Source: Bacteriovoracaceae bacterium (lineage in GTDB: Bacteria > Bdellovibrionota > Bacteriovoracia > Bacteriovoracales > Bacteriovoracaceae). Taken from it: a stretch of DNA of 41,106 nucleotides. The notes below the pieces were generated by a model. The model was not told the DNA's origin, did not search any database, and worked only from the letters and a program-made list of their open reading frames with translations. Both the position numbers and the translations under genes were made by a program. Location: NCBI GenBank assembly GCA_018649885.1, contig JABIHA010000038.1:1-41106 (forward strand), read 5' to 3'. Each line of letters opens with the position of its first letter. Position 1 is the stretch's first letter. Below are positions 1 to 41,106 of this stretch, piece after piece.

Positions 1-111
1 AAGCCGTCAAGACCGTCCACTAAACCAAGTAGGCCTAGCAGACCAAAACCATCTAGGCCTAGTAAGCCAAGAAGAGGCGGAAGCTCAAAGCCAAGGAAAA
101 AGAAAAAGTAA
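1..111 (+). CDS. 3' end of an upstream gene; low-complexity Pro/Ser/Arg/Lys tail (partial)
   Basis: Frame 1 is open from base 1 to TAA at 109-111, reading KPSRPSTKPSRPSRPKPSRPSKPRRGGSSKPRKKKK*; synonymous codon variation between repeats; terminator follows. Confidence 0.75.
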   Translation, partial: KPSRPSTKPSRPSRPKPSRPSKPRRGGSSKPRKKKK

Positions 112-190
112 CTTTAAGTTATACGTGTGCTCCTCCTCATAGGAATAGAATCTAGACCTAAAGAGGAATAAGTGTTCGAGATTGAAGGTT

Positions 191-229
191 TGGGGGCGAA
201 GAGAAGCAAGCTTCGCCCCCATTTTTTTT
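191..229 (+). terminator. Rho-independent terminator
   Basis: 11-bp stem TGGGGGCGAAG/CTTCGCCCCCA followed by T8. Confidence 0.85.
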
Positions 230-273
230 GATGGATTAAATTAAATTTTAGAGCAGGCACGCGGGGGTGCTCA

Positions 274-3200
274 CTGAATCACACAAATAGGTCCTCACTA
301 TTTATCGTCATTAATTTACTAGCTGGGCTCACGGCCTTAACCTATGAAGCTCTGTGGGTTCGAGTATTCACGAAAGCTCTAGGCTCAAGCTCTCTTTCTC
401 TTGCAATCGTGTTATCAATTTTCTTTGCTGGTGGAGGAGTAGGATTATACTTATCTGGAAGACTTTCCGAAAAGTCTAGAAGGCCGCTACTATACTTTAG
501 CTTTTCACAGCTGTTTTTAGGGGTCTTCTCATTTTTTTCGCTGCAATATTTACTCAATTTAAATTTCACAACAAAACTCGAAGTACTACTTTTACCAAAA
601 CTATTCAATTTTCATTTTCTACTGGCGATCACCGCTATCGGAGTGCCTAGTATCCTCCTTGGCTGTACAATCCCGCTACTTTCAAAATTCTACCAAGACA
701 AGCGGCCTATTGAACAAAGCATATTTCAAATCTATGGAGTCAATACCATCGGGGGGGCCATAGGTGCTTTGCTTGCTGGATTTTATTGTATTCCATACCT
801 AGGGGTAGAGAACTCTAATATACTAGTATTTTTTATCACCCAATTAAATTTTCTGATGATTTTCTATTTAAATAGAAAAACGCAACCAGTGAAATTAAAA
901 ACTAAAACCCAGACGCCCTCAAAGTTATTTAAAAGTGATATGAAAACAAAATTTATGTGGCTCACGGCCTTTTTGATAGGCTTTTCATCTATGGGTCTGG
1001 AGTTTATTTGGACCAGATATCTTGGTATATATTTTGGCAGTTCTTTTTATTCATTTTCACTTGTTCTTTTTCTCTATTTACTATCAATTGGAATTGGCCC
1101 CCTCATTATAGATAAACTATGGCTACAAAAACAAAGGCCACTTCCAACTCTGAGAAGTTTATTGTTTATTGGATTTTGTACTATTTTGCTTTCAAATCAC
1201 TTACTGGGAATTTTTCCTAAATTAGTCTACACGCTTGCTCCTCTTTTTAATGGCCAACTTATTTTAAAGTTAGTGCTATCGGCCACAATATTAATTCCAC
1301 CAAACCTTTTTTTGGCATTGGTTCTTCCCATAACTGTTTCAACCCTCACAAGCTCTGAAAACCGAAAAAGCTTGCGCACATTGGGAAATGTTTTCGCACT
1401 CAATACTTTGGGCTCTATCATTGGCTCCCTTACAATGGGAATTTTGCTATATAAAAGTAATCAAAATATCAGACCACTTGTCATCCCTATAGCGGTACTT
1501 TTTCTACTATGCCTTATTCACCAATTGATTTTTGCGGGTAAAAAGGTCTATCGCCCTATTGTCTTATCGCTACTCACTATTATTTTGATAACACTTTTCC
1601 CTCCCCACTTGAGTTATCAAAATATGCTGACAACATTTTATTTAGAAGGACAGAGCGGGGTCAATTTCGAAAAATCAAAAGATCAGTGGATTCAAAGTAC
1701 AATATATCAGTCCTTTAATGATGCTGGATGGAAAACCATTACTAAAAGTGAGCAAAATGGAAATTTGGCTTTAATAAGCAGGACAAATGGTGTTGTTGAT
1801 GGGAGCTATCCTACTAAGGGAAAAGAGTATCAAAAGCTAAAAATGCTATTAAAGCAGCTTATTCCCAGTAGAGAAAAACAACTTCTTTTGGGCAACCACC
1901 CTATTGTAAAAAAGCAGATGATGGAAAGTGGAGCCGGTGTATGGGTTGCAAACTCGAGGTTAGATTTATCAAAGACTCTTGAAAACTACTTTCCCATAGA
2001 AAATAATTTCGGTATCCAAAGCACTTCAATAAAAGAAATTGAAAAGAAGTCAAAGTTGTTCAATACTATTATCAGCAGCTACTCCCACCCATGGGCATCA
2101 GAAACAAATCATACCTATACAGAAAACTTCTACCACAAAATGTCATCTCACCAATCAAACTATGCACCCTATATTCAACTGCTATCAAAAGATTTAGATA
2201 AGTTGGCCTTTCTTAGCATTGCCAAGAGTTTTTACAAAGTATTTCCATTTGGGGCGATCTTTGAATTTGGCGGTGACCAACTGGCCTTAGTAGGCTCAAA
2301 AAGAACTTTGAGAATAACTCCTCACCGGGCCATTATATCTTCTTTTATAATTGCAAGAGAAGATTTAATGAGGCCTACTAAAAATATACCTCACAATTCT
2401 ACCAAGAATTCATTTGCTGAAATACGATCGGCGAAAAAGGTATTCTTTAGCACTCCTAAGCGTGAGATAGTGCCCTATCTTTTCTCCCAATTTAGAGGAA
2501 GCCTTGATGGTGTAATAAAACACTCTTCAAAAGAGGAATTCGCCTTTATTGGTGAGTTGATGAAAAACTACTACCTTAAAAAGAATTGGGAGGCACTAGC
2601 GTACTTAATTCATAAAGTAACAAGACTTCATTTAGAAGGAAGTTTGCCTAAAATAGAAAATATTCACACCAAATTAAATTCCATGGCAAAAATGGCATAT
2701 GATGCTAAACTTTTTCACCTCTCAAAATCTTTAACATATTTTTCTCTCAGAAAAAAACCAAATGCCAAGGCCTTAAACCTTTTACTAAAAATTGACTCTT
2801 CTTTTAAAAGACACGACCAAGTCACTTCCAATTTTAAAGATTTTATAAAAATAGCTAATCCTTTAAGTTACTGCCTCTATCTAAATTCTGTAATCGAAGT
2901 GTCACCACTAAAGCAAGTAATCAAACAATTTAAAAGAAATGAAGAAAAATTAAACAGCTGCGGCCCCGTAGGGAACCTGGCACGAGGAAAATATTTCTTT
3001 AAAATTCAAGATTACAAAAAGGCCCAAATTTTTATTGAGATGGCGCTTGCTGGGCCAGAGCTCAAAATAGAGACCCTCAAAGTACTCTACCTTCTTGAAA
3101 GGGCGACGGCCAAAAGACCGGGCCCTAGAAGTAAAACTCTGCTGTTAGAAATTCAAAAATCCATCCAAGCAAAGAGGACGACTCTAGGACGATTTCAGAA

Positions 3201-3279
3201 AATCTATAAACGCCTAGAGTTCAACAATGGAAGCGCTGAAATCGAAAAAATGAAAGGGTTAAAGACATTTGAGGGCTAG
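274..3279 (+). CDS. Fused multi-TM membrane domain / degenerate spermidine-synthase-like domain with C-terminal helical (TPR-like) region
   Basis: Two repeats of the family motif (LTYEALWVRVFTKALGSS; MGLEFIWTRYLGIYFGSS) and YGVNTIGGAIG/FALNTLGSIIG; SHPW and LYTENFY-like motif; frame is open upstream of GTG 409 to a CTG at 274 preceded by GGGGGTG. Confidence 0.75.
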   Translation: MNHTNRSSLFIVINLLAGLTALTYEALWVRVFTKALGSSSLSLAIVLSIFFAGGGVGLYLSGRLSEKSRRPLLYFSFSQLFLGVFSFFSLQYLLNLNFTTKLEVLLLPKLFNFHFLLAITAIGVPSILLGCTIPLLSKFYQDKRPIEQSIFQIYGVNTIGGAIGALLAGFYCIPYLGVENSNILVFFITQLNFLMIFYLNRKTQPVKLKTKTQTPSKLFKSDMKTKFMWLTAFLIGFSSMGLEFIWTRYLGIYFGSSFYSFSLVLFLYLLSIGIGPLIIDKLWLQKQRPLPTLRSLLFIGFCTILLSNHLLGIFPKLVYTLAPLFNGQLILKLVLSATILIPPNLFLALVLPITVSTLTSSENRKSLRTLGNVFALNTLGSIIGSLTMGILLYKSNQNIRPLVIPIAVLFLLCLIHQLIFAGKKVYRPIVLSLLTIILITLFPPHLSYQNMLTTFYLEGQSGVNFEKSKDQWIQSTIYQSFNDAGWKTITKSEQNGNLALISRTNGVVDGSYPTKGKEYQKLKMLLKQLIPSREKQLLLGNHPIVKKQMMESGAGVWVANSRLDLSKTLENYFPIENNFGIQSTSIKEIEKKSKLFNTIISSYSHPWASETNHTYTENFYHKMSSHQSNYAPYIQLLSKDLDKLAFLSIAKSFYKVFPFGAIFEFGGDQLALVGSKRTLRITPHRAIISSFIIAREDLMRPTKNIPHNSTKNSFAEIRSAKKVFFSTPKREIVPYLFSQFRGSLDGVIKHSSKEEFAFIGELMKNYYLKKNWEALAYLIHKVTRLHLEGSLPKIENIHTKLNSMAKMAYDAKLFHLSKSLTYFSLRKKPNAKALNLLLKIDSSFKRHDQVTSNFKDFIKIANPLSYCLYLNSVIEVSPLKQVIKQFKRNEEKLNSCGPVGNLARGKYFFKIQDYKKAQIFIEMALAGPELKIETLKVLYLLERATAKRPGPRSKTLLLEIQKSIQAKRTTLGRFQKIYKRLEFNNGSAEIEKMKGLKTFEG

Positions 3280-3372
3280 GGGCCGCCTAGCGAAAATTCC
3301 ATGATCCTAGTGTACAGTAAAATCTGCTCATGATATTTTAATAAATTGTAACTTATGGATTTGAAGGGGATT

Positions 3373-4029
3373 ATGCTCACCTCAAAAAGGTGTACATGGA
3401 TAATACTGTTTACAAGCTTGTGCTTGCCGCTGATCTGCAATGGCAGTGAAGAAGAACAAAGTGGGCCAAAACAGTATCGGTACACATACATAGATAGGGA
3501 ACATTCATTGGGTGAAGATATAGCTCATCTAGGGATACTCTACCCCCTAGGCTGGATTGGTTACTATATTACACAAAAATCAACTTTTAACAACGTGGGC
3601 TCCTGGGAAACTTATAAGGACAATTTTGGACGACTCGTCTTCGACAAAGATGAACCCCTTTGGAACTGGCTTGTGCACCCTATGAGCGGCTCCCAAATGT
3701 ATTTATATTTTCGTGCAAACGGCTACTCAAGGCTGGCGGCGCTAAGAATGACTGCCATAGAAGGCGCTATCTTTGAATTTACCACAGAAATATGGACTGA
3801 AAAGGCCTCTGTTCAAGATTTGTACCAAACTCCAATTTTCGGTTCTCTTTTAGGTTTAGTTGTTGAAACCTCAAGTATGGCGCTACTTAACAGCGATAAC
3901 TCTGCACTCAAAATTATTGGCCACATCATTAACCCTGCTACACTATTTTGGTTTTATGAAGGAAAAGTACTAGTAACTCCCAATTTATCAAGAGATACGG
4001 CATCAATGGAGGCATTCATTGAGTTTTAA
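3373..4029 (+). CDS. DUF3943-like exported/membrane protein
   Basis: D-x-D-x3-NWLVHPMSGSQMYLYFRANGY...EFTTE..SVQDL..TP.FG pattern; signal peptide; ATG 3373 has AAGGGG upstream (track start 3355). Confidence 0.7.
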   Translation: MLTSKRCTWIILFTSLCLPLICNGSEEEQSGPKQYRYTYIDREHSLGEDIAHLGILYPLGWIGYYITQKSTFNNVGSWETYKDNFGRLVFDKDEPLWNWLVHPMSGSQMYLYFRANGYSRLAALRMTAIEGAIFEFTTEIWTEKASVQDLYQTPIFGSLLGLVVETSSMALLNSDNSALKIIGHIINPATLFWFYEGKVLVTPNLSRDTASMEAFIEF

Positions 4030-4684
4030 AATCGTGCTCCTACTATTACTTCCCACCATCTCCATGGCCAAAACCTATGATCAATTTGCTTTGAAAATTT
4101 CAGGAGGCGCTAGTATTAATTTGGCCAAGGGCAATGCTAGTGATGAGATTCCTTCTGCGGGTTTTGGCGCGACTACGGAAGTAGGGTACAAATACCAAAA
4201 TACAGAAATAAATCTTGTCAGTTTTCTCAATTACACTCACGCCAAAAGATTGGGAATTATTTCCAATGGAAGCCAAGTCCACGGAGATGGAAGGTTTCGT
4301 TCAGTTTCTTTTGGTCCCCTCCTAAGATATTATTCAGCTTATGAAGTCATTAGAAAATGGAATTTCTCCTTTCATATTAGTCCTCTAATTGGAATTCAAA
4401 CCATGAGATATCGCTATCCAACAGTCACTGGAGGCAATTACCAAGGCAATCATAAAATCACCACCGAGGGCATGGGCGGAGCTTTAGGATTGGGGCTCGA
4501 AAAATACTCTAATGATAAAAATAAGCATACTTTTATCATGCTATCGTATAAATTTATTCGCTCTGCAAGAGTTACCGAAATTGGTGGTACAGAAACAGCT
4601 GTCCAAAGAATCCACAGACATAGCTATAACACGGCCGTAGAAGAACATTCTATCTACCTCGGTTTTGGAGGTGTTATTTTCTAA
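4019..4684 (+). CDS. Outer-membrane beta-barrel protein
   Basis: Signal peptide, alternating amphipathic strands, C-terminal YLGFGGVIF ending in Phe. Confidence 0.65.
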   Translation: MSFKIVLLLLLPTISMAKTYDQFALKISGGASINLAKGNASDEIPSAGFGATTEVGYKYQNTEINLVSFLNYTHAKRLGIISNGSQVHGDGRFRSVSFGPLLRYYSAYEVIRKWNFSFHISPLIGIQTMRYRYPTVTGGNYQGNHKITTEGMGGALGLGLEKYSNDKNKHTFIMLSYKFIRSARVTEIGGTETAVQRIHRHSYNTAVEEHSIYLGFGGVIF

Positions 4685-5817
4685 TGAAAATCGGTCTTGA
4701 GGCCAAAAGGGCCTTCCACAATTTTAGAGGACTTGGCATATATTGTAGAAATTTAATCACAGGCCTTGCTAAATACCACCCTGAAAGTGAATTCTTTTTG
4801 TATACCCCACCCTTTAAAGACAGTGAGATTTCTAGCTTTAATAAATTGTACAAAAATACATATATTAAAGGACCCAATAAATTAGGCCATAAACTCTTTC
4901 ACCAGCTGTGGAGAGGATGGTTTCAAACCAATGATCTAGAGGCTGATCAAATAGATATTTACCACGGTCTATCTCACGAGATTCCCCACGGTATTGAAAA
5001 GACCTCTATAAAAAAGGTCGTCACCATTCACGATTTAATCTATTTAAAAAGGCCTGATTTATTTCCACTTCACGACAGATTGGTCTATGACCACAAATTT
5101 AGATCTTCAGCTGAGAGAAGTGATTTAATAGTGGCCGTGAGTGAGGAAACAAAGACAGACCTCATTAAGCACTTTGGAATTGATGACCAAAAAATAAAAG
5201 TGGTTTACCAAACATGTGATCCAGCATTTTATGAAAATACTAGCTCAATTGACAAAGATTCTGTGGCCAAAAAATACCATCTGCCAAAGGATTTCATCCT
5301 ATTTATGGGCGCCTTAGAACCAAGGAAAAATGCCCTGGGTGTACTTAAGGCCTGGCATCAAATTCCAAAAGACAACAGAATGCCACTTGTTATTGTTGGA
5401 AAAGGAAAGGAATACAAAAATCAGATTGATGCCTATATAGGAAGACATGGACTTGGAGCTGAAGTGATGGTCCTAGGTAATGTTAATAGAATTGAAGGAA
5501 TTGCAGTTCACGCCCTCGCCACTATTTTCGTCTGGCCTTCTCATTTAGAAGGCTTTGGAATTCCTCTTATTGAGGCCATTTATTCAAAGTCTGCTGTCAT
5601 CACAAGCCAGGGTGGCTGTTTTGAAGAGGCAGCAGGAAAAGGTGCCATCTACGTAGACCCTTCATCCCAAGAGCAAATTACGCAGTCTCTTACAAGGCTC
5701 ACAGACTCAAAACAACTGCGCTGTGAATATATCGACAAGGGCCTTGTCCATGTGCAAAAGTTCCACCAAGAAAATACCACTAAGGAACTATGGAAAATTT
5801 ACAATCAACTTAGGTAA
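4684..5817 (+). CDS. Glycosyltransferase family 4 (GT-B)
   Basis: VVTIHDLI, GALEPRKN and PSHLEGFGIPLIEA (E-x7-E) motifs. Confidence 0.92.
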   Translation: MKIGLEAKRAFHNFRGLGIYCRNLITGLAKYHPESEFFLYTPPFKDSEISSFNKLYKNTYIKGPNKLGHKLFHQLWRGWFQTNDLEADQIDIYHGLSHEIPHGIEKTSIKKVVTIHDLIYLKRPDLFPLHDRLVYDHKFRSSAERSDLIVAVSEETKTDLIKHFGIDDQKIKVVYQTCDPAFYENTSSIDKDSVAKKYHLPKDFILFMGALEPRKNALGVLKAWHQIPKDNRMPLVIVGKGKEYKNQIDAYIGRHGLGAEVMVLGNVNRIEGIAVHALATIFVWPSHLEGFGIPLIEAIYSKSAVITSQGGCFEEAAGKGAIYVDPSSQEQITQSLTRLTDSKQLRCEYIDKGLVHVQKFHQENTTKELWKIYNQLR

Positions 5818-5943
5818 CACTCTGCACCTTTAGCTCGACTTATCCGACCTATAAGTTTTCCTAATTTTTCACTGGCCAATTTGGTCACATATAGAACATG
5901 ATTGAGCCATAGGATCTTATACACACAATGGAGAGACCTACTT

Positions 5944-7422
5944 ATGTGCGGTATTCTGGGTATTTTAGGCCAGTCGAATTCAGCCGCTTCTGCATACCGA
6001 GGACTATTCACTTTGCAACACCGCGGTCAAGATGCCGCTGGCATAGTGACGTGGGATGAGCAGGAGTCGCGCTTTCACATCAAAAAAGGTTTGGGGCTTG
6101 TGTCTCAAATTTTTGATGAAAATGTAATCAACTCAACACCGGGAAGAATGTCGCTGGGTCACACCAGATACCCAACTTCTGGTGCCAACCAACTTAGCAA
6201 TGTTCAACCTCTGATGTGCTCAAGACCACATGGTTTGGCCTTGGCCTTTAATGGCAATCTAGTTAATTATCTAGATTTAAGAAGGCGCGTGAGATGCAAA
6301 GGCCAATTTCTTTTTACGGAAAACGACGCCGAAGTGATGCTAGCGCAAATATCTTTATTTATGGAAGAAGAGGCCTTTGCCTTTGATTTTGAAAAAAAAC
6401 TTTCTCACTCTATTAAATCCCTAATGCAAATTGCTAAGGGCGGGTATGCAGGCCTTTTACAAATTGCAGGTAAGGGCATTGCTGCCTTTAGAGACCCATG
6501 GGGCATAAGACCTCTACTATGGGGTGAAAAAACGCTCGCTTCAGGAGAGAAGGAATATCTCTTTTCCAGTGAGTCCTCTACTTTAAAATTTTTAGGATTT
6601 AAAAATATAAAAGATGTTTCCCCGGGTGAGATGATCTACGTAGGGCTCGATGGAACTTTTCATAGTGAAATTCTTGTTAGCAGAAACCACCATTTTTGCA
6701 TGTTTGAGTGGGTCTACTTCTCAAACCCAGATGGAATATTAGAAAACGTAGATATTTATCAAGCCCGAACCAGGCTAGGTGAGGCCCTGGCGAAAACTGT
6801 GGCCCCATATATTAAATCTGGGGAGCTTCGTCCTGACTGTGTCGTTCCGGTTCCTGACTCAGGAAGAATTGCCGCTCAAAGTATGGCCGAAGCGCTTGGC
6901 CTTCCTCTGCGTGAGGCCTTAATCAAAAATAGATACATTCAAAGAAGTTTTATAATGGATGGCCAAGACAAAAGAGAAAAGGCCATCTCTCACAAACTAA
7001 GACCAGTGGAAGGCCAAATTAAAGGCAAGAATCTTCTCTTAGTTGACGACAGCATTGTAAGAGGCTCAACTTCAAAACGAATGGTGACCATGCTTAGAGA
7101 ATGCGGGGCCAACTCGGTCACCCTAGTCTCCTCATGTCCGCCCATTACCCATCCCTGCACATTTGGAATCGACTTTCCTACTAAAGATGAGTTGATTGCT
7201 GGAGATAGGGATAACGATGGTATTACAAAGCTTATAGGTGCAGACAAGGTTATTTACTTGCCACTCATTGAATTATATATGGCGCTGGGAAAAACAAATT
7301 TATGCACTGGATGCTTAACAGGCAAATACCCTTTAAATTGTGATGAGGCCTCCGAATTTGCAGAATGGAGGAACGAACAGAAGGAGCAAAAGCTTGAAAA
7401 TAACATGCCTATTCGGGAGTAA
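5944..7422 (+). CDS. purF: Amidophosphoribosyltransferase
   Basis: N-terminal MCGILG (catalytic Cys), LQHRGQDAAG, GHTRYPT, PRPP motif LLVDDSIVRGST, Fe-S type cysteines; start reset to ATG 5944 with GGAGAG upstream. Confidence 0.97.
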   Translation: MCGILGILGQSNSAASAYRGLFTLQHRGQDAAGIVTWDEQESRFHIKKGLGLVSQIFDENVINSTPGRMSLGHTRYPTSGANQLSNVQPLMCSRPHGLALAFNGNLVNYLDLRRRVRCKGQFLFTENDAEVMLAQISLFMEEEAFAFDFEKKLSHSIKSLMQIAKGGYAGLLQIAGKGIAAFRDPWGIRPLLWGEKTLASGEKEYLFSSESSTLKFLGFKNIKDVSPGEMIYVGLDGTFHSEILVSRNHHFCMFEWVYFSNPDGILENVDIYQARTRLGEALAKTVAPYIKSGELRPDCVVPVPDSGRIAAQSMAEALGLPLREALIKNRYIQRSFIMDGQDKREKAISHKLRPVEGQIKGKNLLLVDDSIVRGSTSKRMVTMLRECGANSVTLVSSCPPITHPCTFGIDFPTKDELIAGDRDNDGITKLIGADKVIYLPLIELYMALGKTNLCTGCLTGKYPLNCDEASEFAEWRNEQKEQKLENNMPIRE

Positions 7423-8179
7423 GACAGACGAAGCACACGCAAACGAGCTTGTTTCTGGTCTCAAACAAAAGGGTCACCACCCTCACCTTCTGTACCTTTC
7501 GGCACATAGAAACCACGAAGAGCTAGACCAGTATATGGAAAGCGCAGAGGACAGCGTTGATTTGTATATCGCAGGTGCGGGACTTGCTGCACACTTACCA
7601 GGAGTCGTAAGCTCAAAAACAGCAATTCCAGTAATAGGTCTTCCACTCGGTGGCGCTTTTTGCGGACTCGACGCTTTTATGTCCATTGCTCAAATGCCTG
7701 GAGGGTTTCCAGTTGTCTCTAGTGGAGTGGGAAATGTAAATGCGATCATCAAACTTACACAAAAAATAGAACAGCTGCAAAACAATGATCAACCAGTACT
7801 GAATATCATCTCTTCTAAAAATGAAAGCTCACCTCAGAAAAAGCTCATTGATAAAACAGTGGAGTTGGCCCAGAAACTGGACCTAAGCTACAAACTTTCA
7901 CATATTTATCAAAGCGAGTGCTTCAACCTTTCTTTCACAGATTTATCTGGAAAAGAGAAGGCCTATGAAAGTGACCTGTGCATTCCCTATCTTGAACAAT
8001 GCAGGGAGCAAACTGCTCTCGATGGTCTCAAGTTTTTAGAAATTGCAGGTGAGTCTGGAATGTATGTAGGAATTAACAATATTAAAAATGCAATTTCATT
8101 TTTTGCATCAATAAATAAAACAATCAGAAATGGACGCTCAGTTCAACTTGGCGATTTGAAAAAAGGGAGAAGACCGTGA
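7394..8179 (+). CDS. purE: N5-CAIR mutase (class I PurE) with C-terminal extension
   Basis: GSKTD, SAHR, AGLAAHLPG, PVIGLP, GLDAFMSIAQMPGG motifs; TTG start at 7394 with AAGGAG at 7381-7386. Confidence 0.92.
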   Translation: MKITCLFGSKTDEAHANELVSGLKQKGHHPHLLYLSAHRNHEELDQYMESAEDSVDLYIAGAGLAAHLPGVVSSKTAIPVIGLPLGGAFCGLDAFMSIAQMPGGFPVVSSGVGNVNAIIKLTQKIEQLQNNDQPVLNIISSKNESSPQKKLIDKTVELAQKLDLSYKLSHIYQSECFNLSFTDLSGKEKAYESDLCIPYLEQCREQTALDGLKFLEIAGESGMYVGINNIKNAISFFASINKTIRNGRSVQLGDLKKGRRP

Positions 8180-9339
8180 AAGACTACGAAAGAGTAATTT
8201 ACGAGGGTTCTGTCAAGACTGTCAGAGGCCTTAAAGGTGGCAGTCCAGTATATTTTGAATTTAGTGATGATTTTTCTGTTTTTGACTGGGGTAAGATGCC
8301 CGATAGTCTGGGCAAAAAAGGAGCTGCTCTAAGCTCTATTGCCCACCAAATGTTTAAGTATTTAAGCGATCCGATAGGTTGGGATGCCTGGATCCGATTA
8401 AATAGAGTGAGTCTACGTGAGATGAAAGTCTCACAAAAGATCATGGACGATCTATCGACTCATGGACAAAGCTCACATTTTCTAGAAATAATTGGTAGTG
8501 AGTTTGGACCCCTTTTAAAAGTTAAAGGTGCTGAAGTAAGAAGACCGAGAAGAGAGTCTCCAGCGAAACCCTATGAGTATGGTAGTGCTGATTTTCCCAT
8601 ATTAAATAGACTGCTCCCTCTCGAAGTAATTTTTAGAACAGGTTGCCCCAAGGGATCAAGTTTATTAAAGAGATCATCAGATCTGCCTTATTTAAAGTCT
8701 ATAGGCCTTACGACTCCACCAAAAGAGGGTGAGAGTTTTGAGTACCCCATTGTTGAATTTTCCACGAAACTTGAAGACAAGGACCGCTACTTAGATAAGG
8801 CCCAGGCAAAGAAAATATCTCACTTAGATGATGATGATTTTTTCCACTTGGAATCTCTTGTTAAGGTCATGGCCTTAAGACTTAAAGACTTCTTCTCCGA
8901 GCTAGGTCTCACACTTTGGGATGGAAAATTTGAATTTTCCTATTCAAAATATCTTGAAAAGCCCGCCTTATTTGTATTAGTTGATTCTATTGGACCAGAC
9001 GAGCTAAGGATTACAAAAGATGGAATCCATCTTTCAAAAGAATACCTTAGGCAGTACTACAAGTTATCCACTTGGTCAGAAAAAATAGCTCAGGCACAAA
9101 GTTTATCTAAAGAGCTTGGACTTCCCTGGCAAAAAGTGATGGAAGACAAATTGATGTGCTCTCCCCCACTTTTAGAAAAAGAAACTAAAAAACTGGCCTC
9201 TCAAATTTATACAGTGCTAGATCAATTAATTACCCAAAAAATCGAGGGCGCCCAAATTGATCCTAAAATTCTGTCCGACTTGGTCCACAAACTCCAAAAA
9301 AATCAATCTAAGTGGTCCAGCATAGAAGGTTTATCGTGA
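8176..9339 (+). CDS. purC: SAICAR synthetase (long form)
   Basis: YEGSVK, FSDDFSVFDWG, PLEVIFR, EFSTK, DGKFEF, DSIGPDELR, SKEYLRQY motifs; position in pur operon. Confidence 0.93.
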   Translation: MKDYERVIYEGSVKTVRGLKGGSPVYFEFSDDFSVFDWGKMPDSLGKKGAALSSIAHQMFKYLSDPIGWDAWIRLNRVSLREMKVSQKIMDDLSTHGQSSHFLEIIGSEFGPLLKVKGAEVRRPRRESPAKPYEYGSADFPILNRLLPLEVIFRTGCPKGSSLLKRSSDLPYLKSIGLTTPPKEGESFEYPIVEFSTKLEDKDRYLDKAQAKKISHLDDDDFFHLESLVKVMALRLKDFFSELGLTLWDGKFEFSYSKYLEKPALFVLVDSIGPDELRITKDGIHLSKEYLRQYYKLSTWSEKIAQAQSLSKELGLPWQKVMEDKLMCSPPLLEKETKKLASQIYTVLDQLITQKIEGAQIDPKILSDLVHKLQKNQSKWSSIEGLS

Positions 9340-10619
9340 AGGTACTGGTCATTGGAAAAGGTGGAAGAGAACATGCAATGGCCTGGAAACTGGCACAGGG
9401 ACCAAGTGTATCTAAAGTATTTGTCGCCCCTGGAAATCCAGGGATGGAAGCAGATCAAAAAATAGAATGTGTAGGAATTGGTGAAACTGATTTTGAAGCT
9501 CTCAGCAAATTTTTCATCGACCATGATATTAGCTATGCGGTAGTAGGAGCTGAAGTTCCTCTCGATAGAGGCATTGTAGATTTTTTCCTATCAAAGAAGC
9601 TACCTATTATAGGTCCTACCAAATTGTCCACTAAGCTTGAAAGCTCAAAAATATATTCAAAACAAACGATGCTAGCTGCAGAAATCCCAACAGCAGAGGC
9701 CCTATTCTTCGACCATCTAAAAGATATTGTTCAGTATATTGGCACTAGTGAATTTGATCCCAAAGGGTGGGTTTTAAAAGCTGATGAATTAGAGGCCGGA
9801 AAAGGCGTCTTTGTAGTCGATACAAAAAAAGAGCTCTTAAATGCTTGTGAATACCTTTTTAATAAACAAGGAAGACGAGTTCTCCTAGAGAAAAGACTGG
9901 TGGGACCTGAAGTATCCTACTTTGCCCTTTGTGACGGCGAAGAGTTCACCATTTTAGGCAATGCTTGTGATTATAAAAGACTCCTTGATCATGGCAAAGG
10001 CCCCAACACTGGTGGCATGGGATCATACTCTCCCGCAGATTGGGTCACTAAGGGCGATGAAAAAACCATTATAGAAAAAGGGTTTAAAGCTCTTTTAAAA
10101 TATCTGGCCGGTAAAGGAACTCCTTTTCATGGCTTCTTATTTCTTGGTGCCATGATTACAAAAACAGGTCCCTATATATTAGAGTACAATGTCAGAATGG
10201 GAGACCCTGAAACCCAAAGTTTAATGCCAAGGATTAAAACAGACCTGGCCACACTATTTCTAGAATACACCCAAAAATCCCCCAGCTGGACCACTACCCC
10301 CATAGAATATCACCCTGGACACGGAGTCCATGTAGTCTTGGCCTCAGCAGGTTACCCAGGAATTGACGGTGAAATAATAAAAGGGGTCAATGTAAGTTTT
10401 GATCCAGTTATCAACCAATGGGAAGAGAATCGAAGCAAGTATTTCGCTGCTGGAGTGGGACTCAATTCACGAGGTGAAATGGTTTCAACAGGTGGACGAG
10501 TAATGGGTCTTACCTCTTTATCACACAATAAGAGTGAGGCCGCGAGGCTCGTTTATCAAAATATCGGCAAGGTTCAATTTGAAGGAGCGCAGTACAGAAA
10601 TGACATCGCACAAAATTAA
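9336..10619 (+). CDS. purD: Phosphoribosylamine-glycine ligase
   Basis: KVLVIGKGGREHA, APGNPG, GPNTGGMGSYSP, EYNVRMGDPETQ; GTG 9336 overlaps the purC stop (GTGA). Confidence 0.96.
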   Translation: MKVLVIGKGGREHAMAWKLAQGPSVSKVFVAPGNPGMEADQKIECVGIGETDFEALSKFFIDHDISYAVVGAEVPLDRGIVDFFLSKKLPIIGPTKLSTKLESSKIYSKQTMLAAEIPTAEALFFDHLKDIVQYIGTSEFDPKGWVLKADELEAGKGVFVVDTKKELLNACEYLFNKQGRRVLLEKRLVGPEVSYFALCDGEEFTILGNACDYKRLLDHGKGPNTGGMGSYSPADWVTKGDEKTIIEKGFKALLKYLAGKGTPFHGFLFLGAMITKTGPYILEYNVRMGDPETQSLMPRIKTDLATLFLEYTQKSPSWTTTPIEYHPGHGVHVVLASAGYPGIDGEIIKGVNVSFDPVINQWEENRSKYFAAGVGLNSRGEMVSTGGRVMGLTSLSHNKSEAARLVYQNIGKVQFEGAQYRNDIAQN

Positions 10620-11247
10620 CCTCGCCATTTTAGCAAGTGGCTCTGGGACCAATCTTTTAAATTTAGTAGAAGTGGCGGAAAGACACAAAGATAGAGTGGA
10701 TGTGAAATGCCTCATTACAGATAAAATGGATGCAGGTTTTCTAGAGCACCCAATTTGCCACGATTATAAAAAAATTGTCGTAGAAAATTCTCCAAAACTT
10801 GGCGATAACCTGGATATTAGAAGAGCAAACCATGAAAAGGCAGTTCTAGAACACCTCTTCAATGAAGAGGTTGAGTGGATTTTACTGGCTGGGTATATGA
10901 GAATCCTAACTCCTAATTTTCTCAACTATTTCTACGATAAAAAATTGGACCAATATAAAATTATCAATATCCATCCCTCACTATTACCTAAATTTAAGGG
11001 TGTTAGAGCGATGGAAAAATCCTTTGCTTCCGGTGATAAATTGGCCGGTATTTCTGTTCACTTTGTTTCACCTGAAGTTGATGGTGGTGAGATCATTCAC
11101 AAAGAAGTCATCCCACGATTTAAGGGTGATAATTATTCAAATTTTTCTAAGCGTGCAAAAAAAGCTGAACATTTCGCTTATAAAAAGGTTTTTCTAGACC
11201 TGATCTATGGTCACGGAAAGTTCGCGCCTATAAGGGACACAATATGA
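10600..11247 (+). CDS. purN: Phosphoribosylglycinamide formyltransferase
   Basis: LASGSGTNL, LAGYMRIL, NIHPSLLPKFKG, SVHFV...DGG; start reset to ATG 10600. Confidence 0.96.
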   Translation: MTSHKINLAILASGSGTNLLNLVEVAERHKDRVDVKCLITDKMDAGFLEHPICHDYKKIVVENSPKLGDNLDIRRANHEKAVLEHLFNEEVEWILLAGYMRILTPNFLNYFYDKKLDQYKIINIHPSLLPKFKGVRAMEKSFASGDKLAGISVHFVSPEVDGGEIIHKEVIPRFKGDNYSNFSKRAKKAEHFAYKKVFLDLIYGHGKFAPIRDTI

Positions 11248-14200
11248 AAAGAATCGAAATCAGTGAAAAAGATCAAATATCTTTTACTCAAGGTACTATT
11301 AAAAGGGCCCACGATTTCTTTGAACTAGAAATAGAGGCAATCGAGAAAAGGCAAATTTACTGGATTGATGCTAGAAACTCAAAGTCAGCTCCAAGTGATA
11401 TTGTTGATCAAATTTCAAAAAATGTTTTATCCCATCCACTTGCAGAAAATACCTACCTTACAAAAGACTATTCAAAGGGCCAGTTTAACTACCTTGTTGA
11501 AGTCAATTTTTTACCTGGAGTGACAGACAATACTGCAGGCGGAGTGGTTGCGGCCACCCATTTGTATTGTGACTTAGATGATATCAAGGCACATACAGGA
11601 ACTCTCTACCTCATAAGATCAACTGCCAAGAAAGAACAAATTGAAAGTTTTGTTAGTCAATCCTTTGCCAACCCACTTCTTCAAAATATTCATATGCACT
11701 GTGAAAGTGATGAAATTGCGGCCTATGCCCCATTTGAGAATTTCCCTGATTTTGAATGCAAAGGCACTGATGAAAAACTCTATGAGCTCACTAATTTAAA
11801 CCAGGATATCGATTCCCTTTATAAACTTTCCCGAGAAAAACTTTGGAATTTCGAAATAGATGAACTCAAATATATTCAGTCATTTTACAAAAAAGAAGAT
11901 ATTTTAAAATCTCGATCAAAACTAGGACTTCCGGCAGAACCTACAGACGTAGAACTGGAAGTGATGGCACAAAGTTGGAGTGAGCACTGCAAACACAAAA
12001 TTTTCGCAGCTGATATTGAATATACTGAAAAGTCAGATAATTCATACCACTCAGTAAGTAATGCCACCATCGGTGGTCTTTTTCCTACTTATATAAAGGG
12101 TGCAACCAATCATCTGATTGAAAAAGAAGGTATTGATTTCACTAGGTCGCTTTTTGTGGACAATGCAGGTGTTGTTAATTTTGATGAAGGCGTGGATCTA
12201 TGTGTAAAAGTTGAAACCCATAACTCCCCTTCTGTGCTCGATCCCTACGGTGGCTCCTTAACAGGAATCCTAGGTGTCAACCGAGATATTTTAGGAACAG
12301 GAATGGGGGCGATCCCACTAGCAAATATTGATGTCTTTTGCTTTGGCAAACCTGAACACGATACCAGGCACTATCCTAAAACTGTAAAATCTACCAAGCA
12401 TATTTTAGAAGGCGTACACAAGGGAATCATTGACGGTGGAAACAAATCGGGAATCCCAACAATTAATGGAAGCTTTTCTTTTCACCGAAATTTTGGATCA
12501 AGACCTTTAATATTTTGCGGAACCATTGGGGCCATGAAACCTGGGGATCACAAAAAGATGATGAACGAAGGCGATAGAGTCTTTATGATCGGAGGCCTTG
12601 TAGGAAAAGACGGCATTCATGGGGCCACATTTAGCTCTAGAGAATTAGATCAAAGCTCCCCTCTTTCGGCAGTTCAAATCGGTGACCCTTTCACCCAAAG
12701 ACTAGTTTGGGATTTTTTAGAAAAGGCCCGCGAGCTCAAACTCTACAGCTCAATCACCGACAATGGTGCCGGTGGATTAAGCTCAAGTGTAGGAGAGATG
12801 GCCTGTGAAACTGGTGGAGCAGTAATCGATTTAAAAAAGGTAGGACTGAAATATCCAGGCCTAGCGCCTTATGAAATTATGATCTCAGAGTCCCAAGAGA
12901 GAATGACTCTTTCTGTACCCTCTGAAAATGTAGATGAATTTGAAAGTCTCGCTCAGTCTTTTGGGGTAGAGCACTGCAATCTTGGTGAATTTAATTCGTC
13001 GGGTCACCTCCATGTATGTTACGGCGATGAGACTGTGGCCTATCTCAACTTATCCTTTCTCCATGAGACACTTCCTAAATTGCAACTTAAGGCCAAGTGG
13101 TCTCCAGGTTGTCTGGGAGAAATAGACTTATCAAACACTGAAACAAAACAGACACCTTCTATTGATGAAGCTCTGCTTGAACTACTCGCTCATCCCAATA
13201 TCTGCTCAAAAGAGAGTTATGTTAGGCAATATGATTTTGAAGTGGGAGGCCTTAGTGCTGTCAAACCCTTTGGTGGAAAGTCTGAAAAAACGGCCAACAA
13301 TAGTGGAGTCATCTGGCTTGGCCCCATGGGTTCAAAAAACCAAAGTGCAGGTGTTTGCCTAGGACATGGAATTACTCATTCCCTTAGCTTTATCGATCCA
13401 TACTTAGCAGGAATCTACGCAGTTGATGAGGCCATGAGAAATATACTTTCCACAGGCGCCGATATCACCAAAGTTTGTATCACTGACAACTTCTGTATGC
13501 CCGATCCCCTGCCGGGAAAATCAAATGTATTGGCCGAAGAAAAATTGGGCTCTCTTGTGAGGTTATGTGAGGGTTTAAAAGATGCCGCCATTGTTTACAA
13601 GGCCCCACTAGTTAGTGGTAAAGATAGTATGAAAAATGACTTTATGGGTGAGTCAAACCAGGGCGAAATGGTAAGGGAGAGCATCCCCCCTACTCTCTTA
13701 GTCACTGCCATGGCCCATGTTAATGATATTGCAAAGACTCTTACATCAGACTTTAAAAATAGCTTTAGCTCCATTTATGCTATCGGAGAGGGTGATACCA
13801 CGCTACTGGGAAGTCACTATCAAAGTCTTTTTCAAGTATCAGATAATAGCATTCCAAAAGTTCCCGATTTAGAGAAAAATTACCAACTCTTCCGAGCTCT
13901 ATCGACGGCCACATCAAAGGCCCTTGTTGAGTCATGCCACGATATTTCAGATGGTGGGCTTCTGGTGACCATTTCAGAATCTATGATTGGTGGAGATTTG
14001 GGAGCTGTCATTGACTTAGATATAAGGATGCATGATTTGCGCTCCACATTTTTCAACGAAAGTCCTGGAAGATTTGTGGTAAGCGTAGCAAATGACCAAG
14101 TCAATGAGTTTGAAAATACCTTTAAAGGTCTGCCAGTTTTAAAAATTGGTCAAACTTCACTTACTCAAAAACTAGTTGTTAATAATAGCGGTAAACTTGT

Positions 14201-14261
14201 TTTTTCTACAGCACTAGATGATTTATCTAAGGCCTGGAGGAGTTCATTATGGCAAAAATAA
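11244..14261 (+). CDS. purL: FGAM synthase synthetase subunit with N-terminal PurS-like extension
   Basis: QSWSEHCKHK, KVETHNSPS, DGIHGATFSS, DNGAGGL, SESQERM, HDISDGG; N-terminal LPGVTDN/ANPLLQ segment; no glutaminase domain. Confidence 0.96.
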   Translation: MKRIEISEKDQISFTQGTIKRAHDFFELEIEAIEKRQIYWIDARNSKSAPSDIVDQISKNVLSHPLAENTYLTKDYSKGQFNYLVEVNFLPGVTDNTAGGVVAATHLYCDLDDIKAHTGTLYLIRSTAKKEQIESFVSQSFANPLLQNIHMHCESDEIAAYAPFENFPDFECKGTDEKLYELTNLNQDIDSLYKLSREKLWNFEIDELKYIQSFYKKEDILKSRSKLGLPAEPTDVELEVMAQSWSEHCKHKIFAADIEYTEKSDNSYHSVSNATIGGLFPTYIKGATNHLIEKEGIDFTRSLFVDNAGVVNFDEGVDLCVKVETHNSPSVLDPYGGSLTGILGVNRDILGTGMGAIPLANIDVFCFGKPEHDTRHYPKTVKSTKHILEGVHKGIIDGGNKSGIPTINGSFSFHRNFGSRPLIFCGTIGAMKPGDHKKMMNEGDRVFMIGGLVGKDGIHGATFSSRELDQSSPLSAVQIGDPFTQRLVWDFLEKARELKLYSSITDNGAGGLSSSVGEMACETGGAVIDLKKVGLKYPGLAPYEIMISESQERMTLSVPSENVDEFESLAQSFGVEHCNLGEFNSSGHLHVCYGDETVAYLNLSFLHETLPKLQLKAKWSPGCLGEIDLSNTETKQTPSIDEALLELLAHPNICSKESYVRQYDFEVGGLSAVKPFGGKSEKTANNSGVIWLGPMGSKNQSAGVCLGHGITHSLSFIDPYLAGIYAVDEAMRNILSTGADITKVCITDNFCMPDPLPGKSNVLAEEKLGSLVRLCEGLKDAAIVYKAPLVSGKDSMKNDFMGESNQGEMVRESIPPTLLVTAMAHVNDIAKTLTSDFKNSFSSIYAIGEGDTTLLGSHYQSLFQVSDNSIPKVPDLEKNYQLFRALSTATSKALVESCHDISDGGLLVTISESMIGGDLGAVIDLDIRMHDLRSTFFNESPGRFVVSVANDQVNEFENTFKGLPVLKIGQTSLTQKLVVNNSGKLVFSTALDDLSKAWRSSLWQK

Positions 14262-14992
14262 AAGCACTCGTTCTCTCAGGAATGGGTATTAACTGCCACA
14301 AAGAAACGGCAAGGGCCTTTGATATGGCCGGCGCTGAAACTTCAACAATTCCTCTTGGCATGCTCAAAGAGCACCAGCTCATTTTGAGAGATTACCAAAT
14401 ACTGGCCCTTCCAGGTGGGTTCTCCTATGGTGATGAAATTCAATCAGGAAGAGTACTGGCCTTATATCTTAAAAAATACTTGGGAGAATCTCTTTACCAG
14501 TTTGCTGAAAAAGGCCATCCCATACTTGGCATCTGCAATGGATTTCAAACTCTAGCAGAACTCGGTTTACTGTCCCCCAAAGGCCTTAGAGAAGATATTT
14601 CTTTAATAGACAACGACCACGGTAAATTTGAAGATAGGTGGGTTGATGTAAAAGTGACAGGTAACACCCATTGTCTGTGGACAAAAGGTATAGGAGTTGA
14701 TGGACCAGTCCATCTTCCCCTAAGAAATAAACAAGGAAGGCTTGTTGCAACTGACTCTTATAAAAAGCACCTCAGTGATAACTCTCAGCTTAAGGCCCTT
14801 ACCTATTCAACCTATGAAAATGGATCATATGAGCATATTGCAGGCCTTACAAATAAGGGTGGAAATATTCTAGGTCTGATGCCACATCCAGAAGCTTGTG
14901 TATTAAATTTACAAACTTGCAATAACCACCACCCCTTCAAAGAAGGGGCCGGGCTTAAGTTTTTCATAAATGCGGTTGAATACTTAAAATAA
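14249..14992 (+). CDS. purQ: FGAM synthase glutaminase subunit
   Basis: GINC, PGGFSYGD, GICNGFQ (Cys nucleophile), GLMPHPE (His-Glu). Confidence 0.95.
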   Translation: MAKIKALVLSGMGINCHKETARAFDMAGAETSTIPLGMLKEHQLILRDYQILALPGGFSYGDEIQSGRVLALYLKKYLGESLYQFAEKGHPILGICNGFQTLAELGLLSPKGLREDISLIDNDHGKFEDRWVDVKVTGNTHCLWTKGIGVDGPVHLPLRNKQGRLVATDSYKKHLSDNSQLKALTYSTYENGSYEHIAGLTNKGGNILGLMPHPEACVLNLQTCNNHHPFKEGAGLKFFINAVEYLK

Positions 14993-14998
14993 GAAGGA

Positions 14999-16621
14999 GT
15001 GCCCATGAATTTAAAAATTAAAAGAGCTCTACTCAGTGTATCTGATAAGACTCAGCTGCTAGATCTTGCTGAAAGATTAGCAGGACGGGGAGTTGAATTA
15101 ATTGCCACTGGTGGAACTTACCAAAAAATATTTGAAGCAGGATTTCCTGTGACAAAAGTTGAAGAAATCACTCACACTCCTGAGCTATTTGATGGAAGAA
15201 TAAAAACCCTTAGTTTTAATTTAATGGGTGGACTATTATTTGACCGAAAAAATAGTGAGCACGTCTCCCAGGCCGCCACCCATGGTATTGGTGCCATTGA
15301 CATGATCGTGGTGAATCTCTATCCCTTTGAAGAAAAACTCAAATCAAAAAAGACTTGGGATATTTTAATTGAAAATATCGATATTGGCGGCCCCACGATG
15401 ATTAGGGCCAGTGCCAAAAACTACAAAAACGTTGCGGTTTTAACAAATCCTGCTCAGTACCAAGGATTTTTGGAAGAGTTTGATAAAAATGGAGCTGTCA
15501 GTGTTCAAAGCCGTTTTGAATGGGCAAAACAAGCGTTCATGATGACTGCTAAATACGATGGGCTGATTGCCAACACCTGGCAGGATCAAAATACCACAGA
15601 TTGTGAAAAGGCCAGAGAGATAAATTTTCTTGCTCTAGAAAATATCAGTAAACTTCGATACGGAGAAAACCCTCACCAAAATGCCCACTGGAAAAAAGAT
15701 GCACTCGATGTCACGGCAGGGTCACGAGGTTTTTCCAATGCTAAGATTTTACAGGGAAAACCCCTATCTTATAATAACCTGCTCGATATGGAAGTTGCCT
15801 ATAAAACAAGTTGTGAGCTTGAAAAGCTCATGGAGAACGAAGGGAGCTGTAGTGGAAACTTCGGTGCGGTTATTGTTAAACACCTTACTCCTTGCGGTTT
15901 GGCACTTGGGAAAAGTCAACTTGAGGCCTTAGAGTGGGCATGGAGTGGAGATCCCACCTCAAGCTTTGGAAGTATTATTGCCCTATCTGGAAGTGTTGAA
16001 GAAGACACAGCAACCTGGCTTTCAAAGAAATTCATCGAAATTATTATTGCTCCCGACTTTTCAAATAAGGCAATTGAAATTCTCGGTGCAAAGAAAAACC
16101 TAAGACTCATCAAACAGCCTATGAGCACCTTTACTGACACAGAAGAGATTCGCTCCATTGGCTCAGGTGAGTACCTTGTTCAAGACCCCGATTGGGATCA
16201 CGATAGAGAGTTTAAGTCGGTGACTAAGTGTAAGTTTCCAGCTGAGCTTCACACTATGGCAAAATTTGGAACCCTCACCACAAAATACTTAAAAAGTAAT
16301 GCAGTCAGCGTGGTTGGCATAGGCCCTCATGGACTGCCCATGCTCCTTAGTGCAGGAATGGGTCAACCCAATCGCCTAGAGGCCATCTCATATCTACTGG
16401 GGCCAAGACTTTTGGCGAAAGACTTTGTGGATTACAATAAGTGTGTCGTGGTCTCTGATGCCTTTTTTCCATTCGCAGACAGCATTGAATCTCTTGACCA
16501 ACTAAACTTAAAATATATTGTGCAACCTGGTGGATCTATCAAAGATAGTGAAGTCATTGGTGCCTGTGATGAACTTGGACTCTCTATGGTTCTAACAGGA
16601 AGAAGACACTTTAAGCACTAA
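14999..16621 (+). CDS. purH: Bifunctional AICAR transformylase / IMP cyclohydrolase
   Basis: RALLSVSDK, IDIGGPTMIRASAKN, LRYGENPHQ, SDAFFPF, QPGGS, GRRHFKH; start may be ATG 15005. Confidence 0.97.
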   Translation: MPMNLKIKRALLSVSDKTQLLDLAERLAGRGVELIATGGTYQKIFEAGFPVTKVEEITHTPELFDGRIKTLSFNLMGGLLFDRKNSEHVSQAATHGIGAIDMIVVNLYPFEEKLKSKKTWDILIENIDIGGPTMIRASAKNYKNVAVLTNPAQYQGFLEEFDKNGAVSVQSRFEWAKQAFMMTAKYDGLIANTWQDQNTTDCEKAREINFLALENISKLRYGENPHQNAHWKKDALDVTAGSRGFSNAKILQGKPLSYNNLLDMEVAYKTSCELEKLMENEGSCSGNFGAVIVKHLTPCGLALGKSQLEALEWAWSGDPTSSFGSIIALSGSVEEDTATWLSKKFIEIIIAPDFSNKAIEILGAKKNLRLIKQPMSTFTDTEEIRSIGSGEYLVQDPDWDHDREFKSVTKCKFPAELHTMAKFGTLTTKYLKSNAVSVVGIGPHGLPMLLSAGMGQPNRLEAISYLLGPRLLAKDFVDYNKCVVVSDAFFPFADSIESLDQLNLKYIVQPGGSIKDSEVIGACDELGLSMVLTGRRHFKH

Positions 16622-16630
16622 GGAAAACTT

Positions 16631-17635
16631 ATGGATACTTCAAGCTATGAAGACTCAGGTGTGAGCATTAAAAATGGAGAAATCTTAGTCAACTCCATTA
16701 AATCCATGGTCAAAAATGGTTACAATGAAAATGTTGTGGGCACCATCGGTGGATTTTGTGCTCTTTACCAGTGGGGAGATAACTACCTCGCCTCATCAAC
16801 TGATGGAGTGGGAACAAAGCTTCTACTTGCTCAAGAACTTGGTGATCACTCTACTGTGGGTATTGATCTTGTTGCCATGTCAGTAAATGATCTTATTTGC
16901 TCTGGGGCAAGGCCATTATTTTTTCTGGATTATTTTGGCACGGGAAAACTCTCTCCTGAAGTTGCCACTCAAGTAATTGCTGGAATTGTAGAGGGCTGTA
17001 ACCAATGTAAGATCCCTCTCATTGGCGGCGAAACTGCTGAGATGCCAGGAATGTATCCCAACGGCGAATACGACCTAGCTGGTTTTGCCATGGGAATGCT
17101 GGAAAAGAAGAAATTAATAAGTGGTGAAAATATTAAACCGGGAAGCGCACTCATAGGTCTGCCCTCAAATGGATTTCACTCCAATGGTTACTCCCTCATC
17201 AGAAAGCTCATAGCAGACTGGGATACTTCCGAGAAAAAATCATTTTTGGCCCCCACTAAAATTTATGTAAATGTTGTGCTCGCACTTATTGAAACTCTTG
17301 GCGAGCATATTCAAGGCATCTCACACATCACGGGCTCAGGATTTCACAATATAAGAAGAATGAACCCAGAAGTAAGCTACCAAATCACCTACTCTCCCGA
17401 AAAAGGAAGTTTAGTTGAGAAGGCCTGCTCAAAGTGGGGAATTGAAAAAAGCGAGCTCTACCAAACCTTTAATATGGGCATTGGAATGGTGATCGCAACA
17501 GATCGCCCTGAAGAGGTTCTTAGTCAGGCAAAAGGCAGTGTTCTCTTAGGTAAAGTGGTCAGCGGAAATGGAGAGATTTTGATCAACGATGGCGGCGAAA
17601 ATATCACTCTCACAAAAAAGCAGCTAGGTGATTAA
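16631..17635 (+). CDS. purM: AIR synthetase (phosphoribosylformylglycinamidine cyclo-ligase)
   Basis: TDGVGTK, GIDLVAMSVND, GGETAEMPG, HSNGYSL, TFNMGIG. Confidence 0.97.
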   Translation: MDTSSYEDSGVSIKNGEILVNSIKSMVKNGYNENVVGTIGGFCALYQWGDNYLASSTDGVGTKLLLAQELGDHSTVGIDLVAMSVNDLICSGARPLFFLDYFGTGKLSPEVATQVIAGIVEGCNQCKIPLIGGETAEMPGMYPNGEYDLAGFAMGMLEKKKLISGENIKPGSALIGLPSNGFHSNGYSLIRKLIADWDTSEKKSFLAPTKIYVNVVLALIETLGEHIQGISHITGSGFHNIRRMNPEVSYQITYSPEKGSLVEKACSKWGIEKSELYQTFNMGIGMVIATDRPEEVLSQAKGSVLLGKVVSGNGEILINDGGENITLTKKQLGD

Positions 17636-17644
17636 AATAGATTT

Positions 17645-18229
17645 ATGAATATCATCCTCGCTAGCACCTCCGTTTATAGAAAAGATCTTTTAAAAAGACT
17701 CGGCATAGATTTTGATTGTATCGCCCCAGATTTTGATGAAGATACTATCAATGCCTGCACCTACTCGGCCAAAGATCTGGCCTGTTTACTGGCAGAAAAA
17801 AAGGCCCATTCACTAACACTCGCTCACCCTAACCAAATCATCATAGGAAGTGATCAAGTTTGTACCGAGGGTGGAGAGATTTTTGGAAAACCCCTTACTC
17901 ACCAAAAGGCCACCTCTCAACTCCAGAGATTATCTGGAAAGGTTCACGAGCTGATCACGGCAGTGTGTGTTTGTAAGGGAGAAAATACGCAGACCTTCTT
18001 TGATCGAACCTCCCTACATATGTCTCAGTTGAGTGATGACATGATCGAGCGCTACCTGAAGCTCGACACTCCCTACCACTGTGCTGGCTCATATAAAATC
18101 GAATCCTACGGCATTACACTATTTGATTCCATTGATACTCAGGACTTTAATGCCATCACCGGGCTGCCCCTTTTGAAACTCTCAGCAGTACTCAAAACTT
18201 TAGGGGTTCAACCCCTAGAAAAAGCATAG
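17645..18229 (+). CDS. maf: Maf-family nucleotide pyrophosphatase (YceF-like)
   Basis: ILASTSVYR, IIGSDQV, GKP, CAGSYKIE, GLPL. Confidence 0.92.
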   Translation: MNIILASTSVYRKDLLKRLGIDFDCIAPDFDEDTINACTYSAKDLACLLAEKKAHSLTLAHPNQIIIGSDQVCTEGGEIFGKPLTHQKATSQLQRLSGKVHELITAVCVCKGENTQTFFDRTSLHMSQLSDDMIERYLKLDTPYHCAGSYKIESYGITLFDSIDTQDFNAITGLPLLKLSAVLKTLGVQPLEKA

Positions 18230-18311
18230 TAATAGCTTCCCGCGTTACAATGGATTCTTTCCAATTAATGAATTATTTATTAAGAGTAGCTCTTTAACGA
18301 AGGGGAATTCG

Positions 18312-18866
18312 ATGAAAATACTTGGACTACTATGTCTATTGCTGGCCACGTCTGCACAGGCCTCATTTAACAATTACTGTAATGGCGCACCTAAAACTCA
18401 CTTTAAAACACCACTTTATCCCAACGGAAAAAGCGTCAAAAATCAATTCAATAATTATTTTTATCCCAGTGGTCGTAAAGTCAGACCTTACGGAAAGTCA
18501 TATTGGCCTACAGGAGTTAGGGTTATTAACTTTGATGATGTTAGATACCCCAATAATCAAAAACTAAAAAACTTCGGCACAGTCTATTATCCAAATGGTA
18601 ATACCGCTAAAAAACTGGGCAAATGCTATAACAAAAATGGCAAATCGATTAAGTGTAATCAAGTCGTTTCAGTTTCAGGAACAATCGGACACTACAATTT
18701 TGGTTACTACAGAAAAACCATGAAATATTCGGGAAAACTGGACTTGAGTAACGGCACACTTAGATCATTTTGGTCATTTGTCTTCTACTATGATGATTAC
18801 AATATGGGCCTAAATGTAGGACTTAATGGTGGTGCCATCAGCGGTATTAAAGTTGCCTGTCACTAA
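18312..18866 (+). CDS. Secreted hypothetical protein with short YPNG-type repeats
   Basis: Signal peptide ending AQA; AAGGGG RBS; repeated YPNG/YPSG/WPTG/YPNN/YPNG/YNKNG units. Confidence 0.75.
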   Translation: MKILGLLCLLLATSAQASFNNYCNGAPKTHFKTPLYPNGKSVKNQFNNYFYPSGRKVRPYGKSYWPTGVRVINFDDVRYPNNQKLKNFGTVYYPNGNTAKKLGKCYNKNGKSIKCNQVVSVSGTIGHYNFGYYRKTMKYSGKLDLSNGTLRSFWSFVFYYDDYNMGLNVGLNGGAISGIKVACH

Positions 18867-18888
18867 GATAATACGCCCCAGTCTTTTG

Positions 18889-18922
18889 GCCATGTGTAGA
18901 AATAGCTAAGAAAACACATGGC
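18889..18922. terminator. Inverted repeat between convergent genes (possible terminator)
   Basis: GCCATGTGT...ACACATGGC 9-bp arms with a long loop; no clear T-tract. Confidence 0.4.
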
Positions 18923-19034
18923 ACCTACGATGAAAAGTATCATTCCCAGGGGAAGTATACTTATTCCCATAACAATTCTGGAGCCCGACCAGCGCCCAAA
19001 AAAATATAGATTTACGACAAGCTAATAAGTTAGG

Positions 19035-20081
19035 TTACTTGCGCTTAGCTCGAAAGTATAAAGTTAGATCTGCCCTAACCATAAAATCTTGAGCGATGGG
19101 AGCAAATCGACCTTTTACAGAGGCCTTTATCATAGCACCTCCTTTGAGCTTTCGCTTAAGGCCAAGTTCAGCTAACCAGCTTACACCTTCTGCATTATAG
19201 ATTCCCGAACTAAGTTCTCCGTGAAGAGTTGGTTCATAGTATTCATAGAATACGCCTGCATTAAGACCGGCCACGACATCATTAAGATTAAAACCATAAC
19301 CAAAAACAATTTTCTTTGCACCATGAAAATCAACAAGGCCTTCTAAAATGACACTTATGGCATTAAAATCTGCTCTAGCTGCTGCCTTTATATAATTTTC
19401 ACCTTCTAAATGCTCATATCCAAGTTCAGCACTTATCTTTTTTAACACTTCACTATCAATAACCGCTTCTTTTGACATTTCAATTTCTACATAATTGATA
19501 GTTTCTAGCTTTTCCCAACGAGTGATGAAGCTTGGATCATCTTCTCCGGTAATAGACTTCACTCCAACAATTGCCCCAACTGTCACGGAAATTTCACCGT
19601 ATTCTGGATGATCAACAATCACTCTTCCACCATCAACCCATCCAGCACGATCAAGGCCGGTTTTATTATCTAGACCGCTCTCAATCCCTAAAGCTCCTAA
19701 TTGTGCTTGGACTCTGGTCTGCGCTAGTTTTGTATGTACTTCGGCAAAGGCCCTTCGTTGATGCACCTCAAATGGTCTCAACACATCGCCTTCTTCAACA
19801 GTACTAAACGAGCCGTTAAATGTTTCTCCTGTAGACATACTTGTGACAAATTGAACTAAAGTATCCTCACTTAATTTGAGCCCTACATTTCCACTAAAAA
19901 CAAATTTAACTCTTCCACGACCTTCCATCTCCTTTGCATTTTCAAAAACTTCCACTCTTACCCCAGTATCAACTCTCACTTCTGAAACAATATCTACGGC
20001 GTGAGCATTTCCAGAGAGGGTATTCGCGAAAGAGAGAGAACTTGCCACTAGCAAAAGAACTATGTTTTTAGAAAAAATCAT
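19035..20081 (-). CDS. Porin-like outer-membrane beta-barrel protein
   Basis: Signal peptide; alternating hydrophobic strands throughout; C-terminal ADLTLYF; GGGGG RBS upstream. Confidence 0.65.
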   Translation of the reverse strand: MIFSKNIVLLLVASSLSFANTLSGNAHAVDIVSEVRVDTGVRVEVFENAKEMEGRGRVKFVFSGNVGLKLSEDTLVQFVTSMSTGETFNGSFSTVEEGDVLRPFEVHQRRAFAEVHTKLAQTRVQAQLGALGIESGLDNKTGLDRAGWVDGGRVIVDHPEYGEISVTVGAIVGVKSITGEDDPSFITRWEKLETINYVEIEMSKEAVIDSEVLKKISAELGYEHLEGENYIKAAARADFNAISVILEGLVDFHGAKKIVFGYGFNLNDVVAGLNAGVFYEYYEPTLHGELSSGIYNAEGVSWLAELGLKRKLKGGAMIKASVKGRFAPIAQDFMVRADLTLYFRAKRK

Positions 20082-20375
20082 TACTTACCCCCAAGGTAAT
20101 TTCATATACATAATTATTCGAAATTGTTCCAAACTAGCTGTTTAAACCATCAAGCTTAATTTGATCCATCATTAACGGTATAGGTTAAAAGGATAATATA
20201 ATATTTTGTTGGTTTAAGAATTTTTGAATTTTTTACCGTCCAGGAATTTACTGTCAAAAATATGATCAATTGGAAAACCTTGTACAAAAGACAGTCACCT
20301 GTTTAAAGAAATCAACTCACACCTAGTAGTTTTACTGAATTTGCAGCACTTACGAGTCCTTAAGTTTCAATAACC

Positions 20376-20391
20376 TGGTCTATGTATTGCA
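20376..20391 (+). promoter_or_regulatory. Putative sigma54 (-24/-12) promoter
   Basis: TGGTCT-ATGTA-TTGCA with exact GG-N10-GC spacing, 33 bp upstream of the TTG start at 20424. Confidence 0.55.
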
Positions 20392-20423
20392 ATAACTTAC
20401 TGAATATAGAGACTGGAGATCAT

Positions 20424-21890
20424 TTGAGAAGTGCGAGACTACTCATTCTATTTTTCTTGTGCGCAAGTTGCGGGCAAACTAGACCGGTGCCTACTAGTAT
20501 AGAACTAGTAGAGTCAGCTGATCTCATTGAAAGATCTGATTTTCAACTTGATTTAGACCCTCAATACAAAACACACAGTGACACTCAGGAGAGTTTTGGG
20601 CAAATGGGTATTTCCGAGTTTTCACAAACACTTTTTGAAAACTACCTTGAAACTCAAGAAAATGATCAAATAACTAAACTTCAGCTAAGAGAAAAGTTTG
20701 ATGCCATCATCCAGTATGTGGGAAGAACCACACTAGATTCTCTACTGGTTCCCAACTCCACAATTTTTAGAAAGAAATATGAACACTCCATTGAAATATC
20801 AACATTAAATGAGGTTTCGTTTTCGGCCAGTGAAGCCACTCTACCTAGTATTGTTAACACAGCAGAAATGGACCCCACCTCAAGTACTCTTTTATACTTT
20901 TGGCTTTCCAATATGTATTTTGGTCCAAATGCATTTTACAACAACTTCCCAGTTGTTGTATTTACAGACGATTCCCTCCTCCCAGGATTCATGCGTTACG
21001 ATGGTGAAAATTGGCATCTATACGGAGTAGATACAAAAAAGATTCCCAATCCAAGAGAGGACTCTTATGTCTACTTTGGCCAAACAAATTTACTTCATTC
21101 ATATAAAAAAGATGGTGATCACTCTAAAATAAGAGTCATGGATGCACAGTACTTTCTTTTCATCACCACCATGAAAGACAAGCTATCTAATATAGAACAG
21201 TTGACCACCCAGGCATTTGAAAATACCGCTAATTATTATGGTATCGATTTAAGTGCTCTTGAAGAAAATATACAGGCCTCTCCTATTGCCATAGAGGCAC
21301 TGCCGAAATACAACTCTGATCAGTTATTAAAATCTAAAACGAGTACCACAGGTAATAGAGTGCTCGCTCATGCAAGCTCATATTTTGATAATTTAGAGTA
21401 TCGCCATTCAGGTGTCATCTATATTGATGAATCTTCTGCCAACCAAGCGCCTTCTGAGTTTCAAAAGAAGCTAGAGTCTGCCTCATTTAAATTTGTCGAG
21501 GAGCATTTTGGTTACAAGTTGTCTAGCATAATTGTTAATGACATGAAAAAAAGGCTTGGAGTCAACTTTCAAAATAACAAAGATTTAAAAAGAAGAATTG
21601 ATAAATTAAGTGGTCCCGTTTTTAGCGGGAGGCTTTCAGGGATGCCATTTTTTATTTCAATATCTAAGTCATCAGAAATTGTTTTCTACCAACCGCTTGA
21701 TAAAAGGTATTGTCATTACAACTTAGATATGTGGAAACATATAGGAAAAGCGCTTGGAAAAAAGAGCTTTCATTTAATTCGAGTTAATCAGCACTTTCCT
21801 TCCACACTGCTCTCTCTTGATGAAGAACTAGTTCGAATTGAAGATAGAGAGGTTTCAGAGGCTATACTTTACACCCAATTTATTAAATAA
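20424..21890 (+). CDS. Hypothetical lipoprotein
   Basis: TTG start with GGAG RBS gives MRSARLLILFFLCASC-GQ (lipobox-like); long ORF with no recognisable domain. Confidence 0.7.
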   Translation: MRSARLLILFFLCASCGQTRPVPTSIELVESADLIERSDFQLDLDPQYKTHSDTQESFGQMGISEFSQTLFENYLETQENDQITKLQLREKFDAIIQYVGRTTLDSLLVPNSTIFRKKYEHSIEISTLNEVSFSASEATLPSIVNTAEMDPTSSTLLYFWLSNMYFGPNAFYNNFPVVVFTDDSLLPGFMRYDGENWHLYGVDTKKIPNPREDSYVYFGQTNLLHSYKKDGDHSKIRVMDAQYFLFITTMKDKLSNIEQLTTQAFENTANYYGIDLSALEENIQASPIAIEALPKYNSDQLLKSKTSTTGNRVLAHASSYFDNLEYRHSGVIYIDESSANQAPSEFQKKLESASFKFVEEHFGYKLSSIIVNDMKKRLGVNFQNNKDLKRRIDKLSGPVFSGRLSGMPFFISISKSSEIVFYQPLDKRYCHYNLDMWKHIGKALGKKSFHLIRVNQHFPSTLLSLDEELVRIEDREVSEAILYTQFIK

Positions 21891-21897
21891 TGATAGC

Positions 21898-23139
21898 ATG
21901 CTAGACTTTTTTAGAGATATATTTTCCCCATTTTTCAATATGTCCAAAGAGGAATTCAAAAAGGCCTGCTATTTTAGCATGGCATTCTTTTTCGTATTAT
22001 TTACTTATGCTCTCCTTAGACCAAGTATCAATTCAATTTTTCTATCACGCCACGGGGGAATAAAGACACCCTATGTTCTACTATATTCAAGCATCTCCCT
22101 TCTTTTGTTCATAAGCTATTTCAATAAGGCCATTGTAAAAATGGGAGCATTAGGAATTTTTAATTCTTGCTCTTTTTTATTTGGTTCACTATTTTTAATG
22201 GGACTTACTTTTCAAAACTATTTAGGAGATGCATTTTTAGCATATTTTTTCTATGTTTTAAAAGAAGTTTATATAGTTTTATTGGTCCATGGCCTAATTT
22301 CTTTTTCCAATTCCTATTATAATATCAAAACCGCCAAATCTCTTCTGGGTCCACTAGGTGCCATTGGCTCGCTTGGTGGAATTTTGGGTGGACTTCTTCT
22401 TTCCAACTTTGTTCCAGTATTAGGAACAAGGTTTTTTGTTATCCTCTCATCCATTCTTATTTTTGTACCTCCCATTTTTTTGAAGTTGGCAAAATTCCCT
22501 AACTCTATAGGACCTGTAGTTAAAACGAAATTTGACTCTCCATTTGAATCCATAGGTGGAGTCAAGGCCTATGTTCTTTTAATCTGTCTGGTTGTCGCCA
22601 TTTCTCAGTTTTGTATTGGAGTTGCGACCTACAAATTTGATTTATATGTTACCGATTTTTTTCCATTAAAGGATCAAAAGACGGCCTACATGGCGAAAAT
22701 TTTCACCACCATTACGACGGCGACCTTTTTCTTTCAAATTTTTCTCACCCCAGTTCTTCTTAAATACGTAAGCCTGAGGGCATTGCAATTATTCTTCCCC
22801 CTATTTTTCACTGTCATGGCCGTTGTTGAAATCATTCTGGGTGGACAATTTATCTTACTTCCCTCAGTTGGTTTTATTCTCTATAAGGCCTTTGATTACT
22901 CACTTTTTTCTTCATCAAAAGAAATACTATACTATCATCTCACAGGCCTTCAGAAGTTTGGGGCCAAATACTTTGCAGATATGTTTAGTTATCGTTTTTC
23001 TAAGGGGCTTGTGGCACTCTTATTAATCTTTTTGGGCCAGAAAATGAGCCTGGCCTTTCTAGGTCTAATCTTTTTAATTTTTTGGGGTATTTGTGTGATC
23101 CTACTTTTTAGAATTCAAAGTAAAATTAAAAGTCATTAA
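21898..23139 (+). CDS. MFS transporter, NTT/TLC (nucleotide transporter / ATP:ADP antiporter-like) family
   Basis: About 12 TM segments; YALLRP, AKSLLGPLGAIGSLGGILGG, KAFDYSLF..SKEILY, KFGAKYFADMFSYRFSKG match the TLC-family signature. Confidence 0.8.
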   Translation: MLDFFRDIFSPFFNMSKEEFKKACYFSMAFFFVLFTYALLRPSINSIFLSRHGGIKTPYVLLYSSISLLLFISYFNKAIVKMGALGIFNSCSFLFGSLFLMGLTFQNYLGDAFLAYFFYVLKEVYIVLLVHGLISFSNSYYNIKTAKSLLGPLGAIGSLGGILGGLLLSNFVPVLGTRFFVILSSILIFVPPIFLKLAKFPNSIGPVVKTKFDSPFESIGGVKAYVLLICLVVAISQFCIGVATYKFDLYVTDFFPLKDQKTAYMAKIFTTITTATFFFQIFLTPVLLKYVSLRALQLFFPLFFTVMAVVEIILGGQFILLPSVGFILYKAFDYSLFSSSKEILYYHLTGLQKFGAKYFADMFSYRFSKGLVALLLIFLGQKMSLAFLGLIFLIFWGICVILLFRIQSKIKSH

Positions 23140-23152
23140 TTCATAGATTCTA

Positions 23153-23302
23153 TTAATAACGAGGATTTCTATGGGCCGGAACAAAGGCGTAACTTAAGGC
23201 CTGGGAATTATCTATCCCATTCATTGCTACTAGCTTTAAGACTTCAAATAAAAGCTCTAGCAATTTTTTCCATCCATTATAAAATTCTGTAACTGATTCC
23301 AT
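23153..23302 (-). CDS. Putative 49-aa small protein (below the ORF-track cutoff)
   Basis: ATG at 23302 preceded by GAAGGAAG; MESVTEFYNGWKKLLELLFEVLKLVAMNGIDNSQALSYAFVPAHRNPRY*; fills an intergenic gap. Confidence 0.5.
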   Translation of the reverse strand: MESVTEFYNGWKKLLELLFEVLKLVAMNGIDNSQALSYAFVPAHRNPRY

Positions 23303-23488
23303 TAGGCACTTCCTTCAGTGTTCCACTCGGTGTAATCAAAAATGTTAAATTTGTCGCTGGACGAAAGCTAACTCAATTAAGATGGAAGGTATATTGGCCT
23401 GTAAAAATGTTCATTAATTGTAAGAAACTTTAAGAGTATTTATTGTATTTATTTCAAATTTCAGATCATTTTTTCAGCAATTAGAGGG

Positions 23489-23896
23489 CTACTCTTCTGG
23501 AGTAAAGGCAGTAAATGAATGGGGAATCAATTCTTTTAGACAAAGGGTTTTCTTAATTCCCTCTAAGTCGGCGATATGAATTGGAAAATCTGGACCACAA
23601 AATTCAGCCAGCACCTGAAGACACAGTGCGCAAGGAGGTGCAGGTGGATCATCTTTTGTGACGACAACGGCAAAATCGAACTCGGCCTTTCCATAATCTG
23701 CGAAAGATTTCATTATGATCCCTCTTTCAGCACAGATAGTGGCACCAAAGGAGGCATTTTCAACATTGCAACCAGTTATAATTTGGTCAGAGTCTTTTAA
23801 CTTAAAAGCAGCGCCCACTCTAAAGTGAGAGTATGGGGCGTAGGCATTTTCACGTGCCGTGAGTGCCAGGGTGTATGCTTTTTGTACTAAATCCAT
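23489..23896 (-). CDS. cdd: Cytidine deaminase (homotetrameric type)
   Basis: AYAPYSHFRVGAA, GCNVENAS, CAER, PCALC zinc motifs. Confidence 0.95.
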   Translation of the reverse strand: MDLVQKAYTLALTARENAYAPYSHFRVGAAFKLKDSDQIITGCNVENASFGATICAERGIIMKSFADYGKAEFDFAVVVTKDDPPAPPCALCLQVLAEFCGPDFPIHIADLEGIKKTLCLKELIPHSFTAFTPEE

Positions 23897-23969
23897 TAAA
23901 GTCTCCAGGTCTTTTTATAACATGCAGTGAACCTATAAGTCCAAATGGGCCATATAAAAGGGAATTATC

Positions 23970-24770
23970 TTGCCAAGTTTTAGTGGGAATATCCTCAAAA
24001 TGGAGACAATTTTGGACACTCCAGTCTCTTATACTCTCCCCCTTGGAGAAAATAAAATAGAAATGAACCCACTCATCGGCAGTCATATAAAGTTTCAGTT
24101 TAATGGAAGAATTAACTGTCTTGATACTGGAGAGCTCATTAAGAAAAGCTTTGGTGGTGGCTATAGCTATAAGAGTTTTATCACTCTTGCCCGGTGTGAC
24201 TCATGTTTTATCTCTCCAGAGAAATGTCACTTTGACAAAGGTACATGTCGTGAGCCCGATTGGGGCCAGGAAGTTTGTATGGCCCCCCACATTGTCTATT
24301 TGGCCAACACCAGTGATGTGAAAATAGGCATTACCAGAAAAACTCAGGTGCCTACTAGGTGGATTGATCAAGGAGCAAGCTATGCTCTTCCAATTCTTGA
24401 AGTCAAAAGTAGACACATTAGTGGCCTCATTGAAGATGCCATTAAGGCAGATATAAAAGATAAGACCAATTGGCGAAAAATGCTTAAGAATGAGATTGAT
24501 CCCATTGACTTAGAACTTGTTAGAGAGCAAATTTTTGAAGACTATGCGGATATTCTTGATGACCTGGATGCCACTGACTTAGAAGAAAGTGTCACCGAAA
24601 TTCACTACCCAGTTGAAAAGTACCCTGAAAAAGTTAAAACTTTAAGCTTTGATAAAATGGAAACAATTGAAGGAGTTCTCCAAGGCATCAAAGGCCAATA
24701 CTTGATCCTAGATACGGGAGTTCTCAATATAAGAAAGCATCAGGGCTACTACCTAGATTTAAGCTATTAG
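23970..24770 (+). CDS. DUF2797 domain protein
   Basis: C..SPEKCHF..GTCRE, HIVYLA, KIGITR, TRWIDQGA, DKTNWRKML, GIKGQYLI. Confidence 0.85.
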   Translation: MPSFSGNILKMETILDTPVSYTLPLGENKIEMNPLIGSHIKFQFNGRINCLDTGELIKKSFGGGYSYKSFITLARCDSCFISPEKCHFDKGTCREPDWGQEVCMAPHIVYLANTSDVKIGITRKTQVPTRWIDQGASYALPILEVKSRHISGLIEDAIKADIKDKTNWRKMLKNEIDPIDLELVREQIFEDYADILDDLDATDLEESVTEIHYPVEKYPEKVKTLSFDKMETIEGVLQGIKGQYLILDTGVLNIRKHQGYYLDLSY

Positions 24771-24967
24771 ATTTTCCTAAGAAACCTCATACGTCTGGCC
24801 TCCCACATAAAGAGTCGATCAAGCGAAACCCATAAAAGAGTCCAAGTGATAAAGAATTTATAATATGGTGTAAAGCTTTGTGTCTGAGCGCCTGAGAAGA
24901 GTTTATCCAATATAAATATATAGAAATAAAAAAAAGAGCATTGGTAAATGAAAGTCCACCATTTCAT
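24767..24967 (-). CDS. Possible small two-TM membrane protein
   Basis: Fills the gap downstream of the 25273 gene; two aromatic-rich hydrophobic segments and a basic tail; stop overlaps the DUF2797 stop; start uncertain (24967 or 24985). Confidence 0.35.
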   Translation of the reverse strand: MKWWTFIYQCSFFYFYIFILDKLFSGAQTQSFTPYYKFFITWTLLWVSLDRLFMWEARRMRFLRKI

Positions 24968-25003
24968 GAGGTGATTATGAAACACCCCATATTACGTGTA
25001 AAG

Positions 25004-25273
25004 CTATATGCCCAAATCGAATTCTTTCTTGTCGCGAAGTCTAATATCAGTGTATTTGCTGCGATTGGCCCTCATGTCATTGTAGAGTTTGGGATAAAGA
25101 GCAAAGAAGCCTCTTTCGCCTAATTTGAAAAGCTCTACATCATGATAGTAGCAAAGCCGGGCCTGGCCCCTCTGGTCAGCATAAGCGGTATAAAACGTAA
25201 CCACGTTAGACTTGTTTTTGTCACCATTGAGCATATGACAGTTAAAATTGTAGCACCTACAAACATCGCACAT
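25004..25273 (-). CDS. Small Cys/His-rich protein, putative zinc-binding
   Basis: N-terminal C-x2-C and distal C-x2-H (LCYYHD); AGGGGA RBS. Confidence 0.75.
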   Translation of the reverse strand: MCDVCRCYNFNCHMLNGDKNKSNVVTFYTAYADQRGQARLCYYHDVELFKLGERGFFALYPKLYNDMRANRSKYTDIRLRDKKEFDLGI

Positions 25274-25416
25274 TTTTTAAAATCCCCTAGTAGTGACTAT
25301 TTTTAGAAGCTTCCTTCTAAAACGAACCATTACATAGAAGGATTCGGAAATTCGGTCTCAATAATTAAATTTTAATTTAACTATTAAGACCTATTGAAAA
25401 AAATGTAAGAAGTGAA

Positions 25417-26217
25417 TTACTTGGTCTTTTTCTTAAGAGCAACCGACTCGGCAGCTAAGCTTTGCTTTAGTGCTTCTTGATGAGCTTCAACTCCTTGTTG
25501 AATCGCCTTAACTGAAAGAGCATTTCCCTCAGCGACGCTGTCATAGAGTTTACCAAGTGCCATCGATGAGCGAAGAATAAAGTGGTCTGTTTTACTTGTA
25601 TAATAACTCTTAATAGTAGTTTTACTATCACCTTTAGCAGTTAATACAAATTTTGAGATCACTTCATCAAATGGTGAATTAGAATCAAGTGGTGAATCAA
25701 CATACTTACCTGCTTCATCATTACTGAGAAGTCTCATGGTCACAATATATTGTATGGCATTGTCTTTTACCATTTTTTGAATGGTCACAAGTTCGTTTTG
25801 TCTATAAGTCCCTCGGTTAAAGGCAACTCTTTTTAAGAACCATCTATCAATTTCGCCCAAGAGCTTCTGACCATGTGGTTTAACTTTTTTAATGATTTTA
25901 GTTTCAACTAAATGGGGGCTTCTGAACTTACAGTCGGCGCTTCTGTCCGACATAGTTCTTCTTCTTTTATAGCGGTTGTTACAAATCTGATCAAAATGAA
26001 GAACATTTTTGAGAACAACTTCTATATTGCCACCGATTTCGCTTTCATGGATTGCATGAATGATCCGAACTTTGTCTTTTCTTGCATTAAAGACTTCTAC
26101 ACCCTTAATCAGCTCACGCTCCCCTAAGGTAACGCCATCGACAACTACATTTGAATAAGCCACTGTGGTGCCAACAAGGCAAAGTAGCAAAGTAAAAATT
26201 CTAGGTCTTCTTAACAT
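25417..26217 (-). CDS. Secreted hypothetical protein, possible START/SRPBCC-like fold
   Basis: Signal peptide from ATG 26217; beta-rich core ending in a long helix; fold assignment is inference. Confidence 0.65.
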   Translation of the reverse strand: MLRRPRIFTLLLCLVGTTVAYSNVVVDGVTLGERELIKGVEVFNARKDKVRIIHAIHESEIGGNIEVVLKNVLHFDQICNNRYKRRRTMSDRSADCKFRSPHLVETKIIKKVKPHGQKLLGEIDRWFLKRVAFNRGTYRQNELVTIQKMVKDNAIQYIVTMRLLSNDEAGKYVDSPLDSNSPFDEVISKFVLTAKGDSKTTIKSYYTSKTDHFILRSSMALGKLYDSVAEGNALSVKAIQQGVEAHQEALKQSLAAESVALKKKTK

Positions 26218-26575
26218 AAGTACAAACCTTTGTTTTGACCCTCTCAAAAATCTCACAAACTATTTCTCAATATTATCCCCTAAAAAGGAAAACGGATAAA
26301 GGGGAGTGAAAAATTGACATATAAACAAAACCCTTTAATTTCATTTACTTACAAAAGATTCTTTTCCTCAACCGCTCATTTTGATCGATTTTCAGTGCTT
26401 TTTTAAAAATCTGGCGCCGATTTATCCGAGCATAAAAATCAACTTTCAAGGTATTTCACACGGCCTTCCGGGCATGGAATTTATTGGATTATATTGGGTT
26501 CCACTTACACACAGATGCTCTAAATGGTTTATAATATTAGCCAAATAGTCTTTAAATCAGAAAATTGAGGTCAGC

Positions 26576-28897
26576 TTGAAAATTCAAGACAAAATTGAAC
26601 GAATTATCCTTAAATACCCAAAACAGTTAATTATGTTTTCTATCGTTTTAATAGGATTACTCGCCCCTGGATTAAAAAACTTTCAATCAGAATTTGATGT
26701 CAGAATATGGTTTAGAACCACTGACCCATTAATCAAGGCCCTTGATCAATTTGAAAGACAGTTTGGAAATGATGAGACCCTTATAACTGTTGTCCATAAC
26801 CCTGATGGCATTTTTAATAAAAAGACTCTAACATTTTTAAGAAAGTTCACTGACGAAATGTGGAAAATTCCTGAAGTTATTAGAGTCGACTCCATCATCA
26901 ACTACATGGATATTCAAGCAGATGGTGATGAAATTATTGTTGAACCCTTTATCGACCCAGATGCTGAGCTTAGTGAAAGCTATATTGCGAAGAAAAAAGA
27001 ACGGGCCATGAGTCACCGAGTTCTATCTGGCTACCTTGTAAGTAAGGATGGAAACTCAATTTTAATTGCCGCTAGACTTAAGCCACGAGTTGGAGGCTAC
27101 CTCCCCGACTATGACAATATTCACAATGCTAACTTAGAGCTGATAAATTCTTATGGTGATCTTGGGAAAATGAGAATTATGGCCTCAGGCTCAGCAGCTA
27201 TCAACCACACCTTTAAATGGACCTCCATCAAAGATATGACAACCATGGTGCCACTGCTCACTTTAATGATCATTGGTATATTGTTTTGGACCTTTAAAAG
27301 TGTTCCAAGCGTGGTGTTTACCATGATGATTATTGTCATGTCTGTACTAGGAACTATGGGAATTATGGGATGGGCCGATGTTAAATTCAATAACATCGTG
27401 GCCACTGCTCCAGGAATTCTTCTCGCTATCTGTGTTGCGGATGCCGTTCATATTCTGGTGACCTTTTGGCAGGGTCGAAAACAAGGCAAGGATAGAATTG
27501 ATAGTGCCAAATTCACCATCGACAAAAATTTAGGACCAACCTTTCTCACTTCTATCACTACTAGCATTGGATTTTTAAGTCTGGCGACAACTGAGCTCAA
27601 CCCTATCAAACACCTTGGAATGCTCTCTGCATTCGGAACAATGCTAGCTTGGTTTTTGACTTTTACGGTACTGGTTCCCATGCTTTTACTCATTCCTCTA
27701 AAAGTTCCCAAAACAGCACTAGATGAAACCGAGGAGAGTAAAAAGAAGGCAAGAGAGAAAAGTTATTCGTATGTTAAAGTACTAAGAAAATTTAGTATGC
27801 CCATAATTATCTTTTTTATGGTGACATCAGTTCTCGCCACATACCTGGCCCTCCAAAATGAAGTCAATTCCAATCCCTACAATTACTTTGATAAGGACCA
27901 CCCACTAAGTGTGGCCAATAACTTTATTATTGACACTTTTGGGGGAACGACTGGTGCAGAGCTGGTTATTGATTCAGGCGTCCCCAATGGAATTAAAGGT
28001 CCAGAATTTTTAAGAAAAGTAGATAAGCTCAATGAATGGCTTCTGGAGCAAGGGCATATAAGTAAAACAATTAGCGTCCTAGATGTTGTGAAGCAGATGA
28101 ATCAATCCCTTCACCAAGACAAGCTAGAGTTCTACTCCATTCCAGATGACCAAGAAGCCGTGGCCCAACTTCTCTTTCTCTATACTATGGGACTGCCACA
28201 GGGAATGGACCTCAATGACAGGATGACTCTTGATTATAGACGCATGAGAATGAGTATTATGTGGTCCACACAAGACTCCAGGACTTACGTCACACACATG
28301 GACCAAGTTAACGAAAAAGTGGAAGAGCTAGGCCTTGTGGGAGAAATCAACGGAAAGTTTCCACTTTACCAGAGAATGAATGGATATATTGTGGACACCT
28401 TTGTGTGGTCTATAGGACTCGCTATTTTAATGGTGACACTAGTGATGACTATTTTCTTTAAATCAATAAAGCTTGGAATACTGTCTATGTTTCCCAATAT
28501 TATGCCCCTTCCTTTTGGTCTAGCGGCCATGACTCTTCTTGGAATACCTGTGGACATGGGGGCCTCACTTGTTACCTCAGTGTGCCTGGGGATTGCGGTG
28601 GACGATACCATTCACTTCATAGCTACCTTTAGGAAAGGCAGGAAAAAAGGTATGAATGTAGATGATGCATTGGCGGCATTATTTGAATCAACTGGACCTT
28701 CACTTGTTATTACCACCATCATATTAGTTTTTGGTTTTGGAATGTTCTTAACAGGAGACTTCCTACCAAACTTTACTTTCGGAGTGCTGACTGCCCTTGG
28801 ACTTTCCATGGCACTAATCATCGATATCATGTTCTTACCTGCACTACTGATCGCACTGCTGAAACTTCCATTTTTTAAGAAAGCACAAGATAAGTAG
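26576..28897 (+). CDS. MMPL/RND-family transporter
   Basis: Two repeats of 1 TM + periplasmic loop + 5 TM; AICVADAVH and GIAVDDTIHF motifs. Confidence 0.92.
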   Translation: MKIQDKIERIILKYPKQLIMFSIVLIGLLAPGLKNFQSEFDVRIWFRTTDPLIKALDQFERQFGNDETLITVVHNPDGIFNKKTLTFLRKFTDEMWKIPEVIRVDSIINYMDIQADGDEIIVEPFIDPDAELSESYIAKKKERAMSHRVLSGYLVSKDGNSILIAARLKPRVGGYLPDYDNIHNANLELINSYGDLGKMRIMASGSAAINHTFKWTSIKDMTTMVPLLTLMIIGILFWTFKSVPSVVFTMMIIVMSVLGTMGIMGWADVKFNNIVATAPGILLAICVADAVHILVTFWQGRKQGKDRIDSAKFTIDKNLGPTFLTSITTSIGFLSLATTELNPIKHLGMLSAFGTMLAWFLTFTVLVPMLLLIPLKVPKTALDETEESKKKAREKSYSYVKVLRKFSMPIIIFFMVTSVLATYLALQNEVNSNPYNYFDKDHPLSVANNFIIDTFGGTTGAELVIDSGVPNGIKGPEFLRKVDKLNEWLLEQGHISKTISVLDVVKQMNQSLHQDKLEFYSIPDDQEAVAQLLFLYTMGLPQGMDLNDRMTLDYRRMRMSIMWSTQDSRTYVTHMDQVNEKVEELGLVGEINGKFPLYQRMNGYIVDTFVWSIGLAILMVTLVMTIFFKSIKLGILSMFPNIMPLPFGLAAMTLLGIPVDMGASLVTSVCLGIAVDDTIHFIATFRKGRKKGMNVDDALAALFESTGPSLVITTIILVFGFGMFLTGDFLPNFTFGVLTALGLSMALIIDIMFLPALLIALLKLPFFKKAQDK

Positions 28898-28917
28898 CCC
28901 CTGGGCCCTTTAAGTAG

Positions 28918-28949
28918 CCTTTTCTTACACTTCTAGATGTAAGAAAAGG
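28918..28949. terminator. Perfect 12-bp hairpin downstream of the MMPL gene
   Basis: CCTTTTCTTACA-cttctaga-TGTAAGAAAAGG. Confidence 0.55.
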
Positions 28950-28982
28950 ATATTTGACTTGGACCGGCATTGCCTGAGAGAA

Positions 28983-29009
28983 TAACTATAGTATTTAAGG
29001 GGCCGATGA
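28983..29009 (+). promoter_or_regulatory. Putative sigma28 (FliA) promoter
   Basis: TAAC-N15-GCCGATGA versus consensus TAAA-N15-GCCGATAA. Confidence 0.5.
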
Positions 29010-29073
29010 ATTCTGGGCCCCGCCACTAGTGCACAATGAAACATTGCCACTTCAATTTTCTCAGGAGGGAGTC

Positions 29074-29811
29074 ATGAGGACGCTATTTCTTTATCTAATT
29101 TCTTTTTCAGTACTAGCATTTGAGGGAGCTCAAATGCCTCAACCTATGGAGGCCTTGGAATTTACCATTCTTCCCATGGACGTAATCACAGAAGTTCAAC
29201 TTAAAGGGCCAGACGATCTAAGCTTTGGTGAATTAGATCAAAGCTTTGAGATACCCAGTAGTAGTGAGTCACTTGGCCCACTAGAGGACCCATTGTCACA
29301 AGCTAAAGTAGCACAAGATATACTCATTTTAGGACTTAGCTCAGTAGAGAGCATTCTGGAGTTTTTAGAAAAAAGACAACCTGAGATTATGACCAAAAAT
29401 GAGCCCTTATCTTTCGTACCAGCAGATCAGCAGGGTCTACCAGTCTCACCTTTTTTAATGTCGAATTGGTCAAGACCTGTGAAAAAATCCTACCAGCTTG
29501 TCTTCAAAAACCTTTATGGCTGGACCATGGCCAAAGTTATATTCTCTCCAAAAATGAATAGCGGTGGGAAATATCAAGGCAGTGGCTCTTATCTCACAGG
29601 CGTAGAAGTAAGTGACCAGGTGTTTGCTGGATGGACTATAAAAATTGAAACTAAAAGTGAGCTCAGTTCTGTCACCAACACTGGCCCTGTGGAAAATCCG
29701 GTAGTCAGTGCTGTCGTCAATTACACAGTCAAGGTTTCAAGTTACGTCACCAAACATCAATATAGTTACAGCTTCTACTTTAGTGGAGATGGTACACTTG
29801 AGCTTTTGTAA
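29074..29811 (+). CDS. Secreted hypothetical protein (acidic linker, amphipathic helix, beta-rich domain)
   Basis: ATG 29074 with AGGAGGGAG RBS; signal peptide ending VLA. Confidence 0.75.
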   Translation: MRTLFLYLISFSVLAFEGAQMPQPMEALEFTILPMDVITEVQLKGPDDLSFGELDQSFEIPSSSESLGPLEDPLSQAKVAQDILILGLSSVESILEFLEKRQPEIMTKNEPLSFVPADQQGLPVSPFLMSNWSRPVKKSYQLVFKNLYGWTMAKVIFSPKMNSGGKYQGSGSYLTGVEVSDQVFAGWTIKIETKSELSSVTNTGPVENPVVSAVVNYTVKVSSYVTKHQYSYSFYFSGDGTLELL

Positions 29812-29818
29812 AAGGTTT

Positions 29819-30406
29819 TTACTCAATGATAATATCTAAGTGATGTAAAAGCCTGAGGACATCTGAAGAAGAAAACTTAGCATGTTTTAATTTAGAGTAT
29901 CTGGGGTCAATTGAATAATCGCGGGCCCCACGAAAATCACAAGCAGTGAGGTCAGCTCCGCTAAAGAAGGCCTCATCAAGATTTGATTTTGTAAAATTGG
30001 CCCCTCTTAGAATTGATTGTGAAAAATCCACATGCTTAAGGGAGCAGTTTTCGAAAGTTGTAGAGTTGAGATCCATTTCTTGAAAAACACTGTGATCAAC
30101 TTTACAATTTTTAAAAACGAGAGACCTTGTAGAACTACACAGGGTAAAGTTCACACCAACTAATTTACAGTTAATAAAACTTACCTCAAGTAGTTGACTG
30201 CCTGTGAGTTGAGATAGGGAGAGATCACAATTTTCAAACACTACCTCTTCAAGCCTAAGACGCCTAAGACAGGTCCCATGAAAATTACAGTCAATAAATT
30301 TGCAGTCCACAAACTCTTTATCAATTAAGATATCACCTGGAAGAGAAATCCCTTTAAAGATTTCATCTTCATGGCTTTTATCATTTATTAGAATTTGTTT
30401 TTGCAA
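29819..30406 (-). CDS. Pentapeptide-repeat protein
   Basis: Continuous [A/C/S]-[D/N]-[L/F]-x-x repeats (CDLSL SQLTG, VDFSQ SILRG ANFTK SNLDE AFFSG ADLTA CDFRG). Confidence 0.92.
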   Translation of the reverse strand: MQKQILINDKSHEDEIFKGISLPGDILIDKEFVDCKFIDCNFHGTCLRRLRLEEVVFENCDLSLSQLTGSQLLEVSFINCKLVGVNFTLCSSTRSLVFKNCKVDHSVFQEMDLNSTTFENCSLKHVDFSQSILRGANFTKSNLDEAFFSGADLTACDFRGARDYSIDPRYSKLKHAKFSSSDVLRLLHHLDIIIE

Positions 30407-30539
30407 AAGATAATCCTTATTTCATTAAGATCACTAACGCTTATCATAAAAATGGTCAAAGAGTAACCAAAGTGGTCCCACATTGATTTTGTGGTGCTGC
30501 ATCAAGTGCAACAAATAGCTAAATTTACATTTTGGATTC

Positions 30540-30555
30540 TGGTCCTAAATTTGCA
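30540..30555 (+). promoter_or_regulatory. Putative sigma54 promoter
   Basis: TGGTCC-TAAAT-TTGCA with exact GG-N10-GC spacing. Confidence 0.5.
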
Positions 30556-30690
30556 CATGTTTACTCAAGGGTTAAAACGGGGGACAAATGAAACACACAA
30601 AATTCAAAACATAGTACAAAACATTAGCTCACTTATAATTTTTCAGAAAGCTCGGATTCGATATTATTCTCTTCTCTCCTTCTGAGCTTT

Positions 30691-30740
30691 AGGGGCCTAA
30701 TGTAGATCTTTTTTGCACTAGGTCCCCTTTATTCTTTTAT
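30691..30740 (+). terminator. Terminator-like hairpin
   Basis: AGGGGCCTA...TAGGTCCCCT imperfect stem followed by TTATTCTTTT on the + strand. Confidence 0.55.
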
Positions 30741-30749
30741 AAAAAACTT

Positions 30750-31328
30750 CTAGAAATACACTCCAAGTCCAGCGTAAGTACTCAAAAAATATCCTGTCAC
30801 ATTCATGTTTGAACCTGTATTTGCTTTTTCCCTATCCTCTAAAACATATTCACTTCTAGCGTCGACAAAAATTTCAAATGAGCCGATGGGAAAACCCAAT
30901 CCAAGAGTCAGCTGAAAAGCAGGTCGTACAGACTTCTCTCTGATGGCCCAGTCCGGAACTCTTACATTGGTAATGACCCAACTCATTCCCGGAGTAATTC
31001 TAAAAAGCCAAAATCTTATAGGAATATAAAGCCAATCCCAGGAGTAGCGGTCATAGGAAAAATTTCTGACATTGTTTTTGTCTTTGAACTGAGAAAATGT
31101 AAAATCGAAGCCAATACCAGCTGCACTTAGCCATTTTATTTTTGGAAGCTTAGCACCTCCAAAAAGTTTGATCCTTGCCATCCATCCATCAGTAAGCCTG
31201 CCATGGAGTTGTCCTGACCCCCAAGACGGTCCATAGGATCCCTCAACATGCGCTGTTAAGTCGGCCTTACTATGACCTGCCCCACACAATATCATTAAGC
31301 ATAGTGTTAAAAAGAAAACTTTTGCCAC
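30750..31328 (-). CDS. Small outer-membrane beta-barrel protein
   Basis: Signal peptide; about 8 amphipathic strands; C-terminal YAGLGVYF; AGG RBS before GTG. Confidence 0.7.
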   Translation of the reverse strand: MAKVFFLTLCLMILCGAGHSKADLTAHVEGSYGPSWGSGQLHGRLTDGWMARIKLFGGAKLPKIKWLSAAGIGFDFTFSQFKDKNNVRNFSYDRYSWDWLYIPIRFWLFRITPGMSWVITNVRVPDWAIREKSVRPAFQLTLGLGFPIGSFEIFVDARSEYVLEDREKANTGSNMNVTGYFLSTYAGLGVYF

Positions 31329-31415
31329 CTATTAATCCTTGGTATGTAGTGAGTTTAAACATTTACAAATATTTATGGGCCAGGCCATAATTTTTTGTCA
31401 TCAGGAGCTAGAAAA

Positions 31416-32336
31416 ATGAAATTAGGACTTATCTTATTTTTGATCATTCCATTTCATAGTCTTTTTGCCTCCGAAATGGACTCTATCACTCGTCGCTACG
31501 AAAGCATTTCAGACTCGCTACTTTTTTTCAATGATCACATGAACACAAAAATTGCCCACATCATAAATAAGGCCAATGAAGAAGACGTTTGCAGCCTGGA
31601 CACCTTAGACAAGTGGACAAGAAAAACTCTTACAGCAAGGGTTGATAAAGTTTTTATTTTCTCACCACTTCAACTGATTGCAGATAAATCAAACAAAATC
31701 GACAAACTTCACATCAAATTCAAAGATTCTATTTACAAATATGTCTCCTTCTTAGAATCCCCTGTTCTACAAACCTTTCCTCTTGCTCCTCTGATTAGTT
31801 TAAATGGCCATCTCATTGGAAGTGATAAATTTTCTCATTTTTTAAACTTGGGTTACGAATATTTCTGGAGAATGCAAAAGGGTGACGATTTAGAAAACGT
31901 TTTAAACTACTCTAAATTTCTTGAAAAATATTTTTGGGGTGGAATCAGCACAGGGATCATTTCTCACGCCGATCTTGTGGCCAACCTTCAAGGCCTTCGC
32001 TTTTTCGGAAGGTTCTTTTCTAAAGGCGTTGACCCTTTAACAGGAGATGACAACTCCCTCAGAGCTTACCTCGACTGCCGTGGAAATAAGTGGGTACAAC
32101 TTAGAGAATTTGACTTTTCTGAGTACGTTGATCAAGGCTGGGATGAAGGTCAAAATTGTAATGCCTACAGAACCAAGAGAATCACGAGGAAAGTCAAAAG
32201 GGCCATCAAAGAACTAGAGAGACGCTCAGGAAAAAACTACTCTTGTCCTATAGTCCCCACCACTTGCAAAGCACTAAAAATTAAGTACTCTAATGTAATG
32301 AAGCTTATCCTCTCTCCCGAATGTCTAGGCAGTTAA
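31416..32336 (+). CDS. Secreted hypothetical protein
   Basis: ATG 31416 with AGGAG RBS; signal peptide; IGSDKFSHF and SHADLVAN segments; multiple Cys. Confidence 0.75.
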   Translation: MKLGLILFLIIPFHSLFASEMDSITRRYESISDSLLFFNDHMNTKIAHIINKANEEDVCSLDTLDKWTRKTLTARVDKVFIFSPLQLIADKSNKIDKLHIKFKDSIYKYVSFLESPVLQTFPLAPLISLNGHLIGSDKFSHFLNLGYEYFWRMQKGDDLENVLNYSKFLEKYFWGGISTGIISHADLVANLQGLRFFGRFFSKGVDPLTGDDNSLRAYLDCRGNKWVQLREFDFSEYVDQGWDEGQNCNAYRTKRITRKVKRAIKELERRSGKNYSCPIVPTTCKALKIKYSNVMKLILSPECLGS

Positions 32337-32420
32337 ACCTACTTTTATTTTGTGCGAATGACTCTAAAGCCTATATATTGACTCACTCCCTGTGGTCATA
32401 GGGATCTATCAGCAGTTGTG

Positions 32421-33563
32421 CTACCTAAATTTTAATATGAGAGAGCCATAAACATCATTTTCTATTGGTAGGCCTTCGGTTTGACCGATCAAATCTCCAC
32501 GCAGTGCCATTCCGGCGCTCAGGGAAAAGTACAAAGTTGTACCCTCTGACAATTTGGCCACCTGAAAGTCTAACCTGGCATGGGTTTCAACCACCCAATA
32601 ATCTAAATCCGTAAGAGAGTAAACAAACCAAATATCAAACATTCCCCACAGATTCTCAAAAAGTTTTACTTTTGAGAGTAGTGGAACTTTTCCTTCGAGC
32701 TTGACTCGATAGGAAAGAATCAGATTGTCATCTTGTGCAGTATCATCAGCGTGAACTATCGTTCGTCTTCCCAGTGCTGCACTTATAGAAACTTCTTCTG
32801 GATTAAAATGCGTTAGGGCATCAAACTCAACTCCCCCAAGCTCAGTAAACTGAAAAGCAACATTTTCATCGAGATCTCTTTTGAGGCTTTCACTTACAAA
32901 TATTGCCCACTTTTGATTTTTAAGTATAACTTTATAGATGATACTTTGGTTAATCTCAGCATCTGCAATTTGAGAAGATCCATCAAACTCAGCGCCTATA
33001 GTGCCAGAAATTGAGTGATCACCCCATCTTTTTGAAAACTTTGTTTTTACTTTGGCATTGAAATCAGATTCAGGTACTTTTTTTCCTGTTAAATTACCAT
33101 CTTCATCCACTTCATCAACCAAAGTGACATCACTGTCAACTGAGGCCTGTAAATCAAAGGTGAAAGGGTTTTGGTCTACCTCAGGAGGGGCTACCGCCAC
33201 AACCATAGGAATTCCCTTAAAGGCCATAATATGCACTCGAATATTATCTCGAAGTTGGATCTCTCCATCCGCATCCACAACCTCCTGGCATAATTCAGTT
33301 TTATATCCCAAAATATAATAGGCCAATGTTTCATAGTCATTATCATGATCAGGAAATCTTTCGGCCATCTCGGTTGTTAACTTATAGACTTTTTGCCAAT
33401 CATCACAATTTGAAATTGAAAGATACTCTGTTCCTGGAGCAGCTTCAGCAATTCTTGAAGTTGATTTCTTATACTGTGATTTGGTTTCTACGAAAGGGCC
33501 TGAAAAGGCAGCTGAAATTTGAAAAACCAATAGTGATAATACTACCAAAACGTAGCTGTTCAT
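32421..33563 (-). CDS. Outer-membrane protein: N-terminal soluble domain plus DUF481-like beta-barrel
   Basis: GAGGAGGA RBS; signal peptide; C-terminal about 240 aa of alternating strands ending YGSLILKFR. Confidence 0.6.
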   Translation of the reverse strand: MNSYVLVVLSLLVFQISAAFSGPFVETKSQYKKSTSRIAEAAPGTEYLSISNCDDWQKVYKLTTEMAERFPDHDNDYETLAYYILGYKTELCQEVVDADGEIQLRDNIRVHIMAFKGIPMVVAVAPPEVDQNPFTFDLQASVDSDVTLVDEVDEDGNLTGKKVPESDFNAKVKTKFSKRWGDHSISGTIGAEFDGSSQIADAEINQSIIYKVILKNQKWAIFVSESLKRDLDENVAFQFTELGGVEFDALTHFNPEEVSISAALGRRTIVHADDTAQDDNLILSYRVKLEGKVPLLSKVKLFENLWGMFDIWFVYSLTDLDYWVVETHARLDFQVAKLSEGTTLYFSLSAGMALRGDLIGQTEGLPIENDVYGSLILKFR

Positions 33564-33728
33564 GAAAATCCTCCTCAGAATTTATGTATAATAGTGCATA
33601 GATTCCCTAACGCGCAGCACAGCCCATGTCAACAACTCCCTCCCAAATCGTTCCAATCACTTAAGGCCTGTGTTTATTAAGAAATTTTTACCGAGTTTAT
33701 TGATAGGATGTTACACCAGTCAGGAAAA

Positions 33729-33761
33729 GGATTTTCACTGTATAAATTACAAATAAAATCC
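33729..33761. promoter_or_regulatory. Interrupted palindrome, candidate activator binding site
   Basis: GGATTTT-cac-TGTA-taaat-TACA-aat-AAAATCC, about 85-115 bp upstream of a sigma54 element. Confidence 0.4.
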
Positions 33762-33843
33762 ATTCACTTTTCACTAACTTTTATCCAGTTTTTCAAATTG
33801 TTCAATTCAACTGACGTATTTCAAAGCTTTATATCAATTTTTT

Positions 33844-33859
33844 TGGCACCTCACTTGCT
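33844..33859 (+). promoter_or_regulatory. Sigma54 promoter of the subtilisin gene
   Basis: TGGCAC-CTCAC-TTGCT is a perfect match to TGGCAC-N5-TTGCW. Confidence 0.8.
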
Positions 33860-33901
33860 TATTACTTGGGAAGTAAATCACTACCCCGAGAGGAGAATTT
33901 C

Positions 33902-35032
33902 ATGTCAACAAAACTTATTTGTGCTGTTATGGCCTTCACTGTTTGTTCTAGTTTGTTTGCAAAAAGATTTGTCGTTAGAGGTCATGACCTTGAAGCTATA
34001 AAAAATGAGATTAATCATGAGAGGGGAAATCTTCAACACCAATTAAAGAGACATCAGGCCGTTATTGCCAATTTTGATGATGCAACAGCAGGACGGTTAA
34101 GGGCCAAATTTGGCGCCAATATAAAAATCGAAGAGGATATCCTCGTTCACATTAATGCCAAACCACAAAACCCAGGAGGTGGGAAAAAAGGTGGTGGAGA
34201 CACCCCAAGTGCACAACCACCACAAGAAACACCGTGGGGTATTTCACACATTGGGGCCCCTAGTGCTTTTTCAATCACTAGAGGTTACGGAGCCATTGTA
34301 TGCATTGTAGATACTGGAATTGAGGAAAATCATCCCGATCTCGTTGACAATGTTATAGGTGGAGAAAATTTTGTGGTTAAAAAAGGCAGAATCGATCCTC
34401 TAGGGTTTAATGATGACAATGGACACGGTACCCATGTAGCTGGGACAATAGCAGCACTTGATAATGAAATTGGAGTTATAGGTGTTGCACCCAATGCCTC
34501 AATATTTGCTGTTAAAGCACTAGATAAGAGAGGTTCTGGATATACTTCAGCTATCGCTGATGGTGTCACAAGTTGTGTGGCCAATGGTGCCCATGTGATT
34601 AACTTGTCTCTTGGAAGCTCATCAGGTAGTTCTATCTTACACGACGCCATTATTGATGCAGTAAATGCGGGAGTTCATGTGATAGCAGCTGCCGGTAATG
34701 ATGGATCAAATGCAGTCTCCTACCCAGCTGCCTTTGCAGAAACCATTGCAGTTTCTGCCATCGACTCTTCAAATAACTTGGCCTATTTTTCAAACTACGG
34801 ATCACAAATCAATTACGCAGCACCCGGCGTTGGTATTAAATCGACGGTCCCAGGCGGCTCATATGATGTATTTAATGGAACTTCTATGGCCACTCCACAC
34901 GTTGTAGGAGTAGTGGCATTAATGGTTTCTTCAGGAGAGTCCCAACTAGGCTCTACTGATATTGGCCTCACTCCAGATAAACAAGGAAATGGACTTATAA
35001 GCGCAGACCTTACTGTGAACCCTCTCCCATAA
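33902..35032 (+). CDS. Secreted S8 subtilisin-like serine protease
   Basis: Signal peptide, I9-like propeptide, catalytic triad VDTG / HGTHVAG / GTSMATPHV, oxyanion AAGN; ATG 33902 with GAGGAG RBS. Confidence 0.96.
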   Translation: MSTKLICAVMAFTVCSSLFAKRFVVRGHDLEAIKNEINHERGNLQHQLKRHQAVIANFDDATAGRLRAKFGANIKIEEDILVHINAKPQNPGGGKKGGGDTPSAQPPQETPWGISHIGAPSAFSITRGYGAIVCIVDTGIEENHPDLVDNVIGGENFVVKKGRIDPLGFNDDNGHGTHVAGTIAALDNEIGVIGVAPNASIFAVKALDKRGSGYTSAIADGVTSCVANGAHVINLSLGSSSGSSILHDAIIDAVNAGVHVIAAAGNDGSNAVSYPAAFAETIAVSAIDSSNNLAYFSNYGSQINYAAPGVGIKSTVPGGSYDVFNGTSMATPHVVGVVALMVSSGESQLGSTDIGLTPDKQGNGLISADLTVNPLP

Positions 35033-35039
35033 AATAATT

Positions 35040-35076
35040 GAGAGTGCTCTCATCAAATTTGATAGCGCTCTCTTTT
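35040..35076 (+). terminator. Probable terminator after the subtilisin gene
   Basis: GAGAGTGCT...AGCGCTCTC stem (one G-U pair) with an inner ATCA/TGAT pairing, followed by TTTT. Confidence 0.6.
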
Positions 35077-35336
35077 AATAATCCTCGTAATATAAATTAA
35101 ATGTAAGAAGTTAGTATTTTTCCACAAACTCATTTCAAACCAGTATTTTTTCCTTAGATAAAAATAAACCAAATAAAATTGGGTAGTTACAGCTCAATTG
35201 GAACTCATTGTTTCAGCAGTCATTCGCGAAGCGTCCAGCAAAAATAAGACTTAACTACTCGGGATGGCCCATCATATAATTTCTCCCTAATTGTGAAACA
35301 AAATGGATTTAAAATAGCTCATGGGAGGGCAACACG

Positions 35337-37535
35337 ATGAAATTCTTATGCATACTAATGCTCACACTCTCTTTTTCGTTGATGGCCGCGGCACCAGATA
35401 TGACCACGCTCAAGACAGCAGGAAGAATTATCCACTCCGAAGTGGCCGGCTTCGCAACTGATCACGCTTGGGAGAAAACCACCAAAGTGATGAAAGATTT
35501 AAAAATCTTTGATGCCCAGGTGAATAGAATGATGCAAATTCTTTGCTCTCCTGAAACCAATAAATCGGTTCTTCTTGTGGGTGAGGCCAATGATACCTAT
35601 AAATATTTCTTTTCTAGACTTGCTATGATGGATCCACTATCTGGATGTACAAAATTTTCTCACGTTGATTTTGAAGTCAGCAAGCTCCAAGGTTATATGT
35701 ACGTGGGCACCACTGAAAAGAAGTGGCAAGACCTCATTGAGAAAACAAGCTATGACAAAGATGTAGTTTTATATTTTAACAACCTGAGAAGATTGATCGG
35801 CATTGGAACAAGCTCTAATAAATCGGTCGGCATTGAATCAACTCTCGCAACAGCGATCGCTAGTGGAAAACTTAAGGTCGCCTCATATATGAACAAATAT
35901 GATTACAATGAATTGATCAGATCACGTCATGCTTACGTCCTCGACGCCTTTCAAGAGGTGATTCAAATCCAAGATATCACTATGGCCCAGGTAGACCTGC
36001 TAGTGGATAAGTACCTTGCTGTTCATGGACCCCACTTAAAGCTTTCTGATGAAACAGCATTTTATATGTATAAGAAAATTGAATATTTTCAGCCCAATAT
36101 TGAAGAGCCACAAAGGACCATGGATATTTTAAGAACAATCATGGACCGCTTTAAAATGAAAAATGAGTATTTTGCCTCCACGGCCAGAACTGATAAGCCT
36201 TATAAGGCCAATGAAAATAAAACTTTTGTCGTAGAAAAAGCAGGAGCCGTTTCATTAAAATTATACTTTGAATACTTTCAAACTGATTATTCAGATACAC
36301 TTACAATTTATGATGGAAACACAGGTACTGTTTTAGATAAATTCCAAGGCAGATTAGGAAAATTTGCTTCTAAAGAATACACCACTAGTAAACTAAAGCT
36401 GGTCTTTAAATCAAATGGGTCTTATCAAGGCGATGGATTTAAAATTGCCAATGTCATGGCCCGTGTACAACCTACAGGTTACGACATTACAAAAGAAGAT
36501 GTCAGAATGGCGATCTTCAAAAGAGTTCAAGTTCCAAGATGGATTATTGATAGAGATTACTCTCTAGTGAGAAACCTTAGAACGCTTCTTGATAAAGATG
36601 TTGTGGGAGTTCTTGAGGGTAAGAAAGCTGTCATTAGATCTGTCAGAATTGGATATGTCAGTGGCAGAACCGATGAAAAGCCAGCAGGAACAATTCTATT
36701 TGTTGGCCCAACTGGTACAGGGAAAAGTTATATCGCCAAAAAAGCTGCCGAGTATATGCAGATGAAAACCATTACCATGGACATGACTCAATATGCGACA
36801 TCAGAAAGTTTTGACCGCTTTGTCACTACAATGTCCAACTACCTTGTACTCTATCCATACGCCGTATACCTATTTGAAGAAATTGATAAGGCCAACCCCA
36901 GAGTTCTCGATCGTCTTTATTTTATGATGGATGAAGGTATTTTTTACGATAAAAACCAAAGGCCTCTATTTGCTAGAGGAGCGATGCTCTACATGACCAC
37001 AAATGCCGGTCACAAATTAATTATCAAAGAAAAGGATAATCCAAAACTTAAAACCTTAGTCCACCAAGAATTGCAAAAATACTATAGACCAAGTTTTTTA
37101 AATCGATTTGATAGCATTCCGATTTTCAAACCTTTCTCTCCAGCAGAGTACAAGCAACTTGCAAAAATCATGGTGACTAAGAAACTTCAAAAATTAAAAG
37201 AGCACTATGACTGGAAACTTGATGTGGACGATGCCACCATGGATTTTATTGCCAAAAATGGTGGAAGTGATCTCTACGGAGCAAGACCTATGGAGAGACT
37301 CATTGACAGCGTTATTGCTATGGGAATTTCAGAGTACCAAATTATGGTTGGAACTATTGCATACGGTGCACAGATTAGTATTTCTAAGCTTGCAAGAGGT
37401 GCTACTGCTTTTAAAGTCAGTGTTAGCGGAAGATCAAGTGTCGAGTTTGAGGTAGACCTGGACAATAATTCAGGACTGCACAGCTACACTGATCCAATCA
37501 TTTTAAGCTTGCTTGCCAGTGTTAAAGTCTTATAA
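35337..37535 (+). CDS. Atypical ClpA/ClpB-family AAA+ ATPase with signal peptide and inserted CUB-like domain
   Basis: NBD2: LFVGPTGTGKS, MDMTQY, LFEEIDKA, MTTNAG, RPSFLNRFD, GARPMER; NBD1-like region degenerate; CUB-like segment at about 36190-36450; GGGAGG RBS. Confidence 0.85.
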   Translation: MKFLCILMLTLSFSLMAAAPDMTTLKTAGRIIHSEVAGFATDHAWEKTTKVMKDLKIFDAQVNRMMQILCSPETNKSVLLVGEANDTYKYFFSRLAMMDPLSGCTKFSHVDFEVSKLQGYMYVGTTEKKWQDLIEKTSYDKDVVLYFNNLRRLIGIGTSSNKSVGIESTLATAIASGKLKVASYMNKYDYNELIRSRHAYVLDAFQEVIQIQDITMAQVDLLVDKYLAVHGPHLKLSDETAFYMYKKIEYFQPNIEEPQRTMDILRTIMDRFKMKNEYFASTARTDKPYKANENKTFVVEKAGAVSLKLYFEYFQTDYSDTLTIYDGNTGTVLDKFQGRLGKFASKEYTTSKLKLVFKSNGSYQGDGFKIANVMARVQPTGYDITKEDVRMAIFKRVQVPRWIIDRDYSLVRNLRTLLDKDVVGVLEGKKAVIRSVRIGYVSGRTDEKPAGTILFVGPTGTGKSYIAKKAAEYMQMKTITMDMTQYATSESFDRFVTTMSNYLVLYPYAVYLFEEIDKANPRVLDRLYFMMDEGIFYDKNQRPLFARGAMLYMTTNAGHKLIIKEKDNPKLKTLVHQELQKYYRPSFLNRFDSIPIFKPFSPAEYKQLAKIMVTKKLQKLKEHYDWKLDVDDATMDFIAKNGGSDLYGARPMERLIDSVIAMGISEYQIMVGTIAYGAQISISKLARGATAFKVSVSGRSSVEFEVDLDNNSGLHSYTDPIILSLLASVKVL

Positions 37536-37557
37536 TTTTAAAACTATACTTTTGAAT

Positions 37558-37584
37558 AAGAGGGCCTTGTGCCCTCTTTTTTTT
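37558..37584 (+). terminator. Rho-independent terminator
   Basis: AAGAGGGC-cttgt-GCCCTCTT followed by a T-run. Confidence 0.8.
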
Positions 37585-37593
37585 GGAGAGAAA

Positions 37594-37878
37594 ATGAAAA
37601 AACTGATGATACTACTGCTTCTTTCGGCCTGTGCCTCAAACCCAGGCAAGCTTAGTGACGCCGGCGAAAAAGTTCGCACCCTTCCCAGCTCAAAAAATAC
37701 TGGCTGCAAGGTTGTAGACAAAGTAATTGGCGAGAGTGAGAAAGGCTCAGAAGAGCTTGCCACAAATCACGCTAGGAACTTAACGGCCGATGCCGATGGC
37801 GATGCCATGTATATTGACCAAGTGGTACCCAATGGAGCGATGATGAGAGTTTTCGCCACTGCTTATAAGTGCCGGTAA
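37594..37878 (+). CDS. Small lipoprotein, DUF4156-like
   Basis: ATG 37594 with GGAGAG RBS; lipobox LSAC; GC..V..V.G...A.N.ARN..A..DGD...AYKC pattern. Confidence 0.75.
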   Translation: MKKLMILLLLSACASNPGKLSDAGEKVRTLPSSKNTGCKVVDKVIGESEKGSEELATNHARNLTADADGDAMYIDQVVPNGAMMRVFATAYKCR

Positions 37879-37922
37879 CTAGGTAAGTTCCGGCACCATT
37901 TCGTAAGTCTTACCTTCCCCCC

Positions 37923-37951
37923 TTGACGGTAAGTAAGTGTTCACTTACTAT
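37923..37951 (+). promoter_or_regulatory. Sigma70 promoter with overlapping TetR operator
   Basis: TTGACG-N17-TACTAT; perfect palindrome AGTAAGTG-tt-CACTTACT (37932-37949) spans the spacer and -10 box. Confidence 0.8.
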
Positions 37952-37980
37952 CCTCTAAACCCTATGCTGGGGGAGGTTGT

Positions 37981-38712
37981 ATGAGTGAGAAAAGACTAAC
38001 TAAATCTCAAAGAAAAGAAGAAATTTTAAAGGCCGCCATCCCACTTTTCGCCCAAAAAGGCCTGGGTGCCACAACCAAAGAGTTGGCCTGTAGGGCCTGC
38101 GTCTCAGAAGCATTACTGTACAAACACTTCCCCTCAAAGGCCGCCCTATTCGAGGAAATAAAAAGTAGCTGCTGCAAAAAGGCCAGGGAGAGCGGACATA
38201 TCATCACGGCACTTCCCTCTTCAAGTCAAGTTTTGATCATGGCAATCTACGGTCTTGTTCGCTTTGTTCTTTACGGCGCCACTGGAGATGAGACCCATAA
38301 CAATACCAAAAGAATTTTGGCCCACGGCCTCTTACAAGATAGGCAATTTATTAAAAATTTCTTCGAAACAAATTTTGAAGACTTTATGCCCAAACTTGAA
38401 GACTGCATGAAAGTGGCCATTGAAGCTGGCGAGATGATTGCCCCTTCAGAGAATTTAAAACTCTCCCTCTGGCTGTCACATCACCTTTGCTTTGGAGTTT
38501 CCATCATCATTTTAAACCAAAATGAAGACCTAGAAGTGATTGACTATGGAATAGATCCACAAGGGCTTCAAATTGAGATATCAAAATTTATCATGCGAGG
38601 CCTAGGCCTTAAACAAGAAATCATTGAACAATACTTTATGCCTGAAGAGTTTAACCTTATTTTAGAAAACCCTAGCACTCTTCTGGATTCGATTAAAATG
38701 GAGAATTCATGA
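37981..38712 (+). CDS. TetR/AcrR-family transcriptional regulator
   Basis: RKEEILKAAIPLFAQKG..ATTKELA..ACVSEALLYKHFPSK HTH. Confidence 0.93.
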   Translation: MSEKRLTKSQRKEEILKAAIPLFAQKGLGATTKELACRACVSEALLYKHFPSKAALFEEIKSSCCKKARESGHIITALPSSSQVLIMAIYGLVRFVLYGATGDETHNNTKRILAHGLLQDRQFIKNFFETNFEDFMPKLEDCMKVAIEAGEMIAPSENLKLSLWLSHHLCFGVSIIILNQNEDLEVIDYGIDPQGLQIEISKFIMRGLGLKQEIIEQYFMPEEFNLILENPSTLLDSIKMENS

Positions 38713-41066
38713 AATTAATTAACCGTGCAATCTTTAGCATGACTGGTCTAATTATGAATAGGCCAAAAACCCTACTAGTTATTGGTCTTTTAGGTCTACT
38801 AAGCTTTACCCTTGGCCTGACTAAATTAAAAACAAACTTTAGCTATAGAATATGGTTCAACACTGATTCACAGGCACTTGTGGATTATGATAAATTTGAA
38901 TCAGTATTTGGAAATGACGAAAACTCAGTCCTGGCCTTACACAACCCAAGTGGAGTTTTCAACAAGAAGACGGCGCAACTGATCCAAAATATCACCAATG
39001 ACTTTTGGAAAATCAAAGATGTCATAAGGGTCAACTCACTCAGTAATTTCAACTGGACCCACGGCGAGGATGACGATATTTTGGTGGACCCCTTTTTCCC
39101 GGAGTCCCATGAATTAGATGATCAGTTTCTATCGCAAAGAAAGAAAATTGCTCTATCGCATAAGTCCCTTAGGGGTTACTTCGTTTCAAAAGATGCAAAT
39201 ACCGCACTATTTTACGTCAAGCTCAGACCATTTTTCAAAAAATCACCTGACTATGACAGGCTAATGAAGGACTTAACCGCCGTAGTCAACAAATACAAAC
39301 CAGACCACCAGGAAATGCAGTTTTATTTAACTGGAAGCACCCCCATTAACGCCAGCTTCAAAGAAAGTACAAGAGAAGATATGAAAACTCTTATCCCCTT
39401 AGTGCTTCTAGTGGTCACAACTTTTCTGGCCTTTAGCCTTCGAAACCCACTTGCAGTAGTACTGTCTCTATTTACCATCGGGGTGGCCATCATCTACACC
39501 ATGGGCTCTGGCGGGTATTTAGGACTTGAAATTAATAATCTCTCGGCCACGGTGCCTCAGTTTATGATTGCTATTTCAATCGCTGTGGTGGTCCACCTAC
39601 TTGTCACCTACTACCTTTTTACAGCAAAGGGTTACTCAAAAGATGAGGCCATCAAAAAATCCTTACAAAAAAATATAAAACCGACTCTTCTCACAAGCTT
39701 ATCAACTGCTTTTGGGTTTTTTAGTTTTTCATCCGCTGGGATTCCGGCTATCTCTGAAATGGGCGTTCTAGCCGGAGTGGGAACACTTTTGACATGGATT
39801 GCCACCTACCTTGTAATGGCGCCTTTGATGGTTTTACTCCCCATTGGAAAATGGAAACCCACAAAAGTTAAAAAAGATGAGTCCAGTAGAAGTGAGAAAT
39901 TTGTTAATTTCATCGATCGTAACAAAAAGGGAATTATTGCCATAACCATATTAATGGCCATCTTGGATATCTCTTTGGCAGTAAAAGTTGCAGTGAATTC
40001 CGACCCACTAGAATATTTTGACAAAAAATTTCCAGTCTCTATTGCCAATGATTTTATGGAAGCTAATGTTGGTGGATCTATGAGTATTGAAACTGTGGTC
40101 GATTCAGGCTCTTCTGAGGGTATAAAAGACCCAGACTTTTTGGCAAAGGTTGAGAGTCTGCAACATTGGCTTGATCAAAACTCATTTGTCTCAAAAACTA
40201 TCTCCATTGTGGATATACTAAAAGACACCAACAAATCATTAAATGGCGGTGATCAAAATTTCTACCGATTGCCCACTGAGAGAAAACAAGTTGCCGAGCA
40301 ACTCTTTTTATATTCCATGGGTCTTCCCCAAGGAATGGATATTAGCAATCAAATGACCATTGGAAATGACAAAATGAGAGTCACGGCGATGGTGACCATC
40401 CACGACTCCATGAGAATTCTTAAATTTGCTGATGAGATTGAAAATAAGGCAACTGAGCTAGGACTTAGTGCCAAGGTCAATGGGAAGAACTATCTATGGC
40501 AAACCATTACAGGTCCCATTATAAAGTCCTTTGGTAAGTCTCTTACTTGGGCGATAGCTCTAATTAGTTTGCTCTTGATCTTTGGCCTGGGCTCGGTAAA
40601 ACTGGGGCTTCTAGCAATGATCCCCAATACACTCCCTATAATATTTGGAGGTGGGGCCTTATTTGTATTGGGTAAATATCTCGATATAGGTACTGTGATC
40701 GTAGCGGCCATTACCCTAGGAATAGCTGTTGACGACACCATTCACTTTCTCAATCACTTTAAAAATGCCTTAATTGAGGGGAAATCTCCAAAAGAAGCGA
40801 TCACCGAAATATTCTCCCAAACGGCCATGGCACTTATAGTGACAACGTTAGTGCTAGTGGCATCTTTTGGAACTTTCTATTTTGGCACCTTTGTTCCCAA
40901 TCAAAACTTCGGAATTATGGTGGCGATTATTTTAACTTTTGCTCTGATTTGTGATTTAATTTTCCTGCCAGCTCTACTTCTTTGTTTAAAAAGAGAATTT
41001 TTCATTGAAAAAGAAATCTATCAGGTTTCATGCCCGACTGAGAAGATTAAAAATGCGTACACTTAG
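38709..41066 (+). CDS. MMPL/RND-family transporter (paralogue of 26576-28897)
   Basis: Same 2x(1+5 TM) topology; RIWF, FGNDE, GLPQGMD, GIAVDDTIHF; ATGA overlap with tetR. Confidence 0.92.
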   Translation: MKLINRAIFSMTGLIMNRPKTLLVIGLLGLLSFTLGLTKLKTNFSYRIWFNTDSQALVDYDKFESVFGNDENSVLALHNPSGVFNKKTAQLIQNITNDFWKIKDVIRVNSLSNFNWTHGEDDDILVDPFFPESHELDDQFLSQRKKIALSHKSLRGYFVSKDANTALFYVKLRPFFKKSPDYDRLMKDLTAVVNKYKPDHQEMQFYLTGSTPINASFKESTREDMKTLIPLVLLVVTTFLAFSLRNPLAVVLSLFTIGVAIIYTMGSGGYLGLEINNLSATVPQFMIAISIAVVVHLLVTYYLFTAKGYSKDEAIKKSLQKNIKPTLLTSLSTAFGFFSFSSAGIPAISEMGVLAGVGTLLTWIATYLVMAPLMVLLPIGKWKPTKVKKDESSRSEKFVNFIDRNKKGIIAITILMAILDISLAVKVAVNSDPLEYFDKKFPVSIANDFMEANVGGSMSIETVVDSGSSEGIKDPDFLAKVESLQHWLDQNSFVSKTISIVDILKDTNKSLNGGDQNFYRLPTERKQVAEQLFLYSMGLPQGMDISNQMTIGNDKMRVTAMVTIHDSMRILKFADEIENKATELGLSAKVNGKNYLWQTITGPIIKSFGKSLTWAIALISLLLIFGLGSVKLGLLAMIPNTLPIIFGGGALFVLGKYLDIGTVIVAAITLGIAVDDTIHFLNHFKNALIEGKSPKEAITEIFSQTAMALIVTTLVLVASFGTFYFGTFVPNQNFGIMVAIILTFALICDLIFLPALLLCLKREFFIEKEIYQVSCPTEKIKNAYT

Positions 41067-41106
41067 TTGTAAAATTTCCCATCAAATCTAAAATAGAAAT
41101 GAATGT

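Follow-up and report, generated by a model that had tools for sequence, protein, structure and literature searches.

The window, meaning the whole stretch of DNA analysed here (41,106 nucleotides), contains a gene for a predicted exported ATPase of the Clp/Hsp100 type. The gene is alone in its locus, with its own promoter-like site and terminator and without an adjoining copy of M2 or TLC, the two genes that accompany its relatives elsewhere. The locus comprises the following features.

33866..35032, plus strand: subtilase (Peptidase_S8) with a hydrophobic N-terminus, the upstream neighbour of the gene
35251..35280, plus strand: promoter-like site TTAACT-18-TATAAT, 10/12 matches, 57 nt upstream of the ATG
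35323..35329, plus strand: Shine-Dalgarno-like GGGAGGG, 7 nt 5' of the ATG, read from the sequence
35337..37535, plus strand: whole open reading frame, 732 aa plus stop, ATG start; predicted exported Clp/Hsp100-like ATPase
35337..35390, plus strand: predicted Sec-type signal peptide, residues 1 to ~18, with K2, a hydrophobic core and an Ala-rich end; cleavage position approximate
35394..36152, plus strand: mature N-terminus (PDxxxL..G.II) and ClpA/B D1-like pseudo-ATPase module, residues 20-272, from a weak D1 match, the alignment and the fold
36153..36467, plus strand: CUB-like beta-sandwich, residues 273-377, from PF00431, the model and the alignment position
36474..37130, plus strand: catalytic AAA+ module of the ClpB NBD2 / AAA_2 type, residues 380-598 (PF07724, 8.5e-22; ClpB 1qvr, 9.3e-40)
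37143..37373, plus strand: ClpB D2-small domain with GAR sensor-2, residues 603-679 (PF10431, 41.7 bits)
37374..37532, plus strand: C-terminal beta strands (residues 679-705) and low-confidence tail, residues 680-732, with pLDDT <50 at 712-719
37558..37584, plus strand: intrinsic-terminator-like hairpin and T-run, 8-bp stem with 5 GC pairs, 23 nt past the stop
37594..37878, plus strand: small protein with a lipobox-like N-terminus (MKKLMILLLLSAC), no family match, the downstream neighbour

The GGGAGGG element agrees with the strong ribosome binding site reported in an earlier note on this DNA. The promoter-like site is the best-scoring one within 33500-38100 and serves as a hint only, because the region holds 11 such sites against a chance mean of 10.4 and is thus not above chance. 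Five short contigs of a metatranscriptome (X18) are 100% identical to the window, two of them inside the gene (36510-36660 and 36746-36896). They are too few to show transcription, its start or its strand, and DNA carry-over is possible. A paralogue of the gene on contig C17 of the same genome (G000) also adjoins an S8 peptidase, the two peptidases being 33% identical. The S8 peptidase was rejected as a conserved partner of the family: it is confined to the two paralogues of this genome, apart from one distant S8 peptidase 5 kb off in locus L026. Relatives of the downstream lipoprotein-like gene were sought near other family members and none was found.

Domain architecture

The protein follows the ClpA/B layout of two nucleotide-binding domains that had been read from its sequence, and its fold agrees. 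The AlphaFold2 model has a pLDDT of 91.8 and its best Foldseek matches in the PDB are the double-ring chains of ClpC and ClpA (E ~1e-35 over ~650-720 columns), with ClpB at ~1e-32 to 1e-30. A profile search suggested in the earlier note recovers AAA_2 (PF07724), ClpB D2-small (PF10431) and CUB (PF00431), all three above their cut-offs. The NCBIfam models score far below theirs, with ClpA at 150.5 bits against 993, ClpB at 140.8 against 1232 and ClpV at 96 against 885. The reported lack of Clp N-domain repeats is confirmed by the absence of any match to Clp_N (PF02861) at E<=1 in the window protein, while every canonical match has this domain. The description of the protein as a double AAA+ ATPase holds in part: there are two modules by fold, but the first is a pseudo-ATPase and the motifs leave a single intact ATPase site.

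The D1-like module matches ClpB weakly (window residues 59-242 to ClpB 176-362). Its Walker A position reads GEANDTYK and its Walker B position NN, against GEPGTGKT and DE in proteins named ClpB and ClpA, and the loss is family-wide. A YVG triplet (residues 122-124) lies at the D1 pore-loop position, with Leu for Tyr in the Verrucomicrobiota forms. The CUB match scores 24.8 bits (cut-off 21.4) over residues 273-370, and in the model the stretch 275-377 is all-beta. In the alignment the domain occupies the position of the ClpB M-domain, between the two AAA+ modules. PF00431 is precomputed for most homologues; the domain is absent from the Verrucomicrobiota forms and from L046.

The D2 module carries the Walker A motif GPTGTGKS, the Walker B motif LFEEID, the sensor-1 motif TTN and the motif RPSFLNR. 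Invariant in 51 sequences with a mean column identity of 46% are G457, T459, G460, G462 and K463, E514 and E515, N556, R584 and R590, and R650. In D2-small G648, R650 and P651 are invariant, and the catalytic-motif residues of D2 are also retained in the Verrucomicrobiota forms. Pore loop 1 of D2 (GYVG) is gone through a 13-residue deletion in all eight family members of alignment A5; in the same alignment it is kept by a 792-aa protein from contig C140 of the window genome and by canonical Clp proteins. Processive threading is doubtful because D2 has no pore loop and the D1 loop has Leu in the Verrucomicrobiota forms. This combination of a dead D1, a CUB domain at the M-domain position and a D2 without its pore loop is undescribed. 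The earlier note recognised no described family with a signal peptide on a double AAA+ scaffold, and none with the architecture of the window protein was found among family models or in the literature. The literature search, with subscription journals outside its coverage, returned no paper on exported or periplasmic Hsp100/AAA+ proteins.

Family range and export signals

The protein belongs to a discrete unnamed family comprising 53 further protein clusters and 45 genome loci. The taxonomic survey of the architecture that had been suggested places it in Bdellovibrionota and in one marine clade of Verrucomicrobiota, whose forms constitute one tight clade. Most members are found in Bdellovibrionota, where the host of the window, a marine bacterium resembling Halobacteriovorax, groups with Halobacteriovoraceae. 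In a phylum sample of 251 Bdellovibrionota genomes only nine carry the family, and because of this rarity it is not part of the core predatory kit. The window genome also has canonical ClpA-like and ClpB-like genes without signals.

The N-terminus of the window protein, MKFLCILMLTLSFSLMAAAPD, is laid out in n, h and c regions like a signal peptide. Scored with a heuristic of our own, 50 of the 54 family proteins are positive for an export signal, and the four negative ones are N-terminally truncated or fragments. The search that gave the family also retrieved 66 canonical Clp proteins, of which 2 are positive. With a liberal choice of start codon all 55 full-length family frames in the fetched loci are positive, the false positives of this test being 2 of 8 canonical Clp loci, through internal starts 115 and 296 residues in. 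By the same heuristic the Sec features are conserved in homologues, namely n-region charge, a hydrophobic core of 8-12 residues, and small residues at -3/-1 or a lipobox; the sequence of the peptide varies while the property itself is conserved. By eye, at least three members (P0017, P0019, P0027, plus the C17 paralogue) have a lipobox-like stretch whose Cys precedes a linker, so a few family members look like lipoproteins. Tat export was dropped as a candidate, the window protein having no twin-arginine motif.

The signal peptide had been claimed in the earlier note for the window protein, and by the heuristic it extends to the family. Among the findings that, by that note, would refute export were the lack of the hydrophobic peptide in homologues and a downstream start such as Met22. 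Homologues retain the peptide. The motif PD[LM]xxL..SGxII, which homologues conserve in their mature part, starts at residues 20-21 (PD), with Met22 aligned to their Leu. Met22 is not the start, because this conserved mature motif begins directly after the predicted cleavage region. Two Cys residues, Cys70 and Cys104, are invariant; 38 of 50 members have no other Cys past residue 30, and the Verrucomicrobiota forms have lost the two together by replacement. They may form a disulfide, and the conserved Cys pair together with the CUB domain suggests a life outside the cytoplasm.

Neighbouring genes M2 and TLC

M2 encodes an orphan helical protein of 212 aa that adjoins the family gene in 18 of 22 assessable loci of the Bdellovibrionota type, the other flanks being unrelated. 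The gaps between the two genes are 2-49 nt in most loci and the gene order is reversed in L020. In the 251-genome phylum sample M2 is present in 8 of the 9 family-bearing genomes against 2 of the 242 others. Its association reaches beyond the family: in a sample of 401 genomes an ATP-binding protein with a signal peptide is encoded no more than ~2 kb away from M2 in 13 of 14 loci. These exported neighbours are of three kinds (Clp-like, PF00004 AAA and PPDK_N) in five distinct gene contexts, and their mature N-termini share no motif discernible by eye. M2 is also found among exported LRR proteins in two genomes (G018 and G318). Many invariant Arg/Lys and polar residues lie along its helices, of which only two or three are clearly hydrophobic. 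The M2 model is of moderate quality (pLDDT 72). M2 matches no Pfam or NCBIfam family, and no Pfam family is matched by the longer proteins that resemble M2 in their C-terminal part (P0180-P0187 and an ORF of G215). The ESM Atlas yields no usable feature match for M2, its structure rows reaching only TM<=0.42. A VIA-align search with the M2 fold against 48,161 chains reaches Z 7.3 at best, a value usual among helical bundles.

In Verrucomicrobiota the neighbour is a homologue of the NTT/TLC-type ATP/ADP transporters. It lies on the same strand, 3' of the family gene, in 19 of 21 loci, a link that represents one evolutionary event and is weaker than the counts imply because these forms make up one tight clade. 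The gap is 26-36 nt in three measured loci (L030, L032 and L033), and the arrangement also occurs in 30 metagenome loci. Against PF03219 the Verrucomicrobiota homologue scores 33.6 bits and that of the window genome 58.1 bits, both past the cut-off, while TIGR00769 of NCBIfam scores 53 bits against a cut-off of 387. The sole PDB relatives of the TLC profile are entries for ADP,ATP carrier protein 1, from two sequences, the better of which is named chloroplastic (2e-10). Its substrate may not be ATP, because 49 of 80 metagenome loci of the TLC subfamily have no AAA neighbour and those sampled lie beside envelope-type genes (L,D-transpeptidase, Omp85 or TPR genes). In Bdellovibrionota TLC was rejected as a general partner, the subfamily occurring in one of nine family genomes (G000 only); the other TLC loci of the phylum have neither an AAA nor an M2 neighbour. 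Two family genomes, G263 and G411, have neither M2 nor a strong TLC match.

The window genome brings both genes together in one operon on contig C140, which contains the only M2 gene of the genome and TLC with two further exported Clp-like ATPases. The order is exported AAA, exported vWA, exported full ClpA/B-like, exported trypsin-like, M2, exported RCC1 and TLC. The composition of C140 is close to that of the window (GC 39.8% vs 39.5%; tetranucleotide r 0.90).

Proposed nucleotide supply and known relatives

Given the architecture, the family-wide export signals and the conserved ATP site, we tentatively favour, with slightly less than even confidence, an extracytoplasmic ATP-driven remodeller that has a dedicated nucleotide supply. 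The protein would be a Sec-exported derivative of the Hsp100/Clp double ring, losing its signal peptide to give a mature protein of four parts: a nucleotide-dead D1-like module that keeps Tyr-Val-Gly, the CUB domain, a D2 without its pore loop, and D2-small. Rings would assemble outside the cytoplasm, in the periplasm or envelope, and ATP hydrolysis by D2 would remodel a protein client in a manner closer to torsins or ClpB than to ClpP-coupled degradation. Nucleotide would come from the cell itself through a dedicated inner-membrane partner, namely an NTT/TLC-type ATP/ADP exchanger in Verrucomicrobiota and M2, as conduit, activator or anchor, in Bdellovibrionota. The TLC pairing in Verrucomicrobiota and the company that M2 keeps with other exported ATP-binding enzymes together point to self-supplied nucleotide. 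As a counterpoint, ATP in the periplasm would be lost through porins and be open to degradation by nucleotidases there. A broader proposal, possible and held with less confidence, is that some diderms run an ATP economy beyond the cytoplasmic membrane, with M2 or TLC delivering ATP to Sec-exported ATP-dependent enzymes. M2 would then be a new kind of small nucleotide conduit in most Bdellovibrionota carriers, and the Verrucomicrobiota exchanger would work in the export direction. Besides the window ATPase, the clients would include further exported AAA+ proteins and exported enzymes of the PPDK_N type, and the window genome would have seven clients, four Clp-like and three PPDK_N.

The earlier note had proposed that ATP comes from invaded or lysing prey. 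The exported protein would be active only in or beside such prey, unfolding prey proteins for adjoining secreted proteases. The grouping of the host with Halobacteriovoraceae and the place of most members in Bdellovibrionota fit this view, as do the subtilases with hydrophobic, signal-like N-termini beside both paralogues of the window genome, the C140 operon, where a ClpA/B-like ATPase and a trypsin-like protease are both exported, and the lack of a transporter adjoining the window gene. However, a marine Verrucomicrobiota clade likewise has the family as a fixed trait, in an operon-like pair with the TLC homologue, the family is rare among Bdellovibrionota, the S8 pairing is not conserved outside the window genome, and neither the M2 pairing nor the link of M2 to other exported ATP-binding enzymes is explained. 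As a general explanation the proposal is thus unsupported and rather unlikely, while prey ATP is possible for predators. The export and ATP dependence could also be real and the partners not be suppliers at all, M2 being an anchor, assembly factor or activator for several exported enzymes and TLC carrying another envelope-related solute. The absence of a transporter-like fold match for the only partly hydrophobic M2, its occurrence among LRR proteins and the envelope genes beside other TLC-subfamily members are in keeping with such roles, and LAP1/LULL1, the activators of torsins, offer a parallel for M2 as an activator. An activator that lends an Arg is not needed, because the family keeps its own R584 and R590. 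A common cofactor explains three unrelated kinds of ATP-binding neighbours, with no common N-terminal motif seen, better than a common docking site, and the invariant Arg/Lys and polar residues along the M2 helices also argue against this alternative, which we consider unlikely.

Two further explanations dispense with ATP turnover or with export. The nucleotide site could sense extracellular or periplasmic nucleotide or only stabilise the ring, and the CUB and D1-like parts would let the protein serve as a holdase or adaptor independent of ATP. In its favour, D1 has already become a pseudo-ATPase, the D2 pore loop is lost, and sensing of extracellular ATP by periplasmic domains has been reported in the available part of PMC12625894. 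Against this stands the invariance, in all 51 sequences, of the residues required for hydrolysis (the Walker B Glu, the sensor-1 Asn and the Arg at the finger position), which makes the explanation improbable. The hydrophobic stretch could alternatively be an uncleaved anchor on a protein whose bulk is cytoplasmic, or an artefact of start choice, the export heuristic being crude by its false positives (2/66, and 2/8 with liberal starts). Yet the hydrophobic cores are short, preceded by positive charge and followed by AxA-like ends, and lipobox-like variants exist. The mature motif right after the cleavage region, the Cys pair with the CUB domain, and the ordinary ClpA-like and ClpB-like genes of the same genome, which have no such peptide, likewise speak for export, so that a cytoplasmic protein is very improbable.

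The envelope machines Lol, Lpt, Bam and TonB are usually explained on the premise of an ATP-free periplasm. A conserved family of predicted exported Hsp100-type ATPases with intact hydrolysis residues, linked through its gene neighbourhoods to an NTT/TLC homologue and to M2, which also keeps company with other exported ATP-binding enzymes, makes this premise testable with a small set of genes. If the favoured reading of an exported remodeller supplied by its own cell is true, bacteria would have an equivalent of the ER with its torsin, BiP and ATP importer, and of the mitochondrial intermembrane space with its CLPB, and a new family of nucleotide transporters might come to light. If the ATP comes from prey, a predator uses an unfoldase outside its own cell. 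Self-supplied or prey ATP would be new biology in either case.

Among known systems the class I Hsp100/Clp proteins (ClpB/Hsp104, ClpA and ClpC) are the closest. The window protein shares with them the two stacked AAA+ modules and D2-small; its best sequence match is to ClpB (1qvr, 9.3e-40) and ClpA over D2, and its D2 has the full set of Walker A/B, sensor-1, Arg and sensor-2 residues. Unlike them, the window protein has a Sec signal peptide, a CUB domain in place of the M-domain and no Clp_N; it has lost the D1 Walker A/B motifs and, by deletion, the D2 pore loop. An IGF/IGL-type loop is the motif of Clp proteins that bind ClpP, and none lies between TTNAG and RPSFLNR in the window protein. 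On the side of supply, the partner gene is a distant member of the NTT/TLC transporters (PF03219 passed, TIGR00769 at 53 vs 387 bits). Characterised NTTs import host ATP. Genes for NTTs are widespread in free-living bacteria with unknown roles, according to the available part of PMC5381601, in which export to the periplasm is not discussed ('export' occurs 0 times). The partner's subfamily is unlike them in that many members lie beside envelope genes and not beside ATPases.

Three eukaryotic systems place Hsp100-type or related proteins outside the cytoplasm. HSP101 of the Plasmodium PTEX translocon is ClpB-type, matches the window protein in the PDB at ~2e-21 (6e10 and 6e11) and is sent by the parasite out of its own cytoplasm into the vacuole. 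Unlike the window protein it has the complete ClpB-like make-up, including an N-domain and both modules and pore loops intact, and it works with the membrane pore EXP2. Torsins, which the earlier note had named as the best-known signal-bearing relatives of ClpB NBD2, reside in the ER-lumen/perinuclear compartment, topologically periplasm-like, and match weakly (PF06309 at 20.4 bits against a cut-off of 27; torsin-1A structures only at ~1e-4). They are not the sole such relatives, since the PDB matches also include HSP101 and the CLPB homologue of the intermembrane space. Torsins have no aromatic pore loops, have functionally important cysteines and use ATP imported into the ER by an antiporter. 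They are single-module proteins and the window sequence is far closer to ClpB and ClpA; they also have no arginine finger of their own and borrow one from LAP1/LULL1, whereas the window family keeps R584 and R590. Human CLPB/SKD3, with an Hsp100 D2-type module and PDB matches of 9e-12 to 9e-10, is described in the available part of PMC9934407 as an Hsp100 disaggregase of the mitochondrial intermembrane space. It differs from the window protein in having a single AAA+ module and ankyrin repeats, and is alike in its compartment, which is homologous to the periplasm. ATP reaches the intermembrane space via mitochondrial carriers and porin.

The ATPase gene and its surroundings

The gene for the exported Clp/Hsp100-like ATPase lies where the earlier note had placed it, and the following features define its limits in the window.

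35251-35280, + strand: promoter-like site TTAACT-18-TATAAT, the best match in the region, 57 nt 5′ of the ATG
upstream of 35337, + strand: Shine-Dalgarno-like GGGAGGG, read from the sequence, with 7 nt between its end and the ATG
35337-37535, + strand: ATPase gene, start ATG, 732 aa
37558-37578: clean hairpin followed by a T-run (terminator), 23 nt 3′ of the stop codon

With a promoter-like site upstream and a hairpin and T-run downstream, the gene looks like its own transcription unit. Promoter-like sites are no more numerous in this region than expected by chance and therefore the terminator alone carries weight. RNA evidence for the gene is negligible; the stretch itself is present in marine metagenomes from several studies.

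At 37513-37593, the listed beginning of a mechanically called 121-aa ORF falls within the ATPase terminator region. The ATG at 37594, past the hairpin, is the plausible start of this ORF and gives the lipobox-like N-terminus MKKLMILLLLSAC. The stretches at 29819-33563 and 37981-41066 encode mostly signal-bearing proteins without a family (192, 313 and 380 aa), and a pentapeptide-repeat protein is also found among the genes around the ATPase. Downstream, a TetR regulator gene is followed by one for an MMPL/RND-type transporter, the stop of the first overlapping the start of the second. Both ATPase paralogues of this genome adjoin Peptidase_S8 subtilases, one on contig C17 (locus L062, 6174-9805) and one in the window (33866-35032). 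The two subtilases have hydrophobic, signal-like N-termini and are 33% identical to each other, with opposite gene order at the two loci. Outside this genome the pairing is not conserved.

An exported Hsp100-like family

A large protein search recovers 53 clusters related to the window protein at E≤4e-158 (identity 40-61%), after which the scores fall to canonical Clp proteins at 1e-35. In their source records the family proteins are named only ‘AAA family ATPase’, ‘ClpA’ or ‘hypothetical’. Among species-representative genomes 45 loci of the family were found. Twenty-four are of Bdellovibrionota type, labelled Halobacteriovorax, Bacteriovoracia, Bdellovibrionales, Pseudobdellovibrio or Oligoflexales with a few labelled otherwise, and 21 belong to marine Verrucomicrobiota, where the protein is shorter (~617 aa) and devoid of the CUB domain. 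When the window's phylum is sampled evenly, 9 of 251 genomes, and 7 of 143 genera, carry the family; among 40 close relatives it is found in just one other genome. One record titled as a Sulfitobacter MAG (L011) carries a protein near-identical to that of a Halobacteriovorax locus (L012) in the same neighbourhood, and this contig is probably mis-binned or mislabelled. In a FastTree phylogeny the family sits on a long, fully supported branch separate from the canonical Clp proteins, and the window protein clusters with Halobacteriovoraceae orthologues. All Verrucomicrobiota forms make up one tight clade within the Bdellovibrionota diversity, so that features common to them count as one event; they probably derive from a single transfer.

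The window protein matches the Pfam models AAA_2 (residues 448-594, 8.5e-22), ClpB_D2-small (603-679) and CUB (273-370, 24.8 bits against a cut-off of 21.4), and the Torsin model stays under its cut-off (20.4 against 27). Clp_N is unmatched in the same search, in agreement with the earlier note, which had seen no Clp N-domain repeats. The NCBIfam ClpA and ClpB equivalogs match the C-terminal half only, with scores far under their cut-offs. Thermus thermophilus ClpB is the best match among PDB sequences (9.3e-40 across residues 382-683), and a weak second stretch aligns residues 59-242 with its first AAA+ module, D1. An AlphaFold2 model based on an alignment of 51 members has high confidence (pLDDT 91.8, pTM 0.77). 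In Foldseek it aligns with ClpC and ClpA double-ring chains over ~650-720 columns (E ~1e-35), followed by ClpB chains (E ~1e-32 to 1e-30), which bears out the proposed two-module ClpA/B-like scaffold. The CUB domain occupies exactly the position of the ClpB M-domain.

The catalytic motifs of D1 are lost throughout the family: the Walker A sequence has become GEANDTYK with a shortened P-loop, and NN replaces DE in Walker B. Most Bdellovibrionota members retain Tyr-Val-Gly at the D1 pore-loop position, where the Verrucomicrobiota forms have Leu. The second module, D2, retains Walker A (GPTGTGKS), Walker B (LFEEID), sensor-1 (TTN), RPSFLNR and the GAR sensor-2, and these motifs are invariant across 51 sequences with a mean column identity of 46%. 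The GYVG pore loop is absent from D2 through a 13-residue deletion, which makes action as a threading unfoldase doubtful.

The N-terminus, MKFLCILMLTLSFSLMAAAPD, combines a basic residue with a short hydrophobic core and an end rich in Ala, and contains no twin-arginine motif. Our own signal-peptide heuristic is positive for 50 of the 54 family proteins, the other four being truncated or fragments, vs 2 of 66 canonical Clp matches. Under a liberal choice of start all 55 full-length family frames in the DNA loci are positive; the same liberal test on canonical Clp loci gives 2 false positives in 8, both from deep internal starts. Homologues thus do not lack the signal, a possibility that the earlier note had raised together with a true start at Met22. 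The signal sequences vary among members and the mature N-terminus opens with a conserved PD[LM]xxL..SGxII; Met22 occupies a Leu position of this motif and is therefore not the start. At least three members, including the C17 paralogue, show by eye a lipobox-like Cys followed by a linker. Cys70 and Cys104 are invariant, and 38 of 50 members have no other Cys past residue 30; in the Verrucomicrobiota forms the two are replaced jointly. The pattern fits a structural disulfide. The same genome also has ordinary genes of ClpA-like and ClpB-like type, which have two Walker A motifs and no signal. On sequence grounds it is considered established that the window protein is an exported form of the Hsp100 scaffold, that this form is new and that it has a single predicted live ATP site. 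That it is not exported at all is a very remote prospect. A search of the literature outside subscription journals yielded nothing on exported or periplasmic Hsp100/AAA+ proteins.

M2 and the TLC homologue as gene company

The genes that accompany the family are new evidence. The first, M2, encodes a helical membrane protein of ~212 aa for which no family was found, and is rare (67 representatives in 1.84 billion proteins). Many Arg/Lys and polar residues along the helices of the protein are invariant. M2 directly adjoins the ATPase gene in 18 of the 22 Bdellovibrionota-type loci with a readable flank, mostly as the preceding gene on the same strand, 2-49 nt away, and at one locus on the downstream side. 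Beyond M2 these neighbourhoods are unrelated. In the 251-genome sample M2 occurs in 8 of the 9 family genomes vs 2 of the 242 others. Where M2 does not adjoin the family, ATP-binding proteins with signal peptides again lie next to it: in genome G183 one copy lies 1 nt from two exported PF00004 AAA proteins and the other is flanked by two exported PPDK_N proteins (~975 aa), and in G018 and G318 it accompanies an exported PPDK_N protein and exported LRR proteins. Across 401 genomes 13 of 14 M2 loci lie within ~2 kb of an exported ATP-binding protein, family counts being inflated by shared ancestry; the 13 span five distinct gene contexts and three kinds of ATP-binding domain.

The G018 and G318 copies (L143 and L172) lie within tandem arrays of secreted LRR paralogues, of which G018 has six (~530-580 aa). 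Nearby are the exported PPDK_N protein and another exported protein, conserved and ~140 aa long. These loci may represent a separate extracytoplasmic system sharing M2.

The second companion is a homologue of NTT/TLC-type ATP/ADP transporters (PF03219). In Verrucomicrobiota it is the next gene 3′ of the ATPase on the same strand at 19 of 21 loci, the remaining two stopping at a contig edge, with gaps of 26-36 nt at three loci measured (L030, L032, L033). A reverse scan with the TLC profile finds the pair in 30 metagenome loci. Solved relatives of the profile are limited to ADP,ATP carrier protein 1 entries, which represent two sequences; the better of these is named chloroplastic. A paper on NTT proteins in free-living bacteria leaves their roles open and makes no mention of export (PMC5381601).

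The window ATPase gene adjoins neither M2 nor TLC. Both are found elsewhere in the same genome, in a tight cluster on contig C140 (L061, locus coordinates 4468-14664, all genes on the same strand) whose composition matches the window:

gene 1: exported AAA+ protein, 907 aa
gene 2: exported vWA protein
gene 3: exported ClpA/B-like ATPase, 792 aa, all motifs kept, among them the two Walker A/B sets and the GYVG pore loop
gene 4: exported trypsin-like protease
gene 5: M2
gene 6: exported RCC1-repeat protein
gene 7: TLC (NTT/TLC homologue)

This cluster looks like an exported analogue of ClpA plus protease with its own transporter. Three PPDK_N (ATP-grasp) proteins of 737-951 aa in this genome (L178, L179 and L181 on C7, C76 and C132) have signal-peptide-like N-termini, besides a canonical, signal-less PPDK on C99.

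The TLC subfamily is linked to the envelope. Where it occurs without the ATPase (L065-L097, L145-L151) it often lies beside exported L,D-transpeptidases (YkuD), Omp85-family and TPR proteins, also beside a ~570-aa lipoprotein without a family, and at some loci it is paired with an NTT-HEAT fusion.

Source of the ATP

The most likely reading, held tentatively, is that the window protein works outside the cytoplasm on ATP that its own cell would deliver through M2 and/or a TLC exchanger. Several observations stand against it. The TLC subfamily is present in just one of the nine Bdellovibrionota family genomes, the window's own, and neither partner was found in the family genomes G263 and G411. 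Of 80 TLC loci in metagenomes, 49 lack an AAA gene nearby, and those sampled adjoin L,D-transpeptidase, Omp85 and TPR genes. As for M2, no recognisable fold was found, its structure model is middling and clear hydrophobicity is limited to two or three of its helices. The doubt that the missing D2 pore loop casts on threading, and the negligible RNA evidence, also count on this side.

The earlier note's proposal that the ATP comes from prey is rather unlikely beside the recurrent association with M2 and TLC. M2 might instead be an anchor or activator, in keeping with its few hydrophobic helices; this would leave the ATP source unexplained and is given a smaller chance still. A sensor or holdase that does not hydrolyse ATP would suit the degenerate D1 and the missing D2 pore loop and is improbable beside the invariant catalytic motifs of D2. 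Delivery of ATP by the cell itself, the preferred reading, has counterparts in eukaryotes. Torsin and CLPB structures are among the PDB matches of the window protein. Torsin and BiP in the ER depend on an ER ATP importer. The supply logic proposed here would resemble that arrangement, or that of CLPB in the intermembrane space.

Follow-up and report, generated by a model that had tools for sequence, protein, structure and literature searches.

A CUB domain at the M-domain position of a putatively exported Clp/Hsp100-like protein of Bdellovibrionota

What does a CUB domain do inside a Clp/Hsp100-like ATPase, and does such an ATPase work outside the cytoplasm? Both questions are raised by one gene in a 41,106-nt stretch of DNA from a marine predatory-type bacterium (hereafter, the window). 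Hsp100/Clp proteins are regulated via what sits in the lid of NBD1, where the insert known so far is a coiled coil that communicates with Hsp70 or MecA. This coiled coil is the M-domain; an excerpt of PMC5699869 describes it as an insert with a regulatory function, which has Hsp70 or MecA as binding partners and keeps the ATPase repressed. Were a folded domain of receptor type to occupy the same place, the NBD1-lid site would prove to be a socket of general use, open to modules for regulation or targeting. A full-text literature search found no paper on a Clp/Hsp100 protein with a CUB domain at the M-domain site, and the names given in databases to the Clp-like protein are only "AAA family ATPase" or "ClpA." The features of the locus are collected in Table 1.

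Table 1. Features of the Clp-like gene and its surroundings, in window coordinates.
Feature	Residues	Position	Strand	Basis
Neighboring Peptidase_S8 subtilase, 388 aa, hydrophobic N terminus (context only)		33866..35032	+	Pfam PF00082, E = 7.1e-51
Shine-Dalgarno-like GGGAGGG, 7 nt 5′ of the ATG of the Clp-like gene		35323..35329	+	Direct sequence reading
Putatively exported Clp/Hsp100-like protein with CUB insert (P0001), whole ORF	732 aa	35337..37535	+	ORF list and translation
Putative Sec-type signal peptide: Lys2, hydrophobic core, Ala-Ala-Ala then Pro-Asp	1-19	35337..35393	+	Direct reading
Degenerate NBD1-like AAA+ module with lid, Walker A and B lost	59-272	35511..36152	+	phmmer, hhalign
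Invariant Cys in NBD1	C70	35544-35546	+	Family alignment
Invariant Cys in NBD1	C104	35646-35648	+	Family alignment
CUB domain	about 273-378	36153..36470	+	Pfam, family profile, AlphaFold model, Foldseek
Calcium-site position	Y289	36201-36203	+	Family column counts
Calcium-site position	D317	36285-36287	+	Family column counts
Calcium-site position	D320	36294-36296	+	Family column counts
Calcium-site position	N360	36414-36416	+	Family column counts
Return strand and helix leading into NBD2, ITKEDVRMAIFKRVQVPRW	379-403	36471..36545	+	Model, E382-384, H386-397
NBD2 large domain	404-600	36546..37136	+	Pfam AAA_2 at 448-594, E = 8.5e-22; ClpB alignment
Walker A, GPTGTGKS		36705-36728	+	Alignment
Walker B, LFEEID		36870-36887	+	Alignment
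Sensor-1, TTN	554-556		+	Alignment
D2-small domain, with sensor-2 GARP at 648-651	601-683	37137..37385	+	Pfam ClpB_D2-small at 603-679, E = 1.2e-10
C-terminal extension past the ClpB match; strands 691-696 and 701-705, helix 720-728	684-732	37386..37532	+	AlphaFold model

A preliminary description of this DNA had assigned residues 285 to 372 (36190-36452) to a CUB domain. The residues that it quoted do occur in the translation of 35337-37532, and the assignment holds by Pfam score, by family profile matches, and by predicted fold. The residues named earlier lie inside the domain but delimit it slightly too narrowly: in the model its first strand spans residues 275 to 280 and its last strand residues 367 to 377, and the true extent is about 273 to 378. 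When the whole protein was searched, the Pfam CUB profile (PF00431) aligned residues 273 to 370 with its positions 6 to 108 of 110 (E = 2.9e-5; 24.8 bits against a cutoff of 21.4), and the excised segment alone reached 29.2 bits (E = 1.2e-6). CUB was also matched in 21 of the 23 family segments when these were searched alone (best E = 7.6e-11). A profile built from the same 23 segments, which were taken by locus coordinates, matched cubilin with an E value of 2.3e-27 over four CUB repeats (2.3e-6 for the best single repeat), as well as PCPE-1, enteropeptidase, neuropilins, C1r, C1s, and MASPs. Rows for the designed WD40 proteins Tako8 and Ika and for FBXW7 in the profile search of the PDB were discarded as spurious, being sums of sub-threshold repeats or having no passing stretch. 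With the CUB profile as query, a search of 1.84 billion representatives yielded 8921 proteins at a threshold of E ≤ 0.001, of which 2905 also passed 1e-10 and 420 passed 1e-30. Long multi-CUB proteins headed this list, which confirms the superfamily; no donor of the insert was indicated by the search.

The AlphaFold model of the segment is all-beta (pLDDT 91.0, pTM 0.82), and residues 273 to 378 are predicted to fold as a CUB beta-sandwich, in agreement with the structure expected in the preliminary description. Foldseek, which that description had proposed as a check, returned 58 PDB matches at E ≤ 1e-3 for this model. The best were Kremen, MAp19, C1s CUB1, neuropilin-2, and PCPE-1, with query TM-scores of about 0.55 to 0.64 and rmsd values of 3.7 to 5 over 104 to 124 columns; one non-CUB protein, the Thermococcus subtilisin 3afg at rank 29, was among the matches listed. 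Typical CUB domains contain two conserved disulfides formed by four cysteines, a trait that is not universal. No cysteine occurs between residues 273 and 378 of the translation, and the window domain thus lacks the two-disulfide trait.

We next consider where in the protein the domain lies. The preliminary description had put it at the M-domain position, between the NBD1 lid and the helix leading into NBD2, and both hhalign and the full-length model bear this out. In the alignment of the family with a ClpB (probability 99.87 over residues 59 to 668), the lid stretch QPNIEEPQRTMDIL stands opposite "nrflpdkaidlm" and ITKEDV..VP stands opposite "vtyedia..ip," while the CUB stretch faces ClpB residues about 403 to 530. 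The full model has the order helix 259-271, strands 275-377, and helix 386-397, and residues 379 to 403 align to ClpB "evtyediaevvakwtgipvt" and to residues 519 to 540 of 1qvr. The insertion point is the same as that of the M-domain of ClpB/Hsp104 and ClpC, from the "LPDKAID"-type lid helix to the helix into NBD2. A coiled coil of the ClpB/ClpC type was not found there: residues 273 to 378 are all beta-strand and score as CUB. As judged from these alignments, it is confirmed that CUB takes the place of the usual regulatory coiled coil at the M-domain site, where ClpA has a short linker. That a CUB domain occupies this site in an exported Clp-like protein appears to us nearly certain.

The CUB domain is kept at the insertion site in 22 of the 24 loci examined, in members that are 40 to 60% identical and come from loci labeled with several Bdellovibrionota orders. 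One locus (L019) has a longer stretch of 180 residues at this site. Another (L020) has 21 residues where others have 121, so that about 14 residues join the lid to the linker helix and CUB is missing; a further member, P0053, likewise lacks it. Since natural CUB-less members exist, the domain is a discrete insert. The join in L020 is presumably like the one made by the linker of ClpA, which is also the best NCBIfam match of the window protein.

The body that carries the insert consists of two tandem AAA+ modules with the Clp fold, as found by VIA-align and hhalign. The full-length AlphaFold model of the 732-aa protein (pLDDT 91.1, pTM 0.76) was aligned by VIA-align over residues 23 to 697 with residues 159 to 858 of an E. 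coli ClpB chain (4ciu; Z 27.9, rmsd 10.2, 561 aligned residues) and over residues 24 to 699 with residues 169 to 749 of a ClpA chain (7uiy; Z 27.4, rmsd 8.6, 553 aligned). ClpB/Hsp104 and ClpC thus have the same tandem AAA+ body as the window protein (Z about 26 to 28), and they differ from it in having a coiled coil rather than a CUB sandwich; the window protein has no NBD1 Walker A/B, no Clp_N, and no GYVG, and it has a signal peptide by our reading. Compared to ClpA, it lacks the N-domain and its NBD1 is degenerate. At E ≤ 1, Pfam gave no match to Clp_N (PF02861) in the window protein. The NCBIfam equivalogs matched NBD2 only, with 150.5 bits versus 993.15 for ClpA (TIGR02639) and 140.8 versus 1232.1 for ClpB (TIGR03346). 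Direct reading of the window protein revealed no [IL]G[FL] tripeptide after sensor-1, the position that we take to be the ClpP-docking site. Beyond the ClpB match, the C-terminal extension is alignable throughout the family, although pLDDT falls below 50 at its residues 712 to 718.

The two modules differ in their nucleotide-handling motifs. In the phmmer alignment with ClpB 1qvr, residues 59 to 242 correspond to residues 176 to 362 (i-E 0.035), and neither Walker motif of NBD1 was found: GEANDTYKY stands opposite GEPGVGKTAI and LYFNNL opposite LFIDEL. The family consensus at these positions is VGEPSDTYxY and VVLYFxxL. NBD1 keeps a pore-loop-like K..G..YVG motif, with MYVG opposite ClpB KYRG; C70, C104, and G124 are invariant, and Y122 and V123 are nearly so. 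In NBD2, Walker A, Walker B, sensor-1, the Arg-finger region with the invariant R584 and R590, and sensor-2 (G648, R650, and P651 invariant, A649 nearly invariant) are conserved fully or nearly fully across sequences that are 40 to 60% identical, which suggests selection on the motor. Walker B of NBD2 has an invariant Glu-Glu where Asp-Glu is expected. Judged by its motifs, NBD1 is a degenerate pseudo-ATPase, while NBD2 is intact in all nucleotide-handling motifs. The GYVG pore loop of NBD2 is absent, with a 12-residue gap opposite ClpB "gappgyvgydeg" in both phmmer and hhalign, and the window protein does not have pore-loop tyrosines in both rings. Without a canonical pore loop in NBD2, there are no grounds for assuming that substrates are threaded in the ordinary way.

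What the CUB domain may do is suggested by its calcium-site positions. Of the 47 family sequences, 44 have Tyr at the position equivalent to Tyr289 and 44 have Asp at that of Asp320; the Asp317 position is Glu in 35 and Asp in 2, and the Asn360 position is Asp in 31 and Asn in 9. The family signature is thus Tyr/Glu/Asp/Asp, while the window copy reads Tyr/Asp/Asp/Asn, with Asp in place of Glu and Asn in place of Asp. In cubilin CUB repeats, the residues aligned to the signature columns are E, D, and D. We take the four positions to be the equivalents of Tyr17, Glu45, Asp53, and Asp98 of C1s, a mapping drawn partly from general knowledge and partly from the cubilin alignment. Since the window copy departs from the signature at two of four positions, Ca2+ binding by this copy is uncertain. 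The Ca2+-binding CUB domains of C1r/C1s, MASPs, cubilin, PCPE-1, and neuropilin share the profile and fold, and most of the family keeps their Tyr/Glu/Asp/Asp; unlike them, the window domain has a bacterial host and is a single, cysteine-free copy inside an ATPase. In C1s CUB1, as given in an excerpt of PMC4222235, a ligand lysine contacts Glu45, Asp98, and Ser100, and the calcium site needs Asp53. An excerpt of PMC8051872 likewise describes, for tandem CUB structures, a ligand site formed by the Ca2+-binding loops.

The reading that we prefer is that the window protein is an exported ring-type Clp/Hsp100 relative with a CUB docking arm at the M-domain site. Like the M-domain, whose binding and repressing role serves as the analogy, CUB would be placed at the outer edge of the upper ring. 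Its acidic calcium-holding loops, of a kind typical of Ca2+-binding CUB domains, would grip a basic residue of a partner; candidates for this partner are substrates, adaptors, and components of the envelope. As such a docking site, CUB would bring clients to the machine, possibly coupling client binding to the NBD2 motor. Gating of the ATPase and recruitment of substrate, both suggested in the preliminary description, would be candidate roles of this kind. Conservation of the calcium signature in most of the family speaks for docking; the two substitutions in the copy studied here and the persistence of at least two family members without CUB (L020 and P0053) speak against it. We give this whole explanation a probability of about 0.55, and for a docking or regulatory role of the domain, taken by itself, we consider the chances to be even.

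Other CUB domains of the same genome bear on the question. They were found only at the C termini of two 531-aa S8 subtilases, both with signal peptides, where they are 33% identical to the window domain over 91 residues (E = 4e-9) and share with it the subtype "HPY...YD.L.I...SD.S...GFKI." In these subtilases CUB is terminal on a protease, whereas in the window protein it is internal to an AAA+ protein. The presence of the same subtype in secreted subtilases suggests that this lineage probably uses it as a common targeting module across its exported proteome.

Instead of docking partners, the CUB domain could be an element of assembly or self-regulation that contacts neighboring subunits, a second ring, or its own ATPase and holds a resting state, as do the M-domain belt of ClpB, the head-to-head contacts of ClpC, and the latency lock formed by CUB1-2 of ADAMTS13. 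The domain occupies the very site of the M-domain, whose repression works via inter-subunit contacts according to the excerpt of PMC5699869, and CUB domains can be intramolecular latency locks without calcium, as stated in that of PMC8051872. The weakened calcium signature of the window copy would also fit. Pure packing would not need the Tyr/Glu/Asp/Asp that most of the family keeps, however, and ring assembly makes no sense for the subtilases in which the subtype is terminal. We therefore regard self-regulation as an unlikely, though respectable, alternative to docking.

A somewhat more doubtful possibility is that CUB is a localization tag that anchors the ATPase to a component of the envelope of the cell itself or of its prey and leaves the motor unaffected. 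The subtype common to the window protein and the two secreted S8 proteases agrees with this, as does a subtilase with a CUB domain on record for B. bacteriovorus (an excerpt of PMC2605481), and the CUB-less members imply that the core machine does not need the domain. Tags are usually terminal, as in the subtilases, whereas here the domain is spliced into the regulatory-insert site of an Hsp100 protein in nearly all loci. This alternative also overlaps with the docking arm; the sole point of difference is whether binding is sensed by the motor.

Docking outside the cytoplasm presupposes export. The putative signal peptide of the window protein occupies the place of the N-domain of Clp proteins. 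By a crude heuristic rule of our own rather than a dedicated predictor, the N terminus is signal-peptide-like in 38 of 47 family members versus 0 of 66 cytosolic Clp controls. The preliminary description had taken the CUB domain as independent support for export, and it is indeed consistent with export, given these counts and the signal-peptide-bearing subtilases that carry the only other CUB domains found in the genome. Proline immediately after the bond (position +1) disfavors cleavage by signal peptidase. Since proline is at +1 of the Ala19 site, the exact cleavage site is uncertain. If the N-terminal hydrophobic stretch were a membrane anchor, with ATPase and CUB both in the cytoplasm, this proline would be accommodated and the ATP problem solved, the textbook view being that there is no ATP in the periplasm. 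Such a topology is very improbable: family N termini look like those of translocated proteins (beginning basic, with a hydrophobic core and small-x-small sites, and then acidic Pro-Asp), three members have a lipobox-like Cys, two cysteines of NBD1 are invariant across the family alignment, and the remaining CUB proteins found in the genome are proteases with signal peptides. That the insert is a leftover of domain shuffling without present function is equally hard to credit, since, despite its dispensability in L020 and P0053 and a mean column identity slightly below that of the rest (42% over 23 segments versus 47% for the whole protein over 47 sequences), it is kept at one site across several orders, is still recognized by Pfam in nearly all segments, has near-invariant signature residues, and has a confidently predicted fold.

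The Clp-like family is almost confined to Bdellovibrionota and was present in 9 of the 301 genomes sampled. The usual neighbor of its gene encodes an uncharacterized membrane protein of ~212 aa, for which an Atlas search gave nothing above 0.79 by features or a TM of 0.41 by structure. In the window, an AT-rich spacer of 304 bp separates the gene from that of the upstream subtilase. An S8 gene also adjoins at a paralogous locus on contig C17, and none was present among up to two flanking ORFs per side in 20 other loci scanned. When the window ORFs were compared by BLAST to 24 loci, the Clp-like gene was the only one shared; the S8 neighbor is therefore not conserved. One metatranscriptome run contained three 151-nt contigs identical to the window, which may reflect DNA carry-over; two of them lie within the Clp-like gene and none over CUB.

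The genome encodes four signal-peptide Clp-type ATPases. Two of these share a cluster with the membrane protein named above; a TLC ATP/ADP-type transporter and two secreted proteins, one of VWA type and one a trypsin-like protease, also belong to this cluster. The transporter was found in 59 of 301 genomes overall (4 of the 9 with the Clp-like family versus 55 of the 292 others). The idea that TLC is a family-wide, co-traveling supplier of ATP was rejected on these counts.

A CUB insert in a putatively exported Clp relative is a hint that proteins may be handled at the expense of ATP outside the cytoplasm. The host is, by our reading, a secreted AAA+ protein whose ATP-handling residues are fully conserved, and the compartment in question is ATP-free according to textbooks; the family is found in a phylum of predatory bacteria and is associated with an uncharacterized membrane protein. 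As a tentative and rather unlikely extension of the preferred reading, some Bdellovibrionota may run an Hsp100-type machine outside the cytoplasm, with CUB as the arm that docks clients or adaptors. In this machine, NBD2 would be the one live motor and NBD1 a gripping pseudo-ring; the secreted ring, with its CUB arm, would be seated on the dedicated ~212-aa membrane protein and supplied with ATP by a nucleotide transporter or by leaking prey. The four signal-peptide Clp-type ATPases of the genome, and the cluster that holds two of them, speak for such a machine. It could be a bacterial counterpart of Plasmodium HSP101-EXP2 or a periplasmic unfoldase feeding the secreted proteases of the predator. 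If active outside the cytoplasm, the protein would bear on energy-dependent unfolding or translocation in the periplasm or the prey and on how predators dismantle folded prey proteins.

Two further known systems can be compared with the window protein. In PTEX, as outlined in an excerpt of PMC7355975, Plasmodium HSP101/ClpB2 is an Hsp100 protein that works outside its own cytoplasm, docked on a membrane pore. PDB chains of HSP101 match NBD2 of the window protein at E = 2e-21. Unlike the window protein, HSP101 has two active NBDs and keeps an N-domain and a coiled-coil middle domain; the likeness to PTEX lies in the conserved membrane protein with which the family travels, an association at the level of gene neighborhood. 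The other system is formed by the torsins. The window protein gave a below-threshold match to Pfam Torsin (PF06309; 20.4 bits against a cutoff of 27) over residues 412 to 486, and Torsin-1A of the PDB matches the window protein at E = 1.2e-4. Torsins are ER-lumenal AAA+ proteins of the Clp D2 clade that have a signal peptide, a single active D2-type module, and no known canonical pore-loop aromatics. They have no NBD1 module, no CUB domain, and, to our knowledge, no arginine finger, whereas R584 and R590 are invariant in the family of the window protein.

In the window protein, a CUB sandwich occupies the site where Hsp100 proteins carry their regulatory insert. Its gene follows a 304-bp AT-rich spacer, and the peptides quoted in the preliminary description were all found in the product. 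The CUB domain had been placed at residues 285–372. Its presence was upheld above the curated Pfam threshold (E = 2.9e-5; 24.8 bits versus a cut-off of 21.4), but the extent was slightly wider, residues 273–370 matching profile positions 6–108 of 110. When excised from the protein, the segment scored 29.2 bits (E = 1.2e-6). There is no cysteine in the window CUB domain. The gene occurs near-identical in marine metagenome runs from several studies, and three identical 151-nt contigs in one metatranscriptome run, two of them within the Clp-like gene, give a weak hint of its transcription.

The family of close relatives was defined as 54 proteins with E ≤ 1e-158 and 40 to 61% identity, the next match (1e-35) being ordinary ClpA/ClpB. 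Twenty-four family loci were taken from species genomes; equivalent segments cut by coordinates from 22 loci (L019 was omitted) were aligned with the window segment. Pfam CUB matched 21 of these 23 segments individually (best E = 7.6e-11). Against PDB sequences, the profile of the alignment matched cubilin at E = 2.3e-27, a sum of four repeats of which the best single one reached 2.3e-6, followed by PCPE-1, enteropeptidase, neuropilin-1 and -2, C1r, C1s, MASP-1, -2, and -3, Kremen, and TSG-6. Designed WD40 rows in the same list were discounted, their scores being summed sub-threshold repeats. An AlphaFold model built from the alignment was all-beta (pLDDT 91.0, pTM 0.82), and Foldseek returned 58 PDB matches for it at E ≤ 1e-3. 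The top ranks were CUB domains (Kremen at 6.9e-6, MAp19, C1s CUB1, neuropilin-2, and PCPE-1; TMq 0.55 to 0.64); the sole non-CUB structure among the rows listed, a Thermococcus subtilisin jelly-roll, ranked 29th. In a search of 1.84 billion representatives, the profile reached E ≤ 0.001 for 8921 proteins, and the top ranks went to long multi-CUB proteins. Pfam, the profile comparison, and AlphaFold with Foldseek agree that the segment is a CUB domain, and it was not modeled as part of the AAA lid.

A full-length model from a 47-sequence alignment (pLDDT 91.1, pTM 0.76) runs from the lid helices (216–230, 238–251, and 259–271) through the strands of residues 275–377, a strand at 382–384, and a helix at 386–397 into NBD2. 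Using hhalign, the family was aligned with a ClpB from the match list at a probability of 99.87 (residues 59–668 to 182–826), which paired YFQPNIEEPQRTMDIL with ClpB ryitnrflpdkaidlm on the NBD1 lid side and DITKEDVRMAIFKRVQVP with evtyediaevvakwtgip on the linker side. The CUB stretch lies opposite ClpB residues ~403–530. The same brackets were obtained by phmmer with Thermus thermophilus ClpB (59–242 to 176–362 and 382–683 to 519–838). Two CUB-less family proteins are a natural control for the insert position: The L020 protein has 21 residues at the site compared to 121 to 136 in other loci and passes from lid to linker helix in ~14 residues, and P0053 is likewise without the domain. The full model, both alignments, and the CUB-less members place the domain between the NBD1 lid and the linker into NBD2, at the M-domain position, as had been proposed. 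The L019 protein has 180 residues at the site against 121 to 136 elsewhere, reflecting an enlarged insert or an extra piece.

The coiled coil of ClpB is an insert in the AAA module that represses and binds adaptors, according to an excerpt of PMC5699869. By analogy, if the window protein assembles as a ring, its CUB domain would project off the upper-ring rim in the manner of an M-domain. Through acidic loops that probably hold calcium, it may engage a basic residue on a client, an adaptor, or an envelope component, which would bring that partner to the machine and perhaps tune the motor. Rival explanations of a domain at this position assign it to self-assembly or latency, or purely to localisation. 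The weakest point of the proposed mechanism is the ATP source. The structural half of the earlier interpretation, a CUB module replacing the M-domain, is supported; the functional half, putative gating of the ATPase or recruitment of substrate, is plausible. No paper on a CUB-in-Clp architecture was found by full-text literature searches that covered only a minority of subscription journals. What sets the protein apart is that predicted export, a pseudo-NBD1, and a CUB in the M-domain position come together, in predatory bacteria, with a candidate dedicated membrane partner.

Besides the insert, the protein has an exported-type N-terminus, a dead NBD1 whose pore-loop tyrosine is kept, an NBD2 motor that is conserved, and, in the family, a co-travelling membrane protein. 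VIA-align superposed the full model on E. coli ClpB with Z = 27.9 (561 residues, rmsd 10.2, model 23–697 to chain 159–858), on ClpA with Z = 27.4, and on ClpC and Hsp104 with Z of ~26 to 28. Since the ClpB superposition starts at model residue 23 and chain residue 159, the mature protein begins where Clp NBD1 begins; a Pfam scan found no Clp_N domain in it. Neither Walker motif of NBD1 survives anywhere in the family; in the window protein, GEANDTYKY stands opposite ClpB GEPGVGKTAI (Walker A) and LYFNNL opposite LFIDEL (Walker B). The module retains a pore-loop-like K..G..YVG with a nearly invariant Tyr122. NBD2 retains its Walker A (GPTGTGKS), a Walker B with an invariant Glu-Glu, TTN as sensor-1, R584 and R590, and GARP as sensor-2, with a 12-residue gap instead of the GYVG pore loop. 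NCBIfam ClpA and ClpB equivalog scores were far below cut-offs. Ordinary Clp-type genes are present elsewhere in the genome; therefore, the window gene is an extra.

Retention of the protein in the cytoplasm, another rival explanation, has to be weighed against the N-termini. Every full-length one in the family begins with basic residues, continues with a hydrophobic core, and has a small-x-small site ahead of a conserved Pro-Asp-Leu. By our crude rule, 38 of 47 members versus 0 of 66 cytosolic Clp controls were signal-peptide-like, the other nine being truncated, having an upstream start, or falling just below thresholds. The exact cleavage bond in the window copy is uncertain because Pro comes after Ala-Ala-Ala. 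A lipobox-like cysteine is present in three members. Cys70 and Cys104 never vary among the 47 sequences, a pattern that fits a putative disulfide; both are missing from the CUB-less L020 protein, which keeps a signal-like N-terminus.

The calcium-site signature bears on the last rival, that the insert is a relic without function. Its columns are those aligned with cubilin Glu, Asp, and Asp, counted in 47 sequences; their assignment to C1s residue numbers is in part our assumption. Tyr is present in 44 of the 47 (Tyr289 in the window copy), Glu in 35 with Asp in 2 more (Asp317), the first Asp in 44 (Asp320), and the second in 31 with Asn in 9 more (Asn360). In C1s CUB1, Glu45, Asp98, and Ser100 contact the ligand lysine and Asp53 builds the calcium site (PMC4222235, excerpt); in tandem CUBs, the ligand site is formed by Ca2+-binding loops (PMC8051872, excerpt).

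The 24 loci are labeled Halobacteriovorax, Halobacteriovoraceae, Bdellovibrionales, Bdellovibrio, Pseudobdellovibrio, Pseudobdellovibrionaceae, Oligoflexales, Bacteriovoracia, and Bdellovibrionota, a few having broad labels only (Proteobacteria, Pseudomonadota, uncultured bacterium). Two bins with outside labels, Sulfitobacter and Limisphaerales (the latter holding L020), may be mis-binned. Of 301 genomes from 170 genera sampled evenly across the phylum, 9 genomes in 7 genera have the family, the window genome counted. Directly upstream on the same strand, 14 of 21 loci have an ORF of ~212 aa with four to five hydrophobic segments. Thirteen of the 14 products were scanned without a Pfam family being found, and an alignment of 13 contains invariant Trp, Asn-Thr, Gln-Ser, Phe-Asp, and Gln-Asp motifs. 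This membrane protein is likewise present in 9 of 301 genomes, eight shared with the Clp-like family and adjacent in six; these are kin genomes and not independent.

The only homologue of this membrane protein in the window genome lies away from the window gene, on contig C140, in a same-strand cluster suggestive of a second exported-AAA+ system larger than the first. Clustered with it are the genes of two more Clp-type ATPases with signal peptides (of 907 aa and of 792 aa, both NBDs and GYVG being intact in the shorter one), of a secreted VWA protein and a trypsin-like protease that is also secreted, and of an RCC1-repeat protein and a protein of the TLC ATP/ADP-transporter type (PF03219, E = 9.3e-16). 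TLC-type genes are widespread (59 of 301 genomes of the phylum) and only 4 of the 9 genomes with the Clp-like family have one; TLC was therefore rejected as a family-wide companion.

Scanning all 151 contigs of the genome (5.45 Mb) with Pfam CUB gave three matches, the window protein and two subtilases. At 33% identity over 91 residues (E = 4e-9), the subtilase CUB belongs to the same subtype as that of the window, and its Tyr/Glu/Asp/Asp pattern is complete. A CUB-bearing subtilase of B. bacteriovorus had been noted in 2008, its "role in prokaryotes not clear" (PMC2605481, excerpt). The genome also encodes a paralogue of the window protein, on contig C17, whose translation probably begins some way into the 777-aa frame, with a lipobox-like ISISC.

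Positions of features (plain numbers, window; L numbers, genome loci; G000, whole genome of the window organism)
Feature	Position	Strand	Remarks
Clp-like ORF	35337-37535	+	732 aa
Ribosome-binding motif GGGAGGG	7 nt 5′ of ATG	+	Clp-like ORF
CUB as first described, residues 285-372	36190-36452		
Flanking protein	32421-33563	-	380 aa, hydrophobic N-terminus; no Pfam family
Flanking small protein	37597-37878	+	lipoprotein-like start LLLSAC; no Pfam family
ORF	37981-38712	+	243 aa
ORF	38709-41066	+	785 aa, many hydrophobic stretches
Enlarged insert site	L019:6607-7146		
CUB-less family gene	L020:5911-7821		
~212-aa ORF (example)	L001:5338-5982		
C140 cluster, L051 (G000:C140:14000-27500)	2468-5191, 5212-6027, 6078-8456, 8458-9222, 9234-9875, 9856-11292, 11231-12664		
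S8 subtilase, C-terminal CUB	L048:184-1779 (G000:C34)		531 aa, signal peptide; near-identical to next
S8 subtilase, C-terminal CUB	L047:375-1970 (G000:C117)		531 aa, signal peptide
Window-protein paralogue	L049:5874-8204 (G000:C17)		777-aa frame; CUB 24.6 bits
Peptidase_S8 gene	L049:8222-9502		15 bp downstream of paralogue
HNH-endonuclease-domain genes	L001:8318-9151, L010:10107-11213, L049:3703-4569		278-369 aa
Trypsin-family serine protease genes	L010:3403-4521, L017:8392-9210		

With an S8 gene upstream of the window copy and another downstream of the C17 paralogue, both copies have a subtilase neighbour; the window S8 neighbour showed no conservation next to family members in the other loci scanned. 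In two further loci, the Clp-like gene has a trypsin-family gene nearby, and proteases of both kinds, counted together, recur there without consistency. HNH genes within a few genes of three Clp-like loci could be there by chance in nuclease-rich predator genomes. Downstream of the window gene, the overlapping 243- and 785-aa ORFs look, by eye only, like a regulator and membrane-exporter pair.
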